A stretch of 63,962 nucleotides of DNA, counting the filler, from Candidatus Hydrogenedentota bacterium (GTDB taxonomy: Bacteria; JBFMHD01), in assembly GCA_040752395.1 (NCBI GenBank). It is 10 parts of 10 records of this genome, joined end to end, with 100 filler letters (N's around TTAATTAATTAA, not from the genome) between each part and the next. Parts side by side here need not be neighbours in the genome. Positions count along the whole stretch, not along the records: positions 50,159 to 54,960 come from JBFMHD010000214.1; 9 more parts are not named here. The stretch is one strand, 5' to 3'. The notes under the pieces are model-generated. The model saw only the letters and a list, made by a program, of their open reading frames with translations. It did not search any database and was not told the origin of the DNA. Below, piece by piece: positions 1 to 63,962 of the stretch (positions are counted from its first letter, which is position 1; each line of letters opens with the position of its first letter). The position numbers and the translations under genes were made by a program.

Positions 1-97
1 CCCAAGAACCCAAGAACCCCATAGTGTAGAGCGCAAGAACGCAATATTCTATAGCTAAACCCACGCTCATGTTGACTCCTTCGAAAAACTTTGTGGT
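1..97. repeat. Mosaic intergenic repeat (ACCCAAGA units, GTGTAGAGCGCAA motif, ACTCCTTCGAAAAA end)
   Basis: The same modules recur at about 29079-29131, 40296-40390, 42065-42105 and, reversed, 59639-59679. Confidence 0.75.
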
Positions 98-1612
98 TTA
101 TTCCCACTCGATTGATGCTGGTGGTTTTGTTGAGACATCGTAAAGTATCCTGTTAATGCCTTTGACATTATTCAATATTTCTTTAGAAATACGATTAAGA
201 ATATCAAGTGGTATCCTGGACCAGTCAGCGGTCATACCATCAGAGCTATCAACACATCGTAAAGATAATGCATATTCATACGAGCGTTCATCACCTTTTA
301 TACCAACAGTTTTACAATCTAATAATACACATAGCGCCTGCCAGATTTTATCATACCATCCCGTTTCTTTAAGAAGCCTGACAAAAATATAATCAGCTTC
401 GCGCAGTATCTTTAATTTATCTTCTGTGATGCAGCCAAGGATACGGACAGCGAGTCCTGGTCCTGGGAATGGATGTCTTTTTAAGATAGTATCAGGTATA
501 TTTAGTTCTTTACCTAATTTTCTGACCTCATCTTTGAAAAGTTCGCATAATGGTTCGATAACTCGTCCCTCGCTTTTGAGTTTTAAAATCTTATCAACCC
601 TGTTATGATGAGTTTTAATCCGCGAAGCCACTGAGCCACTTGTTGCACTCTCAATAACATCAGGATAGAGTGTTCCCTGGGCTAATACTTCAATTTCGCC
701 TGCCACTTCAAAAAACAGATCAAAAAAGGTATTACCAATGATTTCTCTTTTTTCTTCGGGTTCCTGGACATTCTTGAGATTTTTAATAAATCTACTACTA
801 TAATTAAATGTCTTAATCTCTATACCAAGGAGCTTAAAATTCTCTATAACCTCTATTTTCTCATTTTTACGTAATAATCCGGTATCAATAAATACCGGTA
901 TCACCCTGACTCCACTCTTTCTGAGTAATACACAAAGAACCGTAGAATCCACCCCACCTGATACTGCACAGATTACTTTTCTACCTCTGACTTTATCCTG
1001 TATCTCTTTTTGCAGTTCACTTACATAATCGGCCATATTGAATTGTTTCAAGTTGGCTTGTAAAGATAGAAAATTTTTTAATATGGTGCTACCGTGTTCT
1101 GTATGAGAGACCTCAGGATGAAACTGGATACCATAAATATTCTCTTCGAATTTTATAGCTGCAGGAATACCTTTTTCATTAACAGCGAGCAGATAACCAT
1201 TCCCACCTATTCTTACAATAGAATCAGAATGACTCATCCAGACATTTAAATTTTCAGGAACATTATTAAAAATTTTATTTCTATATCTAATTTGTATTCT
1301 CGAAGGTCCATACTCTTTTATTTCTTCACTCCTTACGATGCCACCATACTTCACATTGAGTAATTGCATACCATAACAGATTCCAAGTATCGGGATATTC
1401 AATTTTTTAAAAAGTTTTAAATCTATATCCAGTGCGTCTTTATCAGAAACACTTTTGGGTCCGCCTGAAAGTATCACAGCAGAAACACTATTTAAAGTAT
1501 TAATATCATCAGGTTGATAAAGTTTGACAAAATAACCGAGTTCACGGACCCGCCTGACTATAAGTTGTGAATATTGAGAACCATAATCTATCACAGCGAT
1601 TTGTGCTTCCAT
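98..1612 (-). CDS. guaA: GMP synthase (glutamine-hydrolysing)
   Basis: DYGSQY, GICYGMQ, QFHPEV, SGGVDS, QGTLYPDVIES, HPFPGPGLAVR, KPPASIEWE motifs. Confidence 0.98.
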   Translation of the reverse strand: MEAQIAVIDYGSQYSQLIVRRVRELGYFVKLYQPDDINTLNSVSAVILSGGPKSVSDKDALDIDLKLFKKLNIPILGICYGMQLLNVKYGGIVRSEEIKEYGPSRIQIRYRNKIFNNVPENLNVWMSHSDSIVRIGGNGYLLAVNEKGIPAAIKFEENIYGIQFHPEVSHTEHGSTILKNFLSLQANLKQFNMADYVSELQKEIQDKVRGRKVICAVSGGVDSTVLCVLLRKSGVRVIPVFIDTGLLRKNEKIEVIENFKLLGIEIKTFNYSSRFIKNLKNVQEPEEKREIIGNTFFDLFFEVAGEIEVLAQGTLYPDVIESATSGSVASRIKTHHNRVDKILKLKSEGRVIEPLCELFKDEVRKLGKELNIPDTILKRHPFPGPGLAVRILGCITEDKLKILREADYIFVRLLKETGWYDKIWQALCVLLDCKTVGIKGDERSYEYALSLRCVDSSDGMTADWSRIPLDILNRISKEILNNVKGINRILYDVSTKPPASIEWE

Positions 1613-1613
1613 A

Positions 1614-3077
1614 TTATTCCTGCCATCCTGTATAATTTAGAGGGTCTTCAGTTATAATAACATCGTGTGGATGACTTTCTTTAAGACCTGCTTTAGTCAC
1701 TTTTATAAATTTTGCTTTTTCTTTTAGTTCTTTAATATTTTTAGCGCCGATATATCCCATCCCTGCTTTAACGCCACCCATTAATTGAAAAATGTTAGCA
1801 CTGAGACTGCCTTTAAAAGGGACTCTTCCCTCAATACCTTCAGGCACAAGTTTGCCTGATGAGTTTTGACTGTATCTATCAGATGAACCTTTTTTCATCG
1901 AGGCTACTGAGCCCATACCACGATACTCTTTAAAAGTTCTTCCTTGAAAGATAATCGTCTTTCCCGGACTCTCTTCGGTACCTGCAAAAAGTGAACCTAT
2001 CATTACAGAGGAAGCTCCACAGGCAAGCGCCTTTAATATATCTCCAGAGTATCTGATACCGCCGTCAGCTATAAAAGGGATCTCTCTTTTATTGCATATT
2101 TTTGCAGCGTTCATAATCGAGGTCAATTGGGGCACTCCAACCCCTGAAATTACTCTCGTTGTGCAAATCGAACCAGGTCCTAAACCGACTTTTATGCCAG
2201 AAGCACCTGCTTCTATTAAAGCAAGACAACCCTCTTCTGTTACAACATTACCTGCTATAGTAGGTACATTTTTAAATTCTTCTTTTAATATTCTAAGTTT
2301 CTCAATAACTATTCTGGTATGTGCTGTTGCTGCATCAATAACCAGACAATCACACCCGCTCTTAATAAGATTTTCTGCTCTTTCTATACAATCTTCACCA
2401 ACACCTAAAGCGCCTCCGACCCTCAATCTACCATCACTATCCTTACAGGCTAACGGATACATCTCACTCTTTTCTATATCTTTAACAGTAATCAATCCCT
2501 TTAAGACGCTGTTTTCGTCAACAAGCGGCAACTTTTCTATCCTGTTTTTATAAAGAATCTCTTTTGCTTCTTTCATAGTTATAGTAGATTTAGCAGTAAC
2601 CAATTTATCTTTTCCTGTCATAACATCTTTTATCTTAATATTATTATCCTCTACAAACCTGATATCTCTTCTTGTAATAATGCCTACAAGGATGTCATTT
2701 TCGCATACAACAGGAAAACCCGATATCTGTTTTTCAGCCATTATTCTCTTTAGTTCGCCAATAGAGAGATCAGGTGTAACAGTAACAGGGTCAGAAATTA
2801 TAGTACTTTCTGATCGTTTCACATTTTCGATAAACTTGCTCTGTTCTTTTATAGAACAATTTCTATGAATAACACCTATCCCACCCTCACGTGCTAAAGC
2901 TATCGCAAGTTTATCTTCAGTAACAGTATCCATAGCAGCAGAGACCACAGGGATATTCATTTTTATTTCAGTAGTAAGATTAGTTGATAAATCTATCTCT
3001 GAGGGTAAAATCTCACTGTACTGGGGTATAATCATTACATCATCAAAACTTAAACCTTCACTGATATCCATTAGCAT
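1614..3077 (-). CDS. guaB: IMP dehydrogenase
   Basis: SAAMDTVTE, CBS pair, GPGSICTTR catalytic loop, YRGMGS, ESHPHD; adjacent to guaA. Confidence 0.98.
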   Translation of the reverse strand: MLMDISEGLSFDDVMIIPQYSEILPSEIDLSTNLTTEIKMNIPVVSAAMDTVTEDKLAIALAREGGIGVIHRNCSIKEQSKFIENVKRSESTIISDPVTVTPDLSIGELKRIMAEKQISGFPVVCENDILVGIITRRDIRFVEDNNIKIKDVMTGKDKLVTAKSTITMKEAKEILYKNRIEKLPLVDENSVLKGLITVKDIEKSEMYPLACKDSDGRLRVGGALGVGEDCIERAENLIKSGCDCLVIDAATAHTRIVIEKLRILKEEFKNVPTIAGNVVTEEGCLALIEAGASGIKVGLGPGSICTTRVISGVGVPQLTSIMNAAKICNKREIPFIADGGIRYSGDILKALACGASSVMIGSLFAGTEESPGKTIIFQGRTFKEYRGMGSVASMKKGSSDRYSQNSSGKLVPEGIEGRVPFKGSLSANIFQLMGGVKAGMGYIGAKNIKELKEKAKFIKVTKAGLKESHPHDVIITEDPLNYTGWQE

Positions 3078-3084
3078 CTCCTTC

Positions 3085-3352
3085 TATGAAAAGAAGCAAG
3101 AAGCAAGATAACGGAAGAAGTGAGAAGTATCAGGACAGACTTCAGATTGCAGACCACAGGCTACAGGCTACGGACCACAGCCGGCTGGAGCCAAAAGCCC
3201 AAAGCCAGCTGAAAAGTCTTGAGTCTTGAGTCTTGAGTCTCGAGTCCTGTTTTGACTCACGACTCTTTTCATATCATTTTTAGTTTTTCATCCTTTGTGC
3301 CTTTGTGCCTTTACCTCCTGACTCTCGACTCTTTGACTTCATAAACTGATTT
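3085..3352. repeat. Mosaic heptamer/palindrome repeat copy
   Basis: AAGAAGC, GGCTACA and GAGTCTT tandem units; CAGCCGGCTG palindrome at 3178-3187; near-identical to 4757-4955. Confidence 0.9.
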
Positions 3353-3939
3353 CATATCATCTTCTTTGTTCCTGGCCGTTCTGCAGGTATCCCCTGCTTG
3401 CATAAAGGGCACTCATCTTGATTATATACAGGAAAATTCAGTTCTATTATTGATTCTATCTTATATTCACCGAGATACTTTTTACCTGTTCTATTGACAA
3501 TCGTAAATATCCCGGCAATAATGCCTTTATTCTGAATAACTATATCTTTTAGTTCGTCAATTGTGCCGCCAGTTGTCATTACATCCTCAACTAATAAAAT
3601 CCGTTCATCATTTTTTATAGTAAACCCACGTTTCAGGACCATTTTATTGTTGTTATCTCTTTCTGCAAATATAGCCTTGCAATCAAATAATGCGCCGAGT
3701 TCCTGTCCTACGGGGATACCGCCGATTGCAGCTGATAGAACAGTATCTATTTTAATTCTATTCTGTAATTCAAAAGCTTTATCAAAAAGAAGCGAGATCA
3801 ATCGCCTGGGATATTGTGCAAGCAAAGCAACCTGAACATAATTTGCGCTATGTTTACCACTTGCAAGTATAAAATGGCCTTCAAGTAAAGCACCGCATCC
3901 TTTAAATATCTCTAATATCTTATCATTTGATTGCATCAT
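3352..3939 (-). CDS. pyrE: Orotate phosphoribosyltransferase
   Basis: GHFILASGKHS and PRPP-binding LLVEDVMTTGG motifs; overlaps pyrF. Confidence 0.95.
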   Translation of the reverse strand: MMQSNDKILEIFKGCGALLEGHFILASGKHSANYVQVALLAQYPRRLISLLFDKAFELQNRIKIDTVLSAAIGGIPVGQELGALFDCKAIFAERDNNNKMVLKRGFTIKNDERILLVEDVMTTGGTIDELKDIVIQNKGIIAGIFTIVNRTGKKYLGEYKIESIIELNFPVYNQDECPLCKQGIPAERPGTKKMI

Positions 3940-4708
3940 TAATTAACTCCCTATATTTTTTCGCTCTCTGTTTAAAACTTAATTCATCATCACTAAATAA
4001 TATACTTCGCGAAACATTTATAACCACAGGGCTCTCCATTTTTTTTATCAATTTAGATACTGGTTTTAGTTCACCGGCCTGGCTGCCGATCCCTGGCACA
4101 AGTAAAGGGACGTCAGGTATCTTTTTTATTAATTCTTGATTTATATTCGTTGCACCGATAACAAGCCCTATACCTGTTTTAGAATTCTCTAATAATCGCA
4201 GCATCTCAATCACATAATCAAATACTCTCCTATCACTTTTTACCTTATTACTTACTTTCAACATCTGTATATCTCTCGCACTACGATTTGAGGTGATCCC
4301 AAGTAAGTAAACCCCTTTACCTTCATAATTTAAAAAAGGTTCTATTGAATCTCGGCCAAGATATGGATTTAAAGTTACAGCATCTACATTTAATCTTTCA
4401 AAATAAGCTTTAGCATAATATCTCTGTGTTTGTGGGATATCACCTCTTTTAACATCGAGTATCACAGGGATATCTTTTGGTATCTCTTTTATAAGCTGGT
4501 ATAATATCTCATAGCCAGCGATACCAAGTGCTTCATAATAAGCGATATTAGGTTTATAACAGGCGGCAAATTCATTGGTTTGTGCTACAACTTTAATTAA
4601 AAACTTTAAAATATCACCCTTTATTAATTCTTCTCTTGGGTCAAGTCCGACACATAAATGAGAATTAATATTTTTTATTCTCAAACTCAATCTCTCATCG
4701 AATCGCAT
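3923..4708 (-). CDS. pyrF: Orotidine-5'-phosphate decarboxylase
   Basis: LCVGLDP, YKPNIAYYE, DVKRGDI, LVPGIGSQ, NVSRSI motifs. Confidence 0.95.
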   Translation of the reverse strand: MRFDERLSLRIKNINSHLCVGLDPREELIKGDILKFLIKVVAQTNEFAACYKPNIAYYEALGIAGYEILYQLIKEIPKDIPVILDVKRGDIPQTQRYYAKAYFERLNVDAVTLNPYLGRDSIEPFLNYEGKGVYLLGITSNRSARDIQMLKVSNKVKSDRRVFDYVIEMLRLLENSKTGIGLVIGATNINQELIKKIPDVPLLVPGIGSQAGELKPVSKLIKKMESPVVINVSRSILFSDDELSFKQRAKKYRELINDAIK

Positions 4709-4713
4709 ATCAA

Positions 4714-4955
4714 CTCCTCTGAAAAACGCTGTAACTCTAATAATTCGGGGTACAGGCTACGGGCTACGGACTACAGCCGGCTGGAGCCAAAAGCCCAAAG
4801 CCTGCTGAAAAGTCTTGAGTCTCGAGTCCTGTTTTGACTCACGACTTGCGACTTGCGACTCACGACTCTTTTCATATCATTTTTAGTTTTTCATCCTTTG
4901 TGCCTTTGTGCCTTTCCCTCCTGACTCTCGACTCTTTGACTTCATAAACTGATTT
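4714..4955. repeat. Mosaic repeat copy; its end supplies the pyrF Shine-Dalgarno
   Basis: CTCCTCTGAAAAAC...TGTAACTCTAATAAT end; CAGCCGGCTG at 4774-4783; runs to the contig end. Confidence 0.9.
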
Positions 4956-5055
4956 NNNNNNNNNNNNNNNNNNNNNNNNNNNNNNNNNNNNNNNNNNNNT
5001 TAATTAATTAANNNNNNNNNNNNNNNNNNNNNNNNNNNNNNNNNNNNNNNNNNNN
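4956..5055. other. Artificial contig linker; also at 9989-10088, 30123-30222, 35156-35255, 40169-40268, 45120-45219, 50059-50158, 54961-55060, 59767-59866
   Basis: Identical 100-nt N44-TTAATTAATTAA-N44 blocks with stops in all six frames. Confidence 0.98.
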
Positions 5056-5057
5056 AT

Positions 5058-8000
5058 ATAATAAGGCGTAGTGATGGTTCGTATGTGCGAGGGATATCGC
5101 CATCAGTTAATGGAGATACAGTATATTGTGATTGGAACAACTGGCCGGACCCTGTTGTGAATTTAAGTGCGCAAGCAACTGGAGAGGAGACAGTAGTAAT
5201 AACATTTAGTCAGCCACAGGATGCAGATGATAGAAAGGATCATTACAAGTATCGGATATATCGGAGTACTGATCCCATGGATACAGGTTATGAATTAATA
5301 ACGAGTTTAGATACAAGTATAACTACCTATACAGATAGCGGGTTAATAACAGGTGTTACATATTATTATCGAGTGACAACAGTAGATACAGGTGATAGCA
5401 AGCTTGAGGGCAGGTATAGCGCAAGAGCAGGAGCACGACCCGATGTACCGGTTAATGTGATTTTTAATGTTGATGCAGGATTATTAGACCCGGATACAGC
5501 TGTGATGCTTGGAGGCAACTCACCTTTATCAGGCTGGGGGAATAGTGCAAGTATTATGACAGATACAGATGGTGACGGGATATGGACAGTAACAATAGAG
5601 AATATAATAAATGGTAGTAATTTAGAATACAAATATTTATTTGATGGTCAGTATTACGAGGAATTAGCAGGTGGCGGGAATCGAACAATAACAGTAGATA
5701 CGAACATACCTGGGGCGATGCTTATTTATAACAACTGGGGCGAGACACCCTCTGCACCAGTTCTAACGTATAATGTTGATAGTGGTGTGATAATACTTTA
5801 CTTTACAGTTCCTGACTATGATGTGAATAGGTTCAAGGTTTATAGAAAACCAAGCTCCGGGAATTACTCATTAATCTCAGATATAAGTTATACTTATGCT
5901 CTTAAAGTTGGTAATCAAGTTACATATACAGATACGAATGTAATTGTTGGAGAGACTTATACTTATGTAGTAAAAGCTGTTGATAGTACAGATTCATTGC
6001 TTGAGAGTGATAGTTCTAATACAATCACAACAACGCCTGGTTATTTAGGTGATGTTACCTTCAGGGTATGTGTGGGTACTAATCCTGATATAATAAAAGT
6101 TAATATGGCAGGTAATTTTAACAACTGGTCTGTGTTCCCTGATGAGATGACACGAGATACTGCTAATCCTGATTACTGGTATATAACAAAGCAATTAGTA
6201 GTTGGTAAACTATATTATTATAAATATGTGATTAACAATTCTATATGGGAATCGAGTTTTGCTACTACTTCAGGGAACAGGGAGGTTTATATCAGTGTTT
6301 TAAATATAAACAACTGGGAAGATACACCAGATGCACCAGAGATAGATGTTTACTCAGAGAGCGGCAGTGTACAAATTATTATAGATAATTATCCAATGGA
6401 TTGTAAAGAGTTCAGGATTTATCGGACTGATAGCGGATTAATAGCGATTACTTCTGAGACCACTTATTATGATTATAATGTTAATGTTAATGATACGTAT
6501 TATTATTATGTTGTCACAGTTGATTATGGAGGGTTATGGAGTGATAGCAGTAATATAGATTCAGCTGTTCCCGGGATAATGATTCATTTATATGTTTATC
6601 TTGATATCAAGGATGCGTTAAACAGTGGTTTAATAACAGATGAGAATGGCATCTCATTTGTTGGGCTTGAATATCCATTGGTAACAGATACTGATAAATC
6701 GAGGATGACAAAGGTTGAGCCAGGGGTTTATCTTTTCGATACCTGGATAATCTCGAATTCATTAATTAGATATATTTTTGTTGCTAATCCACTAACGAGT
6801 AATCAAAAAGTAGAAGAATACAAATATGAGTTCTCATATTATGCTCCATCAGCAAGTAGTGTATATGTCGCTGGTACATTTAACAACTGGGATATACAAG
6901 CGTTCCCGTTATCAAATGATGGCAGTGGTACCTGGGTCGGATATATATATTTATCACCGGGGTATTATGAATATAAATTTATAATAAATGGTAACTGGGA
7001 GGGTGGTAATAATAGGTCGTTTACAATAGAGAATAGAAAAGCAGTAATAGGAAACATATTGGGTCTTGGTATTTATAAAATCTATAATACCTGGGGAGAA
7101 TCCTATGATATATATCCAGGTGCTCCGGATGGTATAAGTTATTATATATCAGATTCAACAGTAGCGATTGGTTGGGTTCAAAGTAAAGAGTTTGATGTTG
7201 CTGGTTATTCAATCTACCGCTCAACTGATGCTACGATTACAGAAGGTGATTTAGTAGCCTGGGTAATAAATGATACTTATTATTTTGAGACTGGTTTATT
7301 ACCTGGCCAGACTTATTATTATGCATTAAAAGCAATAGATTTTGCGACGAATTCTGGTGAGTTATCAGAGGTACAGAAGATTCAGCTTATAGATACAGGA
7401 GCGAGCTGGCGGAAATACATTCTTGGTGATTTACTTACTATAACGGTTGGAGAAAAAGATGTTCCGCGTATCTGGCGGTTTCGTGGTGTGAGATGGGGAT
7501 TAATAAATGAGTTAGCTTTGTTTAAGGAAGAATTTAATACCGTAAAGAATAAGATAGATAATGCGAACAAAGAGATAATTTATTCAAGTATGTTAAAATT
7601 TATCTCTGGTCTTTCTGCTTCTGATACGCTTAACCCTATATGCTGGGTCGAGTTTTATGATACTGCGATGGATGTAATCCATAATTTTAACGATTCACTG
7701 GTTATAGTATTTTCAGCTCCAAAATCGTTACCTTCTGATGTAAACCCGGCTTCACTTGCACCTTATGTATTGAATGAGAATTCTGCAAGATGGGAGAGGC
7801 TTGATGGCTATTCGACTACAACATCAGGGACAATAACTTTAACAAGGTATCAGAATTCGATATATATAATAGTAGGTGTTCCTGGTGCGTTAAATGATCT
7901 CTCACAGCTTATTGTATTTCCAAACCCGTTTTACAAGCACAAATCGGTCTCAGGTTATGTGCATTTTATCAACATCCCGCCGGATTTTGAATACATAAAG

Positions 8001-8189
8001 ATTTTCAATGTAGCAGGCGAGCTTGTATCTTCGAGGTACAGGCAGGATGCGAACCCGCAGGGTAATAACATAGAGCTTCGCTGGGATATAAAGAACGATG
8101 CAGGTCGAGAGGTAGCAAGCGGCATGTATATTTATTATATAAAAACAGCGCGTGATAAACGGATAGGTAAGATCGGGATAATAAAATGA
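5058..8189 (+). CDS. Large secreted multi-module protein (5'-partial): FN3 repeats, CBM20/CBM48-like starch/glycogen-binding modules, C-terminal FlgD-Ig/T9SS-like sorting domain
   Basis: Frame open to the contig edge; YYYRVTTVD-type FN3 motifs; VYVAGTFNNW...GYYEYKFIING CBM48-like motif; C-terminal FPNPF...IFNVAGELV...WDIKNDAGREVASGMYIY...KIGIIK. Confidence 0.8.
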   Translation: MIRRSDGSYVRGISPSVNGDTVYCDWNNWPDPVVNLSAQATGEETVVITFSQPQDADDRKDHYKYRIYRSTDPMDTGYELITSLDTSITTYTDSGLITGVTYYYRVTTVDTGDSKLEGRYSARAGARPDVPVNVIFNVDAGLLDPDTAVMLGGNSPLSGWGNSASIMTDTDGDGIWTVTIENIINGSNLEYKYLFDGQYYEELAGGGNRTITVDTNIPGAMLIYNNWGETPSAPVLTYNVDSGVIILYFTVPDYDVNRFKVYRKPSSGNYSLISDISYTYALKVGNQVTYTDTNVIVGETYTYVVKAVDSTDSLLESDSSNTITTTPGYLGDVTFRVCVGTNPDIIKVNMAGNFNNWSVFPDEMTRDTANPDYWYITKQLVVGKLYYYKYVINNSIWESSFATTSGNREVYISVLNINNWEDTPDAPEIDVYSESGSVQIIIDNYPMDCKEFRIYRTDSGLIAITSETTYYDYNVNVNDTYYYYVVTVDYGGLWSDSSNIDSAVPGIMIHLYVYLDIKDALNSGLITDENGISFVGLEYPLVTDTDKSRMTKVEPGVYLFDTWIISNSLIRYIFVANPLTSNQKVEEYKYEFSYYAPSASSVYVAGTFNNWDIQAFPLSNDGSGTWVGYIYLSPGYYEYKFIINGNWEGGNNRSFTIENRKAVIGNILGLGIYKIYNTWGESYDIYPGAPDGISYYISDSTVAIGWVQSKEFDVAGYSIYRSTDATITEGDLVAWVINDTYYFETGLLPGQTYYYALKAIDFATNSGELSEVQKIQLIDTGASWRKYILGDLLTITVGEKDVPRIWRFRGVRWGLINELALFKEEFNTVKNKIDNANKEIIYSSMLKFISGLSASDTLNPICWVEFYDTAMDVIHNFNDSLVIVFSAPKSLPSDVNPASLAPYVLNENSARWERLDGYSTTTSGTITLTRYQNSIYIIVGVPGALNDLSQLIVFPNPFYKHKSVSGYVHFINIPPDFEYIKIFNVAGELVSSRYRQDANPQGNNIELRWDIKNDAGREVASGMYIYYIKTARDKRIGKIGIIK

Positions 8190-9934
8190 GAAGCAAGATA
8201 ACGGAAAAGCAAGATAACGAAAAAGGCAAGATGCAAGAAAAGAAAAACAGAAGACAAGAAGTAAGAAAAATTAGAAGAAAAAGGGAAGGAATTAATGTCA
8301 CTTTTTCTTGTTTCTTGCTTCTTGCTTCTTGCTTCTTGCTTCTTGCTCCTCTTCATGCAAGTAGTGGTAATCGAGGCACGTCAGCTTGTAATTTCTTAAA
8401 GCTCGGGTTTGGGGCTCGACCATCTGGTATGGGTGAAGCATTCTCTGCGGTCGATGGCGATATCAATACTGTATACTGGAACCCGGCCGGGTTATATTCG
8501 CTTGATAAATTTGATGTATCGTTTATGTACCTCGATTGGTTCGCCAGGATTGATTATCATATGCTATCGTTTGCAATGCCGATTAAAAATAAGATGTCAT
8601 TTGGTACCACTGTAGGGCTACTTGATTATGGTGAAACAGAGAAGACTATTGAGGCGACAGGTGGCGGTTATGGCGGAACAGTCGGGACATATTCTGCGTA
8701 TGATAGAGAATTAAAGCTCTCGTTCGCTTATTTATTTGATTTTGACAACTGGATTTTGCCTGTGGGACTGAATTTAAAATATTTATATCAAAAAATAGAT
8801 TTAGCTTCAGCATCAGGTGGCGCAGTGGATTTCGGGTTACAGTTTAGACTGAAGAAATGGGAGCATTTCTCATTTGGGTTAGTGTTACAGAATATAGGGA
8901 CAATGAGCAGTTTTGATTTAGAAAAAGACCCGTTACCCTTTAATGTAAAAGGTGGCATACTCTTCAGTGGATTTAGAGATAAATTACATCTTGTATCAGA
9001 TGTAAACATACCACGAGATAACACTGCTTATATTAATTTAGGTGCTGAGTATTATTTTCTTGAGAGAGCAGATGATTTGAATTTTGCATTAAGAGCAGGT
9101 TATTCAAGTCTTAAAAACAGGACTGACAGAGAAGGGTTTACTCTCGGCGCAGGGTTTAGTTACAAAGATTTAGAGATAGATTATGCTTTTCTACCGTTCG
9201 AGTTACTCGGGAACACTCACAGAGTCTCGATTAATTATCAGTTTGGGCCATCACGTGGCAAGAAAATAGAAGAACTAAAGGCTAAACTCGCATTAAAAGA
9301 GGCAGAAGCAGAAGAAATAAAAGAGAAAATCATAAAAAAGGAACCAAAAGAGAAACCAGAACATCTTATTACTTTTGTAACTGATGATGGTGAGGCTATT
9401 TTTGTATTCCAGGATAGGGGATTTAAGAAGGTTGGTGTAGCAGGTGATTTTAATAACTGGGATTATACAAAGAACATTATGAAACTCGAGAGTGATTTTA
9501 AATGGAGGACAAAAATAAAATTAGAAGAGGGTAGATACAAGTACAAATTTGTTGTGAATGATTTGTACTGGATTGAGGATAAAAATAATAAAAACAGGGA
9601 ATCAGATGGTATAGGTGGCTATCACTCTGTGATAGAGTACTATAAAGAGAAAGGACCGGCCTCTCCGATTATTGAGGTTACGGAGTCTACTGCGATTGCC
9701 CCGCCAGCTCCAGAACCAAAGCCCATCGGAGAGGCCCCGGCCTCTAAGAAAAAAACAAAAAAAGATTTCCTTGATTCTGCACTCGAAAATATTAATAATT
9801 GCAAGTATGAAGAGGCATTGCGTGATATAATCGAGGTTATGAAGATGGACCCGATGGATGAAGATGCGTTATCAATGTCCATTCGCATAAGAAAAGTGAT
9901 CAGAATAATGAAAGAGACAAAAGAGAAGAGATAG
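8186..9934 (+). CDS. PorV/PorQ-family outer-membrane beta-barrel fused to a CBM48-like domain and a C-terminal TPR-like helix pair
   Basis: FLKLGFGARPSGMGEAF, YWNPAGL, IDYAF...LGNTHRVS PorV-family motifs; VAGDFNNW...GRYKYKFVVN; ATGA overlap with the upstream gene. Confidence 0.82.
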   Translation: MRSKITEKQDNEKGKMQEKKNRRQEVRKIRRKREGINVTFSCFLLLASCFLLLAPLHASSGNRGTSACNFLKLGFGARPSGMGEAFSAVDGDINTVYWNPAGLYSLDKFDVSFMYLDWFARIDYHMLSFAMPIKNKMSFGTTVGLLDYGETEKTIEATGGGYGGTVGTYSAYDRELKLSFAYLFDFDNWILPVGLNLKYLYQKIDLASASGGAVDFGLQFRLKKWEHFSFGLVLQNIGTMSSFDLEKDPLPFNVKGGILFSGFRDKLHLVSDVNIPRDNTAYINLGAEYYFLERADDLNFALRAGYSSLKNRTDREGFTLGAGFSYKDLEIDYAFLPFELLGNTHRVSINYQFGPSRGKKIEELKAKLALKEAEAEEIKEKIIKKEPKEKPEHLITFVTDDGEAIFVFQDRGFKKVGVAGDFNNWDYTKNIMKLESDFKWRTKIKLEEGRYKYKFVVNDLYWIEDKNNKNRESDGIGGYHSVIEYYKEKGPASPIIEVTESTAIAPPAPEPKPIGEAPASKKKTKKDFLDSALENINNCKYEEALRDIIEVMKMDPMDEDALSMSIRIRKVIRIMKETKEKR

Positions 9935-9988
9935 TATACTGCTCCCCTGAAACGTGAGACACTTTAAAGGGGAGGAAAAGAGGCACAA
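9935..9988 (+). mobile_element. Probable IS3-family terminal inverted repeat at the contig end
   Basis: TACTGCTCCCC-TGAAACGT-GAGACA resembles IS3-family ends; related copy TGTAGTGCTCCCC-GTTTGTC-GAGACA at about 10943-10968. Confidence 0.45.
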
Positions 9989-10088
9989 NNNNNNNNNNNN
10001 NNNNNNNNNNNNNNNNNNNNNNNNNNNNNNNNTTAATTAATTAANNNNNNNNNNNNNNNNNNNNNNNNNNNNNNNNNNNNNNNNNNNN

Positions 10089-10542
10089 AGCAAAGTATAC
10101 AACCACCAAAGAATTTTGACAAGTATTTAAATCACTTTAAATCCGTCTTTACTAAACCATCAGTATAATTCTTGGTATCATTGTCTGTTCCGGTAAAAAG
10201 ACGATAACAGCAATATCAGATTATCAATATCGTAAAGAAAAAGCGCTTGAACGGTTTGTCAACATGGTAGGGATTACTTTGAGTTTGCTTACCCTATGGA
10301 GTCACCAGGAATACATCAGCAATAAACCAGAACTCTGGGATGCAATGCCCTGGTATACAATGAAAAAGACGGCTAGCGTGCATGATATGATTCATCAGTT
10401 TAAGAATAAATGTATTCAAAAATTAATTTTTGATAGTTTATATCACTTCCCTGTGAACCATAAAAAATTAGAATCATTATTTAATACCTTGAAAATGGCT
10501 GCTTAAATGAAATCCATTGACTTATTTTCTGCTAAAGTATAG
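10089..10542 (+). mobile_element. Internally deleted DDE transposase remnant (IS701/IS4-like) with right end
   Basis: N-terminal-like fragment QPPKNFDKYLNHFKSVFTKPS joined to C-terminal PWYTMKKTASVHDM; end TTTTCTGCTAAAGTATAG; homologous end at 30223-30347. Confidence 0.6.
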
Positions 10543-10868
10543 TTTATTTTATCAAAAAGCGAGGAATAGCAAAATGCTATCTGATGTGAATTGACTCTCC
10601 CAAGACCACCAGGGTTCCATTGCATAGCATAGAGGTTATCAGTCAAAGCTGCGCGGCTACCAGCTAAACCTATGGCCTCAGCATCGAGTCCGGCCCGAAG
10701 GAACAGCATTGATGAAGTTGCTACGTTGCTGCTGTTCGCACTGGCAGATGGGGGTGATGGATAAAGAAAGGTTAAGGTTAAAAATGAAAAGAAAAAAGAA
10801 GTAAATGTGAATAATCTTAATATTGTTTTAAGATAATTGCTGCAACAACGCCATAACTTTTTTGCCAA
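10543..10868 (-). pseudogene. 5' fragment of a PorV-family protein truncated by the IS remnant
   Basis: Signal peptide, then FLRAGLDAEAIGLAGS...WNPGGL; similarity stops at the IS end. Confidence 0.7.
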
Positions 10869-11044
10869 TTAATACCCACTTCTTCTTCTCTCATCCACCC
10901 TCCTTACTCCTTTCCTCAACCTTAACCTCAACCTTTCCTTTCTGTAGTGCTCCCCGTTTGTCGAGACAATTTAGCAACAGAAGATTTTTCATCTTTATTT
11001 ATACTCTGGATATCAAATTTTCTATAATCAAATACTTACAGCTA

Positions 11045-11695
11045 TTATACTAATAATATATTTCTACGTTTACAAAGTTGAGTTATATACGGGTCTTTCA
11101 CTAACGTTATCATAACTGCTTTCGGCTTTCTTAATCGCAGCTTCTTTACAACCATCTTATATTTATCTAAAAACCGTTCGATGTTTTCAACATCAGGCGT
11201 AGATTTTATCTCAAATACATAACTGGTTCCATTATATAACAATATATCGAATTCATATCTCCGCCCCTTTGGCCCTATCTCACCTCCAGTGTCAATTATC
11301 TTCTGCCTCAGCTTGAGATTTGAAGCATCAATATCTGTTATACCCATCGCTAATCTGATTGTACCTGCAATAGTATCTTCAAGATTCCGACCCGCTTTCA
11401 TCTGAAACCCACCAACTACTGCCTGTGTCCAGCTGATACTATCATCAATCTTTTTAGTCAATATATCAAATCGTTTATCAACCTGTTCAAATCGTTTATC
11501 AACCTGTTCAAATCGTTTATCCATATCTTGCTGCATTAATACAAACCGTTTATCAACTTCTTCGAATCGTTTATCCATATCTTGCTGTAATAATTCAAAT
11601 CGTTTATCGATTTTTATTAATGCTTCAGCTAAATCACCTTTGGTTACATAGCCGTTACTTTTATCTTTATACTCAATAACTTTTTTATTATTCAT
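11045..11695 (-). CDS. Coiled-coil heptad-repeat protein with C-terminal PD-(D/E)XK nuclease-like domain
   Basis: Tandem DKRFEQV heptads (21-bp DNA repeats at about 11468-11610); EFDILL...VFEIKS motif. Confidence 0.7.
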   Translation of the reverse strand: MNNKKVIEYKDKSNGYVTKGDLAEALIKIDKRFELLQQDMDKRFEEVDKRFVLMQQDMDKRFEQVDKRFEQVDKRFDILTKKIDDSISWTQAVVGGFQMKAGRNLEDTIAGTIRLAMGITDIDASNLKLRQKIIDTGGEIGPKGRRYEFDILLYNGTSYVFEIKSTPDVENIERFLDKYKMVVKKLRLRKPKAVMITLVKDPYITQLCKRRNILLV

Positions 11696-11745
11696 AACCT
11701 TTTAATAATAATATTTTCCAAATTCTGTCAATAACAATTTTTCGA

Positions 11746-11919
11746 GATTTCTGAAAAACCCTGTTTATCGCATCTAAAGATGCTTACTACATTTTTTATT
11801 TTTCGTAAATTCGATATAATATATTAATGTAGTGAGGGTCACAAGACCCGTTCTTTAGTCTTTAGACCCGTTTTTTAGACTTTGGACCCGTCTTTAAAAA
11901 ATGAGGTTTTTCAGAGATA
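11746..11919. mobile_element. MITE-like element with 15-bp imperfect TIRs and three internal repeats at 20-bp period
   Basis: GATTTCTGAAAAACC / GGTTTTTCAGAGATA; TTTTCGA on both flanks; GACCCGT at 11845, 11865, 11885. Confidence 0.55.
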
Positions 11920-12103
11920 TTTTCGATTTTATCTAAAGAAGATAATGATAATGGGGTTCTGATTATTTTTTATTGATATTGTCATAATTAAATTTTATAG
12001 CTAAAAACTTAACTATAATTAATATTAATCTTTTTTGAATTCAGAACTATCCCCTTTATTGTTAAGTTAAAAGATTAATAGGCTTTATTATTATTAAAAA
12101 AAA

Positions 12104-12589
12104 CTACTCTGTATTCAGAATGAACTCGGTTTGAGATTTTATAAAACAGATGGAATGTTTGGTGATGGATTTTAGTTCGTAACCCTGAACATTGTCACCA
12201 ATTTTTGAGAATATGGTGGTGCCGTCAGAGAGCTGAATTATTGCAATGTCATTGTTCCCATCTATTAATACACCTTTGAGTATAAAATCTGGTCCGGGTA
12301 TAACAGGTTCCTCGAGTAAATCCGGAATAATCTCCTGTGGTGAGGGTTTAGAGGGCTGTAATTTAAACGGGTCGGTTACTTTAATCTCATCTACCTCTAC
12401 TTTTTTATTATGAAGTTTTGCAAACTCGTCCATTAAACCGCATATCTTTTTATGGTCATAATCGATTGAGCGAACGGTTATATCATTCGTTTTCTGGACA
12501 TGTGATATGTCTGAATGCAGGGTAAATATAAACGTAACCAGACAGAATACTATAATGAAAAATGATAGGGTTGGTTTGACAGTATCCAT
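12104..12589 (-). CDS. PilP/GspC-like type IV pilus/T2SS assembly protein
   Basis: N-terminal TM, DPF motif, LKGVLIDGNNDIAII...GDNVQGYELKSI; follows a pilO-like gene. Confidence 0.65.
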   Translation of the reverse strand: MDTVKPTLSFFIIVFCLVTFIFTLHSDISHVQKTNDITVRSIDYDHKKICGLMDEFAKLHNKKVEVDEIKVTDPFKLQPSKPSPQEIIPDLLEEPVIPGPDFILKGVLIDGNNDIAIIQLSDGTTIFSKIGDNVQGYELKSITKHSICFIKSQTEFILNTE

Positions 12590-12630
12590 AAAATAATAAA
12601 TCCGAAATAAATCTGTTTTGTGTTTCGAAT

Positions 12631-13203
12631 TTAGTATAAGAAATATATAACCAGGTCTACAAATAATGTCAACTGGTTAATTGAACCTGATTTTTTCAAA
12701 CTTAACGAGTCTATCGTGTTTATAAATCTCGATTGCTTCATATCTTTTAAGAACCCGATAATGGATTTGAAATCCCCTGATAACGTAACTCTAACTGGGT
12801 ATTCACGATAATCCTGTTTAATGATAACTTCAAGTGGAATCAGTCTTATGAGTTGTAACGAGTTTGACTCAATTGCTTTATCTATCTCAGAAAAAAATAA
12901 CGAACTTTTGTCTCGGTCTCCTAAATGTTTTGAAATGTACTCGTATTTTTTCTCTATCTCCTGCTTGAAACTCGTTATGTTCTCCTGTTCTTTTAACAAT
13001 GAATCTATCTTTGCTATCTCGGTATTCAATGAATTGTAAACACCGAGCCTTGTATCTTTAATCTGTTTTAATGGTTTGATACCATAGTAATAAACAAGAA
13101 TTATGCTTGCGGGTATCAACAGATAAACTATAACCCTCAAACTTATATAAAAAGTTAATCTCTTGTTCTTGTCCATTAAACTGAGCCTCTTTGACTGATT
13201 CAT
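12631..13203 (-). CDS. pilO: PilO/GspM-like protein
   Basis: TM, coiled coil, YREYPVRVTLSGDFKSIIGFL ferredoxin-like domain. Confidence 0.75.
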   Translation of the reverse strand: MNQSKRLSLMDKNKRLTFYISLRVIVYLLIPASIILVYYYGIKPLKQIKDTRLGVYNSLNTEIAKIDSLLKEQENITSFKQEIEKKYEYISKHLGDRDKSSLFFSEIDKAIESNSLQLIRLIPLEVIIKQDYREYPVRVTLSGDFKSIIGFLKDMKQSRFINTIDSLSLKKSGSINQLTLFVDLVIYFLY

Positions 13204-13212
13204 ATTTCGTAT

Positions 13213-14640
13213 CTATTTCATAACGAACTGTATTTGAAACATAATCTCTCCTTCATGGTATTCTGCACCTTTTAGCTCAACGTTTGAAAATTGTTGTGAA
13301 TTCTCAAGATTTTTCATAAACTCAGTTATACCTGCATAACTCGTAGAACTACCTATAACCTCAAACCTGTGACCTGTTGCCAGTTCTTTCTCAAGTATAA
13401 TTGCCTGGTTTTTCCCGGCTGAATCCTTCAATAGTTTCATATACGAAAACTGGTCTTTATCCTGAACAGTATCCCCGGGTTTCGAATTTATGTTAAGTTC
13501 TTTAAAGGCAATTTGTTCAGGCACCAGGTCTGACAGAGACTCAAGCAGAGATCCCCAGTCAGGCGTTACTGAGAGAGGATTATAAATACTGAAAAATCTG
13601 CGAATTATATCCTGAACCCTGCTATCAACAGTTTTCAACTCCTCAATTTTTTTCAGTTTCTCTACATACACGGCATTGCTTCGTGATATCTCCTCCTCGA
13701 TTCTGTTTATATCCTCTCTATATCCTGTTATATACATACGTGAAATCAGAAACACCAGAATTATTGCTGTAATGCTTAACACAAGAGAATGGCTGAGTCT
13801 CTTTTTCTCAGTTTTTATTAACCTCGTCTGTTCCGGGTAAAGGTCTTTCCCCACTCTTTTCATTGAACAGAGGACGTTATAAAGAAGGGTTGAAACATTT
13901 TGCATAACTTCAGGAAGCTCTTCGATACAAAACTGTTTATGGTCTAAAAATTTCATCTTCAGTTTCTGGATAAAATCATTATCTCCAAGCAGTATAAACC
14001 TTTTCACCGAGCCAGGTATTGCAAAAACGTAATCATACACATTCTTAAAAACGTTGTTTTTATCTATAACATTCTGTCTTAAGAGAATCTCATCTTTCTG
14101 AACCAGTATAAAAGTCATAATGTTCTTATATATAAAAAATAGAGGTAGTGGTAAAGTAAGTGACCTGAAATACCTGGATTGTTTAATGAATCTCAAGATT
14201 ATTAATGGTAGCGGCAAAATATAAATTATCTCGAACCCGTTCTGTTCAAATGACTGAATCAGGTCATTAATAAAATCTCTGGGTGCATAATACAGCATTA
14301 TATATTTTTTTGACTCGTAACCTGATCCCACATCTGCTATACCATAATACATATCATCAAGATTGATTTTCAGTTTGTCTTCAAATTCGGATTCAAGCAC
14401 TTCTTTTTGGTTCGTGGATTTTAAAGTATCAGTCAGAGGGTATTGTCCTAAGTTTAAAGGCTGTCCATAAAGAGACACTCCTATAGATACAGGTGTCGGA
14501 GTAAAATCTTTTTTTATTGATGATATAACAGCATTAAAATCGTTGTTAACCAGGGTATATTCACGATAAACGTAGTCGTGATACAGAGCAGTAACAGTAT
14601 TTTTGTTTACCACAAGATACAGACGTCTTTTTTGATTCAT
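13213..14640 (-). CDS. PilM-like/PilN (GspL-like) fusion protein
   Basis: Degenerate cytoplasmic domain, one TM, coiled coil, C-terminal WGSLLESLSDLVP...ITEFMKNLENS PilN domain; ATG at 14640 preferred as start. Confidence 0.65.
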   Translation of the reverse strand: MNQKRRLYLVVNKNTVTALYHDYVYREYTLVNNDFNAVISSIKKDFTPTPVSIGVSLYGQPLNLGQYPLTDTLKSTNQKEVLESEFEDKLKINLDDMYYGIADVGSGYESKKYIMLYYAPRDFINDLIQSFEQNGFEIIYILPLPLIILRFIKQSRYFRSLTLPLPLFFIYKNIMTFILVQKDEILLRQNVIDKNNVFKNVYDYVFAIPGSVKRFILLGDNDFIQKLKMKFLDHKQFCIEELPEVMQNVSTLLYNVLCSMKRVGKDLYPEQTRLIKTEKKRLSHSLVLSITAIILVFLISRMYITGYREDINRIEEEISRSNAVYVEKLKKIEELKTVDSRVQDIIRRFFSIYNPLSVTPDWGSLLESLSDLVPEQIAFKELNINSKPGDTVQDKDQFSYMKLLKDSAGKNQAIILEKELATGHRFEVIGSSTSYAGITEFMKNLENSQQFSNVELKGAEYHEGEIMFQIQFVMK

Positions 14641-14652
14641 TGAACTATCTTC

Positions 14653-14687
14653 TGGACATAAATTTAACAAAATTGTATAATTATAAT
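14653..14687. promoter_or_regulatory. Compact bidirectional sigma70-type promoter
   Basis: TGGACA(14653-58)-N17-TATAAT(14676-81), 6 nt before ATG 14688; palindromic TATAATTATA also gives a minus-strand -10. Confidence 0.55.
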
Positions 14688-16418
14688 ATGAAAAAGATTT
14701 TATATTGTCTATTAATATTTAGCTGTTTTATATCTCTGGTATTTGCCGACCCTGACCTGTCGCCAAATATAACCCTGGATTTGAAAGAAGTGGATGCAAG
14801 AGACGTGTTCCGGGCAATAAGCACACAGAAAGAGTTGAACGTAGTTGTTGATGACAACGTTCAGGGTAAAGTGACACTTCATTTAAGTGACGCTACTGTA
14901 AAAGAAGCGTTTCAGGTCATACTTGAGCTTCTGAACGCAGAGATGGAAATAGAGGGGAACATATTAAAAATTAAACCAAAGGGAGAGGAGAAGATAGAGC
15001 CAGTAAAAAATATTGAGATAAAGTTGAGAGAAGATAATAAAATAGACGTAAATTTAAATAATGCTTCTGCTGAAGAAGTATTTAAGGAATTATCTGATAA
15101 AACAGGAGAGAACATAGTTTTAAGTTCCGAGGTAACCGGCTCGGTTAAACTTGATTTAAAAGGCATAGAGTTCAACACTCTTTTAAACGTGATAGCGGAT
15201 CTGGTGTCTGCAAAGATAAAGAGAGAGGATAACATCTACAAAGTTATTCCCTATAGTAAAGAGGAGAAGAAGGAGTCAGAGTTCGACGTAGAGATAAAAG
15301 ATGGGAGATTAAGTCTTAACGTGCAGGATATAGACATAAGTGAGCTTCTGAGAACCATAGCGGATAAATCCGGGTTTGATTTGATTCTGCTTGGTTCTGT
15401 GAAAGAAAAAGTGAACGTAAAACTGACTGATGTAGAACTGGATACTGCGCTCAATCTTATACTTCGCGGTACAAGGTTCGGGATAAGGATAGAAGATAAT
15501 CTTGTTACAATCGGAGAGAATCTGCCTGCTGCACCATCTGCTCCGGTTATTGGCCAGACATCAGTCATAAGATTGAGCTACATAAAATCAGAAGAGATAC
15601 CTTCGCTTTTACCACCTACAATTCCTGCACAGTCTCTTAAGGTTTTAAAGGAACAGAACTCTATAGCGTTTCGCGGTACTGACGAACAGATAAAAGAACT
15701 TGAAGAATTTGTGCATACCATAGACATAAAACCACCTGTGGTGATGCTTGATATGCTGATAGTGGATTATCTGGATAACGTGGACAAAAACATAAACTTT
15801 AGTTCTACGCTTGGAACCGGGGAGAACCAGATAACCGAGACATTGAGAGGCGACCAGGCCGGGTTTATAACCGCGAACGTGATAAGGTCTACGTGGAAAA
15901 CGATTGATGACCAGTTTGCTATAACACTCCAGGCTTTGATAGACGAGAACAAAGCAGAGGTCAAGGCAGAACCGAGGATATCAACCGTAAGCGGTCAGGA
16001 AGCAAAGATACGCGTGGAGAACGAGGAATATTTCAGAGTGACCACAGGTAACGTTGAGACACCGTTAACACAGCTTGAAAAAGTTACTTCGGGAATATCG
16101 TTAACCATAACGCCTTACGTTGCTTCTGGTAATAACTCCATCACGGTAAAAATCAACGCTACTGTGAGCCAGCCTACAGGTACAACCGGGGACAATCTTC
16201 CTGCAATAAAAAGCCGGGAAGCTTCAACTCAACTTGTGGTAGATGATGGACAAACCATAGTTATCGGTGGTCTTCTTCAGTCAGTACAGTCCACGAGTGT
16301 GCAACGGTTCCCCATACTATCAAGCATACCCGTAGTCGGACTATTATTCAAGAACACCACAAAACAGGATAGGAAAAGTAACCTTGTTTTCTATATCACG
16401 CCTACTATAGTGAAGTAG
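14688..16418 (+). CDS. Secretin (PilQ/GspD family) with three STN-like N-domains
   Basis: Signal peptide; three LDLKEVDARDVF-type repeats; AEPRISTVSGQEA, DGQTIVIGGL, PILSSIPVVGLLF, FYITPTIV. Confidence 0.9.
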   Translation: MKKILYCLLIFSCFISLVFADPDLSPNITLDLKEVDARDVFRAISTQKELNVVVDDNVQGKVTLHLSDATVKEAFQVILELLNAEMEIEGNILKIKPKGEEKIEPVKNIEIKLREDNKIDVNLNNASAEEVFKELSDKTGENIVLSSEVTGSVKLDLKGIEFNTLLNVIADLVSAKIKREDNIYKVIPYSKEEKKESEFDVEIKDGRLSLNVQDIDISELLRTIADKSGFDLILLGSVKEKVNVKLTDVELDTALNLILRGTRFGIRIEDNLVTIGENLPAAPSAPVIGQTSVIRLSYIKSEEIPSLLPPTIPAQSLKVLKEQNSIAFRGTDEQIKELEEFVHTIDIKPPVVMLDMLIVDYLDNVDKNINFSSTLGTGENQITETLRGDQAGFITANVIRSTWKTIDDQFAITLQALIDENKAEVKAEPRISTVSGQEAKIRVENEEYFRVTTGNVETPLTQLEKVTSGISLTITPYVASGNNSITVKINATVSQPTGTTGDNLPAIKSREASTQLVVDDGQTIVIGGLLQSVQSTSVQRFPILSSIPVVGLLFKNTTKQDRKSNLVFYITPTIVK

Positions 16419-16424
16419 CCTCTT

Positions 16425-16940
16425 ATGAGAGAAATACGAAGTATGAGAGGAGTATCACTTGTAGAATTGCTTGTTACGATTGGAATAGTGGGGTGCGGAA
16501 TCGTAATGATAATTAACGGCTACCATAGATATGTGAAAAATATCAACAATGTTGAGATACGCTTGCGCGCAGCTCAGGTGCTTGAGAACATCAAAGAAGA
16601 AATAATGGTAAAAAAATATAAAGACAATTCTCCGAATATGGTGTTTGGTCCTGAGCCTGGAGAAATCCAGAAAATTAGAAGCACACTTAACGATATTGAT
16701 GATTATAATGAGTTGTTTACTGAAGTGGTTGATTCCCACGGAGTACCGCCTGGTGGTTATGAAAACTATTTTATCCGGGTTGATGTATATAATTTTAACA
16801 TAGAAGAAAATAAAGAAGTATCAAGGCTTGAAGATACGGGTACAAGAAAGATAGTGATACAGGTTTTGTATAAAGATAGGGTTATTAACAAAGTTGAAAT
16901 AATAAAAACAGATAGTGAGAAACCTTATGGAAATCACTAA
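16425..16940 (+). CDS. Minor pilin/pseudopilin
   Basis: Prepilin cleavage motif RG|VSLVELLV. Confidence 0.8.
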   Translation: MREIRSMRGVSLVELLVTIGIVGCGIVMIINGYHRYVKNINNVEIRLRAAQVLENIKEEIMVKKYKDNSPNMVFGPEPGEIQKIRSTLNDIDDYNELFTEVVDSHGVPPGGYENYFIRVDVYNFNIEENKEVSRLEDTGTRKIVIQVLYKDRVINKVEIIKTDSEKPYGNH

Positions 16941-17068
16941 ATACAAAATTCTAAATACTAAACGAACCCACATTTCAAATGACCAGAGATTAAAATAATA
17001 TGATTTAGAGACAAGAACGTTGCAGTTTGCTACAAACATTTTATTTCGGATTTCGAATTTATTATGTT

Positions 17069-17545
17069 ATGATTTCTAAAGACCATGGTTTTACATTAAT
17101 AGAGATTCTCGTAGTCATAGCAATATTCAGTATAGTTGCTCTTATGCTATTCCAGTTGTTCAACTCCGCGGTAAGAGTAGTTACCAGAGTAAAGCAGGTT
17201 CTTATCGAGTTAGATAAGGTCGAACTGTTTGAGTATAAAATACGTGACGAGATTAGAAATTGTCTGGACATACTGTATAACGATGGACGTGGCATAACGT
17301 TATGGGTACTGGATAAAAATAAGGATAAAATACCTAACTATGATGAGTTGAGAGCATACTACTGGGATGGTGATGAACAAGGTGTTCTTTACAAAATTGA
17401 GAACGGAATAAAAGAGACAGTTTTTGAGAACGTAAACTATGTTGAATGGAAAGTTGATACTTATGACAGAGCAACGTTAGTAGAATTAAAAATCAAACTA
17501 CGGGATAAACATTACTGGATACTGGAAACAAACTATAAATTCTAA
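17069..17545 (+). CDS. Minor pilin/pseudopilin (PilW/GspJ-like)
   Basis: MISKDHG|FTLIEILVV; ATG at 17069. Confidence 0.85.
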   Translation: MISKDHGFTLIEILVVIAIFSIVALMLFQLFNSAVRVVTRVKQVLIELDKVELFEYKIRDEIRNCLDILYNDGRGITLWVLDKNKDKIPNYDELRAYYWDGDEQGVLYKIENGIKETVFENVNYVEWKVDTYDRATLVELKIKLRDKHYWILETNYKF

Positions 17546-17645
17546 ATCCAAAATACGAAGTACGAAAAAATCTCAAACGTTTAAGATAACTTTATTTTGT
17601 TTCGGATTTAGAATCTCGAGTTTTCTGATTTCGAATTTATTTATT

Positions 17646-18638
17646 ATGAGCAACAATAAAGGAATTATAGCAGTTTACGCTACCATAATACTGATATTTG
17701 CAGGATTATGTGGCATAACAATTATGAGGTACTTATCCCCAAACCTCAAGCTACAGAAAAGAAGAATAATCAAGTTGAAGAATGAATGCACAATCGAGAG
17801 CGGGTTTGAGATAGGACTTTTCAATATAAATAAAGACGTGTTATTCAGGGCAGATGGTACTGAAACTTGTCCTTTTATAAACTATAGATTTAACGAAAGA
17901 GATATCAAAGTCAGTGTATGTGAGATTAACGGACAGAAAAGCAGACTTGTTATATGCTCAGAGCTAAAGAATGGGGACCAAAAAAGCATACAGGTATCAG
18001 TAAATACTCCGTTATTATATACCATTGTTACAAAGAATAGACTTAACCAGAATTTTTTATCCGTTATAAAAGGCGACGTATACATTGAGAAAGAGGGCGA
18101 GTTTGAGGGAAGTATCCAGGGATACGTTTCTTGTATTGAAAATACTGATATAAACGGTAAAGACATAAGAAAATCCATAACTACAGAGAAACTCATCATT
18201 CCTGAATATGACCGGAACTGGATAGAGAAACAGGATGATATGATAAGGATACTGAATAGTAGAGTTACAGAATTAAAACTGCGTGATAAAAAACTCTACC
18301 GGCGAGGCAATCTCACCATATCTGACAGCGATCTAAAAGATTGCTGTATATTTGTTGATGGAGATCTCACCATCGAGAACAGATTCAATCTCAGTAGCAC
18401 AAAATATGTACCATCGATTGTAGTGCTCGGTGATATATTTATAGTAACGGACAACGCAGAACTTGAGGGATTAATTGATGCAACCGGTAAAATCACTTTA
18501 AATGGTACAGGGTCTGTCAAAGGCACAATAATATCTGAATCTCTGGAGATTTATGGCAAATGGGATTTTAACTGGAACAAAGAACTTCTTTATAAATTTC
18601 CACACATAAAACCCGAAATTAAAATCACCCGATTTTAG
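17646..18638 (+). CDS. PilX/GspK-like minor pilin with beta-helix-like C-terminus
   Basis: KG|IIAV leader lacking Glu5; repeated IFVDGDL / GLIDATGKI / GTIISE motifs. Confidence 0.65.
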   Translation: MSNNKGIIAVYATIILIFAGLCGITIMRYLSPNLKLQKRRIIKLKNECTIESGFEIGLFNINKDVLFRADGTETCPFINYRFNERDIKVSVCEINGQKSRLVICSELKNGDQKSIQVSVNTPLLYTIVTKNRLNQNFLSVIKGDVYIEKEGEFEGSIQGYVSCIENTDINGKDIRKSITTEKLIIPEYDRNWIEKQDDMIRILNSRVTELKLRDKKLYRRGNLTISDSDLKDCCIFVDGDLTIENRFNLSSTKYVPSIVVLGDIFIVTDNAELEGLIDATGKITLNGTGSVKGTIISESLEIYGKWDFNWNKELLYKFPHIKPEIKITRF

Positions 18639-18797
18639 TATTGTAACTCTAATAATTCAAGTAGAAGCAAGATAACGAAAGAAGTAAGTGATAAGTATTG
18701 TGGCTATGGAGATGGGAAAATTTTCTGTAAATCCTATAAAAAGTTCCCATTTAAAATACTACTGCACTCTAATTTTAATAATATTAGAACTTATTTT

Positions 18798-18815
18798 TAG
18801 GCACGCTGTTTGCTA
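18798..18815 (+). promoter_or_regulatory. Sigma54 -24/-12 element
   Basis: AGGCACGCTGTTTGCT: GG(18800-01)-N10-GC(18812-13). Confidence 0.5.
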
Positions 18816-18869
18816 ATGATGTATAATGGCCTGAGGTTTTCAGGCTAAAACAACTTCCCCAATTTCTTT

Positions 18870-18899
18870 AAAGCCCCGTGTTACAAAAACCGGGGCTTT
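18870..18899. terminator. Bidirectional intrinsic terminator
   Basis: AAAGCCCC...GGGGCTTT stem directly after the nfnB stop, between convergent units. Confidence 0.6.
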
Positions 18900-20298
18900 A
18901 ATTTTCTTTTAAATATTCATCGATACTTCTTGCGGCAATCTTACCCTGACCCATCGCTAATATCACAGTCGCAGCACCACTTACTATATCGCCACCTGCA
19001 AATACACCCTTCTTTGAGGTTGCCATTGTCTTTTCATCTACAACAATAGTACCCCATTTTGAGATTTCAAGTCCCGGGGTTGTTCTTGGGATAAGCGGAT
19101 TTGGTTTGTTTCCGAGTGCCGGGATAACCGTATCAACATCAATTATAAACTCGCTGTCAGGAATTGTTATAGGTCTTCGTCTACCGCTCTCATCCTGCTC
19201 ACCTAACTCCATACGATAACATTCTATTCCGATTACTCTACCCTGTTCATCACCCAATATTCTTTTAGGATTTGTTAAGAAATGAAACACAATACCCTCT
19301 TCCTCAGCATGGTGTATCTCTTCTATTCTTGCAGGCATCTCTTTTCTGCTACGCCTATATACAACGGTAGTTTTGGCACCACTTCTTATAGCTGTTCTTG
19401 CAGAATCCATTGCGACATTTCCACCACCTACAACTACAGTTTTTTTACTCACAACAGCTGGTGTAGCATATTCTGGAAAAAGATACGACTTCATAAGGTT
19501 CGAACGAGTAAGATATTCATTAGCAGAATATACTCCTATAAGATTCTCACCCGGGACACCAAGAAACATTGGTAACCCTGCACCTGTTCCGATAAAGATA
19601 GCATCAAAACCAGACTCAAGTAGCTCATCAATACTTGCTGTCATCCCTACAACAAAGTCTGTCCGTATCTTAACACCCATCATTGTGAGATATGATATTT
19701 CGCTTTTAACTATCTCTTTTGGTAACCTGAACTCAGGTATTCCGTAGCTAAGCACGCCACCTGGTTCGTGTAATGCCTCAAAAATTGTAACATCGTGTCC
19801 AAGTTTGATCAGGTCGCCTGCTACAGTTAATCCTGCAGGACCAGACCCAATAATTGCAACTTTTTTATTTGTCTGCTTTTTAATCTCAGGACACGTTATA
19901 ACTCCGTACTCACGTTCATAATCAGCGGCAAACCGTTCAAGCCTGCCAATTGCGACAGGCTCGGTCTTTTTTGCTAATACACATTTTTCTTCACACTGTG
20001 TCTCCTGGGGACAGACCCTGCCTGTTGTTGCAGGTAACGAATTCTGTTCTTTTAGTTTATGAGCTGCTTCAATAAATTTTCCTTCTTCTATAAGCGAGAT
20101 AAAACCCGGTATATCGATATTTACCGGGCATCCTTGTATGCACGCAGGTTTTTTACATTTAAGACAACGTTGAGCTTCCTTGATAGCTATCTCTGGCGGA
20201 AATCCATAAGGTACCTCATTATAATTATGTCTTCTTTTTAACGGGTCTTGTTCTGGCATCTTCTGTCTTGGGATCGCCATTCTCTCTTTAGGATCCAT
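18898..20298 (-). CDS. nfnB: NfnB-like (GltD/SudA family) NADPH-binding flavo-iron-sulfur subunit
   Basis: RCLKCKKPACIQGCP, GRVCPQETQCEEKC, GSGPAG, YGIPEFRLPK, GGGNVAMD, YRRS; an NfnA domain lies immediately upstream. Confidence 0.85.
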   Translation of the reverse strand: MDPKERMAIPRQKMPEQDPLKRRHNYNEVPYGFPPEIAIKEAQRCLKCKKPACIQGCPVNIDIPGFISLIEEGKFIEAAHKLKEQNSLPATTGRVCPQETQCEEKCVLAKKTEPVAIGRLERFAADYEREYGVITCPEIKKQTNKKVAIIGSGPAGLTVAGDLIKLGHDVTIFEALHEPGGVLSYGIPEFRLPKEIVKSEISYLTMMGVKIRTDFVVGMTASIDELLESGFDAIFIGTGAGLPMFLGVPGENLIGVYSANEYLTRSNLMKSYLFPEYATPAVVSKKTVVVGGGNVAMDSARTAIRSGAKTTVVYRRSRKEMPARIEEIHHAEEEGIVFHFLTNPKRILGDEQGRVIGIECYRMELGEQDESGRRRPITIPDSEFIIDVDTVIPALGNKPNPLIPRTTPGLEISKWGTIVVDEKTMATSKKGVFAGGDIVSGAATVILAMGQGKIAARSIDEYLKEN

Positions 20299-20311
20299 CT
20301 ATTATCCCCTT

Positions 20312-20412
20312 TGACAAGTTAAAAGTTAAAAGTAAAGAAAGCGAAAATATACACTTCCTTGCCGTATCTTTCAATCTTTTAATCTTTGTGCCTTTGTGCC
20401 TCTTGCTTCTAA
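20312..20412. repeat. Repeat module (AAAGTTA, TCTTTCAA and TTTGTGCC units)
   Basis: About 60 nt AAAGTTAAAAGTAAAGAAAGCGAAAATATACACTT...GCCGTATCTTTCAATCTTT shared with about 42191-42250. Confidence 0.8.
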
Positions 20413-22866
20413 TTAATGACATATTGAATGATCCTGGGGTAATGATTTAATCTCTTCTAAATTATAAGCGTTTAATCTCTGCATAAGCTCTAACCAGTTA
20501 ATTTTGTGGCCATCAAGAAATGTGCCATCAACACAAACAAATTTTGTCTGGTCACCTACGGATACCCTGCAAGCGCCACACATACCTGTGCCATCCATCA
20601 TTATCGAATTAAGAGCGGTCATAGTTGGGATACCTAAATTTTTAGTAGACTCACTTACTAACATCATCATAAAAGCACAACCTACTATAAACACCTGATC
20701 TATGGTTTCACCTTGTTCTGCAAGTAATGTAATAGCCTCGCCTACCCCTCCTTTTATTCCATAAGAACCATCCTTTGTTGCGATTAATAGCTTATCTGAA
20801 TATTCAGCTATCTTATCTTCCCGGTATAAAAGATAATGTGTAGAGGCTTCAATTATAGATATCACTCTATTTCCTGCTTTTTTCAATTCACGGCAAATCG
20901 GTAAAATCGCGCCAACACCAAAACAGCCACCACCACATACAACTGTGCCGTATCGCTTAATCGAAACAGGGTTACCAAGTGGTCCTACAAAATGTGCTAA
21001 TGTATCACCTGCGGAAAGCATTACCATCTCTCTACTTGATCTCCCCACCTCCTGCACAATCAAAGTTACAGTCCCATGCTCGACGTTCCAATCAGCTATT
21101 GTATATGGTATTCTTTCTGATTTATCATTAACCATCGCTATCACGAACTGGCCTGGTTTACATTTTTTTGCGATATCCGGTGCTTGTATAGTAATCGTAT
21201 GAAAATTAGGGACTATCTCTTGTTTTTCTACAATTTTGAACTCTGTCTTTTTAGTTATGTCTTCTTGCCTCTCAATTTTCATAATAGTTCTTAACGCACC
21301 AAGGATATCTGCCAAATAATGACCTCGATAATACCTCGGCAAATCTTTTATGTCTTCAAGTGGCGAAGACAGAGGCATCTCCTGTCTTCTGTCTTCTAAG
21401 GTGGCAGTGCCACCAGCCAAATTTCTATATGAAGGCTTTTGACGCCATATAGTTGAGTTAAAATTCTGCGCAAATTGCACAGATCTTACGATATAAGAAT
21501 CTAATTGAGCTCCCATCTCTTTAGCGATATCACAAATTATTCTGCTTACTGTGTTGCTATCAGGTGGTGGAACCAGCGCTTCACCCGTTTCCTGTGGTAA
21601 AGTGAGTGCAAATAGAACATCAGCGGATTCACTCATAAAAGAAGGGAATACATCAAGTGCAATAATTACCTCTAAATTTTTTAATGAATCTTTATCTATA
21701 TAATCTCCGGTAGTTATAACAGCTTTTGTTTCCTGGTTGAGTTTTATTTTATCATCTTGTTTTTCTACGACATGGCAGTTTTCCGAGTTCATAACGTTTT
21801 TAGTAAAATTTTTCAGTATATCAATCTCTTCGATTAAAGCGTTGTAATATATAATAGTAGCGAATTGGTTGCCTTTATAATTAAGTAATTTAGCTGCTGC
21901 GTGTTTTACAGCATCAGTCCAGGGGACTTTTCGTATACCATCCTGAAGTTTAATATAATTAGATGTTATACGTTTAGGCGATTCAAATAATTGTGGCAGA
22001 ATAAATCGTGCTCCTATGCATATCTTGTGTTCTTGTTTGAAACTCTTTGCCATAGCACCGATTACTTTATTATCTTTTATACGGAGATAGAAATCGCAAT
22101 TAATCGAACAGAGGTCACAAATCGTCTCTTTTATTTTATCTTCTTTGCCATACCATTTTGCATATCTATCAGAGAGCGCACCTGTGGTGCATATATCAAC
22201 ACAAGCTCCACAGAACAAACAACCTGTTTCAGTGTGGTCTTGATAAAAAGCTGTGCCGATACGAGCCGCTCTCCCTCTGTTAATAAAAGCGATAAATGGT
22301 TTTTTATGCAAATTCTGACATACTCTGACGCACCTCCCACAGAGTATGCAAAGATTATAATCTCTATCCATAAATGGGTCTCTTCTTTCAAGCGGGATGT
22401 TGTTGTAAATTACAGGTAATCCGATATCATCAATATTATACTCTTTTACAAGTTTTTTAAGCTCACATATATCAGTATTACTGCAGGTATTACATCTTAT
22501 AGTCTTTCCTGTTTTAGTTGGCTTTGGTCGATACTTTTCACAGAGTTCTCGATGCAAGCAGACTATACAGGGACTTGTATGATTACTTAACAGGAGCTTA
22601 ATTATATTCTTTCTGTAGCTTATAATTTCAGGTGTATTTGTTTTTATAGACATCCCATTTTTAACAAAAGTATTACAGGACGTTTGAAACCCTTTCATTC
22701 CCTCGATCTCAACAATGCATATTCTACAGCCGCCAAATGGTTCTAATTCTTCGTGGTTGCATAAGTAGGGGATAATAATCCCGGCTCGTTTAGCTGCTTC
22801 AATAACTGTCTCATCAGGGTTTGCTTCAACTATTTTACCATCAATAGTTAAGATAATTTTATCCAT
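20413..22866 (-). CDS. Fusion of a NuoG/HydA-like Fe-S N-terminus and truncated molybdopterin-family scaffold to a C-terminal NfnA (SudB-like) domain
   Basis: LCNH...GGCRIC...SC [2Fe-2S]; HxxxCxxC; CILCGRCVRVC and CLFCGACVDIC; CDLCSINC; C-terminal PGQFV, ERIPYTIAD, GPLG, DGTGMCGACR, CVDG. Confidence 0.85.
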   Translation of the reverse strand: MDKIILTIDGKIVEANPDETVIEAAKRAGIIIPYLCNHEELEPFGGCRICIVEIEGMKGFQTSCNTFVKNGMSIKTNTPEIISYRKNIIKLLLSNHTSPCIVCLHRELCEKYRPKPTKTGKTIRCNTCSNTDICELKKLVKEYNIDDIGLPVIYNNIPLERRDPFMDRDYNLCILCGRCVRVCQNLHKKPFIAFINRGRAARIGTAFYQDHTETGCLFCGACVDICTTGALSDRYAKWYGKEDKIKETICDLCSINCDFYLRIKDNKVIGAMAKSFKQEHKICIGARFILPQLFESPKRITSNYIKLQDGIRKVPWTDAVKHAAAKLLNYKGNQFATIIYYNALIEEIDILKNFTKNVMNSENCHVVEKQDDKIKLNQETKAVITTGDYIDKDSLKNLEVIIALDVFPSFMSESADVLFALTLPQETGEALVPPPDSNTVSRIICDIAKEMGAQLDSYIVRSVQFAQNFNSTIWRQKPSYRNLAGGTATLEDRRQEMPLSSPLEDIKDLPRYYRGHYLADILGALRTIMKIERQEDITKKTEFKIVEKQEIVPNFHTITIQAPDIAKKCKPGQFVIAMVNDKSERIPYTIADWNVEHGTVTLIVQEVGRSSREMVMLSAGDTLAHFVGPLGNPVSIKRYGTVVCGGGCFGVGAILPICRELKKAGNRVISIIEASTHYLLYREDKIAEYSDKLLIATKDGSYGIKGGVGEAITLLAEQGETIDQVFIVGCAFMMMLVSESTKNLGIPTMTALNSIMMDGTGMCGACRVSVGDQTKFVCVDGTFLDGHKINWLELMQRLNAYNLEEIKSLPQDHSICH

Positions 22867-22869
22867 AAA

Positions 22870-24744
22870 TCAATTTTTACAGACTCCCTTTTTAACAGCA
22901 GAAACCTTTGTGGGACAAACATCAAGACATTGACCACATCTTATGCATTTTTTAGAATCTATACTGTGTACCTGCTTCAATTCGCCAGTAATTGCATTTA
23001 CAGGACAGATTTTAAAACATAGATTGCAACCAGTACATTTATCAATATCAATAAAATATTCAATCAAGTCTTTACAAACTAAAGCCTGGCAGTGTTTTTC
23101 TTTTATATGCGCTTCATATTCGTTTCTAAAATATTTTATAGTAGAGAGCACGGGGTTTGGCAGGGTCTGACCAAGACCACATAAACTGCATAATCTTATA
23201 GTCTCAGATAATTCCTCAAGTTTATCAATATAAGATAACGAGGCATTACCTTGAGTTATCGCAGTTAAATATTGAAGTAGATGTACCGAACCGATCCTGC
23301 AGGGAATACATTTGCCACAGGATTCATTGTTTGTGAATTCTAAAAAGTATCGCGCTATATCAACTATACAGGTATCTTCATCTAAAACAATCATACCACC
23401 AGAACCCATAATAGAACCGGCTTTTGTTAGTTCTTCATAATCGACTTTCAAATCCATAAGCTCAGCAGGTATGCAGCCGCCTGAAGGGCCACCTGTCTGA
23501 ACAGCTTTTAATCTTTTGTTATTTGGGATGCCACCACCTATATCATATATTACTTCTTTAAGCGTTATGCCCATAGGGACTTCAATAAGCCCTGTATGCT
23601 TAACTTTTCCTGCAAGCGCAAAGACTTTTGTACCTTTGCTCTTTGTAGTGCCTAACTGAGCGAACGTATCCGCTCCTTTTTGTATGATCCATGGAACATT
23701 TGCGAAGGTCTCGACATTATTTATAACAGTCGGTTTTTTGTGTAATCCACAGACAGCAGGGAACGGTGGTCTCGATGACGGCATTCCGCGTCTGCCCTCA
23801 ATCGAAGCGATTAATGCGGTCTCTTCACCACAGACAAATGCTCCAGCACCCTCCTTAATCTCAATCTCAAAATCAAACCCGCTCCCCATTATATCCCTCC
23901 CTAAAAACCCCAGATTATATGCTTGCTCTATAGCGATTTTAAGTCTTTTAACAGCAAGCGGATACTCTGCCCTTACATATATATATCCGTTTCTCGTACC
24001 GACTGCATAAGCAGCAATAATCATACCTTCAAGTACAGAATGTGGGTCACTCTCAAGGACAGCTCGATCCATAAACGCTCCCGGGTCTCCCTCATCTGCA
24101 TTACATATTATGTATTTAATATCGCTCTCAGTATTTCTTGCGATCTCCCATTTTACGCCAGTGTGGAAGCCGGCACCACCTCGTCCTCTCAACATAGAAT
24201 CCTTTACCTCTTTAATGACATCAGCTGGTGTTATGGTAAATGCTTTTAATAAAGCAGAATAACCATCTCTTGCTATGTAATGGTTTATATTTACCGGGTC
24301 TATGATACCAGCGTTCCTTAATACTATTCGCTGCTGTTTGTTTAACATTGGCAACTCAGTAATTTGTTTTATGCCTGGTATTTTCATCTCGCCGGTCGTG
24401 CAAAGTGCGAGGTCAATTCTTGGATTATTTTTTAAAATAACGTCATCTATAATTTGTGGTAGAATTTTTTCGTTAACGTTCCCGTACATTATGCGTCTTT
24501 TATCTGGTAAACATATCTCTACAATGGGTTCTGCATAACACATTCCGATACAACCTACTTCGTAAATCTCACATTGTATTTTTTTAGTTTTAATCTCTTT
24601 TTTAAAAGAATCACAGACTTTTAATGCACCCGAAGCTATACCGCAAGTTGCAGCCCCTATTAACATTCGTATCTGTTTGCTATTATTGAAGTTTTCCCAT
24701 TCTATCTCTGCTTTTCTTTTTAACTCTTTGAATCTCTCAATCAT
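22870..24744 (-). CDS. NuoF/HydB-like FMN- and NADH-binding subunit, long bifurcating-type architecture
   Basis: N-terminal thioredoxin-like domain; GRGGAGF, NADEGDPGAFMDR, GGPSGG, ESCGKCIPCR; C-terminal 2x[4Fe-4S]. Confidence 0.92.
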   Translation of the reverse strand: MIERFKELKRKAEIEWENFNNSKQIRMLIGAATCGIASGALKVCDSFKKEIKTKKIQCEIYEVGCIGMCYAEPIVEICLPDKRRIMYGNVNEKILPQIIDDVILKNNPRIDLALCTTGEMKIPGIKQITELPMLNKQQRIVLRNAGIIDPVNINHYIARDGYSALLKAFTITPADVIKEVKDSMLRGRGGAGFHTGVKWEIARNTESDIKYIICNADEGDPGAFMDRAVLESDPHSVLEGMIIAAYAVGTRNGYIYVRAEYPLAVKRLKIAIEQAYNLGFLGRDIMGSGFDFEIEIKEGAGAFVCGEETALIASIEGRRGMPSSRPPFPAVCGLHKKPTVINNVETFANVPWIIQKGADTFAQLGTTKSKGTKVFALAGKVKHTGLIEVPMGITLKEVIYDIGGGIPNNKRLKAVQTGGPSGGCIPAELMDLKVDYEELTKAGSIMGSGGMIVLDEDTCIVDIARYFLEFTNNESCGKCIPCRIGSVHLLQYLTAITQGNASLSYIDKLEELSETIRLCSLCGLGQTLPNPVLSTIKYFRNEYEAHIKEKHCQALVCKDLIEYFIDIDKCTGCNLCFKICPVNAITGELKQVHSIDSKKCIRCGQCLDVCPTKVSAVKKGVCKN

Positions 24745-24746
24745 AC

Positions 24747-25187
24747 CTATATCTCATCCAGCAGTTTTCTAACCATTTGTGGCGTCATTCGACCATAAAC
24801 ATTATTGTCTATAACGACAACAGGTGCAAGAGCACAGGAGCCAAAACAAGCCACTCTTAAAAGACTGAACTTGTAATCTTTAGTAGTCTCTCCTGATTTT
24901 ATGCCGAGATAATTACATACATCTTCATAGATACGTTGACCACCGCGAACATGACAGGCAGTACCAAGACAGATATTAATGATATGGTCTCCTGGTTTAG
25001 TGAACCTGAATTGAGCAAAAAACGTCGCAACACCGTATATATCATTTTCCGAGACATCAATATATTTTGCAATCTCTTTAAGTGATTCTCTTGATATATA
25101 TCCCTGGTTTTTTTGTATTTCCTGAAGAAGCGGTATCAAGCTATCTCGTTCTGGTTTATATTTTTTAAATATCTCTTGAAAATTCAT
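24747..25187 (-). CDS. NuoE/HydC-like [2Fe-2S] subunit
   Basis: CLGTACHVRG...CFGSCALAP; ATG at 25187 preferred as start. Confidence 0.92.
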   Translation of the reverse strand: MNFQEIFKKYKPERDSLIPLLQEIQKNQGYISRESLKEIAKYIDVSENDIYGVATFFAQFRFTKPGDHIINICLGTACHVRGGQRIYEDVCNYLGIKSGETTKDYKFSLLRVACFGSCALAPVVVIDNNVYGRMTPQMVRKLLDEI

Positions 25188-25296
25188 TTTTGATCCATCA
25201 ACCTGACCCTGGTCCAATCCGTCAAACCCTTTAGGCTCACGGATGAGCACGGGACATTTTTTGCAAAGACTGCGAAATTGTTAACCCTGTGCCGCT

Positions 25297-28200
25297 CTAT
25301 TTAGAATAATCCATTTGAGCTAAACGTTTATAATGTGTGTAACGTTCAAGCATAGCTTTTTCTGCTTTTTCATAAAGCTCTTCAGCTCTATCTGGAAATT
25401 GTTTCTTTAATGAACTGAACCTTGTCTCGGCCATTAAAAATTCCTTGAATTTACCATTCGGCTCCTTTGATTCGAAAATAAACGGATTTTTACCTTCTTT
25501 AGCGAGCAAAGGGTTATAACGGTACACAGGCCAGTACCCGCATTCTACAGCAAGCCTCTCTTCCTCAATCGACTTTGCCATATCAAGCCCATGATTTATA
25601 CATGGGCAATAACAAATTATAAGTGATGGCCCCTTATACGATTCAGCTTCAATTAAAGCATTCAGATACTGCTGTTTGTTATAACCTATTGCACAACTTG
25701 CAACATAGACATATCCATAAGATAGAGCCATCATGCCTAAATCTTTTTTTCTTACATCTTTACCAGCCATAGCAAAGCGTGCAACCGCAGAAAGCTGTGT
25801 GGCTTTAGATGCCTGACCACCTGTATTCGAATATACCTCTGTATCAAGAACAAATAGATTAATATTAACACCTGTAGAAATAATATGATCAAGTCCACCA
25901 TACCCGATGTCATAAGCCCAGCCATCTCCACCAACACACCAGATGCTCCTATCAACAAAATAATCTTTTAATTCAATAACCCTTTTTATGGCCTCTTTAT
26001 TTTCGGTGCTTGCCTGATTATATGCTTTATCAAGAAGGATACAGGTTCTATCAGCTGCTTCCATAGCTTCACTATCAACTTTATCCCATAACTCTTTATT
26101 TTTATTTAACGCCAGGCTAAGCTCGTGCGGGATTTTTAATTCAAGTAGTCTGTTTATTTTATTAAGTAGCTGTTTACGATTAGCGTTTACAGCAAGCCGC
26201 ATACCAAAACCATACTCTGCATTGTCTTCAAATAAAGAATTAGCCCATGTAGGTCCCCTACCAGCTTTTGTTACACAATATGGTATTATGGGGAAAGTAC
26301 CGCCGTAAATAGAAGAACACCCTGTAGCATTTGCTATCATCAAACGTTCACCAAATAACTGGGTAATTAATCTCAAATACGGTGTTTCACCGCAGCCACC
26401 ACAAGCGCCATGAAACTCAAGTAATGGTTTTAAAAACTGGCTGCCTTTAAGTTGAGAAGGTTTGGTTCCGTCAAGGATGTTATCAGGCAGATTTTCAAAA
26501 AATTCTGAATTTTCACGTTCGAGATTGGCACGTTCGGCTTCTATCGGTGTTATAACAAGCGCATCTTTGGGACAGGTGTTAACACAACTCCCACAACCTA
26601 CACAATCTTCTATATATACTTGGATCCGGTATTGTAAGTTGCGCTCATTCTTTGTTGTGGACTTAAGAGTTTTAAATGTAGGGGGTGCATTTTTTAGATC
26701 GTCAGGTAGAATCTGTTTTGAACGGATTACTGAATGTGAACATACATACGAACATTGATTACACTGGATACATTTTTCAGGAACCCAGTGAGGTACAAAC
26801 GGTGCTATCCCGCGTTTCTCAAGTTTGCTTGTTGCAGTAGGGATCGCACCATCAACTGGCATCTTTGAAACAGGTATCTCATCACCTTTTAGTCTCATTA
26901 TCGGTTCTATCACGCTTTTTTCGAAGTCCGAGGCATTATCAGGAATAAGTTTTATAACAGGAGCTGATTTAGAAACTTTATCAGGGATTGGTATCTCTAA
27001 AAGTGCTTCAGCGGTTTTATCAACACAGTCCCAGTTCATCTGCACTACTTTGTCGCCTTTGGCTCCATAAGTCTTCTTTATCGCATCCTTAAGCAATTTA
27101 ATGGCTTTTTCTTCAGAAAGCACATTTGAGATTTTAAAGAACGCAGCCTGCATCACAGAATTGATTCTGCCACCCAACCCAACTTCTTTTGCAATCTTTA
27201 AAGCATCGATATTGTAAAACTTTATTTTTTTGGTTATAATTGTTTTCTGCATATCTTCTGTCAGATGCTCAAAAACCTCATCTTTAGACCAGGGCGAGTT
27301 TAATAAAAATACACCTCCTTCTTTGATCCCTTCTAATATATCATATCTTCCAATATATGCCGGGTTATGAAGCGCAATGAACTCGAATGTCGTTGGGAGA
27401 TAAGATGATTGTATTTTTGATTTACCAAACCTTAAAAACGATATTGTAATACCACCTGATTTCTTTGAATCATAAACAAAATATCCCTGGGCATTCATAT
27501 CAGTATTATCACCGATAATTTTAATTGAGTTTTTACAAGAACCGACAGTGCCATCAGACCCATAGCCCCAGAATTTACACCGCACAACGCCTTCAGGCTC
27601 GGTCTCGATATGTTTATGAATTTTTATTGATGTATGCGTAACATCATCAGTGATACCAACAGTGAAATTATGAAAAGCCTCGTTATCAAGATGGTCATAA
27701 ACAGCTTGCACCATTGACGGCGTAAACTCTTTTGAAGATAAACCATATCTGCCACCGATAATTTTTATATCACTGTCTTTTAACGCAGCTATAACATCAA
27801 GATATAACGGTTCACCGATAGCACCTGGCTCTTTTGTCCTATCAAGTACAGCTATTTTTTTTACGGTTTTGGGGATAGAGTCGATAAAATCAGGGACTGA
27901 GAAAGGTCGATATAACCGAACCTTTATAGCACCCACTTTTTCTCCTTTTTTGTTTAAATAATTCACTGTCTCTTCAATCGTGTCGCATGAAGAACACATC
28001 GCAATAATTATTTTTGTAGCTTGCGGGTCACCAACATAGTCAAATAATTTATAAGAACGCCCGATTTTCTCTGCTATAAGCCCCATATATTTTTTAACAA
28101 TCTGAGGGAGCCGATCATAATATCTATTAACTGTTTCTCTTCCTTGAAAATATACGTCCGGGTTCTGAGCACCAACCTTGATCATAGGTCTATTAGGACT

Positions 28201-28824
28201 TAATGCTCTCTCTCTAAACTCTTGCACAAATTTCATATCAAGCAGCTCTGACATAGTCTCATATGGTATCATCTCAACTTTCTGAACCTCATGAGACGTC
28301 CGAAAACCATCAAAGAAGTTCAAGAAAGGGACTCGCGATTCTAATGTTGCAAGATGCGAGACTAAAGCTAAATCCATAACTTCCTGTATTGAAGAAGCTG
28401 CCATTAAAGCAAAACCTGTATTCCTAACACCCATAACATCAGAATGGTCTCCAAAAATAGAGAGGGATTGACATGCAAGCGAACGCGCAGAGACATGAAA
28501 AACCACTGGCAAGAGCTCACCCGCTATTTTATGCATATTAGGTATCATTAAAAGTAGTCCTTGAGCCGCTGTAAAAGTAGAACACATAGCCCCGGCTGTT
28601 AAAACTCCATGTACAGCACCAGCTGCACCACCCTCAGACTGCATCTCTATTACATCAACTATCTCTCCAAACAGATTCTTTCTACCTTTCACAGCCCACT
28701 CATCAACCAGCTCTCCCATTGGTGAAGATGGTGTAATAGGATAGATTGCAGCCACTTCGCTGAAAGCATAAGCCACATACGAAGCGGATTCATTCCCGTC
28801 TATCGCTTGTTTTATAGTGTTCAT
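25297..28824 (-). CDS. nifJ: Pyruvate:ferredoxin (flavodoxin) oxidoreductase, single chain
   Basis: YPITP, EMQSEGGAAGA, FFDGFRTSHE, two CxxCxxC ferredoxin motifs, GDGWAYDIG TPP motif; start ATG 28824. Confidence 0.96.
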   Translation of the reverse strand: MNTIKQAIDGNESASYVAYAFSEVAAIYPITPSSPMGELVDEWAVKGRKNLFGEIVDVIEMQSEGGAAGAVHGVLTAGAMCSTFTAAQGLLLMIPNMHKIAGELLPVVFHVSARSLACQSLSIFGDHSDVMGVRNTGFALMAASSIQEVMDLALVSHLATLESRVPFLNFFDGFRTSHEVQKVEMIPYETMSELLDMKFVQEFRERALSPNRPMIKVGAQNPDVYFQGRETVNRYYDRLPQIVKKYMGLIAEKIGRSYKLFDYVGDPQATKIIIAMCSSCDTIEETVNYLNKKGEKVGAIKVRLYRPFSVPDFIDSIPKTVKKIAVLDRTKEPGAIGEPLYLDVIAALKDSDIKIIGGRYGLSSKEFTPSMVQAVYDHLDNEAFHNFTVGITDDVTHTSIKIHKHIETEPEGVVRCKFWGYGSDGTVGSCKNSIKIIGDNTDMNAQGYFVYDSKKSGGITISFLRFGKSKIQSSYLPTTFEFIALHNPAYIGRYDILEGIKEGGVFLLNSPWSKDEVFEHLTEDMQKTIITKKIKFYNIDALKIAKEVGLGGRINSVMQAAFFKISNVLSEEKAIKLLKDAIKKTYGAKGDKVVQMNWDCVDKTAEALLEIPIPDKVSKSAPVIKLIPDNASDFEKSVIEPIMRLKGDEIPVSKMPVDGAIPTATSKLEKRGIAPFVPHWVPEKCIQCNQCSYVCSHSVIRSKQILPDDLKNAPPTFKTLKSTTKNERNLQYRIQVYIEDCVGCGSCVNTCPKDALVITPIEAERANLERENSEFFENLPDNILDGTKPSQLKGSQFLKPLLEFHGACGGCGETPYLRLITQLFGERLMIANATGCSSIYGGTFPIIPYCVTKAGRGPTWANSLFEDNAEYGFGMRLAVNANRKQLLNKINRLLELKIPHELSLALNKNKELWDKVDSEAMEAADRTCILLDKAYNQASTENKEAIKRVIELKDYFVDRSIWCVGGDGWAYDIGYGGLDHIISTGVNINLFVLDTEVYSNTGGQASKATQLSAVARFAMAGKDVRKKDLGMMALSYGYVYVASCAIGYNKQQYLNALIEAESYKGPSLIICYCPCINHGLDMAKSIEEERLAVECGYWPVYRYNPLLAKEGKNPFIFESKEPNGKFKEFLMAETRFSSLKKQFPDRAEELYEKAEKAMLERYTHYKRLAQMDYSK

Positions 28825-28833
28825 GGACACGAT

Positions 28834-29135
28834 ACCTCCTCTGAAAAACATTGTAATTATAATAATATCAAGTAGAAGCAAGAAGCAAGATAACGGAAGA
28901 AGTGAGAAGTATCAGGACAGGCTACAGGCTACAGGCTACGGACTACAGCCGGCTGGAGCCAAAAGCCCAAAGCCTGCTGAAAAGTCTTGAGTCTTGAGTC
29001 TTGAGTCTCGAGTCCTGTTTTGACTCACGACTTGCGACTCACGACTCTTTTCATATCATCTTTAGTTTTTCATATATTGTGTAGAGCGCAAAAACGCAAG
29101 AACCCAAGAACCCAAGAACCTAAGAACCCAATTTA
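28834..29135. repeat. Mosaic repeat copy supplying the AGGAGGT SD of PFOR
   Basis: ACCTCCTCTGAAAAAC end; CAGCCGGCTG at 28946-28955. Confidence 0.9.
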
Positions 29136-29141
29136 GTCTCA

Positions 29142-29546
29142 TTATGCAAGATTAATCTTATTCAATACAAACTTTTTTACTTTCTTAGCCATTTCAAGAG
29201 CTTCTCTGGCATCTTCTACCCCTGGTTCAAGCAAGATATCTGGATAACGAACTTCTACAGCATAATCGGTTAGGTTATCTGCTTCTTTCAACTCTTCTTT
29301 AAAAGAAGGATCTATAGTAGCACATAATTCTAATAAATCTACTATTTTATGAGTCTTGGTAAAATAAATTTGATAATAGATTAAAAAAGCCTTTAAATAC
29401 TTCTCTACAACCTGTTGACAATGAAAACATACTGCTTCTGTAACAGGATCTTCAAAAGACAATTCTCTCTCAGCAGTCAAAAAATCTTTATCCGCCTTTT
29501 TTATCCATTTATTAACCAAATCTTTAATAATTTCATCTTGATTCAT
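29142..29546 (-). CDS. HEPN domain protein (MNT-HEPN pair)
   Basis: WIKKADKD, CFHCQQVVEKYLKA, KTH, YAVEVRYP; overlaps the MNT gene. Confidence 0.85.
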   Translation of the reverse strand: MNQDEIIKDLVNKWIKKADKDFLTAERELSFEDPVTEAVCFHCQQVVEKYLKAFLIYYQIYFTKTHKIVDLLELCATIDPSFKEELKEADNLTDYAVEVRYPDILLEPGVEDAREALEMAKKVKKFVLNKINLA

Positions 29547-29850
29547 AGATAACTTTCCCAAATTTATTTGCAGGATAGATGATGGTTCCAATAATATTCT
29601 TGTATGTTTCAAATTCTTTAACGGTTTTTACAATTACATCTACAGGAACTTTCAAATCAGCCAGTATCTTTCTGACATTACGATTCTGTATATGAGCTGG
29701 CAAATCACTATCCTTAATAATCAAGAGATCCAAATCGCTATCTTTCTGTGGTGTACCGGTAGCATAAGAACCAAAAAGAATTATTTTTTGAGGCTTAAAA
29801 CTTTCTACAATTTTTCTTTTAATCTCATCTATTTGTTCTTGAGTTATCAT
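29533..29850 (-). CDS. Minimal nucleotidyltransferase (MNT)
   Basis: LFGSYATG...DSDLDL; start ATG 29850. Confidence 0.88.
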   Translation of the reverse strand: MITQEQIDEIKRKIVESFKPQKIILFGSYATGTPQKDSDLDLLIIKDSDLPAHIQNRNVRKILADLKVPVDVIVKTVKEFETYKNIIGTIIYPANKFGKVIYESR

Positions 29851-29857
29851 TAGGAGT

Positions 29858-30122
29858 CTTCCTCTGAAAAACGTTGTAACTCTAATAATATCAAGTAGAA
29901 GCAAGAGGCAAGATAACAGAAGAAGTGAGAGGTGTCAGGACGGGCTACAGGCTACGGACTACAGCCGGCTGGAGCCAAAAGCCAAAAGCCTGCTGAAAAG
30001 TCTTGAGTCTTGAGTCCTGTTTTGACTCACGACTTGCGACTTTTGACTCTTTTCATACTTTGTGCCTCTGTGCCTCTCTCGTTATCTTTCTTTATCTTTC
30101 TTTCCGTTATCTTGCTTCTTGC
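29858..30122. repeat. Mosaic repeat copy
   Basis: Same orientation and modules as 28834-29135; CAGCCGGCTG at 29962-29971. Confidence 0.9.
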
Positions 30123-30222
30123 NNNNNNNNNNNNNNNNNNNNNNNNNNNNNNNNNNNNNNNNNNNNTTAATTAATTAANNNNNNNNNNNNNNNNNNNNNN
30201 NNNNNNNNNNNNNNNNNNNNNN

Positions 30223-30347
30223 AAAAAATTAATTTTTGATACTTTGTGTATGTTCCCCACAAACAATAAAAAAATATTAGACATAAATAACACTCTTAAA
30301 TTCACTTTTTTATGAATTTTTATCTTGTATTTTCTGCTTAACTATAG
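30223..30347 (+). mobile_element. 3' end of an IS701/IS4-like element
   Basis: Similar to 10417-10542 (AAAAATTAATTTTTGATA...TTTTCTGCTwAAsTATAG). Confidence 0.55.
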
Positions 30348-30385
30348 TTTATTATATGTAATCAAGATATTTTTTAGCATTTGTA

Positions 30386-30574
30386 GTACTCCCTCAGTTA
30401 TAGGTGGAGAAGAAGTGAGAAGTAAGAAGTATCAGAAAATAGAAGCAAGATAGAGAAACTCCACCGAAGACTGAGAACGTGTGAAAAAATTAGACTTTTT
30501 CAGAAAACAGGGGCTGATAATAAAAGAGTTGCCCGGTATTAATGATGATTATTTCACAAGTTCTGAGGCATTAC
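30386..30574. mobile_element. MITE (GTAnTCCCTCAGT TIR family) carrying a nested mini-element at 30475-30563
   Basis: Left TIR GTACTCCCTCAGT; split right TIR ACTGA...GGCATTAC; flanks CATTTGTA/CATTTCTA. Confidence 0.7.
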
Positions 30575-30715
30575 CATTTCTACAATCGGTCAGTTAGAAG
30601 TTGGTTAGTGCAGTATTCCGGCTGTAGCCTGTAGCCTGAAGCCCGAAATCCGCTGGAAAATGAGTGGTTATGGATTTGTAACCCCGGGTTATAAGAAGAT
30701 CACTACGTTTATTTT

Positions 30716-31480
30716 ATGCGAATGCTTATTTACAGGCGTGGCGGAATAGGTGATGTTCTGTTGCTGGTTCCTGTTATAGCTAATCTAAAAAAAGATGACA
30801 GCTGTATTATCGATGGTTGGGGTGGTTCTTCTGTCTTTTTATACCTTAAACAAAAAAATATTATAAACAATTTTTATTACGAAGAAAGTATAATAAATCA
30901 GAAATATGATAGAGGATATTTATTTACAGAACAAAGCACCATCCTCTCAAAAGCCAGGGAGATATGTTCGGATGTAAAGGTGATACCACCATTACCTCAA
31001 TCAGGTTATAAAAATCATATACTTGATTATTACTCAGAAGAACTCGGGATAGCTATAGATAAAGAGAAAGCATATTTAGAAAATGTTCCTGCCTCTTGTG
31101 ATGGCAGGGTACCGATGGGATGCAGTGGTTTTATGGTGATTCATCCGGGAAGCGGTTCTAAAAATAAAGTGGTATCGCCTGAATATATTTTTAATTTTTT
31201 AAAAGAACAAAAGATTGATAAGCTAAAAAAGGAGATAATATTTGGGCCTTGGGATGTCCAAATTGCAGAAGAGTGGCTACCTTATAAAACAAAATATTTT
31301 AATACACTAATAGAGGTTGAGAAGATATTATTAAAGTCAGAATTATATATCGGCATGGATTCAGGTATAAGTCATCTTGCAGGTCTTTTAGGTATCAAGG
31401 GGTATGTATTTTTTAAAAACAGTGATCCTTTTATCTGGCGGCCAGTGGGTAAAAATTTAATCGTATTAAAAGTTCAATAA
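30716..31480 (+). CDS. Glycosyltransferase family 9 (heptosyltransferase-like)
   Basis: RRGGIGDVLL, IHPGSGS, IGMDSGISHLAG, F...DP...WRP. Confidence 0.85.
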   Translation: MRMLIYRRGGIGDVLLLVPVIANLKKDDSCIIDGWGGSSVFLYLKQKNIINNFYYEESIINQKYDRGYLFTEQSTILSKAREICSDVKVIPPLPQSGYKNHILDYYSEELGIAIDKEKAYLENVPASCDGRVPMGCSGFMVIHPGSGSKNKVVSPEYIFNFLKEQKIDKLKKEIIFGPWDVQIAEEWLPYKTKYFNTLIEVEKILLKSELYIGMDSGISHLAGLLGIKGYVFFKNSDPFIWRPVGKNLIVLKVQ

Positions 31481-31514
31481 TCGTATTCTTCCCAGTCTTT
31501 AGTGGAATTCTTAA

Positions 31515-31829
31515 TCAAGGGTAGACTTTTTTCCCTGTTGAAATAATCTCATCTAAGAATGGGTTATTACTCTTATATTCGTCAAGTGTAAAGGGGTGTA
31601 CTTCTAAATTAGTATTAATTTTGAGCACTATCGGATTAATTTTTTTTCTATCTTCAAATTTAAAACCTGTAAAATCGTTCGAAATAATAGCTATATCTAT
31701 ATCACTATTTATATTATCTTTCCCCTTTGCGTATGAACCGAACAAATACATATAATTTATTCTAATAGACTTTTTTACTTCATTAATAAAATTTTTAATT
31801 ATACCGTCGATATCTGTTTTTTTAGCCAT
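31515..31829 (-). CDS. Minimal nucleotidyltransferase (MNT)
   Basis: YLFGSYAKG...SDIDIAIIS. Confidence 0.88.
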   Translation of the reverse strand: MAKKTDIDGIIKNFINEVKKSIRINYMYLFGSYAKGKDNINSDIDIAIISNDFTGFKFEDRKKINPIVLKINTNLEVHPFTLDEYKSNNPFLDEIISTGKKVYP

Positions 31830-32197
31830 TTATATATATCCTTAATTATTTTAAAATATTTTTTTGTAAATTTTTTATTACATCTTTTATATAGTTTTAA
31901 CTTATAATCAGGATAACGCATCTCAATATTAAAATCATTTATATCAAGGAGACTCAACTTTATTTTATTATTTAATTGTAATTCTGTTTCCTCTGCGAGT
32001 TTCAAAAGATTATGTATCTTTCCTGGAAATTTATTATTATTATCCCTGACCCATACAGCCTTTAATGCTTTTTCTAAAACTAAATGACCAATAAATAAAC
32101 ACCAGTCATATTTCTTATTTCTATATAAAGTTTCTGCTACTTTTAAATCATGTTCAGAGCTTTTTAACCAGTAATTTATATGATCCTTTAATTCCAT
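31799..32197 (-). CDS. HEPN domain protein
   Basis: YWLKSSEHD, LFIGHLVLEKALKA, IHNL, RYPD. Confidence 0.85.
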   Translation of the reverse strand: MELKDHINYWLKSSEHDLKVAETLYRNKKYDWCLFIGHLVLEKALKAVWVRDNNNKFPGKIHNLLKLAEETELQLNNKIKLSLLDINDFNIEMRYPDYKLKLYKRCNKKFTKKYFKIIKDIYKWLKKQISTV

Positions 32198-32251
32198 AGT
32201 TAACTATTAACAAATTTAACTATTTATTGCAAGTAAATTGTATAAAGGCAA

Positions 32252-32334
32252 GTATTCCCTCAGTCTTCGGTGGAACCCATACTACCATTAGGCACAAAGA
32301 TTGAAAGATTGAAAGATTCAAACTGAGGGAATAC
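32252..32334. mobile_element. 83-bp MITE with perfect 13-bp TIRs and 8-bp TSD
   Basis: GTATTCCCTCAGT...ACTGAGGGAATAC; AAAGGCAA at 32244-51 and 32335-42. Confidence 0.85.
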
Positions 32335-32398
32335 AAAGGCAAAGCATATATTAAGGTAAATATTTAGCTGGCTTACCGCTTGTGTGATATTGCTTTTA

Positions 32399-33082
32399 TT
32401 AGAACTTTAATAAGCTATTTAATACGTTTTTGTTTTTAAGTGATTTTACAGCCAGATCAGGATGATATTTCTTTAGTTCTGAGACAGAATATCTGCCGGT
32501 ACCTATGCCGAGTGTGAAACAACTATTTTTTTGGCCAGAGATAATATCAAACGGTGTATCACCGCATACAGCTACTTTTGTAAAATCTATCTTTAATTTT
32601 TCCGAGATAGAATTTATCGCATCACATACTAAAGGGACTCTATCATTATATCCATCGCCAAAACCACCACCAACAAAATATTTAGCTATCTTAAAATGTT
32701 CCAATTTTATCCATGCACCATTTTTGATATTACCTGTAGCTATGCCGAGATAAACATCGCTTGCTGAGTATAACCTTACCAGGAGTTCATAAACACCTGG
32801 TAAAAATTCTCCGTTACAGTTTTTTAATTCGGTTTTAAGGATTTCAGGATATATTTTAAATATTTTATCAAGTAATGGCTTTGTTGTTTTTATATTAACC
32901 TGGCTGAGATAAGAACTGATTATCTGCTGGTCTGTTCTGCCATGAGGTATGACTCTGGTATCTTTTAAATCTTTTGAGATACTTATTTCTACTGCTTTCT
33001 CGATAGCGCGAAGTCCTGCACCATGGGTTCGTATTAATGTTCCATCTATATCAAAGAGTATCAGTCGAGGTTCTGTTTTCAT
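32399..33082 (-). CDS. HAD-superfamily hydrolase
   Basis: LFDIDGTL, ATGN, GDTPFD motifs. Confidence 0.88.
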   Translation of the reverse strand: MKTEPRLILFDIDGTLIRTHGAGLRAIEKAVEISISKDLKDTRVIPHGRTDQQIISSYLSQVNIKTTKPLLDKIFKIYPEILKTELKNCNGEFLPGVYELLVRLYSASDVYLGIATGNIKNGAWIKLEHFKIAKYFVGGGFGDGYNDRVPLVCDAINSISEKLKIDFTKVAVCGDTPFDIISGQKNSCFTLGIGTGRYSVSELKKYHPDLAVKSLKNKNVLNSLLKF

Positions 33083-35155
33083 AATTTTATCGGTACTGGT
33101 TTTACCTGCCAGATTTCATCAGCATATTCTTTAATAGCGCGGTCACTTGAGAAATATGATATGTTTGCGATATTGATTAAAGCTTTTCTCTGCCAGTTTA
33201 GTTTATCAGCATAATCATTATTGATTTTTTTATGTGTTTCAGCATAGCTCATCAAATCAGCGAGAAGAAAATATTTATCTGGAGCGGCTCCATCGACACC
33301 GTACATCAATGAATCATATAAAGGTTTAAATAAAGCCGGGTCACCATCTGATAGTTCACCTGATATCAGCATATCAATCACTCTTTTTATCTCATGATAT
33401 CTGTTATAATATTCAAGTGGACTATATTTGCGTGATTTTCTTAATTCTTCTATCTCATCGACTTTTAACCCGAAGATATAAATGTTATCAATCCCGACAT
33501 TTTCCATAATTTCGATATTGGCGCCATCAAGAGTGCCTATTGTTAAAGCGCCATTTAAAGCGAATTTCATATTTCCTGTACCCGATGCTTCCATACCAGC
33601 AGTAGAAATCTGTTCACTAACATCAGAGGCTGGGATAATCTTTTCAGCTAACGAGACACCATAGTTTGCAATGAATACAACTTTTATTTTATTCTTTATA
33701 TTAATGTCATTGTTTATTAATTTTGATAGGTTGTTGATTAGTTTTATAATCAGTTTAGCACGGTAATAACCTGGTGCAGCTTTACCGCCAAATATAAATG
33801 TTCGAGGTATTATGTTAATATCAGGATTATCTCTTAATTTATTATAAAGTAGCAGTATATGTAAAACATTAAGTAGCTGTCTTTTATATTCATGGATTCT
33901 TTTAACCTGTGAATCGAATATAGAATTGATATCGACTACAATATTGGTCTGTTCTTTAATGTACTGAGCGAGTCTCTCTTTATTTTTTTTCTTCACTTTA
34001 TACATTTTTATTAAAAAGTCATTATCTTGAGTAAAGTTTTGGAGCTTTCTTATTTCATTTAAGTCAGTGATCCATTTATCGCTGATTTTATCTGTAATTA
34101 GTCTTGCCAACTCCGGGTTAGCAAGCAATAGCCAGCGTCTCTGAGTAATGCCGTTTGTTTTATTATTAAATCTTTCAGGGAATATCTCGAACATATCTTT
34201 AAATACTATAGTCTTTAATATTTTAGTATGAAGTTGAGCTACACCATTTATGGAATGCGAACCAACTATACCAAGGTTAGCCATTCTCACGTGTTTTTCG
34301 CCAGCCTCACCTATCAAGGAAACCTGTCTGATTTTTTCTTCATTGCCCGGGAAAGCTGTTCTTACTTTATCAAGAAACCTTCTGTTAATCTCGTAAATAA
34401 TCTGCAAATGTCTGGGTAAAACTTTTTGAAACAGGCTTACAGGCCAGCATTCAAGTGCTTCAGGTAGTACTGTATGATTTGTAAACCCGAAGGTTTTAAC
34501 GGTTATCTCCCATGCTTTATCCCAGTCCACGTCGTAAATATCAACAAGAACTCGCATTAATTCAGGGATAGCAAGAGTTGGATGAGTATCATTTAACTGG
34601 ATAGCTACTTTATCCGGAAATTTATCAAAAGTTTCGTAAGACTTTATATATCGCCTTATAATATCATGCAAAGTAGCTGCTACAAAAAAATACTGCTGTT
34701 TAAATCTTAATTCTTTCCCAACGATAACATTATCATTAGGATAGAGAACTTTTGAGATGTTTTCAGAATAATTTTTATCTTCAACCGCTTTTACATAATC
34801 ACCATGCTGAAAGATTTCTAAATCAAACTCGTTTGAAGATTTAGCAGCCCATAACCGTAAGAAGTTTACAGTGTTATTACCATAACCGATGATTGGGATA
34901 TCGTAAGGGAACGCAAGTACCTGTCTTGTGTTTATCCATTTATATTTAATTCGACCGAACTCATCCTTTTCAGTGCTGACATCACCATAAAAACTAACAG
35001 GCATAACAAACTCTGGCCGTTCAATCTCCCATGGGTAACCATGTTTCAACCATCTTTCTGGTTCTTCAATCTGAAAACCGTTTTTTATCTTTTGATTAAA
35101 GATACCGAACTCATATCTTAAGCCATAACCATAGGCAGGTAACTCCATAGTTGCC
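33079..35155 (-). CDS. glgP: Glycogen/starch phosphorylase (5'-partial)
   Basis: QLNDTHP, TNHT, NKTNG, KRIHEYKRQ, EASGTGNMKFALNG; frame runs to the contig edge. Confidence 0.96.
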
Positions 35156-35256
35156 NNNNNNNNNNNNNNNNNNNNNNNNNNNNNNNNNNNNNNNNNNNNT
35201 TAATTAATTAANNNNNNNNNNNNNNNNNNNNNNNNNNNNNNNNNNNNNNNNNNNNG

Positions 35257-35439
35257 AGTATTTTTATTGTAATTATCGCAGCTTTAAACCTTGTGCTTGA
35301 TTTTGATTTTATAGAAAATGGTGCAGATATCGGTGCGCCGAGATATATGGAATGGTATGCTGCTTTTGGGTTGATGGTTACACTTATCTGGTTATACCTT
35401 GAGATACTACGGTTGCTTGCAAAAACCAGACGAGATTGA
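35257..35439 (+). CDS. C-terminal part of a Bax inhibitor-1/YccA family membrane protein (absent from the ORF track)
   Basis: Hand translation: ...LNLVLDFDFIENG...APRYMEWYAAFGLMVTLIWLYLEILRLLAK. Confidence 0.85.
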   Translation, partial: SIFIVIIAALNLVLDFDFIENGADIGAPRYMEWYAAFGLMVTLIWLYLEILRLLAKTRRD

Positions 35440-35442
35440 TAA

Positions 35443-36075
35443 ATGTTTACTGGATTAATACAAAAAACAGGAAGATTTCACTCAAAAGTTTTACAAAAGA
35501 ATAATTATAGATTAAAAATAACAATTGATAATAATTGGAATGACCTGCAAAAAGGCGAGAGTATAGCTGTTAATGGAATCTGTTTAACTCTTTGTGAATT
35601 CAGTAGAAATAATATCGAGTTTGACGTTATGCAGGAGACCATGGATAAAACAGCTTTAAATTATTATACCGAAGGAGAAACGATAAATCTTGAGAGGTCG
35701 CTTAAGACAGGTGAAAGAATTGGTGGTCATATTGTCCTGGGTCATATTGATAAGGTTGGGGTAATAAATAGCATTATAGATGATGTTAGTGGTAATAGAA
35801 TACGTGTGGGTGGGATAGAAGAAGAGATGAGATATATAATTTACAAAGGTTCGATCGCTATTGATGGTATAAGTCTTACTGTGAGTAATGTAGCTGAGAG
35901 CGAATTTGAGGTTTCAATCATACCATATACCATTGAGAATACTAATCTAAGGAAGAAACAGATAGGAGATAAAGTCAATATAGAATTTGATTATCTTACA
36001 AAGATTGTTGAAAGATTATTAAATAAAGAGAGAGGAGGACTAACCGAAGAAAAACTCAAAGAATACGGGTTTTAA
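35443..36075 (+). CDS. ribE: Riboflavin synthase
   Basis: MFTGL N-terminus, SIAVNGICLT, GGHIVLGHID, KGSIAIDGISLT, VNIEFD. Confidence 0.96.
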   Translation: MFTGLIQKTGRFHSKVLQKNNYRLKITIDNNWNDLQKGESIAVNGICLTLCEFSRNNIEFDVMQETMDKTALNYYTEGETINLERSLKTGERIGGHIVLGHIDKVGVINSIIDDVSGNRIRVGGIEEEMRYIIYKGSIAIDGISLTVSNVAESEFEVSIIPYTIENTNLRKKQIGDKVNIEFDYLTKIVERLLNKERGGLTEEKLKEYGF

Positions 36076-36084
36076 TGAAGAATT

Positions 36085-37098
36085 ATGAAGTCGAGATGCA
36101 AGGAGTACCTTATGAACAGATATTTGGCTATGTTATTATTAGTGTTGTTTATTACTGCTTGTGGTGGAGGGAAAGATACTGAATTCAATGAAGGCGATTT
36201 TGTCAAAGCTTATAAAGAAAGTAGCAGAGTTTTAGATTCAGATAATCCACTTGATAAATTAATGGCCAGGACATATATGAGTTATTTAAAAAATAAAAAG
36301 TATTATGGAAGCGATATAAAATATGTATCAACCAAATATAAAGACAAAAATATAATTATAAGATCGATAACTAACGAGAGTGAGGGATTAACTATTACAG
36401 GGTTACTTGCCGAACCGATAGATACGAGTGCAAGGTACCCGGGCATTGTTATATGTCATGGTTATTATCCTGTAGAGAGTTATTTTCAGGGTCAGGGCAC
36501 AGAAGAGACTATGAAAATTATAGCGAGGAAAGGATATGTTGTATTAATGACAGATTATCGCGGGTATTATAAAAGCGAAGGAAAAAGTAAAGTTGAATAC
36601 CCGGGTGAGTTTATAGATTGTATGAGTGCTATTCAGTCTTTAAGAAAATATGAAAGAGTTATATCTGAGAAGGTAGGTGTTATAGGATATTCGTGGGGTG
36701 GCGGTTTTGCATTAAGGACACTTCTTGTTGATGATAATTTAAAATGCGGAGTTTTGTATTATCCTGAACTTGGCGGTGTAGATATGCCCAAAAAGGGCAA
36801 TTATAATTATCTTGTTAATCTTGGTGCAAGTGATGAAATGATACAGGATTATTTTAAGAAATGGTCACCACTGTATTATACAGCGTGGCTTAATGCCCCT
36901 GTTTTAATATTTCATGGTAAGAATGATAGGACGGTTTTACCTGAGCAATCTATAACTTTAGAGCAAATGTTGAAAGCCAATAACAAAGAAGTAGAATTAA
37001 TTATGTTTGATGATTTACCGCATGCGTTTGCAGATTCTCCGAATAATCCATCAATGAAAAAATTATTTGAGTTTTTAGAGCGGAAACTAAAGACTTAA
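36085..37098 (+). CDS. Alpha/beta-hydrolase lipoprotein (S9 peptidase/dienelactone hydrolase-like)
   Basis: Lipobox-like FITA|C, CHG, GYSWGG nucleophile elbow, HGKND, PHAF; real start may be 36112. Confidence 0.8.
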   Translation: MKSRCKEYLMNRYLAMLLLVLFITACGGGKDTEFNEGDFVKAYKESSRVLDSDNPLDKLMARTYMSYLKNKKYYGSDIKYVSTKYKDKNIIIRSITNESEGLTITGLLAEPIDTSARYPGIVICHGYYPVESYFQGQGTEETMKIIARKGYVVLMTDYRGYYKSEGKSKVEYPGEFIDCMSAIQSLRKYERVISEKVGVIGYSWGGGFALRTLLVDDNLKCGVLYYPELGGVDMPKKGNYNYLVNLGASDEMIQDYFKKWSPLYYTAWLNAPVLIFHGKNDRTVLPEQSITLEQMLKANNKEVELIMFDDLPHAFADSPNNPSMKKLFEFLERKLKT

Positions 37099-37108
37099 AG
37101 AGCAGAGA

Positions 37109-37798
37109 GTGGAAAACAAATTTAATATAATTTATCGAAAATTGTATAAATATTTCGGGCCACGAGGCTGGTGGCCAGTTAACGGGAAATATCATCCATT
37201 GGATTATGAAATACCACGTAATGAGAGTCAGCGGCTTGAAATATGTATCGGTGCAATATTGACTCAAAATACAGCCTGGAAAAATGTTGATAAAGTACTA
37301 TCTAATTTAAAAAGAGCCAGAGTGTTAACAATTGATAAATTACAAAAAATTGAATTGTCTGAACTTGCACAATTGATTAGACCAGCAGGTTATTTTAATG
37401 AAAAGGCAAAAAAAATAAAATTTTTTATTGAGTTTGTTGTTAACACAGCTACAACACTTGATAAAATATTGAGTAAAGAGAAAAATGCATTAAGGAGAGA
37501 ATTGTTGAATATATGGGGGATAGGAAAAGAAACAGCTGATTCAATAATACTTTATGCAGGTAAACAAAATATTTTTGTGATAGATAGTTATACGAAAAGA
37601 ATTTTTGTAAGACATAAGTTAATAAATCACGAAAACCTTGAATATGATATTATAAGAAAACTGATAGAAAAAAATATAGAGGATAAATATCAGGTATATA
37701 ATGAATTTCATGCCTTGATAGTTGAGTGTGGTAAGAATTTTTGTTTTAGAAAAGAGTGTTTATGTGAGCACTGTCCGCTTAGTGGGGTTATATTATAA
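37109..37798 (+). CDS. Endonuclease III-related HhH-GPD protein
   Basis: WWP, GAILTQNTAW, IRPAGYF, GIGKETADSI, C-terminal Cys cluster. Confidence 0.9.
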   Translation: MENKFNIIYRKLYKYFGPRGWWPVNGKYHPLDYEIPRNESQRLEICIGAILTQNTAWKNVDKVLSNLKRARVLTIDKLQKIELSELAQLIRPAGYFNEKAKKIKFFIEFVVNTATTLDKILSKEKNALRRELLNIWGIGKETADSIILYAGKQNIFVIDSYTKRIFVRHKLINHENLEYDIIRKLIEKNIEDKYQVYNEFHALIVECGKNFCFRKECLCEHCPLSGVIL

Positions 37799-37851
37799 AA
37801 GAGCAGCCGAATTAAATTCTCACGCTTGATAGGAGGTCCGGCTGCTCTTTT
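37797..37851. terminator. 13-bp inverted repeat between convergent genes
   Basis: AAAAGAGCAGCCG / CGGCTGCTCTTTT. Confidence 0.5.
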
Positions 37852-38005
37852 CCGAGGACTTGCTTGAAGAATCTATAGTTACGATATCATTCAGATAGAT
37901 ATAATTATCTTTTTTAATAACAGAATTTTTTGGTTTTTCTTTTATATATACTAAATTTTCTGGCAAAAATCTTAAGTAATATTTTAAGTGAGATGACTCT
38001 TCCAT
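37820..38005 (-). CDS. Small hypothetical protein (61 aa)
   Basis: GAGGA SD before ATG 38005; sigma54-like element upstream. Confidence 0.45.
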   Translation of the reverse strand: MEESSHLKYYLRFLPENLVYIKEKPKNSVIKKDNYIYLNDIVTIDSSSKSSEKSSRTSYQA

Positions 38006-38029
38006 TTTTTTATCCTCAATAAAATATGT

Positions 38030-38046
38030 AGCAAACACAATGCCAA
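38030..38046 (-). promoter_or_regulatory. Sigma54 -24/-12 element
   Basis: Minus strand TTGGCATTGTGTTTGCT, GG-N10-GC. Confidence 0.55.
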
Positions 38047-38226
38047 AAAGAAATTATCACTATTAATATTAGAATTAGTAAAACTTATGGTGTTTTTTAT
38101 GCAAATAATTATAAAAAAATGGATACAAAATAACCATTAATTACATAAAAAGTTGTAAAAGAAAATTGAAAATATGCCGAATAATAATATAATTAGACCT
38201 TTAATTTTTAAAGAGTAAATATTTCT

Positions 38227-38505
38227 ATGGATTTAGAAAAGAGTATAACTGATCTAATAAAAAAACAGAAAGAGATAATAGAAAGTCAGAAAAAGGAGAT
38301 AGAAAAATTGGAAAATATATTAAATAGTAGATTCAAAGATGGTTTATATTTATTTTCTGGTGAAGAAGGGTTTGATATTCTAACAGCGAACAAAGAGATA
38401 CATAGAAAAAGGAAAGAAACGACTAAAAATAAAATAATATCCCACGAACAAGAGCATAAAGATATCCCTTATCCTGAAATAAGGTTTCATAACAGTCAAA
38501 TTTGA
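38227..38505 (+). CDS. Hypothetical coiled-coil protein
   Basis: 92-aa ORF with an N-terminal coiled coil; no recognised family. Confidence 0.45.
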   Translation: MDLEKSITDLIKKQKEIIESQKKEIEKLENILNSRFKDGLYLFSGEEGFDILTANKEIHRKRKETTKNKIISHEQEHKDIPYPEIRFHNSQI

Positions 38506-38652
38506 TAACCCGGCACTCAATAAAGTATCTTGCTATGTCAAGAGTATCCTGATTTGTTGAATAAATATTATTACATTTACTGAAAATAAAAATTTAATTT
38601 TTCCAGAAAGATTAAGCCATACCGTTATTCTTAAAAAAATAAAATAAAATGC

Positions 38653-38705
38653 TTGACATAATATTAGTTAATAATTATATTACTAATAACTAAATATATT
38701 AGTAA
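38653..38705 (+). promoter_or_regulatory. Sigma70 promoter with operator-like inverted repeat
   Basis: TTGACA(38653)-N17-TATATT; TTACTAATA-N8-TATTAGTAA at 38680-38705. Confidence 0.6.
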
Positions 38706-38717
38706 AAAAGTGAAAAT

Positions 38718-39068
38718 ATGACTAAAATTACGGAATTAAAGGCTCAAAGAGAACGATTTGTCAAACAATTACCACCATTTAAAAAAATACTCCGCTCTAC
38801 TATTAGCCAATATTATTTAACCTGTGGTTATAAAAGATGTATATGCCATAAGGGCGAAAAGCATGGCCCTTTTATATACCTTTCAGCAAAAGAAGAAGGT
38901 AGATTAAAAATGAATTTTGTACCACATTCATTAGTTAATGAAGTTAAAAGTCAGGTTAAAAATTATAATAAGTTTTGGAGTATATTGTGTAAAATATGCC
39001 AATTAAATCGCAAAATATTATGGTTAGAGCATAGCAAAAAAATTAAAGTACAAAGGGGAAGCAAATAA
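38718..39068 (+). CDS. DUF6788-like protein (typically IS-associated)
   Basis: TCGYKRCICHKGEKHGP.YLS motif. Confidence 0.7.
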   Translation: MTKITELKAQRERFVKQLPPFKKILRSTISQYYLTCGYKRCICHKGEKHGPFIYLSAKEEGRLKMNFVPHSLVNEVKSQVKNYNKFWSILCKICQLNRKILWLEHSKKIKVQRGSK

Positions 39069-39133
39069 AGGAGTCAAAAATGGCGTATATAACAACTAAA
39101 GAAATAAAAAATGAGGTTTTCCAGAAAAATCTT

Positions 39134-39161
39134 TTGACAATTTTAATTTATTTTTTATAAT
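39134..39161 (+). promoter_or_regulatory. Consensus sigma70 promoter for STAS-rimP
   Basis: TTGACA-N16-TATAAT. Confidence 0.65.
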
Positions 39162-39260
39162 TTTGATAAAATCTATGTAAATGTTAAATACATAGTTATT
39201 ATTTAAAGCAAAATAGTAATTAAGATGTAGTGAGCACATTTTTTGAGGGAAGTAATATTT

Positions 39261-39587
39261 GTGGATAATATTTATTTAGACGTAAAACAAATTGATAAAG
39301 ATGTAATAATATCATTACAGGGTCATTTTGAAGCAGCAACTATTGTGAAACTAAAAAATGTGGTCAATAATTTACTTGAAGAGGGGAAGCGGGATTTTGT
39401 CATTGATTTAAAAAAGGTAAAATCTATCAATTCGACAGCTATAGGTTTATTACTGACCTGTTTGAAAGCAATCAAGCTTAAAAAAGGCAGTTTAAAATTA
39501 AGGAATCTCGAATCAGAGATTATGCGGACGTTTTCAATAATGGGTGCGGATAAAATTTTTACTATAGAAAGAGACGAGAATGTGTAA
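39261..39587 (+). CDS. STAS domain anti-sigma factor antagonist
   Basis: IDLKKVKSINSTAIGLL; GTG start at 39261 after GAGG. Confidence 0.85.
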   Translation: MDNIYLDVKQIDKDVIISLQGHFEAATIVKLKNVVNNLLEEGKRDFVIDLKKVKSINSTAIGLLLTCLKAIKLKKGSLKLRNLESEIMRTFSIMGADKIFTIERDENV

Positions 39588-40056
39588 TATGGTTATTGAT
39601 ATTAAAAATGCTGAAGATATTATATTAAAAAAATCAGAAGAGATAGCTATACTACTGGGATGGACCGTGGTAGATGTAGAAATATTTTACAGTAAAAGGC
39701 ATTTCGTGGTGAGGATATATCTTGATAGAGCAACTGGTATAACTGTTAATGATTGTGAAAATTTTTCACAGCAGATAGAACCTTATCTTGAAGAATTATT
39801 CAGAGAAACGAGTAATTATTTCATTGAGGTATCTTCCCCGGGGATCGCAAGGATATTAAAAAAAGAGAGGGAATTTAAATGGGCTATTGGAAAGAATGTA
39901 AAAGTTGTTGCATCTTCTAATGGTAAAACAATTATTTACAAAGGTAATTTAAAATCATATAATGATAGGGTATTCAATATAGAAGATATAGCATATGGAA
40001 ACGTTGAACTAAGTCTGGATGCGATAAAACAGATAAGACTTGATGATGGTTTTTGA
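39580..40056 (+). CDS. rimP: Ribosome maturation factor RimP
   Basis: VRIYLD, GITVNDC, YFIEVSSPGIAR. Confidence 0.92.
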   Translation: MCNMVIDIKNAEDIILKKSEEIAILLGWTVVDVEIFYSKRHFVVRIYLDRATGITVNDCENFSQQIEPYLEELFRETSNYFIEVSSPGIARILKKEREFKWAIGKNVKVVASSNGKTIIYKGNLKSYNDRVFNIEDIAYGNVELSLDAIKQIRLDDGF

Positions 40057-40057
40057 A

Positions 40058-40425
40058 CAAAGATTAAAAGATTAAAAGATTGAAAGATTGAAAGATTCAA
40101 AGGAAAGGCACAGAGGCACAAAGGCACAAAGGCAGAAAGTTAAATTAAAAATTCAAAATTAGGAGTTANNNNNNNNNNNNNNNNNNNNNNNNNNNNNNNN
40201 NNNNNNNNNNNNTTAATTAATTAANNNNNNNNNNNNNNNNNNNNNNNNNNNNNNNNNNNNNNNNNNNNAAACAAACATCTAGTTTTTCATACCTTGTGTA
40301 GAGCGCAAAAACGCAATAACCCAATAACCCAATAACACAATAACCCAATAGTGTAGAGCACAAACCGCGCTCATGACTACTCCGCTAAAAAAAAAAAGTG
40401 GGAACTAAGAAGTGAGAAGTCAGAT
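40058..40425. repeat. Repeat modules at both contig ends (AAGATTGA, GGCACAAA, ACCCAATA arrays; GTGTAGAGCGCAA motif)
   Basis: Tandem 8-mers on both sides of the linker. Confidence 0.8.
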
Positions 40426-40702
40426 TAAAGATTATCTATAATAATTATATAACATTTTGCAAATAATGCAATAAAAAATTTGTTATCTAAAATCCATATC
40501 AAATCTAAGAAGGTTATTATCGGCATCCCTTACTTCAAGATAATCATAAACTATAGTTTGGCACTACTTTTTCATCATATACATGGTATAAAAGATACTT
40601 GGTTACCAATAAAAGGGCAGGATTCAGAGACATAAAATGAGATTATTCAAGAAAAAAGATTTCTAATCTATGGGGAATCACTGTATAAAAAATTGATAGA
40701 CT

Positions 40703-41056
40703 TTATAATGCTTTTATTGCTCTTGATTTTTTAATCCTATTACGAAATGGATCAATCTCAAGTCTTAGTGTCTCAAGTGCGTGTACTCCTAAAACTTCTG
40801 AATCTTTTCTTTTTGCAAAGATGACGCCAGTATGACCTTTCCTACCAAAACATTCAATTTCAATTTCGGCAATCTTTCTTTTGATAATTGTACCTTCTAT
40901 AGTTTCTAGTTCCTCTTCATCCGTTGGTTGGATTCCAAGTTGTTTAAGTGTTTTGGAATTTATCCAACTAAAAGTAGCACCTGTATCAACAAGTAATCTT
41001 TTTTTTATTTCTTTTTTGTTTGCTATTAACTTAATCTCTGCATATGTTTCACCCAT
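40703..41056 (-). CDS. Clan AA (retropepsin-like) aspartyl protease
   Basis: LVDTGAT...VLGVHALE.L...DP. Confidence 0.85.
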   Translation of the reverse strand: MGETYAEIKLIANKKEIKKRLLVDTGATFSWINSKTLKQLGIQPTDEEELETIEGTIIKRKIAEIEIECFGRKGHTGVIFAKRKDSEVLGVHALETLRLEIDPFRNRIKKSRAIKAL

Positions 41057-41301
41057 AATTCATTCCTTATATTATAAGAATAAAGAATTATTGCAATTTT
41101 GTCAATGAAAATTTTTACTACGCAATGGAAATGTTATGTCAATAATTATGTTGAAAATTAATTGGAAAGTATCCCTGACATCGTATACCTCTTAAAAAAG
41201 ATAAAATGTATAAGTAAAAGTAACTTTAAGTTACTAAAGATATCTATAAGTAGAAAAGACATAGAAATAAAAAAAGAGGTTAAAAAGAGAGATAGGAGTG
41301 G

Positions 41302-41369
41302 GTATTCCGTAATCTTGCTTCTTGCTTCTAAAGTATAAAGTTCTACTGCACCAATAACTGAGGGAATAC
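41302..41369. mobile_element. Degenerate copy of the GTATTCCCTCAGT MITE
   Basis: Intact right TIR ACTGAGGGAATAC, partial left TIR GTATTCC, no TSD seen. Confidence 0.5.
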
Positions 41370-41378
41370 GCAGGTGAC

Positions 41379-41873
41379 CTAATACTTATTATAATGTATA
41401 ACTTTTTCTAATGCTGGTTTTTGTGGTAGTGTAATCTCTTCAGCTGGATAGCCAAGCGATATTATACTTATAAGTTTATATTCTGGTGGCACATTGAATC
41501 TTTTTAATATTTTATCTGCGTAGGGTTTCTTATCACCGGCGATCCAACAGGAACCGATGTTATAAGCAGTAGCTGCAAGTAATATATTTTCAGTTGCAGC
41601 ACAACCATCTTCTAAATAATATTTCGTCTCTTTGCAAATAACAACTATGCCAGCAGCAGCATCTTTCATAAACTTCCCATAGTCAGTAATCTCTGCGATC
41701 TCCTTTATAATTTTTTTATCAGTAAGAAGAATAAACTCAAACGGGCATATATTTCTTGCACTCGCTGCCAGCCTTCCACAATCAACTATATCCTCCAGAA
41801 TTTTTTTATCTATAGGTTTGTCACTATATTTTCTTACAGAGCGTCTGTTTTTTATAGCAAAAATCGCATCCAT
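41379..41873 (-). CDS. Nitroreductase family protein
   Basis: RRSVRKY, AASARN, ENILLAA...GSCWI, LGYP. Confidence 0.9.
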   Translation of the reverse strand: MDAIFAIKNRRSVRKYSDKPIDKKILEDIVDCGRLAASARNICPFEFILLTDKKIIKEIAEITDYGKFMKDAAAGIVVICKETKYYLEDGCAATENILLAATAYNIGSCWIAGDKKPYADKILKRFNVPPEYKLISIISLGYPAEEITLPQKPALEKVIHYNKY

Positions 41874-41937
41874 TTATGATAATTCCCTTGTTATATTCAT
41901 AGTAAACTCTTCAATTTTTACTTTTATCTTATTTCTA

Positions 41938-42268
41938 TCTCCTCTGAAAAACTTTGTAACTCTAATAATTCGGGGTACAGGCTACGGGCTACGGACTACA
42001 GCCGGCTGGAGCCAAAAGCCCGGAGCCTGAAGCCGACATATCATCTTTAGTTTTTCATATATTGTGTAGAGCGCAAACCGCGCTCATGAGTACTCCTTCG
42101 AAAAAGTTCGAAGTTCAAAGTTCGGAGCTCGGAGCTTGGATCTATTATTACGAACTCCTAACTCCTATAACAAATTAAAAGTAAAAAGTCAAAAGTTAAA
42201 AGTAAAGAAAGCGAAAATATACACTTTCTCGCCGTATCTTTCAATCTTTCAATCTTTCAATCTTTGAA
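41938..42268. repeat. Mosaic repeat copy
   Basis: CTCCTCTGAAAAAC end; CAGCCGGCTG at 41999-42008; several 7-8-mer arrays. Confidence 0.9.
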
Positions 42269-43471
42269 TCATTCAATAGCATTGTAAATTCTCAAGCATT
42301 TGGGACACTGGATTTTTTTGCCAAGTAACGAAGGCGGTATCTTAAGTTTAATGCCGCATTCACAATCCATAATCTTATAATCATTTACTTTCCAGATTAA
42401 GTCCCGTATCTCTCTTTGTTTCTCTTTTTTTGTTTTATCTTCTTTGCTCGGCTCTTTTATTAAAACATCTTTTGAATCTTTTAAAGTACTAAATGGTATA
42501 ACACCAACAGGTCTGCCTGTTATACGTTTGTATGCATCTTCGTAATTTGTGAACCCGGCTCCACCTGCCATTGAACGTAAGATTTTTACTCTTTCAGAGA
42601 TCGGTGGGTGGGTACTTGTTAAATCACTAATTTTATTATTCTTCATTGCGAGTGGGTTAACAATGTACATAGGTGCGGTAGCTTTTGTAGCAGAAGAAAG
42701 TTTCAAAGAAGAATTACTAATCTTCTCAAGTGCGCTTGCTAATCCCTCAGGATACCTGGTAAAAACAGCAGCCGATGCATCAGCAAGATATTCTCTTTTT
42801 CTTGAGATAGCAAAATAGATTAGCTGTGCAATTATTGGCGCAAGTATCATAAGAATTATTGCGATAAGAAATATAACCAGTTCTGCCTGGCCACCACCTG
42901 AGCGTGAAGAACGGCTCCGTCTACCGCCATAAAATAAACTTCGGACTCCTATATCAGCAAGAAGAACAATAGCACCCATCATAACCCCAACCATAATCAT
43001 ATATAAAGTATCGCGGTTATTTATATGAGCGAGTTCGTGAGCTATGACACCCTGTAATTCGTCGCGATTAAGTCGTTCAAGCAACCCTGAGGTAACAGCA
43101 ACAGCTGCGACCTCTCTTGTTCTACCTGTAGCAAATGCGTTTGGTGCATCGTCATCAATAATAAAAACCCGTGGAACTTTAGGCAGACCTGCTGCTATCG
43201 TCATCTCTTCAACTATATTAAAAAGTATCGGATGGTCTTTCTTTTGAATCTCTCTTGCACCACTTATTGCTAAAAAAATATTGTCACCGCCAAAATAGCT
43301 TGTTAGTATTAAAAAAATCCAGAGTATAAACGCAATAAAAAGCCCGAAGATACCGCCACCATAACCTATAAAAACTTCACCAAATAAATAACCAATAACA
43401 AAAAGCAAACCCGCCATCAGAACAACAAGAAAGGCTGAATTCCGTCGATTAGCACTAATCTGTTCCCACAT
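42269..43471 (-). CDS. htpX: HtpX-like M48 metalloprotease with C-terminal Zn-ribbon
   Basis: PNAFATG, HELAH, REYLADA, THPP; C-terminal CECG...CPKC. Confidence 0.88.
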   Translation of the reverse strand: MWEQISANRRNSAFLVVLMAGLLFVIGYLFGEVFIGYGGGIFGLFIAFILWIFLILTSYFGGDNIFLAISGAREIQKKDHPILFNIVEEMTIAAGLPKVPRVFIIDDDAPNAFATGRTREVAAVAVTSGLLERLNRDELQGVIAHELAHINNRDTLYMIMVGVMMGAIVLLADIGVRSLFYGGRRSRSSRSGGGQAELVIFLIAIILMILAPIIAQLIYFAISRKREYLADASAAVFTRYPEGLASALEKISNSSLKLSSATKATAPMYIVNPLAMKNNKISDLTSTHPPISERVKILRSMAGGAGFTNYEDAYKRITGRPVGVIPFSTLKDSKDVLIKEPSKEDKTKKEKQREIRDLIWKVNDYKIMDCECGIKLKIPPSLLGKKIQCPKCLRIYNAIE

Positions 43472-43526
43472 TGTTTTTTAACCATTTTTTTCGGTTATCG
43501 GATTGGAGAGTCAGAAGATAGAGGTT

Positions 43527-43916
43527 TCAAAATATTTCACGAATAAAAGATAAAATCTTTTCAGTATTTTCATCTGTTTGAGGTATAGATTGTTCCACGA
43601 CCTGTTCAAGTTCGCCTTTGTCAAACCATAAACCATCTCCTTTTTTGCATCTATCTATGACCACTTCTTTTTTTTCACCTACGATTATTTTATCCATAGG
43701 CTCTCTACATCGAGGACATTTATACTTTTTTTCTTTAGAATAATAAAGAGGTAAATCTATAATTTTGTTACCCCCGGCTTGTATACCTGATTTTTCACAG
43801 AATAATTCAAGTTCATTTGCATCAAACCACACCCCTCTGCATTGGATACAATAATCGAGTTCTATATCTTTATGTTCAATAACAATCATATCGAGATTAC
43901 ATACAGGACAGATCAT
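43527..43916 (-). CDS. Double zf-TFIIB-like zinc-ribbon protein
   Basis: CPVC...CIQCRGVWFDANEL and CPRC...GLWFDKGEL; start ATG 43916. Confidence 0.85.
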   Translation of the reverse strand: MICPVCNLDMIVIEHKDIELDYCIQCRGVWFDANELELFCEKSGIQAGGNKIIDLPLYYSKEKKYKCPRCREPMDKIIVGEKKEVVIDRCKKGDGLWFDKGELEQVVEQSIPQTDENTEKILSFIREIF

Positions 43917-44012
43917 CTTGTCGCTTCGCTCCATTGCAAATTGCAAAATATTTCTTTTTATACAAATTAAAGATATTAGGATGTGGATGTCAATAGAAAA
44001 ATTGGGTTCATT

Positions 44013-44088
44013 GTAATCCCTCTGTTATAAGTGGGATTAAGAAGCAAGAAGCAAGATAAAGAGACTCCACTGAAGACTGAGGCATTAC
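44013..44088. mobile_element. 76-bp MITE with 8-bp TSD
   Basis: GTAATCCCTCTGT...ACTGAGGCATTAC; GGTTCATT at 44005-12 and 44089-96. Confidence 0.85.
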
Positions 44089-44219
44089 GGTTCATTTATT
44101 CTTACGAGCTTTTGCATTATAAGGGGAGCTGATAGAAAAATTGTGTTTATTATAAAAGGTGAAAAAGATATATTATATTTTACAAAATTTTACAAAAAAT
44201 TTGAGGAGGTAGGAAAACC

Positions 44220-45014
44220 ATGTCAAGAAAACCTAAAGACTGGGGAAGAGAAGTTTCTAGAACACTCAAAAATATAAGAGATATTCCAGATAGCCTCTCT
44301 TCACCTAAGCTTGTAAGCACTATTATACACTATAATATGCTTCTTGGCAATATTTTAACTGAGATAATGGCAAGAGAACGAGAGCAGTATCTTAACACGC
44401 AAAACGAATTGGATGATACTGCAAACGGCTATTTCCCAAGAACTCTCCAAACAGAAATAGGCAAAATTCCCATATCAGTACCAAGAACGAGAACCTCAAA
44501 CTTCCGCTCAACTATATTACCAGACCCTTTGGTTCGACAAGATCCTTCTCTCGAAACGTTTATTAAGCGTCTACTTATACAAGGTTTATATGGTAAAAAA
44601 CTTAAACAAGTACTTAAATCGCACCTCTTATCTTTCCCTGAAGAGACTGTTGATGAACTCTGCACCGATATTGAAAAAGAACTATCTGCATTAACCACTA
44701 AGGAAATACCATGCGAACTTCTCTCTTTAATTATAGATGCTAAAGTCATTAATTGCCTTGATGATAACAACGTTATCAAAACAATGACACTATATCAAAT
44801 ATATGCTTTAAGTTTCAATGGAGAACGAGAAGTTATTTATTTCGAAATATCAGAAGAGAAAGAAGATAGCAAAAAATGGCTCTCAATATTTCAGTCTCTT
44901 ACACAAAGAGGACTACGTAAATTCTTGCTTATTATCAGCGACAATCTCTCAGGCTTAAAAGAAGCCATAAAAATGCTTTTTCCTCTATATTCAAGGATGG
45001 ATCATAACTCTTAA
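44220..45014 (+). mobile_element. IS256-family (Mutator-type) transposase, C-terminally truncated
   Basis: NGYFPRTLQT..G.I.I.VPRTR, IIDA, E....W...L..RGL, ISDNLSGL; ends before the CxxH motif and catalytic Glu. Confidence 0.85.
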
Positions 45015-45375
45015 AACATTAGGTAGTTTACCATCACTTGTGATGAGTTCTCTTCTCTAATGCGATTTATGAGAAAAGTTTTTAAACATTTTTGTATTGT
45101 TTTTGCTGAAAAATGGGAGNNNNNNNNNNNNNNNNNNNNNNNNNNNNNNNNNNNNNNNNNNNNTTAATTAATTAANNNNNNNNNNNNNNNNNNNNNNNNN
45201 NNNNNNNNNNNNNNNNNNNTTAGCCAGAATATGATATTTATTCTTCTCATAGACTAATCCTGCTGTAACCCCCCGGTTATAGGTAGAAAACAAGTAAAAA
45301 ATAGAAAGTTAAAAGCTAAAAGTGAGAGAGATGTTTTTCTTCATTGTGGTCGGCCAAAGCAAGGATATATCGGCA

Positions 45376-46764
45376 TTAAAAACCTGTAATAGGTGGTGTG
45401 CCTGGCGCTGACAATACTTCAATTCTTGCAGCTGTAGATAAACCACCTGTTATAGGACCAAGTAATCTGTTCCAGAAATCAAGCGTATTAGAGATAGCGG
45501 TCTCTGGAACAAAAATAACATCACCATCTTTTAATTCCATATTCTGCTTTATATCACCCCTGAATAAGAGTTTTTCAAGATTTATAGAATAAACAGTTGG
45601 TCTATTAGGCCAGCTTCTCACAAGTTTGGTATCTTTTAAGAGCGCACCCCATTTCTCATGTTCAGCAAGAGCTATCGCCTGTAATACGGTCATACCTTTG
45701 GTAATCCTATAAAAACCAGGTTTTTTAATATGTCCTAAAACGTATATCCCCATCTCCTTTGATTCCGGGATAAAAAGCGAATCTCCTTGATAAAGGATTA
45801 AATCCTGCGACATATCAGCCTGGAAAATTAATCTGTTTAAGTTTACCGGTTCCTGAATATTATTAGCACGGATGACTTTTGCGGATTCAAGATTAGCCTT
45901 TTCAGAATACCAGCCTGCAAGCGTGAGTGCTCTTTTTACAGTCATAATATCTTCAGCAGGGTCGTATTCTATCTTACCTGGCTTCTTTGCTTCACCGAAA
46001 ACATATATGTAGGAAATCACTTTTTCTTCTTCTTTTTCTTTTACAGCAGGTTCTTTTTCGTAAGCTACAATCTTATCCGTATCAACTCCTATTATTTTCA
46101 TTTCTTCTTTTGGTTTTTCAGGTACATATAGAGTATCATCTGGTTTTAATATAATATTTTGTGTGATATCACCTTCTTCAATAACTTTTCTTAAATTCAG
46201 TATCTCCCTGTCACCGTCTGGATGAATAACAGTAATACTCTCTAAATCAGATTTTTCATCTTTTAATCCTGCCTGAGTTAAAATTTCAAGTAATCTTGTA
46301 GAAGGCGGCAGTATAAACGAACCTGGTCTCACCACCTCCCCAAATACTAAAACCTTCCTGCTTTTAAATTCTTTGACTGCTACAACAACTTCAGGTCTTT
46401 TGATATACTTTTTTAATACCGAGGTAACCGCTGCATCGATTTCGGTCGTTGTTTTGCCCTGTGCTCTGAACTCCCCTACTTTTGGTATCCCTATTTTACC
46501 GTCAAATCCTACGGTTACAACAGAACTCAGTGTTTCATCCGGATATACACTGATCTCCAGCACATCACCTATGCCGATACGATAATCCTCATACGTCTTT
46601 TCAATCTCTGGTTTAACTATTATTTCTTCTTTTACTATTTTCGTTTTTGCTACACTTACCTCTTCTTCTATCCCATCTTCCTCAATCTCTTCTGCTATGT
46701 AACCGCTGGCTGTTATTAATAAAATAAAAATTAAAGTAGCAATGCCTTTCAATCTTCCTCTCAT
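45376..46764 (-). CDS. Polysaccharide export (Wza-like) protein with three SLBB domains
   Basis: YRIGIGDVLEISV...DGKIGIPKVG; repeated GEVVRPG / L..GD...VP motifs. Confidence 0.85.
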   Translation of the reverse strand: MRGRLKGIATLIFILLITASGYIAEEIEEDGIEEEVSVAKTKIVKEEIIVKPEIEKTYEDYRIGIGDVLEISVYPDETLSSVVTVGFDGKIGIPKVGEFRAQGKTTTEIDAAVTSVLKKYIKRPEVVVAVKEFKSRKVLVFGEVVRPGSFILPPSTRLLEILTQAGLKDEKSDLESITVIHPDGDREILNLRKVIEEGDITQNIILKPDDTLYVPEKPKEEMKIIGVDTDKIVAYEKEPAVKEKEEEKVISYIYVFGEAKKPGKIEYDPAEDIMTVKRALTLAGWYSEKANLESAKVIRANNIQEPVNLNRLIFQADMSQDLILYQGDSLFIPESKEMGIYVLGHIKKPGFYRITKGMTVLQAIALAEHEKWGALLKDTKLVRSWPNRPTVYSINLEKLLFRGDIKQNMELKDGDVIFVPETAISNTLDFWNRLLGPITGGLSTAARIEVLSAPGTPPITGF

Positions 46765-47405
46765 TGTCTACCTCCTCCTTTTCCCCAATCTTTATAAATT
46801 GTACTATGTATTTTATTATTTTCAATAGAAAATTTTTGAATTTTATTAAAATATAAATTAGGGGTAGTCTTTTTAAAATTATCATAATTATTAATATCTA
46901 CTGTTCTTTCAACATGCGGTATCCCATCTATCCTGTTAATTACATCGTAAACAGCTGTGTCATATTTTAATTCTTTATCTATGAAATGATACATTAGAGG
47001 GTTATTTTTCTTATATGTATAAGAAATTAATTTTTCATTAGGATAAATTGCAAAAGGTAGATCATAGTTTTGATATTTAAGCGGGTACCCAATTTTTCGC
47101 GATACGTTATGTTTTATCAAAAAGTCGGTTCCTGGGTATTTTACACTTTCTATCCTCTTTATCCTTTCAATCTCTGCTTTTTCAGCTTCTTGTATGAGTT
47201 TTTTCACTCGTATTAATTGTATCTCCTTTGCTTTAAAATATATAAATCCTGTGGTCAAACCCGAGAATATTAACCAGAAAAGGATTATAAAAACATAAAT
47301 CCCTAATATAATATATCTTTTAATTTTACTTTCTTCTTCTTCAAGTCCTGGTAAAAACGATAATAATTCCAAGAACACAGTTAACCACCTCTGAATCAGT
47401 AGCAA
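46761..47405 (-). CDS. Hypothetical membrane-anchored protein
   Basis: Single TM; stop overlaps the start of the SLBB gene; start codon uncertain. Confidence 0.55.
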   Translation of the reverse strand: MLLIQRWLTVFLELLSFLPGLEEEESKIKRYIILGIYVFIILFWLIFSGLTTGFIYFKAKEIQLIRVKKLIQEAEKAEIERIKRIESVKYPGTDFLIKHNVSRKIGYPLKYQNYDLPFAIYPNEKLISYTYKKNNPLMYHFIDKELKYDTAVYDVINRIDGIPHVERTVDINNYDNFKKTTPNLYFNKIQKFSIENNKIHSTIYKDWGKGGGRQ

Positions 47406-47448
47406 GTTTTTTCTTCTTTGTGCCTGATGACCGAAGAAACCGTGTTGC

Positions 47449-49983
47449 CTATGCTATTTTAACTTTTACGTCTTTCTCGATATAATTATCAGTATCCTCA
47501 AGTTTTAGAGAAATTATACTTGAGAGACCGGGCTCATATTGAGTTACACCATAAATCTGGTCAGCAATTTCTATGGTTTTCTTATTATGTGATATTATCA
47601 AAAACTGAGTTTTTTTAGTAAATTCCCGCAATAGTTTAACAAATCTATCTATATTAGATTCATCAAGTGGTGCGTCAACCTCATCAAGGATGCAGAAGGG
47701 CGATGGTTTTACAAGAAAGATAGCGAAAACAAGAGCGATTGCGCATAAAGCCTTTTCGCCGCCGGAGAGAAGTGCTATGGTCTGTGGTTTTTTACCTGGC
47801 GGCTGAGCGATTATTTCTATACCGCATTCGAGTATGTTTGCTTGATCAGTCAAGAGAGTAAGGTCTGCCTCGCCACCATCAAACAAGGTTCTAAACATCA
47901 GTTGGAAGTTATTTCGAACAAGGTTAAAAGTCTCGATAAACATCTGTGTACTTTTTACATCGATTTTTTTTATGGTTTCGGTTAGATCATCACGTGCTTT
48001 TTCGAGGTCGGCAATCTGACTATTCAAAAAATCACGTCTTGTTTTTAATTCTTCATACTCATTATTTGCCTCGAAGTTTATAGCGCCGAGTTCGGACATT
48101 TCGCGTTTAATTGAATTTCTTTTTCTTGAATTTTCCGCCCAGGAATCAACCTTTTCCAGTAATCCATAAGAAAGTTCCTTGAGATTTATATTATATTCAT
48201 CTCTTACCCTTGTTTCAATCATTTCTATTCTTGAGAGTGCTTTTTCTATTTTTAATTCCAGTGAATGATTTATTTCCTGTGTCTCGCGTAATCTTGTATT
48301 TATTTCTCTTGTTCTTAAATCCGTTGTATCAAGTTTGGTTTTATATTCTTCCCTATCTTTATTTAAACGGCCGAGTTCCTGTAATATTAAATTCAGGGTA
48401 TCATCATACTGTGATATTTCTATTTTAAAATCTGCTTCGTCTCTGTCTATCTTTTTTTCAAGTTCTTCATTCAACCCCGATAATTCATTTTTGATATTTT
48501 CGATCCGTTCAATTAAATCGTTTTCAGTATTTTTCAGGTCTTGTTGTAATTTCGATAGGTATTCGTTCTGTTTCTTAATCTCAAGATATTTTTCTTTTAT
48601 ATTATTTGTTTCTTTATTCAAATTTTCAGAGGTTTTATTAAGCTCATCTTTCTGTTTCTGTAAATCTTCTATCTCCTGTATCTTGTTAGTTATATTCTCA
48701 TTTAGTTTTTTCAGGTCTTCAATTAATTCGTCTATAATACTATTTTTATCTTCGGCTATTTTTTTTGATTCTATCAGTTTAGTGATTAAATTTTCTATTT
48801 CTTTTTTTAGCGAGATATATTTTTCAGTATCTTTTACTTTAAATCTATCGTCGAACAAAGCAAGCTGTTGTCTATGATTATCATTTATCTCACCTATATT
48901 TTTCAATTTCTTTTCAGTCTCTTCAATCTCGATTTTTATTTTTTCTTGCTGCTCTCCAATATCTTTTATTCTGTTTAATATATCGTGGTATCTCTGTTTT
49001 TCACCTGTAAATTCATTTTCTAATTTTGCTTTTCTATGTAAACGGTCCTCCTTATTTTGCGTTATAGCTTCAATTCGGGTCTTTATATTCTCTATTCTCT
49101 TTATTATTTCTGTCTTTCTTTCTATGAGTTGGTTATGTTTATTCTCATTTAAGACTATATTTTCTTTAACAAGATTTCTTGTTTTTTCAATAGTTTTTAA
49201 TTCAAGTGCAAGGTTTTGTTCCTCATTTTTTACATCTCCGAGTTCTTTCTTTATCTCAATTATTCTTTCACTCAAATCTCTATGTTCTTTCAGATTAAAC
49301 AAGACATCGATCTCTTTAAGTTCAGAGTTGAGTTCGTTATATCTTCTGGCTTTAAAAGCCTGTTTAGAAACGACTTCAAACCTTTTTTCCATCTCACTTT
49401 GTATGTCTCTTAATCTCAGTAGATTAAGATTTGTATCATCTAATTTTCTTACAGCTTCATCACGTCTGTGTTTATATTTATTTATTCCTGATGCTTCCTC
49501 AAAAATAGTTCTTCTTTCAAGTGGTTTAAAGTTTATTATTAGATCAATTCTGCCCTGCTCAATAATCGAATATGCACTCTTTCCTATGCCTGTATCAAGA
49601 AATAAGTCAACTATATCTTTTAATCTGCAGGGCTGTTTATTCAGAAGGTAAATACTCTCACCATCCCTGAAAAGTCTCCTTGTTATACTTACCTCACTTA
49701 ATTCTGTTTGTAAAAATTTAGTAGTATTATCAAGCAGAAGAGTAATTTCAGCAAAATTTAAAGCTGGCCTCTTTTTAGTACCATTGAATATAACATCTTC
49801 CATCCTTCCACCACGAAGCAGTTTCGCTGATTGTTCGCCGAGTACCCATCTCACAGCATCAAGGATATTCGATTTACCACAACCATTTGGTCCAACAATC
49901 ATAGTTATCCCATCGTTAAAAGATATATTTGTTTTGTCTGCAAAAGATTTAAATCCAAAAAGTTCAATCTCTTTAAGAAACAT
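47449..49983 (-). CDS. smc: Chromosome segregation protein SMC, short form lacking a recognisable hinge
   Basis: GFKSF, GPNGCGKSN, IEQG, PPGK, LSGGEK, LDEVDAPLD; only coiled coil between the head halves. Confidence 0.9.
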   Translation of the reverse strand: MFLKEIELFGFKSFADKTNISFNDGITMIVGPNGCGKSNILDAVRWVLGEQSAKLLRGGRMEDVIFNGTKKRPALNFAEITLLLDNTTKFLQTELSEVSITRRLFRDGESIYLLNKQPCRLKDIVDLFLDTGIGKSAYSIIEQGRIDLIINFKPLERRTIFEEASGINKYKHRRDEAVRKLDDTNLNLLRLRDIQSEMEKRFEVVSKQAFKARRYNELNSELKEIDVLFNLKEHRDLSERIIEIKKELGDVKNEEQNLALELKTIEKTRNLVKENIVLNENKHNQLIERKTEIIKRIENIKTRIEAITQNKEDRLHRKAKLENEFTGEKQRYHDILNRIKDIGEQQEKIKIEIEETEKKLKNIGEINDNHRQQLALFDDRFKVKDTEKYISLKKEIENLITKLIESKKIAEDKNSIIDELIEDLKKLNENITNKIQEIEDLQKQKDELNKTSENLNKETNNIKEKYLEIKKQNEYLSKLQQDLKNTENDLIERIENIKNELSGLNEELEKKIDRDEADFKIEISQYDDTLNLILQELGRLNKDREEYKTKLDTTDLRTREINTRLRETQEINHSLELKIEKALSRIEMIETRVRDEYNINLKELSYGLLEKVDSWAENSRKRNSIKREMSELGAINFEANNEYEELKTRRDFLNSQIADLEKARDDLTETIKKIDVKSTQMFIETFNLVRNNFQLMFRTLFDGGEADLTLLTDQANILECGIEIIAQPPGKKPQTIALLSGGEKALCAIALVFAIFLVKPSPFCILDEVDAPLDESNIDRFVKLLREFTKKTQFLIISHNKKTIEIADQIYGVTQYEPGLSSIISLKLEDTDNYIEKDVKVKIA

Positions 49984-50159
49984 AGCGTGTCTCCTATCTT
50001 ACCTCTGCGATCTCTTTCTGCGATTCCCTGAACCTTATATCCTCGTCAAGCGGGAACANNNNNNNNNNNNNNNNNNNNNNNNNNNNNNNNNNNNNNNNNN
50101 NNTTAATTAATTAANNNNNNNNNNNNNNNNNNNNNNNNNNNNNNNNNNNNNNNNNNNNG

Positions 50160-50231
50160 AAAGAAAAGGTCGAGGATGTTTTTAACATCGGAGAGAACCT
50201 TGCTAAACGTGTAGAACGGAGCCTCAAATGA
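50160..50231 (+). CDS. 3' end of an upstream gene (KEKVEDVFNIGENLAKRVERSLK)
   Basis: Open frame from the contig edge to TGA 50229-31, overlapping ATG 50228. Confidence 0.55.
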   Translation, partial: KEKVEDVFNIGENLAKRVERSLK

Positions 50232-51666
50232 CACGCTCAAGCTGTTATTGGGTTGTTGGGTTATTGGGTTATTGGGTGCTGATATTTTATACAGTTATGA
50301 TGTAACTATAGGCAAAGTATATTTCAGTGTTGGTGGTGATAGCTCAGGATCAAATTTTTCATTTAACAGCGAACTGAATCAAGCCCTGATAACTTTTATA
50401 ACCAGCGCTACCAAATCTGTCCGACTCGCTAATTTTAATTTTACTGATGATGACCCGGCAGGTAGCTCGATCCTCGATGCTTTAATAGAAAGAAAAAATG
50501 CAGGCGTTACTGTAAAAGTTGTGCTTGATAAATATAGTTCACAGGGTAGCGGAGCCTCTGTTTATAATGCGCTCCTGAATGCAGGCATCTCTGTGAAATT
50601 AGACAATGAATCAGGTGACCCGGAAATGCATAATAAATTTATTGTCATTGATTCTGATTCTGGTGATACAGCAAACGGTAAAGTCGCACTCGGATCAGCT
50701 AATTTTAATGACCCGCAGTTCTCTGAAGATAATAATAATTTTATTATAGTTGAACGATGTCCGGACCTTGCGTTTAACTACACTAAAGAGTTCGACCAGA
50801 TGTTTGCCGGCACTTTTCACACTGCTAAATCTAATGTGAAGATCGCTTCAAGTTTCTCGGTTGATACCGGCGCCATAACTATTGAAAACTATTTTAGCCC
50901 ATACGATAATAATATTGATAAAATAATCGATAAAGTGGATAACTCTATAACCCGGATTTATCTTGCTTGTTATACCTTTGGCTCGAATGATTTAGCCAAT
51001 GCACTCATTAATGCTGGCTCAACAAGAAATGTAAAGGTTAAGATTGTATTTGATAAGAGCCAGACTTTTGATAACCCATCTATGCTACAATTTTATAATG
51101 ACCTATTGGGTAGAACAAATATAGAGATATTTCTTTCAACTAAAAACCCTTACGGCATTATGCATCATAAGTTCATTATAGTAGATAATACAGTGATTAC
51201 AGGCTCAGCAAATTTTACTGTATCTGCTAATGAACAAAATGATGAGAATGATGTTTTTATTACAGGTGATAATCAATTATTGAGTTACTTTATCCTTGAG
51301 TTTGCTAAAATTTTTTCAGGGTCAGTTGATACTTCAGGCATAACAGTCCCTTCAGCTGAAGCACCGCTTCAACAAACTACATCAAGCAAACCAGAAAATT
51401 GTCCCAATCCATTTATCGCAGGCTCTGGTAATAATGTTACCATAAGAACAAAAGACAGAGAGATATTACACAAAGCTGAGATATTTGATATGCGTGGTAG
51501 AAAAATTAAAGAGATTGTTTTACCATTAAATACCACTGATAGAGATATAAAGTGGGATGGACGCGATAATAATGGGAATTATATGGCTAATGGTGTTTAT
51601 TTATATAAATTATATGTAAAAAATGTTAGAGAACCTTTGCAGGGGAAATTAACACTGATAAAATGA
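50228..51666 (+). CDS. Secreted phospholipase D/Nuc-family protein with FlgD-Ig/T9SS-like C-terminal domain; frameshifted within an 8-mer array near the start
   Basis: Two HKD motifs (MHNKFIVID...GSANF, MHHKFIIVD...GSANF); CPNPF...IFDMRGRKI...WDGRDNNG...NGVYLY...KLTLIK. Confidence 0.82.
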
Positions 51667-52991
51667 GAAATAAGAAGCAAGAAACAAGAAGCAAGAAACA
51701 AGAGAAAAATCACAAGCAATGTTTTAAAAGAAATGGTATCTATTTTTTAATTATTATATTATTACTTCTAAACAACGAGGTATTTGCAAATAAAACCACA
51801 GGTGCTGCGTTCCTTACAATCTCACCATCAAGCGCAGGTATTGGAAGGGGCAGCGGCACAGCTTACGGTACCAGCGTCTTTGATATCTTTTATAACCCCG
51901 CTTTAGTTAATAATCTATCTAATCATTCGTTTGGGTTTACACACATAGAATTACTCTCCAATGCGAATTATGAGTATCTTGGTTATGTCGCAGAACTTGA
52001 TTATGGCTTCAGAATAGGTGCTGATTTTACTTTTGTTAACAATTCTGACATAAAGAGAGATGCTACGGGTCGTGAGGCCGGCAAGATTCATAATCGTGAT
52101 TATGCCGGAGGATTGATATTAGGCAAATATTTAAATGATTATGTCTCAATCGGTACGAAACTGAAATATATTAAACAGCAGCTCGATACTTATAAAGATA
52201 ATACCTGGGGACTGGATGCAGGTCTTGTATTCAGAGATATAATTATCGATAATTTTAATATCGGTTTATCTGTGACTAATCTTGGTGGCGAGATTAAGTT
52301 TATACGGCTTGCTGACGAGTTACCTTTAAGTTATAATGCGGGCATTAATTATAATGTATTTGAGAATCGCCTCAGATTTTTTGCCGATGTAAATAAACCT
52401 GACGAAGAAGAGGTTGAGGGAGGTGTCGGTTTAGAGTATCAGCCTGTTTCGTTTCTTGTATTCCGAACAGGATTCAAAATTTATGAAGATATTAAAACAG
52501 AAAACTCATTCAGAGCAGGACTGGGTATCCAGCATAAAAATTGGTTCTTTGATTATGCCTATGAATATTTTAGCGATTTAGGTACAACACACAGGTTATC
52601 GTATGGTGTTACATTCGGTAAAAAGTTCGAGGTTGAGAAGATTGAAAAGACCCGTGAAACTAAATTATATAAGAAAAGCTATTTAATAGAGAGTGTTAAT
52701 AATCTTTCTTTTGATACTGAGATAGACTGGTTAAAAGACGGTATTCGAGAGATAGTTAAACATAACCTTAAAAAGTATAACTGGGGTTTTACACTTCTGG
52801 AAACAGCTGATATATTCATCAATATTGATTATAAAAAAGTCAGAGATGATAACATAATTATACAGCTAAATTATTATACCGCAGAAGACCCGAGATATAA
52901 GCTATTTGAATTCGAAGTGAATTTAAAACATCTATTTGATGATATGGGATCCGGCATAAACAAATTTGTTGACTTAGTTTCTAATCAATGA
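51663..52991 (+). CDS. PorV/PorQ-family beta-barrel with extra C-terminal domain
   Basis: GAAFLTISPS, FYNPA, FDYAY...DLGTTHRLS; ATGA coupling to the PLD gene. Confidence 0.82.
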   Translation: MRNKKQETRSKKQEKNHKQCFKRNGIYFLIIILLLLNNEVFANKTTGAAFLTISPSSAGIGRGSGTAYGTSVFDIFYNPALVNNLSNHSFGFTHIELLSNANYEYLGYVAELDYGFRIGADFTFVNNSDIKRDATGREAGKIHNRDYAGGLILGKYLNDYVSIGTKLKYIKQQLDTYKDNTWGLDAGLVFRDIIIDNFNIGLSVTNLGGEIKFIRLADELPLSYNAGINYNVFENRLRFFADVNKPDEEEVEGGVGLEYQPVSFLVFRTGFKIYEDIKTENSFRAGLGIQHKNWFFDYAYEYFSDLGTTHRLSYGVTFGKKFEVEKIEKTRETKLYKKSYLIESVNNLSFDTEIDWLKDGIREIVKHNLKKYNWGFTLLETADIFINIDYKKVRDDNIIIQLNYYTAEDPRYKLFEFEVNLKHLFDDMGSGINKFVDLVSNQ

Positions 52992-53004
52992 ATATTTACT
53001 CAGT

Positions 53005-53154
53005 GATACTTCTCACTTCTTACTTTCAGAGGCACAGAGGCACAACGTATGAAAAACTAAAGATGATATGTTGGCTTTTGGCTCCAGCCGGCTGTAGTCC
53101 GTAGCCTGTAGCCTGTAGCCCGAATTATTAGGGTCGCGAAGTTTTTCCAAGGAG
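53005..53154. repeat. Mosaic repeat copy ending in an AAGGAG SD
   Basis: CAGCCGGCTG at 53085-53094; TGTAGCC units. Confidence 0.85.
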
Positions 53155-53160
53155 ATGACA

Positions 53161-53643
53161 ATGAGAAACCTTATTAAACTATTAATAAAAAACGCAAAGA
53201 TTGATACTAAAGATTTAGCAAAGAGATTACACCTTAGAGAGACTGAGGTCAAGGCAGAGCTTAAAAAATTACAAAAAGATAAAGTTATTCTGGGATTCAA
53301 GCCTGTTTTAGACAGAGAAAAAGTTTATAAAGACGACTATGTCTCTTCTGCGATAGAGGTAAAAGTCACGCCACAACGCGATGTAGGGTTTGATGCCATA
53401 GCCCAAAGAATTGCAAAATTTTCTGAGGTTAGATCACTATATCTTGTATCAGGTGCTTATGATTTACTTGTTATAGTAGAAGGCAGAAATCTGAAAGAAG
53501 TCTCCACTTTTGTTGCAACAAAATTAGCTACACTCGACGAGGTTCAGAGCACCTCAACTCACTTTATGCTTAAAACTTATAAAGAACAGGGGGTCGCGTT
53601 TGAATCAGAGATTAAACCCCAGAGATTAAAGGTCTCGTTATGA
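53161..53643 (+). CDS. Lrp/AsnC family transcriptional regulator
   Basis: N-terminal HTH; IEVKVTPQRDVGFDAIA, LVSGAYDL, THFMLKTYK. Confidence 0.9.
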   Translation: MRNLIKLLIKNAKIDTKDLAKRLHLRETEVKAELKKLQKDKVILGFKPVLDREKVYKDDYVSSAIEVKVTPQRDVGFDAIAQRIAKFSEVRSLYLVSGAYDLLVIVEGRNLKEVSTFVATKLATLDEVQSTSTHFMLKTYKEQGVAFESEIKPQRLKVSL

Positions 53644-54794
53644 AAGAACGGCTCTCTAAGGTTGTTCGTGAAATAAAACCAAGTGGTATAAGAAAATTCT
53701 TTGATCTTGTTATGAATACACCTGATATAGTTTCACTTGGTGTTGGTGAACCGGATTTCTCAACCCCATGGGGTATTTCAGAATACGCAATACATAAAAT
53801 TGAAAAAGGGTTCACAAGCTATACATCCAATTATGGATTAACAGACTTAAGAGATGCTATCTGTGAATATCTTAATAATAGATTCCACTGTAGTTATAAA
53901 AGAGAAAATGTTCTTGTCACTGTTGGTTCAAGTGAAGCGCTGGATATCGTATTACGTGGATTAATAAATCCAGGAGATGAGATTATCATTCTTGAACCAT
54001 GTTTTGTCTCATACTACCCATTAATCAAGCTTGCTTATGGCACTCCTGTGGTAGTACCACTTGACCCACAGAGAAAATTTCATCCCGACTTTAAAGCCCT
54101 GAATAATAAAATTACTAAAAAAACCAAAGCTATTATAGTGAGTTATCCTAATAATCCTACAGGCTCGTCTTTAAAAAAAGAAGAGCTTGAAAAATTGATA
54201 GATATAGCTATTAAGAACGATTTATATATAATCTCTGATGAGTTGTATGCAGAGCTTACATACGATGGAGAATATATATCGTTTGGCTCTTTTAAAAAGA
54301 TAAAAAGCAGATTAATGCTTATTTCGGGTTTATCAAAAGCATGGGCTATGACCGGCTGGCGTATTGGTTATGTATGTGCTCCTTCTGAAATTATTGAGAT
54401 GATAGTAAAAATTCATCAGTATAGTATTATGTGTGCGCCTGTTATGGCCCAGTTTGCTGCAATAGAAGCTTTAAAAAACGGAAACAGAGACAAGGATGAA
54501 ATGGTTGAAGAGTATAACACAAGAAGAAAATTTATCTATAAAGGACTAAAAGATATCGGTTTTGACGTAAATCTTCCAGAAGGCGCGTTTTATATATTCC
54601 CGAGTATTAAAGAAACAGGGATGAAGTCTGAAAGATTTTGTTTGAAGCTTTTAGCTAAAGAGAAGGTTGCGGTTGTACCCGGGACAGCGTTCGGAGATTA
54701 CGGTGAAGGGTATATAAGATGTTCTTATGCGAGTTCTTTTGAAGAGATAGAGATAGCTCTTGACCATATCAATAAATTTTATAAGAATCTCTGA
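53640..54794 (+). CDS. Class I/II PLP-dependent aminotransferase
   Basis: LGVGEPDF, YPNNPTG, SDELY, SKAWAMTGWRIG. Confidence 0.93.
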   Translation: MKERLSKVVREIKPSGIRKFFDLVMNTPDIVSLGVGEPDFSTPWGISEYAIHKIEKGFTSYTSNYGLTDLRDAICEYLNNRFHCSYKRENVLVTVGSSEALDIVLRGLINPGDEIIILEPCFVSYYPLIKLAYGTPVVVPLDPQRKFHPDFKALNNKITKKTKAIIVSYPNNPTGSSLKKEELEKLIDIAIKNDLYIISDELYAELTYDGEYISFGSFKKIKSRLMLISGLSKAWAMTGWRIGYVCAPSEIIEMIVKIHQYSIMCAPVMAQFAAIEALKNGNRDKDEMVEEYNTRRKFIYKGLKDIGFDVNLPEGAFYIFPSIKETGMKSERFCLKLLAKEKVAVVPGTAFGDYGEGYIRCSYASSFEEIEIALDHINKFYKNL

Positions 54795-55131
54795 TACTTC
54801 TTCAGGCTTCGGGCTCCAGCCGGCTGTAGTCCGTAGCCTGTAGCCTGTAGCCAACATATCATCCTTAGTTTTTCATACTTTGTGCCTCTGTGCCTCTTGC
54901 TTCTTGCTTCTTGCCTCTTGCTTCTACTTGATATCATCAGAGTTACAATGTTTTTCAGAGNNNNNNNNNNNNNNNNNNNNNNNNNNNNNNNNNNNNNNNN
55001 NNNNTTAATTAATTAANNNNNNNNNNNNNNNNNNNNNNNNNNNNNNNNNNNNNNNNNNNNCACATGCTACTTGCCTCTTGCTTCTTGCTTCTACTTGATA
55101 TCATTAGAGTTACAATGTTTTTCAGAGGAGA
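54792..55131. repeat. Mosaic repeat copies at both contig ends
   Basis: CAGCCGGCTG at 54817-54826; CTTCTTG arrays; GAGTTACAATGTTTTTCAGAG end twice. Confidence 0.88.
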
Positions 55132-55204
55132 TTATGGAAACGGCTCTCTTGACACTTACTACCTTTAATATATTTTTTCACACGTTCTGAGGGGATATGT
55201 TAAG

Positions 55205-55936
55205 ATGATGAAATTTTTTTTAGTTGTAATAGTTATCTTAGTTGGGCTCCTGATATTTTATAGTTGTCAAGGAGGGAGTATGAAGAAAGATATTGATTTT
55301 AAACAACTGCGTGAAAGAATGGTCAAAGAACAGATTGAACGAAGAGGGGTAAAAGATAAACGAGTCCTTGATGTTATGCGGAAAATTGAGAGACATAAAT
55401 TCGTACCGCTTAATGTCCAACGATATGCATACGAAGATTGTCCCCAGCCCATCGGTATGGACCAGACCATTTCTCAACCATATATCGTAGCCTTGATGAC
55501 TGAATTACTGGAGCTAAAAGGTGATGAAAAAGTGCTTGAGATAGGCACAGGCTCGGGTTACCAGGCAGCTGTTTTAGCTGAACTTTGCAAAGAAGTTTAT
55601 ACTATTGAAATTATCCCTGAACTCGGCAATCAAGCTCGGGAACGGCTTAAAGGACTCGGTTATAAAAATATTAAAGTTTTGGTCGGTGATGGCTACAAAG
55701 GCTGGCCCGAATACGCTCCATTTGACGCTATTATCATCACAGCAGCACCACCTGAAATACCACAACCACTTATTGACCAGCTTGATACTGGCGGCATACT
55801 TGTTGCCCCGGTCGGTGTAACCTGGCAGGAGCTCTTCAGAGTTCAGAAATCACAAGATGGGAACATAATAAAAGAACCAATTATACCGGTACGGTTTGTC
55901 CCAATGGTTGGCGAGGCACAGCAAAAAGAAAAGTAA
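55205..55936 (+). CDS. pcm: Protein-L-isoaspartate O-methyltransferase with N-terminal signal/lipoprotein-like segment
   Basis: QTISQPYIV, VLEIGTGSGYQAA, APFDAIIITAA, VRFVPM. Confidence 0.95.
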   Translation: MMKFFLVVIVILVGLLIFYSCQGGSMKKDIDFKQLRERMVKEQIERRGVKDKRVLDVMRKIERHKFVPLNVQRYAYEDCPQPIGMDQTISQPYIVALMTELLELKGDEKVLEIGTGSGYQAAVLAELCKEVYTIEIIPELGNQARERLKGLGYKNIKVLVGDGYKGWPEYAPFDAIIITAAPPEIPQPLIDQLDTGGILVAPVGVTWQELFRVQKSQDGNIIKEPIIPVRFVPMVGEAQQKEK

Positions 55937-55986
55937 TTCTCATTTTAGAGAAAGTTATTTTGTTGACATATAAGTTGACTTAGGTT

Positions 55987-56269
55987 CTCTAACGGGGGTA
56001 CACAACGTATGAAAAAGAGAGGAGAAAGGATGAAAAACTAAAGATGATATAAAAAGAGTCAAGAGTCACAAGTCGCAAGTCGTGAGTCAAAACAGGACTC
56101 AAGACTCAAGACTTTTCAGCAGGCTCTGGGCTTTTGGCTCCAACCGGGTGTAGTCCGTAGCCTGTAGCCTGTAGCCCGTCCTGACACCTCTCACTTCTTC
56201 CGTTATCTTGCTTCTTGCCTCTTGCTTCTACTTGATATTATTATAGTTACAAAGTTTTTCAGAGGAGGT
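55987..56269. repeat. Mosaic repeat copy ending in an AGGAGGT SD
   Basis: Reverse-complement match to 28834-29070; variant core CAACCGGGTG at 56141-50. Confidence 0.9.
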
Positions 56270-56280
56270 TTAAAAAATAT

Positions 56281-56514
56281 ATGTTACAGAGTGTACGATT
56301 AAGCGCTCCTGAATTATCTGATATAACATATGTATCAGAAATTTTATCACGTGGTTCATTTGATGACTGGAAATTATTGTATCAAGCTGTGGTCTCTGAT
56401 CCTGACGGCAAAGTTGCGCAGGCAATTAAAATAAATATAAAGAATCAATATTTATATGGTACAAATATATTATGGGATGGGATATTGAAAAAGATTACCA
56501 GGGAGCGAAAATGA
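56281..56514 (+). CDS. Small protein, putative antitoxin partner
   Basis: ILSRGSFDDW motif; ATGA-coupled to the downstream nucleotidyltransferase. Confidence 0.6.
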   Translation: MLQSVRLSAPELSDITYVSEILSRGSFDDWKLLYQAVVSDPDGKVAQAIKINIKNQYLYGTNILWDGILKKITRERK

Positions 56515-57176
56515 ACCACGAGTTACCAGATTGGGAAAAAGTCATATCTGCTCAATATGTTCTTCAACAAAATTTTCCCGAGTGTATATTAGTAGGTGGC
56601 ACAGCAGCATCGCTACATTCAGGACATAGAGTATCATTTGACGGAAATCATATAATGCCAGATTTGAAAGACAGATATGACGAGATACTGCTTGAATTAG
56701 AAAAACAAGCAGGATGGACAACTAATAGAATCTATCGACCAGTTCTTATATTAGGTCAATTAAATGGTGTAGAGACAGGGATCCGTCAATTAATGAGAGA
56801 AAAACCGCTGGAGACAACTGTAATCCGCGGCATAAAAGTTCCATCAAAAGAAGAGATGCTTCGCATTAAAGCATATCTTATTATTAAACGTAATGTTTTA
56901 CGTGATTATATAGATTTCGTTGCACTTGCTGATACTCTGGGTAAAGATAATCTCTTAAAAGCATTCGAAAATTTTGATGATTATTACCCACAGCATAACA
57001 ATGAATCCATAACCAGGCAGTTATGTAAACAGCTGGCAGAACCAAAACCATTTGATTTGACAGGTGATGATTTATCACGCTATAAACAACTGGTACCTAA
57101 ATATCATAGCTGGAAAACTATAGAGCAGTTATGCTGTGATTATGGTGTTACTCTCCTTGAATATAAATTAAAATGA
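56511..57176 (+). CDS. AbiEii-like nucleotidyltransferase
   Basis: LVGGTAA..H.GHRVSFD, K....KR...RDYID motifs; start ATG 56511. Confidence 0.7.
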   Translation: MNHELPDWEKVISAQYVLQQNFPECILVGGTAASLHSGHRVSFDGNHIMPDLKDRYDEILLELEKQAGWTTNRIYRPVLILGQLNGVETGIRQLMREKPLETTVIRGIKVPSKEEMLRIKAYLIIKRNVLRDYIDFVALADTLGKDNLLKAFENFDDYYPQHNNESITRQLCKQLAEPKPFDLTGDDLSRYKQLVPKYHSWKTIEQLCCDYGVTLLEYKLK

Positions 57177-57255
57177 GGGATCAGGAGTTGACATTTATTG
57201 CGTTCTAAGTTCTGGCTGATGACTACAGATTTCCGCATTCTGTATTTTTAGAGGA

Positions 57256-57448
57256 TGTTGGCTTCAGGCTCCGGGCTTTTGGCTTCAGCCGGCTGTAGTC
57301 CGTAGCCTGTAGCCTGTAGCCCGTCCTGACACCTCTCACTTCTTCCGTTATCTTGCTTCTTGCTTCTTGCCTCTTGCTTCTACTTGATATTATTATAGTT
57401 ACAATGTTTTTCAGAGGAGGAATTAACTGATACTTCTTACTTCTTCAA
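57256..57448. repeat. Mosaic repeat copy
   Basis: CAGCCGGCTG at 57286-57295; about 120 nt near-identical to 56150-56268. Confidence 0.9.
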
Positions 57449-57466
57449 GAGGGGTATACAAAGCAA

Positions 57467-57826
57467 ATGACTGATATTAACAAGATACTGGAAACAATTG
57501 AGAATAACCCGAAAGTAATAGCTGTATATCTTTTTGGTTCATACGCTAAAAATGAAGAAAAACCCATATCTGATATAGATTTAGCTGTTATTTTAAGAGA
57601 CTATAACAAAGAAGATGAGGCAGAGATAGGGAGTTTATATGGAAAAGATATAGACCTTGTTCTTTTTCACAGATTGCCACTCCATATCAAGTTTGAAGTA
57701 TTTAAGTATGGTAAAGAGCTTTTAATAAGGGATGAGGATTACCTTCTTGATATAAAATTAGCGGTTCTTCGAGAATACCTGGAAAATACAAGATTTTATA
57801 GACTAATAGGATCCGAGGTGTCTTAA
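57467..57826 (+). CDS. MntA-like minimal nucleotidyltransferase antitoxin
   Basis: YLFGSYA...SDIDLAV, IDLV. Confidence 0.88.
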   Translation: MTDINKILETIENNPKVIAVYLFGSYAKNEEKPISDIDLAVILRDYNKEDEAEIGSLYGKDIDLVLFHRLPLHIKFEVFKYGKELLIRDEDYLLDIKLAVLREYLENTRFYRLIGSEVS

Positions 57827-58212
57827 TGAAACTTGTTGAGAATATTTTGAGATTTAAGCGCCATTTTCAAGCCGCAGTACAACTCATAGATAAGGATATC
57901 CGCGATTATCTGATATATAACACTCTTGCTATGGAATGTTTTCAGGCTGTAAACGCACTTATAGAAATAGGAGAGTATATTGTCTCTAAAGACAAGCTTG
58001 GATTTCCGTCATCTTACAGTGAAGTTTTTGGGTTGCTTGAGCAAAACAAAATTATTACTAAGGATGAGCTGGGGTATTTTAAGAGATTGATATTCTTAAG
58101 AAATCTTATCGCACATGAGTATAGCAAAATCTCTGAACAAGAGCTTCTGGAACTGGCAAATTTGCTTGAGAAAGTGAGAGACTTTGTTCAGAGAATACAC
58201 AACTTGACTTGA
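57826..58212 (+). CDS. HepT-like (DUF86) HEPN RNase toxin
   Basis: Intact RNLIAHEY (Rx4HxY) motif. Confidence 0.88.
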   Translation: MKLVENILRFKRHFQAAVQLIDKDIRDYLIYNTLAMECFQAVNALIEIGEYIVSKDKLGFPSSYSEVFGLLEQNKIITKDELGYFKRLIFLRNLIAHEYSKISEQELLELANLLEKVRDFVQRIHNLT

Positions 58213-58266
58213 CAAAAGTTTTATTTATGTTTAAAAGTTAACATTGTTATCATTAAAGTTTTAACT

Positions 58267-59466
58267 ATGATTAAAAACTATATTCATCGGAAATATTATC
58301 AGGATAAAATAACCCCGTTTATTGATAAAAATATTATCAAAGTTATCATTGGACAGAGAAGAGTTGGTAAGAGCTATATCTTATACCAAATATTTGATAC
58401 ATTAAAACAAACTACGAAAAATAATATTATTTATATTAATAAAGAATTAAATGAGTTTGATTCAATAAAAACCCATACTGATTTATTACGTTTTATCAAT
58501 ACAAAATCAAAGAAAAATAAAAAAAATTATATCCTTATCGACGAAATACAAGATATAAACCAATTTGAAAAAGCCTTGAGAGATTTAATCGCAAAAAATG
58601 GATATGATATTTACTGTACAGGCACTAATGCTACAATGTTATCAGGTGAGTTAGCTGGTACTTTAAGTGGTAGGTACATTGAAATCCCAATCTATAGTCT
58701 GTCATATCCTGAATTTCTCTTGTTTCATAAATTAGAGAACAATACAGATACTTTTTTTAAATATCTAAAATATGGTGGTCTGCCCTATTTAATCAACCTA
58801 ACTCTTGAAGATGATATTATATATGAATATCTACGAAACATTTATAATACAATCCTTTTTAAAGATATAGTAAACCGATATAATATAAGAAACATAAATT
58901 TTTTGGAGAACCTTGTAAAATTTCTTGCAAGTAACATCGGTAATCTCATAACAGCAAAGAAAATAAGCGATTATTTAAAGTCTCAAAAAATTAATATCTC
59001 GGTGAATATTGTTTTAAATTATCTCAGTTATCTGCAAAATGCATACTTTATTTTTAAAATCCCGAGATATGATATACGTGGTCGAAAAATTTTTGAGATA
59101 AATGACAAATATTATTTTGAAGATTTAGGACTGCGTCATATTCTCTCCTCCTATTCAATGCTTGATATAAATAAGGTACTGGAGAATATTGTCTTTATGC
59201 ATTTAAAAATAAAAGGTTATAAAATATTTGTTGGTAAATATAACGGCAGAGAAATTGATTTTATTTGTGAAAAAAATTCAAAAAAAGTTTATATTCAGGT
59301 TACCTATTTAATACCTGATGATAAAGTAATTCAGAGGGAGTTCGGCGGTTTAGCACATATACCTGATAATTACCCAAAATATGTTCTATCTATGGACCCT
59401 TTAGTTAAAGGCGATTATCACGGCATAGAACACCTATCAATTATCGATTTTTTAAGTAACTTTTAA
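58267..59466 (+). CDS. AAA_14 ATPase with DUF4143 C-terminal domain
   Basis: GQRRVGKS, IDEIQ, LSGRY, YGGLP, KYYFEDLGLR, EIDF. Confidence 0.9.
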   Translation: MIKNYIHRKYYQDKITPFIDKNIIKVIIGQRRVGKSYILYQIFDTLKQTTKNNIIYINKELNEFDSIKTHTDLLRFINTKSKKNKKNYILIDEIQDINQFEKALRDLIAKNGYDIYCTGTNATMLSGELAGTLSGRYIEIPIYSLSYPEFLLFHKLENNTDTFFKYLKYGGLPYLINLTLEDDIIYEYLRNIYNTILFKDIVNRYNIRNINFLENLVKFLASNIGNLITAKKISDYLKSQKINISVNIVLNYLSYLQNAYFIFKIPRYDIRGRKIFEINDKYYFEDLGLRHILSSYSMLDINKVLENIVFMHLKIKGYKIFVGKYNGREIDFICEKNSKKVYIQVTYLIPDDKVIQREFGGLAHIPDNYPKYVLSMDPLVKGDYHGIEHLSIIDFLSNF

Positions 59467-59553
59467 AAAATATTTTGATTTTTTTAGTTGATAATATTCC
59501 CAAAACGAGTATAATTAATTTATATAAGAGGTTGGGGCATTTTCATAGTCTCC

Positions 59554-59745
59554 CAGGCACAGAGGCACAAAGCATGAAAAACTAAAGATGTAGTCCGTAG
59601 CCTGTAGCCTGTAGCCCGAATTATTAGAGTTACAATGTTTTTCAGAGGAGTCGTAATGAACGTTTTGGCGCTCTACACAAAGCATGAAAAAACTAGATTC
59701 AGACGTTTTCTTGCCTCTTGCTTCTTGCTTCTTGCTTCTTCAGTA
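59554..59745. repeat. Mosaic repeat copy at the contig end
   Basis: TGTAGCC units, GAGTTACAATGTTTTTCAGAGGAG, GCGCTCTACAC, CTTCTTG units. Confidence 0.88.
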
Positions 59746-59867
59746 TCCGCTGTTGAGATCAACTCCNNNNNNNNNNNNNNNNNNNNNNNNNNNNNNNNNN
59801 NNNNNNNNNNTTAATTAATTAANNNNNNNNNNNNNNNNNNNNNNNNNNNNNNNNNNNNNNNNNNNNT

Positions 59868-60008
59868 GATACTGTATGGACATCCGAGGAGTTTTACCAG
59901 GTGACCGATGAACTAAGGTACACTGCTACGTATTACATTCGTGTAAAAACAATTGATAACGAAGGATATGTATCAAAATGGTGTGAAAAGATAGATGGAG
60001 AGGTATAG
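59868..60008 (+). CDS. 3' end of an FN3-like domain protein
   Basis: Hand translation: ...TYYIRVKTIDNEGYVSKW...EV*. Confidence 0.6.
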   Translation, partial: DTVWTSEEFYQVTDELRYTATYYIRVKTIDNEGYVSKWCEKIDGEV

Positions 60009-60121
60009 AGGAGGATTATTATTTGCATCCCTTTTTAATGTGAAAAATCTATTGCTTGACTTCATCTCAATCTGGTTATATTTTTGTCTAAGTTAATTCT
60101 ACGGTTACTTTTTAGTTTAAA

Positions 60122-62017
60122 ATGAGATTTTCTTTTACTTTTCGTTATAAATTATTTATTATACCGCGCATTTATATTGTGATATTTTTACTTGCGTTTA
60201 CAGTTCGATTTTTATACCTCCTTGAACTAAAACACAAGAGCCCTTTTTTCGACAAATTAATTTATGACTCTCGTACCTATGATAATTTAGCAGTAGAGAT
60301 TATAAAATCGGGTAGTCACCCTGAAAAAGTTTTTTGGCAATCCCCTTTTTATACATATTTTTTATATTTTATTTATAAAATTTTCGGACATAACTATTTT
60401 GTTGTTCGTTTAATTCAAATTATTATCGGCTCTTTTAGTTGCTTGATTATTTACTTACTTGGGCGGGAAGTTTTTTCTCATTCCACTGGCTTAATTGCTT
60501 CTTTAATCATGTGTTTTTATGGACCACTAATTTTTTATGATAATGAATTACTGACTCCTACTCTTACTATTTTTTTTCTCTCTTCTTTTTTTCTTTGCAT
60601 TGCAAAAATATGGCATAAGACCAACAGTGTTCTTACGTGGTTTTTATCAGGCTTGCTTTTTGGACTTTCCGTCCTATGCATGGCTAATCTTTTTATCTAT
60701 TTACCTCTTTTTATGGTTTTAGTTTTTTTTATTTTTAAGAAACGAATTGCTCTTTATATTTTAGTCTTTCGTTTATCCCTTTTCCTAATTGCGGTTTTAT
60801 TGATAATTTGTCCTGTTACTCTCCGAAATTATTTTGTTGGTGGTGACCTTGTTTTTATTTCTTACAATTATGGCATTAATCTTTATATTGGTAACAACTC
60901 GAATTGGGTGGACACTGTAATGATTCGTGAAGGTTATTGGTGGAATCGTCTTGCAAGCATGCCATCTTTGGAGAAAGGTTGGAACTTGAAACCATCTGAA
61001 AAAGCTAATTATTTTGTTAATAAAGTTCGTAATTTTATCCTTGATTCCCCAATGGAATTCTTAAAAATTCTCTTTCTCAAAATTTTTATCTTCTTTAACT
61101 TCTATGAAATTCCGCGGAACATCCATATCTATGAGTTGCATCAATTTTCTATTCTTCTTAAAATCCTTGTTAACGGCTATAAATGGTTTTATTACCCCTA
61201 CGGTTTATTATTACCTTTTTCAATTTTCGGAATCTTCATTTCTACCAAATATTACAGACCCTTCTATTCTTTGTTTTATTTTTTTATTCCTTGCTTTATT
61301 TTTTCTATTGTTATTTTTTTCGTTACCGCTCGTTACAGATTGCCCTTGATACCTATATTGACCTTATTTGCTTCTTTTGGTATTATTTATCTTATTAGAC
61401 ACCCTTCCAAATGTTATCTTTTTCTTATTGTTTTAATTCCACTCGTTCTTGTTAATATTCTGCTACCTTCAAAGTATAGCTTTAAATTAAAAGAACTCAA
61501 TACCAATCTCGCTTCAATTCATTTCAACAGTGGGGAATTCCAAAAAGCAATTGATTACATTAATCTTAGTTTGGATGATTTGAAAGATTCTCCATTTGCT
61601 ACTAAAGAGACCTTAACAGAGCTTTATTTTCATTTAGGTGCCTCTTATTATAATATCGGTAATTTTAAATGGGCTCATGCGTGTTTAATAAAGGTTCTTT
61701 CGCTTGCTCCTAATCATCTTTCTGCACGGCGTGGATTATTCATGGTTAATATTCGCACGGCTGAGAATTATGTCGATATATGTGATCATATTGATATTTC
61801 TTCTATTACTGATCCTTATATTTTGAATGCACTATCTCGCCTTCACGTTGATAAAAATTATAGGCTTGATAAAGGTATCAAAGCTATTCAAAAAGCTATT
61901 GATATTAAATCAGATGAGCCTAGTTTCTATGATACACTCGCTGATTTATATTCATTACAGGGAAACCACGATTCTGCTGCTCTTGTTTTACAAAGAAAAG
62001 ATAAATTATTCAAGTGA
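60122..62017 (+). CDS. GT-C fold (ArnT/PMT-like) membrane glycosyltransferase with C-terminal TPRs
   Basis: YDS..YD, QSPFY, many TMs, RNYFV...GINLYIGNN, RYRLP, TPR-like C-terminus. Confidence 0.8.
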   Translation: MRFSFTFRYKLFIIPRIYIVIFLLAFTVRFLYLLELKHKSPFFDKLIYDSRTYDNLAVEIIKSGSHPEKVFWQSPFYTYFLYFIYKIFGHNYFVVRLIQIIIGSFSCLIIYLLGREVFSHSTGLIASLIMCFYGPLIFYDNELLTPTLTIFFLSSFFLCIAKIWHKTNSVLTWFLSGLLFGLSVLCMANLFIYLPLFMVLVFFIFKKRIALYILVFRLSLFLIAVLLIICPVTLRNYFVGGDLVFISYNYGINLYIGNNSNWVDTVMIREGYWWNRLASMPSLEKGWNLKPSEKANYFVNKVRNFILDSPMEFLKILFLKIFIFFNFYEIPRNIHIYELHQFSILLKILVNGYKWFYYPYGLLLPFSIFGIFISTKYYRPFYSLFYFFIPCFIFSIVIFFVTARYRLPLIPILTLFASFGIIYLIRHPSKCYLFLIVLIPLVLVNILLPSKYSFKLKELNTNLASIHFNSGEFQKAIDYINLSLDDLKDSPFATKETLTELYFHLGASYYNIGNFKWAHACLIKVLSLAPNHLSARRGLFMVNIRTAENYVDICDHIDISSITDPYILNALSRLHVDKNYRLDKGIKAIQKAIDIKSDEPSFYDTLADLYSLQGNHDSAALVLQRKDKLFK

Positions 62018-62133
62018 TAAACCACTTTATTCTCGTGATATTTCTTTTCTTTCTGCTACTCTCTTTACAAAATTTTATTACTAAAAAGAGCAAGATCGCT
62101 TTTACTTTTTAAACTAATTTTCGGAGGCTATAA

Positions 62134-63962
62134 ATGATGCTTAAGTTTTGTTTTACTTTAATAATCGTTTCTCTCCTGTTTTTTATTCTTCTTATTTTCA
62201 ACTCAGCTGCTCTGCCTTTTGATGCTGGCAAAACCTCTGTTTACGTTTCTGATATTGGTAATAGTTCCAATCCCAATAGCGGTATTCCGGATGAAGCTTA
62301 TAATTCTATAACTAAAGCTCTTGAATATTTATCTCCTGATAACGGATTTGATACAATTATTGTCTATTCAAGTGTTTCACCATCTTATTATGAACAAATT
62401 GATCTCTCGCATGATACAGGGATAACCTTAATTTCTTTTAAAGCTCTATTTGGAACAGATAGTGGCCCCGGGGGTGATGTTTTCCCCATTATTCAATATA
62501 TGGCTGTTGCTCCTATATGTCCCACAGGAGTTATTTTAATTATAAGTAAATATTGCTCTCTTAAAGGTTTTATTATAGATGGTGCTAATAATTCTCGATT
62601 TGGTATTTTTCTAAACTGGGATGGTGAAAACTTTTGTCGAATCGAAAATAATATTATAAGAAATATTACAGGACCTTATCCGGGTGGCTGTGGTATTTGG
62701 GGAGGAGAGCATACTACTATAATTAAGAATAATGAAATTTATCAGTGTTTTAGAGGTGTTAGTAACTCAGGAGCTTATATTATAGATAATTACATACATC
62801 ATAACAAAAGTGGTATTTTTTTTGGCAATAGTGCAGGTTCTGTTTTTAACTTACATTGCTTCAATAATCTTATCTGTAATAACGATTACAATCTTCATTT
62901 CGAGCTTGTTTGGAATAGTGTTATTGGAAATTTTGTTACTAATACTCTCAACAATGGTAGTTATGGTTTTATCATTGAAGATCGTTGGGGATGTCCTAAC
63001 GAAATCAATTTTAACTTTTCTAAAAATAATTTTTTTAATAATAGTTCTAATGCTTATAATCAGGATATTTCTGAATCCATCAATATTAGTAGAAGTTTTT
63101 GGAATACCACTTCTTCTAATCCAGTAACTATGAAAATCGATCTCTCTGGTGGTCAAATCTACTTTATTCCTTATCGTTTCAACTACCTTGATACAGCAAT
63201 AGGTGCCGATACTGTCGCACCTGCAATACCTACTGGCTTAACGAGTAATACATCAAGATTAAATCAGATAAAGATTCTATGGGATTCTGTGATAACGAAT
63301 GAAGAAGCAGGTGGGTATCTATTTAATCTAAATGGATACCGTATTTTTCGATACACCCAAGCTGATACGAGTAACTGGTATACAACAATAATTGGCTCTG
63401 TACCACCAAACCAAACTTTTTTTATAGATAATAACGTTAAAAGTAATCAGATATATTACTATCGAGTGACTGCTTTTGATACACATTTGACTAATGGGGT
63501 ATTGTATGAAAACGAAAGCTGGTTTTCAGATACAATAGCGGTCTCGATTCCTGAATTAAAAGATACGTTTGTTAAAGATGAAATATTGGTTAAGTTCAAA
63601 GAACAAAGTATTGAAGTGAGAGGAGAGACGGAGATAGTAGTCGTGGGTCCCTCCCAACAGGAGATAGATGATTTCAATTCCTCACAAGGCGTAACGATTA
63701 AATATTACGACCCGATTCTTAAGTTTTATCAGTTGAAAATACCTGCAAATAAAACAGTGGAAGAGATGATACAGATTTATGAATCTAACCATGATGTAAA
63801 GTATGCAGAACCAAATTATATAGCAGAGATATATTAGACAACACCTGATGACCCGATACAGGGCTGGAACCTGGATCAAATAGATGCATATAACGGATGG
63901 GATATAACAACAGGCGATAATGACGTGGTGATTGGAATAATTGATAGCGGTATGGATTTAGA
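62134..63962 (+). CDS. Secreted beta-helix + FN3 + subtilase prodomain + S8 peptidase, interrupted by in-frame TAG at 63835-37 and 3'-partial
   Basis: Asn/Gly-rich beta-helix; YYYRVTAFD; EILVKFK...VKYAEPNY prodomain; same frame continues TTPDDP..W.L..I....GWDITTG..DVVIGIIDSG. Confidence 0.8.

What the first reader, a model, noticed from the sequence alone, without database searches (positions are those of the whole stretch)
18898..28824. PFOR operon encoding a HydABC/Bfu-type module fused to NfnAB: candidate double electron-bifurcating complex
Seen: order is PFOR, NuoE-like, NuoF-like, [NuoG-like Fe-S::NfnA] fusion, NfnB. The NuoF-like subunit has the long HydB architecture (N-terminal thioredoxin-like domain, GAFMDR, GGPSGG, C-terminal 2x[4Fe-4S]). 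The A subunit has no H-cluster motifs and only a truncated Mo-family scaffold; a full NfnA (DGTGMCGAC) replaces the catalytic domain. Established: HydABC/Bfu and NfnAB are two independent flavin-bifurcating families, and Sporomusa Stn and Thermococcus NfnABC use a GltD-like domain without NfnA. Inference: one complex with two NAD sites, one NADP site and two ferredoxin interfaces, reoxidising PFOR-reduced ferredoxin. I do not recognise this architecture as characterised.
Basis: partly seen in the sequence, partly recalled or inferred. Interest (0 to 1): 0.85.

Follow-up and report, generated by a model that had tools for sequence, protein, structure and literature searches.

The report
Two bifurcating modules wired in series
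This operon joins two normally separate electron-splitting enzymes (a Bfu/HydBC core and an NfnSL pair) through a fused protein whose NAD-binding pocket has been rebuilt with two new cysteines, so it most likely encodes one uncharacterised machine that passes electrons from one splitter into the other to balance NADPH, NADH and ferredoxin.

Summary
Observation confirmed. bfuC-bfuB-[bfuA::nfnS]-nfnL is real: 66 other full-length fusions, a second independent fusion lineage, and unfused five-gene operons C-B-A-S-L in many anaerobes. The NfnS domain has lost the NAD-binding signature (GGGVG to GGC[YF]G, GP to GC, Gly/Ala to Glu/Asp). Both cysteines are in 124 of 124 such domains and 0 of 105 ordinary NfnS. 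56 of 58 Cys-type genes lie directly behind a BfuA, against 2 of 105 others. NfnL is unchanged. PFOR was in 0 of 29 related loci. Best reading (about 0.5): one complex with one NAD site (BfuB), in which BfuABC feeds the high-potential arm of NfnSL, giving about 6 Fd: 1 NADH: 4 NADP. Serial bifurcation has one precedent (class II benzoyl-CoA reductase, Bfu plus HdrA); Bfu plus NfnSL was not found in nine literature searches. The wiring is inferred; no complex model could be run. This scan noted the same operon six times before on other genomes.

The parts
25297..28824 (-). Homodimeric-type pyruvate:ferredoxin oxidoreductase; co-oriented neighbour, not a conserved part of the system
   Evidence: TIGR02176 1745 bits; 109 bp to bfuC, no terminator-like site in the gap; absent from 29 of 29 related loci
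24747..25187 (-). bfuC (NuoE/HydC-like, C1 [2Fe-2S])
   Evidence: PF01257 E=2e-49; ATG at 25187; four Cys
22870..24744 (-). bfuB (long NuoF/HydB type: FMN/NAD site, B1, B2 site C459/T497/H546/C552/C557, B3/B4, three-Cys B5 site)
   Evidence: Best PDB hits 9n5u_B, 9bov_B, 7t2r_B, 8oh5_B at E<=5e-220; A223, M225, F303, GGPSG418-422 match the bifurcation-linked residues of T. sibiricus NfnB
21997..22866 (-). BfuA Fe-S part of the fusion (residues 1-290): clusters A1-A5
   Evidence: All ligand Cys/His invariant in 67 of 67 fusions; matches 7t2r_A, 8a6t_A, 6tg9_A
22465..22581 (-). Duplicated A3 motif H96-C100-C103-C109 ... C125-C128-C134: three spare cysteines, candidate extra metal site
   Evidence: 67 of 67; about 25-aa insertion against solved HydA/NiFe-A; also in some BfuA that have no NfnS beside them
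21268..21984 (-). Shrunken molybdopterin-oxidoreductase scaffold without catalytic ligand
   Evidence: Model aligns to NuoG/Fdh/Nap scaffolds, Z about 21-23; the Fdh Mo-ligand loop seen in control Fdh subunits is absent here and in the unfused BfuA shown
20431..21246 (-). NfnS* domain (residues 541-812): FAD strand ERIPYT and Asp(Cys)3 [2Fe-2S] motif intact, NAD cleft rebuilt
   Evidence: Model vs 5jca_S Z 36.4, rmsd 1.9 A over 266 residues; C648, E673, C730, F732 invariant in 67 of 67
20677..20925 (-). The diagnostic residues C648 (20925-20923), E673 (20850-20848) and C730 (20679-20677)
   Evidence: C648/C730 in 124 of 124 Cys-type vs G in 105 of 105 and P in 104 of 105 others; NfnI, TmNfnA and PyrK have GGG[VI]G and GP/GAP
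18898..20298 (-). nfnL (NfnB): bifurcating-FAD subunit, NADP(H) site, two [4Fe-4S]
   Evidence: 4ylf_B E=2e-164, 5jca_L E=5e-160; seven Cys, E121, R191 and NADP arginines R316/R324 kept in 54 of 54 Bfu-linked and 86 of 86 ordinary NfnL
21394..21505 (.). About 110-bp hairpin-rich dispersed repeat inserted in frame in the scaffold part (residues about 454-491); private to this genome, not part of the system
   Evidence: 10 matches in the genome, 7 near-full-length others at 87-90%; pLDDT<50 at residues 470-497

Best explanation
The four genes make one soluble flavo-iron-sulfur transhydrogenase with two bifurcation centres in series. SHOWN from sequence: BfuBC has the full Bfu cofactor set; BfuA keeps all five clusters but no catalytic centre; NfnL is an ordinary bifurcating-type subunit; NfnS keeps FAD and [2Fe-2S] motifs but its NAD cleft carries two new Cys and a carboxylate; this NfnS* occurs only behind BfuA and has fused to it at least twice. 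INFERRED: NfnS* no longer binds NAD; its FAD exchanges single electrons with the BfuA wire, probably through a new metal or dithiol site in the old NAD cleft; NAD(H) reacts only at BfuB. BfuBC merges NADH and reduced ferredoxin into mid-potential electrons, these replace NADH on the high-potential arm of NfnSL, and the NfnL FAD merges them with further ferredoxin electrons to reduce NADP. Net: 6 Fd(red) + NADH + 4 NADP+ = 6 Fd(ox) + NAD+ + 4 NADPH, against 2:1:2 for NfnSL or Stn. This would hold NADP at -385 mV with ferredoxin at only -420 mV, where plain Nfn reaches -350 mV; run backwards it would put 75% of NADPH electrons on ferredoxin.
For: Diagnostic residues 124 of 124 vs 0 of 105. Genomic coupling 56 of 58 vs 2 of 105; the two Cys-type exceptions have under 400 bp upstream. 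Other residues typical of ordinary NfnS are also lost (R675, D698, T709, K735); in the fusions position 707 is Gly in 62 of 67 where NfnI has Phe. NfnL shows no clade-specific change at its clusters or Arg, so the adaptation sits on the NfnS side. Two separate fusion lineages, about 830 aa and 1023-1080 aa. AF2 model pTM 0.79 for the whole 817 aa. BfuB signatures present. Serial coupling of a HydBC module to a second bifurcating flavin is shown for BCRII. Equilibrium potentials computed with NAD at -280 mV.
Against: No distances and no complex model were obtained, so contact between the NfnS* cleft and a BfuA cluster is not shown. That C648, E673 and C730 line the NAD groove rests on alignment to NAD-using homologues and recalled FNR-fold anatomy, not on coordinates. 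The Asp of the TxDGS motif (D699) is kept in 67 of 67 fusions. The Cys-type clade has one origin (support 92), so the association is one event retained, not many independent ones, and 30 loci come from one class. B3/B4 is absent in 2 and replaced by a GltD-like domain in 4 of 29 operons, so Bfu bifurcation to ferredoxin is not universal. Feeding -390 mV electrons into an FAD near -276 mV wastes about 110 mV unless the FAD is retuned. This copy has 14 changes at near-invariant columns against a median of 2.
Confidence: 0.48

Rival explanations
1. Same wiring, one bifurcation. BfuABC acts only as an NADH diaphorase and wire that replaces the lost NAD site of NfnS*; the net reaction is the ordinary Nfn reaction (2 Fd + NADH + 2 NADP), perhaps gated by BfuBC.
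For: B3/B4 missing in L186 and L187 and replaced in four operons; in BCRII, NADH alone reduced 68% of BamGHI; NADH potential suits the S-FAD (-276 mV).
Against: 23 of 29 operons keep B3/B4 and all 29 BfuB keep A-[FY]-M and GGPSG; a three-subunit module is a costly substitute for one NAD site.
Confidence: 0.18
2. Stn-like wiring. The distal [4Fe-4S] of NfnL passes electrons to cluster A3 of BfuA, as the GltD domain does in Stn/NfnABC. NfnS* is then either an inert adaptor (like NfnII-S) or an outlet to another high-potential acceptor, such as a disulfide handled by the C648/C730 pair.
For: In T. sibiricus NfnABC the path is FAD-A7-A6-A3-A2-A1-B1; P. furiosus NfnII has a blocked NAD site and does not bifurcate; the N5 Arg is also kept in non-bifurcating StnC, so R191 does not prove bifurcation.
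Against: NfnL has no conserved clade-specific surface change; both fusion lineages join BfuA to NfnS*, and no Cys-type representative was fused to anything else; no gene for a further acceptor is conserved beside the operon.
Confidence: 0.17
3. One reading: NfnS* still binds NAD(H), and the two modules work side by side on shared pools, or BfuABC takes its electrons from PFOR (Por-Bfu type).
For: FAD strand, [2Fe-2S] motif, D699 and the fold are kept; PFOR is 109 bp upstream; a four-subunit Por-Bfu has been predicted (PMC9304861).
Against: Gly-to-Cys in the GGGxG loop and an added carboxylate in all Bfu-linked copies; PFOR in 0 of 29 loci; an unconnected BfuABC without catalytic domain would have no third substrate.
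Confidence: 0.1
4. This particular copy is decaying while the family is functional.
For: Highest count of changes at near-invariant columns among 67 (14), a 14-aa deletion and an in-frame repeat insertion in the scaffold.
Against: Frame open, every cluster and flavin ligand intact; three other members have 12-13 such changes; it is the only NfnS-type gene found in a 94%-complete genome.
Confidence: 0.07

Closest known systems
Nfn-Bfu: StnABC of Sporomusa ovata (8oh5), NfnABC of Caldicellulosiruptor saccharolyticus (9bov) and Thermococcus sibiricus (9n5u)
   Same: BfuBC core, BfuA Fe-S wire on a NuoG/Fdh scaffold, GltD-type NADP(H) flavin; same three substrates expected.
   Different: There the GltD domain is inserted in BfuA, does not bifurcate, and 'there is no NfnA homologue in Stn' (PMC10482914). 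Here NfnL is a separate canonical subunit and NfnS* is the piece attached to BfuA.
NfnSL/NfnAB (P. furiosus NfnI 5jca, T. maritima 4ylf)
   Same: NfnL cofactor residues and NfnS fold, FAD strand and Asp(Cys)3 cluster.
   Different: NAD cleft of NfnS rebuilt; tied to BfuABC. [quoted passage not shown]
Class II benzoyl-CoA reductase BamBCDEFGHI (Bam-Bfu)
   Same: A HydBC-type confurcating module placed in series with a second, unrelated bifurcating flavin.
   Different: Second module is HdrA-type and receives Bfu output as its mid-potential donor; here it is NfnSL and the entry appears to be its high-potential arm.
P. furiosus NfnII/Xfn (5vj7)
   Same: An NfnS paralogue that has lost NAD binding.
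   Different: Blocked by a loop and an Arg, no new cysteines, no Bfu partner, shown to be non-bifurcating.
Hydrogenedentota sub-type I BfuB (B3/B4 replaced by DPD_II plus FAD domain)
   Same: The same BfuB::GltD-like form occurs in 4 of 29 related operons.
   Different: Described with an [FeFe] BfuA; the window's BfuB has ordinary B3/B4.

Membership tests
Bfu family (Schut et al. 2022) | BfuB with FMN domain and B1-B5 sites, including the B2 His and B3/B4 | tested here: met
   C459/T497/H546/C552/C557, two C-terminal Fer4; B5 site has three Cys as in 9n5u_B and 9bov_B
Bfu family (Schut et al. 2022) | BfuC with C1 cluster and BfuA with at least A1 and A2 | tested here: met
   PF01257; A1-A5 ligands invariant
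Bfu family (Schut et al. 2022) | Bifurcation-linked residues A-x-M, Phe and GGPSG | tested here: met
   A223, M225, F303, GGPSG418-422 align to A201, M203, F281, 396-400 of 9n5u_B
Bfu family (Schut et al. 2022) | Tightly coupled NAD and ferredoxin reaction with a third substrate | not testable with these tools
   Needs enzyme assay
Nfn-Bfu / Stn | GltD-like NADP(H) domain inside BfuA, no NfnS | tested here: not met
   No Pyr_redox or Fer4_20 domain in the fusion; NfnS domain present; NfnL separate
NfnSL (NfnI type) | NfnL with two [4Fe-4S] (one Glu-ligated), N5 Arg and NADP arginines | tested here: met
NfnSL (NfnI type) | NfnS with ERxPxT FAD strand and DGTGMCGxCR...CV cluster motif | tested here: met
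NfnSL (NfnI type) | NAD(H)-binding loops of NfnS (GGG[VI]G, GxR, GP) | tested here: not met
   GGCFG, EAS, GCAF in the window. Loss of binding itself is inferred
Fdh-Bfu / FeFe-Bfu | Mo/W-pterin ligand loop or H-cluster motifs in BfuA | tested here: not met
   Scaffold largely deleted; ligand loop of control Fdh subunits absent; all Fdh, NuoG and FeFe models far below cut-off
Por-Bfu | Conserved operon with four-subunit POR genes | tested here: not met
   PFOR here is the single-chain type and is not conserved beside the operon

The most novel reading that the evidence does not exclude
NfnSL has been turned into a plug-in module: its NAD pocket now holds a new metal centre built from C648, C730 and E673, possibly shared with the three spare cysteines of BfuA, that wires the S-FAD to the Bfu chain. 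The result is a widespread cascade transhydrogenase with two unrelated bifurcation mechanisms and a non-standard 6:1:4 ratio, which would let syntrophs and fermenters with weakly reducing ferredoxin make NADPH, or harvest extra reduced ferredoxin from NADPH.
Probability: 0.35. Interest if true: 0.88.

Novelty: new variant of a known kind. Interest (0 to 1): 0.72.

Why it matters
The field treats NfnSL and Nfn-Bfu as alternative solutions to one reaction, and NfnSL as a family with one member. A conserved operon that uses both, with a rebuilt NAD site as the likely junction, would be the second case of serial bifurcation and much simpler than the 1-MDa BCRII. It gives a direct test of whether bifurcation ratios can be changed by stacking modules. 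These genes are now annotated as plain NfnAB plus NuoEFG or formate dehydrogenase, so redox budgets for Aminicenantia, Syntrophales and other uncultured anaerobes may be mis-assigned. The GC[YF]G plus GC motif is a simple marker for the system.

Tried and rejected
Complex prediction of BfuA against NfnS* was not available (no job was folded), so the interface is untested. The single-chain models return no coordinates, so no cluster distances. Inter-domain covariation on 94 pairs (Neff 67) ranked A3-region residues against the rim of the NAD cleft, but it is confounded by the fused/unfused split and is not counted. No sequencing run was listed for the junction. No NfnS*-bearing protein of 1431-4085 aa scored at 1e-50 (weak). 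Open frames of about 1120 aa in G128 and G222 were run-on frames in GC-rich DNA, not fusions. Promoter and terminator counts did not exceed shuffles (44 vs 35.6; 9 vs 6.8). The spare-Cys motif was considered as a marker of NfnS* partnership and rejected, because BfuA without NfnS also carry it. Demmer et al. 2015 (NADH contacts in NfnA) was not held. Nine full-text searches gave no description of a Bfu plus NfnSL operon; subscription journals are not covered, Supplementary Table 1 of PMC9304861 was not in the text held, and bioRxiv supplements are closed. No close relative of the host genome was available.
Full report
Observation. Domain scans identify PFOR, a NuoE-like BfuC, a long NuoF-like BfuB, an 817-aa protein with a NuoG-type Fe-S head and an NfnA-type tail, and NfnB. 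A search with the junction region returned 78 proteins; 67 of them, the query included, are 800-870 aa, and all 67 carry the invariant ligands of both halves. The fusion is therefore real.

The Bfu half. BfuB is closest to the B subunits of T. sibiricus and C. saccharolyticus NfnABC, A. mobile NiFe-Bfu and S. ovata Stn. By those alignments it has the B2-site His546 with Thr in place of one Cys, B3/B4, and A223, M225, F303 and GGPSG, which PMC12018979 (passages) links to bifurcation. BfuA keeps A1-A5 in 67 of 67 fusions, plus a duplicated A3 motif with three spare cysteines. The Mo-family scaffold is cut to about 240 residues and lacks the ligand loop seen in control Fdh subunits; the longer unfused BfuA shown lack it too (that output was cut, so not every row was seen). 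The AF2 model (pLDDT 83.6, pTM 0.79) matches NfnS at Z 36.4 and NuoG/Fdh scaffolds at Z 21-23.

The Nfn half. NfnL is ordinary: all cluster ligands, R191 and the NADP arginines are kept in 54 of 54 Bfu-linked and 86 of 86 other copies, and only eight weakly different columns separate the two sets. NfnS is not ordinary. Against P. furiosus NfnI, GGGVG becomes GGCFG, LGFRT becomes IEAST and VGPAIMM becomes VGCAFMM. Among 229 aligned NfnS domains, C648 and C730 are present in 124 of 124 of one class, while the other class has Gly in 105 of 105 and Pro in 104 of 105; R675, D698, T709 and K735 are also lost. The class was defined by the two Cys, so the independent test is gene context: of 163 distinct NfnS in fetched loci, 56 of 58 Cys-type genes have a BfuA-type gene directly upstream (the other two have 14 and 353 bp of upstream DNA), against 2 of 105 others (87 of these with at least 1 kb upstream lack it, 16 are too short to judge). 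The sample is enriched for near hits, and 30 loci come from one class of bacteria, but the pattern also holds in the 28 new loci of the domain-wide draw (10 Cys-type with BfuA, 18 others without). That these residues line the NAD groove follows from alignment with NAD-using NfnI, TmNfnA and PyrK and from recalled FNR-fold anatomy; I could not check it on coordinates.

Operon and history. In 29 widened loci the order is C-B-A-S*-L, fused or not (some cut by contig ends; L188 has no adjacent bfuC), and PFOR appears in none. With the diagnostic columns removed, Cys-type NfnS form one side of a branch (support 92) and the short fusions nest among unfused forms. A profile search of 50%-identity representatives found 23 Cys-type proteins among the best 150; wherever one carried an identified extra domain it was BfuA. 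Three are 1023-1080 aa with a near-complete scaffold, and these long fusions fall in a starred clade (99) with unfused members, apart from the short fusions (87 rows, a subsample). BfuA and NfnS* have thus been joined at least twice. BfuB varies: 23 of 29 keep B3/B4 (one split by a frameshift), 2 lack it, 4 carry a GltD-like domain in its place.

Mechanism. The simplest account of these facts is that NfnS* no longer takes NAD and exchanges electrons with BfuA, leaving one NAD site, at BfuB. If both centres bifurcate, the ratio is 6 Fd: 1 NADH: 4 NADP. With NAD at -280 mV this equilibrates NADP at -445, -385 or -370 mV for ferredoxin at -500, -420 or -400 mV, against -390, -350 or -340 mV for plain Nfn. 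Wiring through the low-potential arm instead would give -335 mV or higher and would favour NADPH oxidation. I put about 0.48 on series coupling through NfnS*, 0.18 on the same wiring with BfuBC as a plain NADH entry, 0.17 on Stn-like wiring with NfnS* inert or serving another acceptor, 0.10 on two NAD sites or a PFOR-fed module, and 0.07 on decay of this copy. The host encodes RnfC, Nuo subunits, a NiFe large subunit, two small ferredoxins and two more long BfuB, and no FeFe hydrogenase was found; PFOR ferredoxin is a likely donor here but not a fixed partner.

Comparison with print. PMC9304861 (abstract, section 4 part 1, section 5 whole, section 6 part 1, supplement text search) lists Nfn-Bfu, Por-Bfu and Bam-Bfu but no NfnS-linked type. 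PMC6405883 (parts 1-3 of 7) lists four Nfn patterns, none with Bfu. PMC10482914 (passages) states that Stn has no NfnA homologue and Nfn no HydBC homologue. [quoted passage not shown] PMC12506544 (passages) shows that NfnII, with a blocked NAD site, does not bifurcate, a warning for the best reading. PMC11406978 (abstract, section 7) describes the BfuB::GltD-like form. PMC6085437, PMC8097209, PMC5736913, PMC3903129 and bioRxiv 10.1101/765248 were seen as passages only and do not describe the operon there. Nine searches found no account of it; journals outside the library were not covered.

Verdict. A real, widespread and apparently undescribed Bfu type: a member of the Bfu family by sequence, not a member of Stn/NfnABC, and carrying an NfnSL that fails the NAD-site test. 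The scan recorded the operon six times before on other genomes, once as a fusion and once with a rebuilt NADH pocket; I had reached the rebuilt-pocket reading before that look-up. New here are the counts tying the two cysteines to BfuA, the unchanged NfnL, the second fusion lineage and the lack of a conserved PFOR link. The electron path remains inferred.

Noticed in passing
window 21394-21505: About 110-bp repeat with two hairpins and TTAG at both ends, 10 matches in this genome, mostly outside long ORFs; this copy sits in frame inside the fusion gene and one other lies in a long open frame on C90. Folding z = -3.0. Looks like a small non-autonomous element domesticated as coding sequence (inference).
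   Followed up: partly
L211 (G000:C300) 1-6678: Second Bfu cluster in this genome: bfuC, a 131-aa gene without Pfam hit, long bfuB, a 231-aa HoxU-like Fe-S gene, then a 540-aa protein with a glutamate-synthase FMN domain and a PPDK_N protein. Possible Bfu type with a glutamate-synthase-like third module.
   Followed up: no
L210 (G000:C92) 315-3560 and L212 (G000:C138): A 1081-aa protein with a BfuA-type [2Fe-2S] head fused to HdrA-like domains (NF040770, 808 bits, below cut-off), and on another short contig a third long BfuB; both lie beside CBS/PHP/kinase-like genes. Possible Bfu plus HdrA pair split across contigs.
   Followed up: no
L021, L119, L185, L195: BfuB with B3/B4 replaced by a GltD-like domain that keeps NADP-type arginines, in operons that also have NfnS* and NfnL: up to three nucleotide-reactive flavins besides the S-FAD.
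   Followed up: partly
L032 378-2847; L079 2567-3421: A different altered NfnS (GYG[MS]/GYS loop, no new Cys pair); in L032 it follows a Mo-family oxidoreductase gene. Possibly a second NfnS lineage with a changed NAD site.
   Followed up: no
L197-L204, L001: In these operons an acetyl-CoA hydrolase/transferase-like gene and an RNase H-like gene commonly follow nfnL, and an alanine-dehydrogenase-like gene often precedes bfuC (names from my reading of the sequences, not from a scan).
   Followed up: no
window 28841-29140: Short tandem heptamer-like runs (such as repeated ggttctt, caagact and gtagcct) in the intergenic DNA upstream of PFOR; a similar short open frame start recurs before several genes in this genome.
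   Followed up: no
window 12104-18638: Type II secretion/type IV pilus-like genes (secretin, pilin-like and PilMNO-like ORFs) on both strands downstream of the operon (names from sequence reading).
   Followed up: no

Follow-up and report, generated by a model that had tools for sequence, protein, structure and literature searches.

A gene for a PLD-superfamily protein, studied here for an 8-nt tandem array in its leader, lies at the 5′ end of a contig in an assembly of 349 contigs totalling 2.84 Mb. The window that we analysed (63,962 bases) is not continuous genome but ten separate contigs of this assembly, with nine linkers of the form N44-TTAATTAATTAA-N44 between them. The contig in question, C129, fills window positions 50159–54960; the feature under study lies 70–119 nt from its 5′ end, with the array 88 bases in. 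Because the window consists of contigs joined by linkers, the SMC gene to the left of the linker is not a neighbour of the PLD gene, and sequences that flank a linker in the window should not be taken as adjacent in the genome. The true upstream gene of the PLD gene encodes an outer-membrane protein, the body of which is found on a second contig, C336.

Reading frames, domains and neighbours of the PLD gene

The 3′ end of the outer-membrane protein gene (last 23 codons plus stop, 50160–50231, plus strand; body at C336 8981–10522, 513 aa) terminates in a TGA at 50229–50231, which overlaps an ATG at 50228–50230 as ATGA. This ATG is preceded, at a spacing of 6 nt, by a GGAG Shine-Dalgarno sequence (50218–50221). 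The array begins 18 nt 3′ of the ATG and contains four TrTTGGGT units (TATTGGGT, TGTTGGGT, TATTGGGT and TATTGGGT; 50246–50277, plus strand), and TRF recovered it at 50244–50277 with period 8, 4.2 copies and a score of 61. With up to two mismatches, the 32-nt array pattern matched three times in the window, compared with 0.00 expected from 100 shuffles; the other two matches fall in a mosaic repeat block at 40311–40350 on the minus strand.

Read from the ATG, the C129 sequence gives only a dead-end frame of 25 codons, MTRSSCYWVVGLLGYWVLIFYTVMM*, which closes at TAA 50303–50305 (50228–50305), while the PLD frame is open from a TTG within the array (50248–51666, plus strand, 472 aa). The two possible starts, 50228 and 50248, are 20 nt apart, so that a change of −8 or +16 nt puts the ATG into the PLD frame. 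No purine-rich stretch, and thus no Shine-Dalgarno sequence, precedes the TTG (CACGCTCAAGCTGTTA). The first-pass annotation had described each of these elements, namely the Shine-Dalgarno sequence, the stop overlap, the four units, the short ATG frame, the frame relation and the unsupported TTG, and direct reading of the sequence bore it out on all of them. All three sense frames of the TATTGGGT repeat give Y/W/V/I/G/L and are stop-free, whereas the antisense frames contain stops; whatever the in-frame unit count, the core thus stays hydrophobic and usable. A promoter and terminator scan of C129 returned counts not above those of shuffles. A programmed −1 ribosomal frameshift that would rescue the four-unit frame was considered and set aside, as no X XXY YYZ heptamer was seen by eye among the 25 codons.

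The PLD protein matched PLDc_2 in two stretches (Pfam, E = 8.6e-43) and the PLDc active-site motif with 29.6 bits against a cut-off of 21.9, and so has the two HKD/PLDc_2 domains of the Nuc-like branch of the PLD superfamily. A C-terminal, sorting-like domain of the FlgD_ig type scored 30.2 bits against a cut-off of 27; Por_Secre_tail gave no Pfam match in the PLD protein, but is listed for the homologue P0006. Cargo of type IX secretion would combine such a sorting domain with an N-terminal Sec signal. Among solved structures, the nearest to the PLD protein are the Nuc endonuclease 1byr (E = 3.8e-12), NucT 6ehi and mitochondrial cardiolipin hydrolase; this PLD-superfamily enzyme may act as a nuclease and not as a lipase. 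Among 8,000 candidates scored, 401 were homologous at E ≤ 0.001, of which only P0002 (470 aa, 56% identity) is close, the second-best homologue having 34% identity. Thirty other genomes that were compared are related to this one at domain level only, their best match being 33% identical, and a scan of JGI metagenomes found nine loci with best-segment identities of 27–37%.

The close homologue bears on the choice of start codon. P0002 opens with MIRSFVLFILFLSVPGLVAG (leader MIRSFVLFILFLSV...), and its segment NVGIGQVYFS aligns with DVTIGKVYFS of the PLD protein, the mature part matching from there onward. Ahead of this aligned mature start, at the point where the array ends in the PLD gene, P0002 has an ordinary signal peptide of ~20 aa; the array likewise precedes the residues aligned with the homologue's mature start. 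Both P0002 (MIRS) and the ATG-started PLD protein (MTRS) begin M-x-R-S, and the homologue's MIRS start and signal peptide thus support ATG 50228 as the PLD start. The public gene call, which takes the TTG inside the array, omits the signal peptide.

The PLD gene belongs to a chain of overlapping genes. On C336, a 2858-aa protein has a C-terminus that by eye resembles the sorting-type tail of the PLD protein, and is followed by the 513-aa outer-membrane protein, which matches OMP_b-brl, UPF0164 and PorP_SprF (Pfam) and is PorV-like. Downstream, the ATG of a 442-aa gene (51663–52991, plus strand) overlaps the PLD stop, again as ATGA, and an N-terminal charged region is encoded there by a 7-nt array at 51666–51703 (MRNKKQETRSKKQEK...). 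Given this overlap, an out-of-frame PLD allele may lower translation of the downstream gene too.

Two alleles of the array in one assembly

The last 231 nt of C336 (10450–10680) match C129 positions 1–215 at every base, except for 16 extra nt. These are two further TGTTGGGT units: with A for TATTGGGT and G for TGTTGGGT, the C336 array reads A,G,G,G,A,A (six units) and the C129 array A,G,A,A (four). Six units bring the ATG into the enzyme's frame, and the translation runs MTRSSCYWVVGLLGCWVIGLLGADILYS..., equivalently MTRSSCYWVVGLLGCWVIGLLGADILYSYDVTIGKVYFS... or MTRSSCYWVVGLLGCWVIGLLGADILYSYDVTIGKVYFSVGG.... It had been proposed that counting units would show three or six to be ON and four or five OFF; at the level of the assembly this holds, since the six-unit copy on C336 is in frame and the four-unit copy on C129 is out of frame, and the assembly therefore contains both an ON and an OFF allele. 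We found no third allele in the assembly, where the flanking 16-mers are confined to C129 and C336. Of the 63 occurrences of the TGTTGGGT unit in the genome, only those at this locus (one on C129, three on C336) lie within arrays, which makes the allele difference local and not a mis-join with other TATTGGGT-type blocks.

A reading of charge and hydropathy, on which our signal-peptide assessment rests throughout, found a Sec-type signal only in the six-unit allele. In its product a single Arg falls within residues 1–6, and then comes a stretch of 20 residues free of K, R, D, E, Q, N, H and P. The form that starts at the TTG is without positive charge, its stretch of such residues is only 11 long, and it lacks a Shine-Dalgarno sequence.

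How the two alleles came to lie on separate contigs can be read from the assembly graph. Substitutions were present in 65 gap-free overlaps between contig ends (140 nt or longer): the outermost mismatch is exactly 126 nt from one contig end in 55 of the 65, and from both ends in none. Such geometry is what a k = 127 graph leaves behind when one of two alleles has full coverage and the other forms a dead-end branch. At the PLD locus, the assembly break coincides exactly with the array polymorphism. C336 ends precisely at the last six-unit-specific 127-mer (start 10554), and C129 carries 89 of the 111 possible four-unit-specific 127-mers, beginning 22 nt short of the full branch. This suggests that the six-unit ON allele is the fully covered main path and the four-unit OFF allele a partly covered minor variant; as a dead end with 89 of 111 127-mers, the four-unit branch may rest on few reads. 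The suggestion that the gene is in an OFF phase thus stands for the window copy, C129, which is out of frame through its unit count, but not for the organism as a whole, in which the six-unit form is apparently the main path: OFF probably fits this contig and not most cells.

The other dead-end variants indicate what kind of sample was assembled. Among their 90 substitutions, transitions (61) outnumber transversions (29); 77 lie in long open reading frames (13 outside), with 32 of the 77 synonymous and 36 at codon position 3. This pattern is unlike random noise, and the sample therefore contains real, closely related variants, which supports a biological four-unit allele yet leaves room for two co-existing strains.

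Length differences of whole units are found elsewhere in the genome. Dovetail pairs of 100 nt or more number 390; once the 313 with an end in repeats had been removed, 77 with unique ends were left. One to four substitutions separate the members of 60 pairs, 4 pairs show no difference, other indels set apart 10, and the last 3 have a 14- or 16-nt indel. These three are the PLD array, the ftsW–murG spacer (three AGAAGCA units compared with one in the overlapping contig) and a third site that is not an array. Seven further probable allelic long overlaps have whole-unit indels (7, 8, 14 or 16 nt), all in intergenic mosaics. Among coding arrays, only that of the PLD gene was seen in two states.

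A dispersed repeat family and other array-coded export signals

Arrays of at least three copies number 1,178 for heptamers and 344 for octamers in this genome. The unit AACCCAAT, which is TATTGGGT on the opposite strand, ranks fifth with 68 arrays. Octamer blocks of at least two units number 105, including both copies of the PLD locus, and the block ranges from two to eight units among 65 dispersed copies. In this mosaic family, a module AAGGAGT-N4-ATGAGCGCGG(T/G)TTGCGCTCTACAC precedes the octamer block and TTTTGCGCTCTACAC comes after it.

The first-pass annotation had also noted the PLD unit in an intergenic block at about 40312–40350, and we located this match at 40311–40350 on the minus strand, within an intergenic mosaic repeat that contains 5.6 copies of CAATAACC (again TATTGGGT on the opposite strand; 40306–40350, minus strand). 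Its further claim, that the PLD array derives from a mobile repeat, fared less evenly: the unit is identical, but the flanks are without similarity to the conserved module. The family consensus has ...AAGGAGTCGTCATGAGCGCGGTTTGCGCTCTACAC before the block and TTTTGCGCTCTACAC after it, and both are absent at the PLD gene. A profile built from 103 upstream flanks hit 324 places in the genome, none of them on C129 or C336, and when set directly against the 87-nt PLD flank it gave only a 10-nt match on the reverse strand (E = 0.11); no homology between this flank and the module was thus found. If the family is defined as an octamer block with conserved flanking modules, the PLD array falls outside it. 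What the array has in common with the family is the unit TATTGGGT and its orientation relative to the downstream gene; unlike the family, it lacks the flanking modules and has a private unit, TGTTGGGT. With only unit and orientation shared, derivation of the array from the mosaic family is no more than plausible. At the protein level, MTRSSCYWVVGLLG has a likeness to the mosaic mini-ORF MSAGCALHYWVIGLLG that is suggestive only.

The proposal to survey other secreted genes for the same configuration was taken up across all 1,522 arrays (1,279 clusters). Array/frame combinations that are open throughout and followed by 100 codons or more number 226. A heuristic requiring an in-frame start before the array, no Shine-Dalgarno-led start after it and a hydrophobic 9-residue window preceded by K/R kept 44 of 312 combinations. 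By manual classification, export signals coded by 7- or 8-base arrays of the mosaic type are present in about 20 further genes for envelope or secreted proteins, and all of these leaders are in frame. Examples are MILKDSKIQRFSD-TCYFSLLTFLMILLTSYFLLLT-YLHA/EN, MQDNERSKITKDARGKKRQQ-ISCFLLLASCLLL-ITGC, the gene downstream of the PLD gene (MRNKKQETRSKKQEK...) and, also in the window, the gene at 8186–9934 (...VTFSCFLLLASCFLLLAPLHA/SS), the ATG of which overlaps an upstream stop and in which (TTCTTGC)x6.1 (8305–8347, plus strand) codes in frame for the signal-peptide core SCFLLLASCFLLLAPLHA. For the 20 leader genes retrieved, 15 have a Pfam match at E ≤ 0.001, and 11 lie above the curated cut-off. 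The matches include a SurA-like PPIase, PorV/UPF0164 barrels, a YfiO/BamD-like TPR lipoprotein, CBM20/48/9 plus fn3 proteins, a Zn-dependent phospholipase C and an LTD/Big_1 giant.

A screen for further OFF genes raised 14 candidates among the 312 array/frame combinations, of which on inspection only the PLD gene stands. The candidate array at 8305–8347 is in frame from ATG 8186, and the remaining candidates are arrays in 5′ untranslated mosaics.

We considered whether mosaic unit arrays might have been co-opted as ready-made export signals, and so have become repeat-driven contingency switches across the secretome, with the PLD gene the first to be caught in both states. A/G-rich blocks would supply the charged n-region (KDSKIERFKDSKI, KKQEARSKKQE) and T-rich blocks the hydrophobic core (SCFLLLA, LTSYFLL, YWVIGLLG) of about 20 envelope or secreted proteins, including SurA-like, YfiO/BamD-like and PorV-like ones, in a deep-branching, uncultured bacterium. 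Every array-coded leader has a 7- or 8-nt period, so on this reading much of the secretome would stand on frameshift-prone starts. Were this true, translation starts, entire export signals and an inbuilt mutational switch would all come from one dispersed repeat. However, the leaders of the SurA-like and YfiO/BamD-like proteins are array-coded and would hardly be useful to switch off, so leader arrays need not be evolved switches, and it is unlikely that the leaders of probably essential envelope proteins are. We offer the secretome-wide reading as a tentative one, possible but on the whole doubtful.

A candidate frameshift switch and its known counterparts

At the PLD leader itself, we consider a slipped-strand frameshift switch of the opa type to be the probable explanation, held with some reservation. 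On this view, the secreted Nuc-like enzyme of the PLD superfamily would have its Sec export signal encoded by an 8-bp tandem array. Eight is not a multiple of three, so the unit count decides whether ATG 50228 is in frame: three, six or nine units would be ON, and four, five, seven or eight OFF. In the population sampled, the six-unit ON form on C336 is probably the main one, and the four-unit OFF form on C129 would give no more than a peptide of 25 residues. Slipped-strand mispairing, or unequal exchange between units, most likely produced the alleles in vivo. Six units could have become four in one step, through loss of two of the three private TGTTGGGT units; judging from the unit pattern, the original six could not be regained from four in one step, and a return to ON would need the loss of one unit or the gain of two. 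The sequence, the frames, the two alleles and the N-terminus of the homologue were read directly; what we infer here concerns the origin of the alleles in vivo, the reversibility and rate of switching and its effect on export.

Four properties are those of an opa-type switch: a coding repeat of non-multiple-of-three length lies between the start and the mature protein; its unit number shifts the start in or out of frame (four units stop at 25 codons, six are in frame); the leader should tolerate changes of length, as the repeat is hydrophobic in every sense frame; and differing unit numbers occur in one population, as seen in contigs of one assembly only. The arrays are short (four to six units) and the alleles differ by two units rather than one, observations that speak against a switch. 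For the phase variation by slipped-strand mispairing that was originally proposed, the control of frame by unit count and the presence of two states in the assembly hold good, but reversible, frequent switching goes beyond the assembly evidence.

The same pair of alleles might be an ordinary polymorphism, in which the array is an unstable by-product of the genome's repeat load and the four-unit form a one-off loss-of-function deletion in a sub-lineage or co-existing strain, with no useful reversion. With closely related variants in the sample, each of two co-existing strains could be fixed for one of the alleles, and the micro-diversity of the 65 contig-end overlaps, their 90 substitutions bearing a biological signature, is in keeping with this. 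So are the array-coded leaders of SurA-like and YfiO/BamD-like proteins, the in-frame state of every other array-coded leader and the restriction of two alleles to a single coding array. Yet whole units were removed exactly and the rest of the array is intact, so that the frame would return with the loss of one more unit; unit counts are labile across the genome; and the design, in which a repeat hydrophobic in every frame stands between start codon and mature protein, is that which switches in opa and neuO. We regard mere polymorphism as unlikely. A library or assembly artefact, in which the organism has only the six-unit ON array and the four-unit branch came from amplification slippage or a few aberrant reads, would account for the dead end on C129, 22 nt short of the full branch, and for the exact end of C336 at its last allele-specific 127-mer. 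The same geometry in 55 of the 65 substitution overlaps could be cited for it too, but those other dead-end variants are transition-rich (61:29), with synonymous (32 of 77) and third-position (36 of 77) changes as in real polymorphisms. A clean loss of two 8-nt units is moreover unlike a base-calling error, and the branch covers at least 89 consecutive 127-mers in otherwise perfect sequence, all of which makes an artefact decidedly improbable.

It might also be argued that both alleles are expressed, with translation of the four-unit allele from TTG 50248 and export of the enzyme by the hydrophobic MGCWVIGLLGA. The 472-aa TTG-started protein (P0001) is indeed the protein-collection entry for C129, and its first 11 residues are uncharged and hydrophobic. 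But the TTG has no Shine-Dalgarno sequence before it, the resulting N-terminus is without positive charge, and ribosomes from the Shine-Dalgarno-led ATG 20 nt upstream would cross the TTG in another frame; the homologue P0002 and the six-unit allele both begin M-x-R-S. Expression of both alleles is thus very hard to credit, and an opa-type switch is the reading that we carry forward.

Leader-peptide frameshift switches are textbook knowledge for a few host-adapted pathogens. In the Neisseria opa genes, as described in two sources (PMC3960869; bioRxiv 10.1101/2020.09.16.300947), coding repeats of CTCTT make up codons of the leader peptide, and 6, 9 or 12 units are in frame. The PLD array resembles these in being a tandem repeat of non-multiple-of-three length, between start codon and mature protein, that itself codes for a hydrophobic leader; counts divisible by three are in frame and others out, and slipped-strand mispairing, the cause in opa, is the cause proposed here. 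The array differs in having a unit of 8 nt rather than 5 and only four to six units, and its product, where opa genes encode an adhesin, is a predicted secreted PLD/Nuc-like enzyme whose C-terminal domain is type-IX-like.

A second counterpart is the neuO O-acetyltransferase gene of E. coli K1 (phage CUS-3), for which PMC13001214 gives AAGACTC heptamers in the 5′ coding region at 3–53 repeats. Much as proposed for the PLD gene, the repeat has a long unit (7 nt in neuO) and lies at the 5′ end of the coding sequence, full-length protein appears only with counts divisible by three, and ON and OFF counts are mixed in populations; in neuO, however, the repeats code for part of a cytoplasmic enzyme, whereas the PLD array is shorter and codes for an export signal. 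Gardnerella nanH3 is a third counterpart. There, according to bioRxiv 10.1101/2020.09.16.300947, the length of a poly-C tract adjoining the signal-peptide codons uncouples a secreted hydrolase from its signal peptide, automated annotation picks a start without the signal peptide, and assemblies break at the tract, all of which has its parallel here. The nanH3 tract is a homopolymer that follows the signal peptide; the PLD array codes for the signal peptide itself. Set beside these systems, the PLD case would be a leader switch of which both states are present in a single assembly; the bacterium is uncultured and has no near relatives among the genomes searched, and, unlike in opa, its repeat unit is shared with a dispersed, intergenic and genome-wide repeat family.

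Contig structure and variants of the repeat arrays

Ten separate contigs (C122–C130 and C149) make up the window, joined by N44-TTAATTAATTAA-N44 linkers at 4956–5055, 9989–10088, 30123–30222, 35156–35255, 40169–40268, 45120–45219, 50059–50158, 54961–55060 and 59767–59866, and genes flanking any of these linkers are not genomic neighbours. Across the whole assembly, contig ends overlap one another by 141–287 nt. The outermost mismatch lay exactly 126 nt from one end in 55 of the 65 overlaps that bear substitutions, a spacing consistent with a k=127 graph in which variant branches come to a dead end. Transitions made up 61 of the 90 substitutions in these overlaps and transversions the other 29, while among the 77 changes within ORFs 32 were synonymous; this transition excess and synonymous share therefore indicate that closely related variants were sampled by the assembly.

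The overlap between the 3′ ends of contigs C10 and C13 covers the spacer from the stop of an ftsW-like gene to the ribosome-binding site of a murG-like gene. The AGAAGCA unit is present three times in this spacer on one of the contigs but a single time on the other, which adds a second robust example of polymorphism in unit count, located in non-coding sequence.

Arrays that code export signals

The secreted PLD-superfamily gene is listed in the public protein collection as a 472-residue product (P0001; window 50248–51666) starting at the TTG at 50248, inside the array; it is the 4-unit allele that leaves this call without its signal peptide. Arrays of 7/8-nt units also code the signal peptides of a SurA-like PPIase gene (contig C159, 474–1472; (TACTTCT)x9.7) and a YfiO/BamD-like TPR lipoprotein gene (contig C341, 5084–6118; (AGCAAGA)x5.0, with a lipobox-like LLITGC at the end). 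Both genes are likely to be essential, and slippage frameshifts in them would carry a cost. At 1–1510 of contig C60, a gene with no Pfam match, from a family found after tail-bearing genes, holds the entire mosaic repeat (AAAGATTC, ACAGGCT and TTCTTGC blocks) open in frame, giving a putative extension of ~58 residues ahead of the hydrophobic core.

Genes downstream of those with sorting-type tails

In three gene pairs (window 5085–8189/8186–9934; contig C336 382–8958/8981–10522; window 50228–51666/51663–52991), the product of the first gene has a sorting-type tail at its C-terminus (for two of the three, this was judged by eye), and the second gene has an ATGA overlap at its start and a product that is PorV/UPF0164-like or otherwise unmatched. 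This arrangement suggests translationally coupled pairs of cargo and partner.

Mini-ORFs of the mosaic repeat and the AAGACTC unit

Within the intergenic mosaic repeat, an SD-led ATG starts a predicted mini-ORF across the octamer block (MSAGCALHYWVIGLL...), as on the minus strand at window 40290–40395. It occurs at 65 places in the assembly, with 2–8 units each, and copies end at one of three stops set by frame; their lengths cluster at 23, 31 and 32 residues.

Among array units genome-wide, AAGACTC ranks third (141 arrays). The same heptamer is the neuO switch of E. coli K1 (PMC13001214); that it is common to that switch and to these arrays is probably coincidence.
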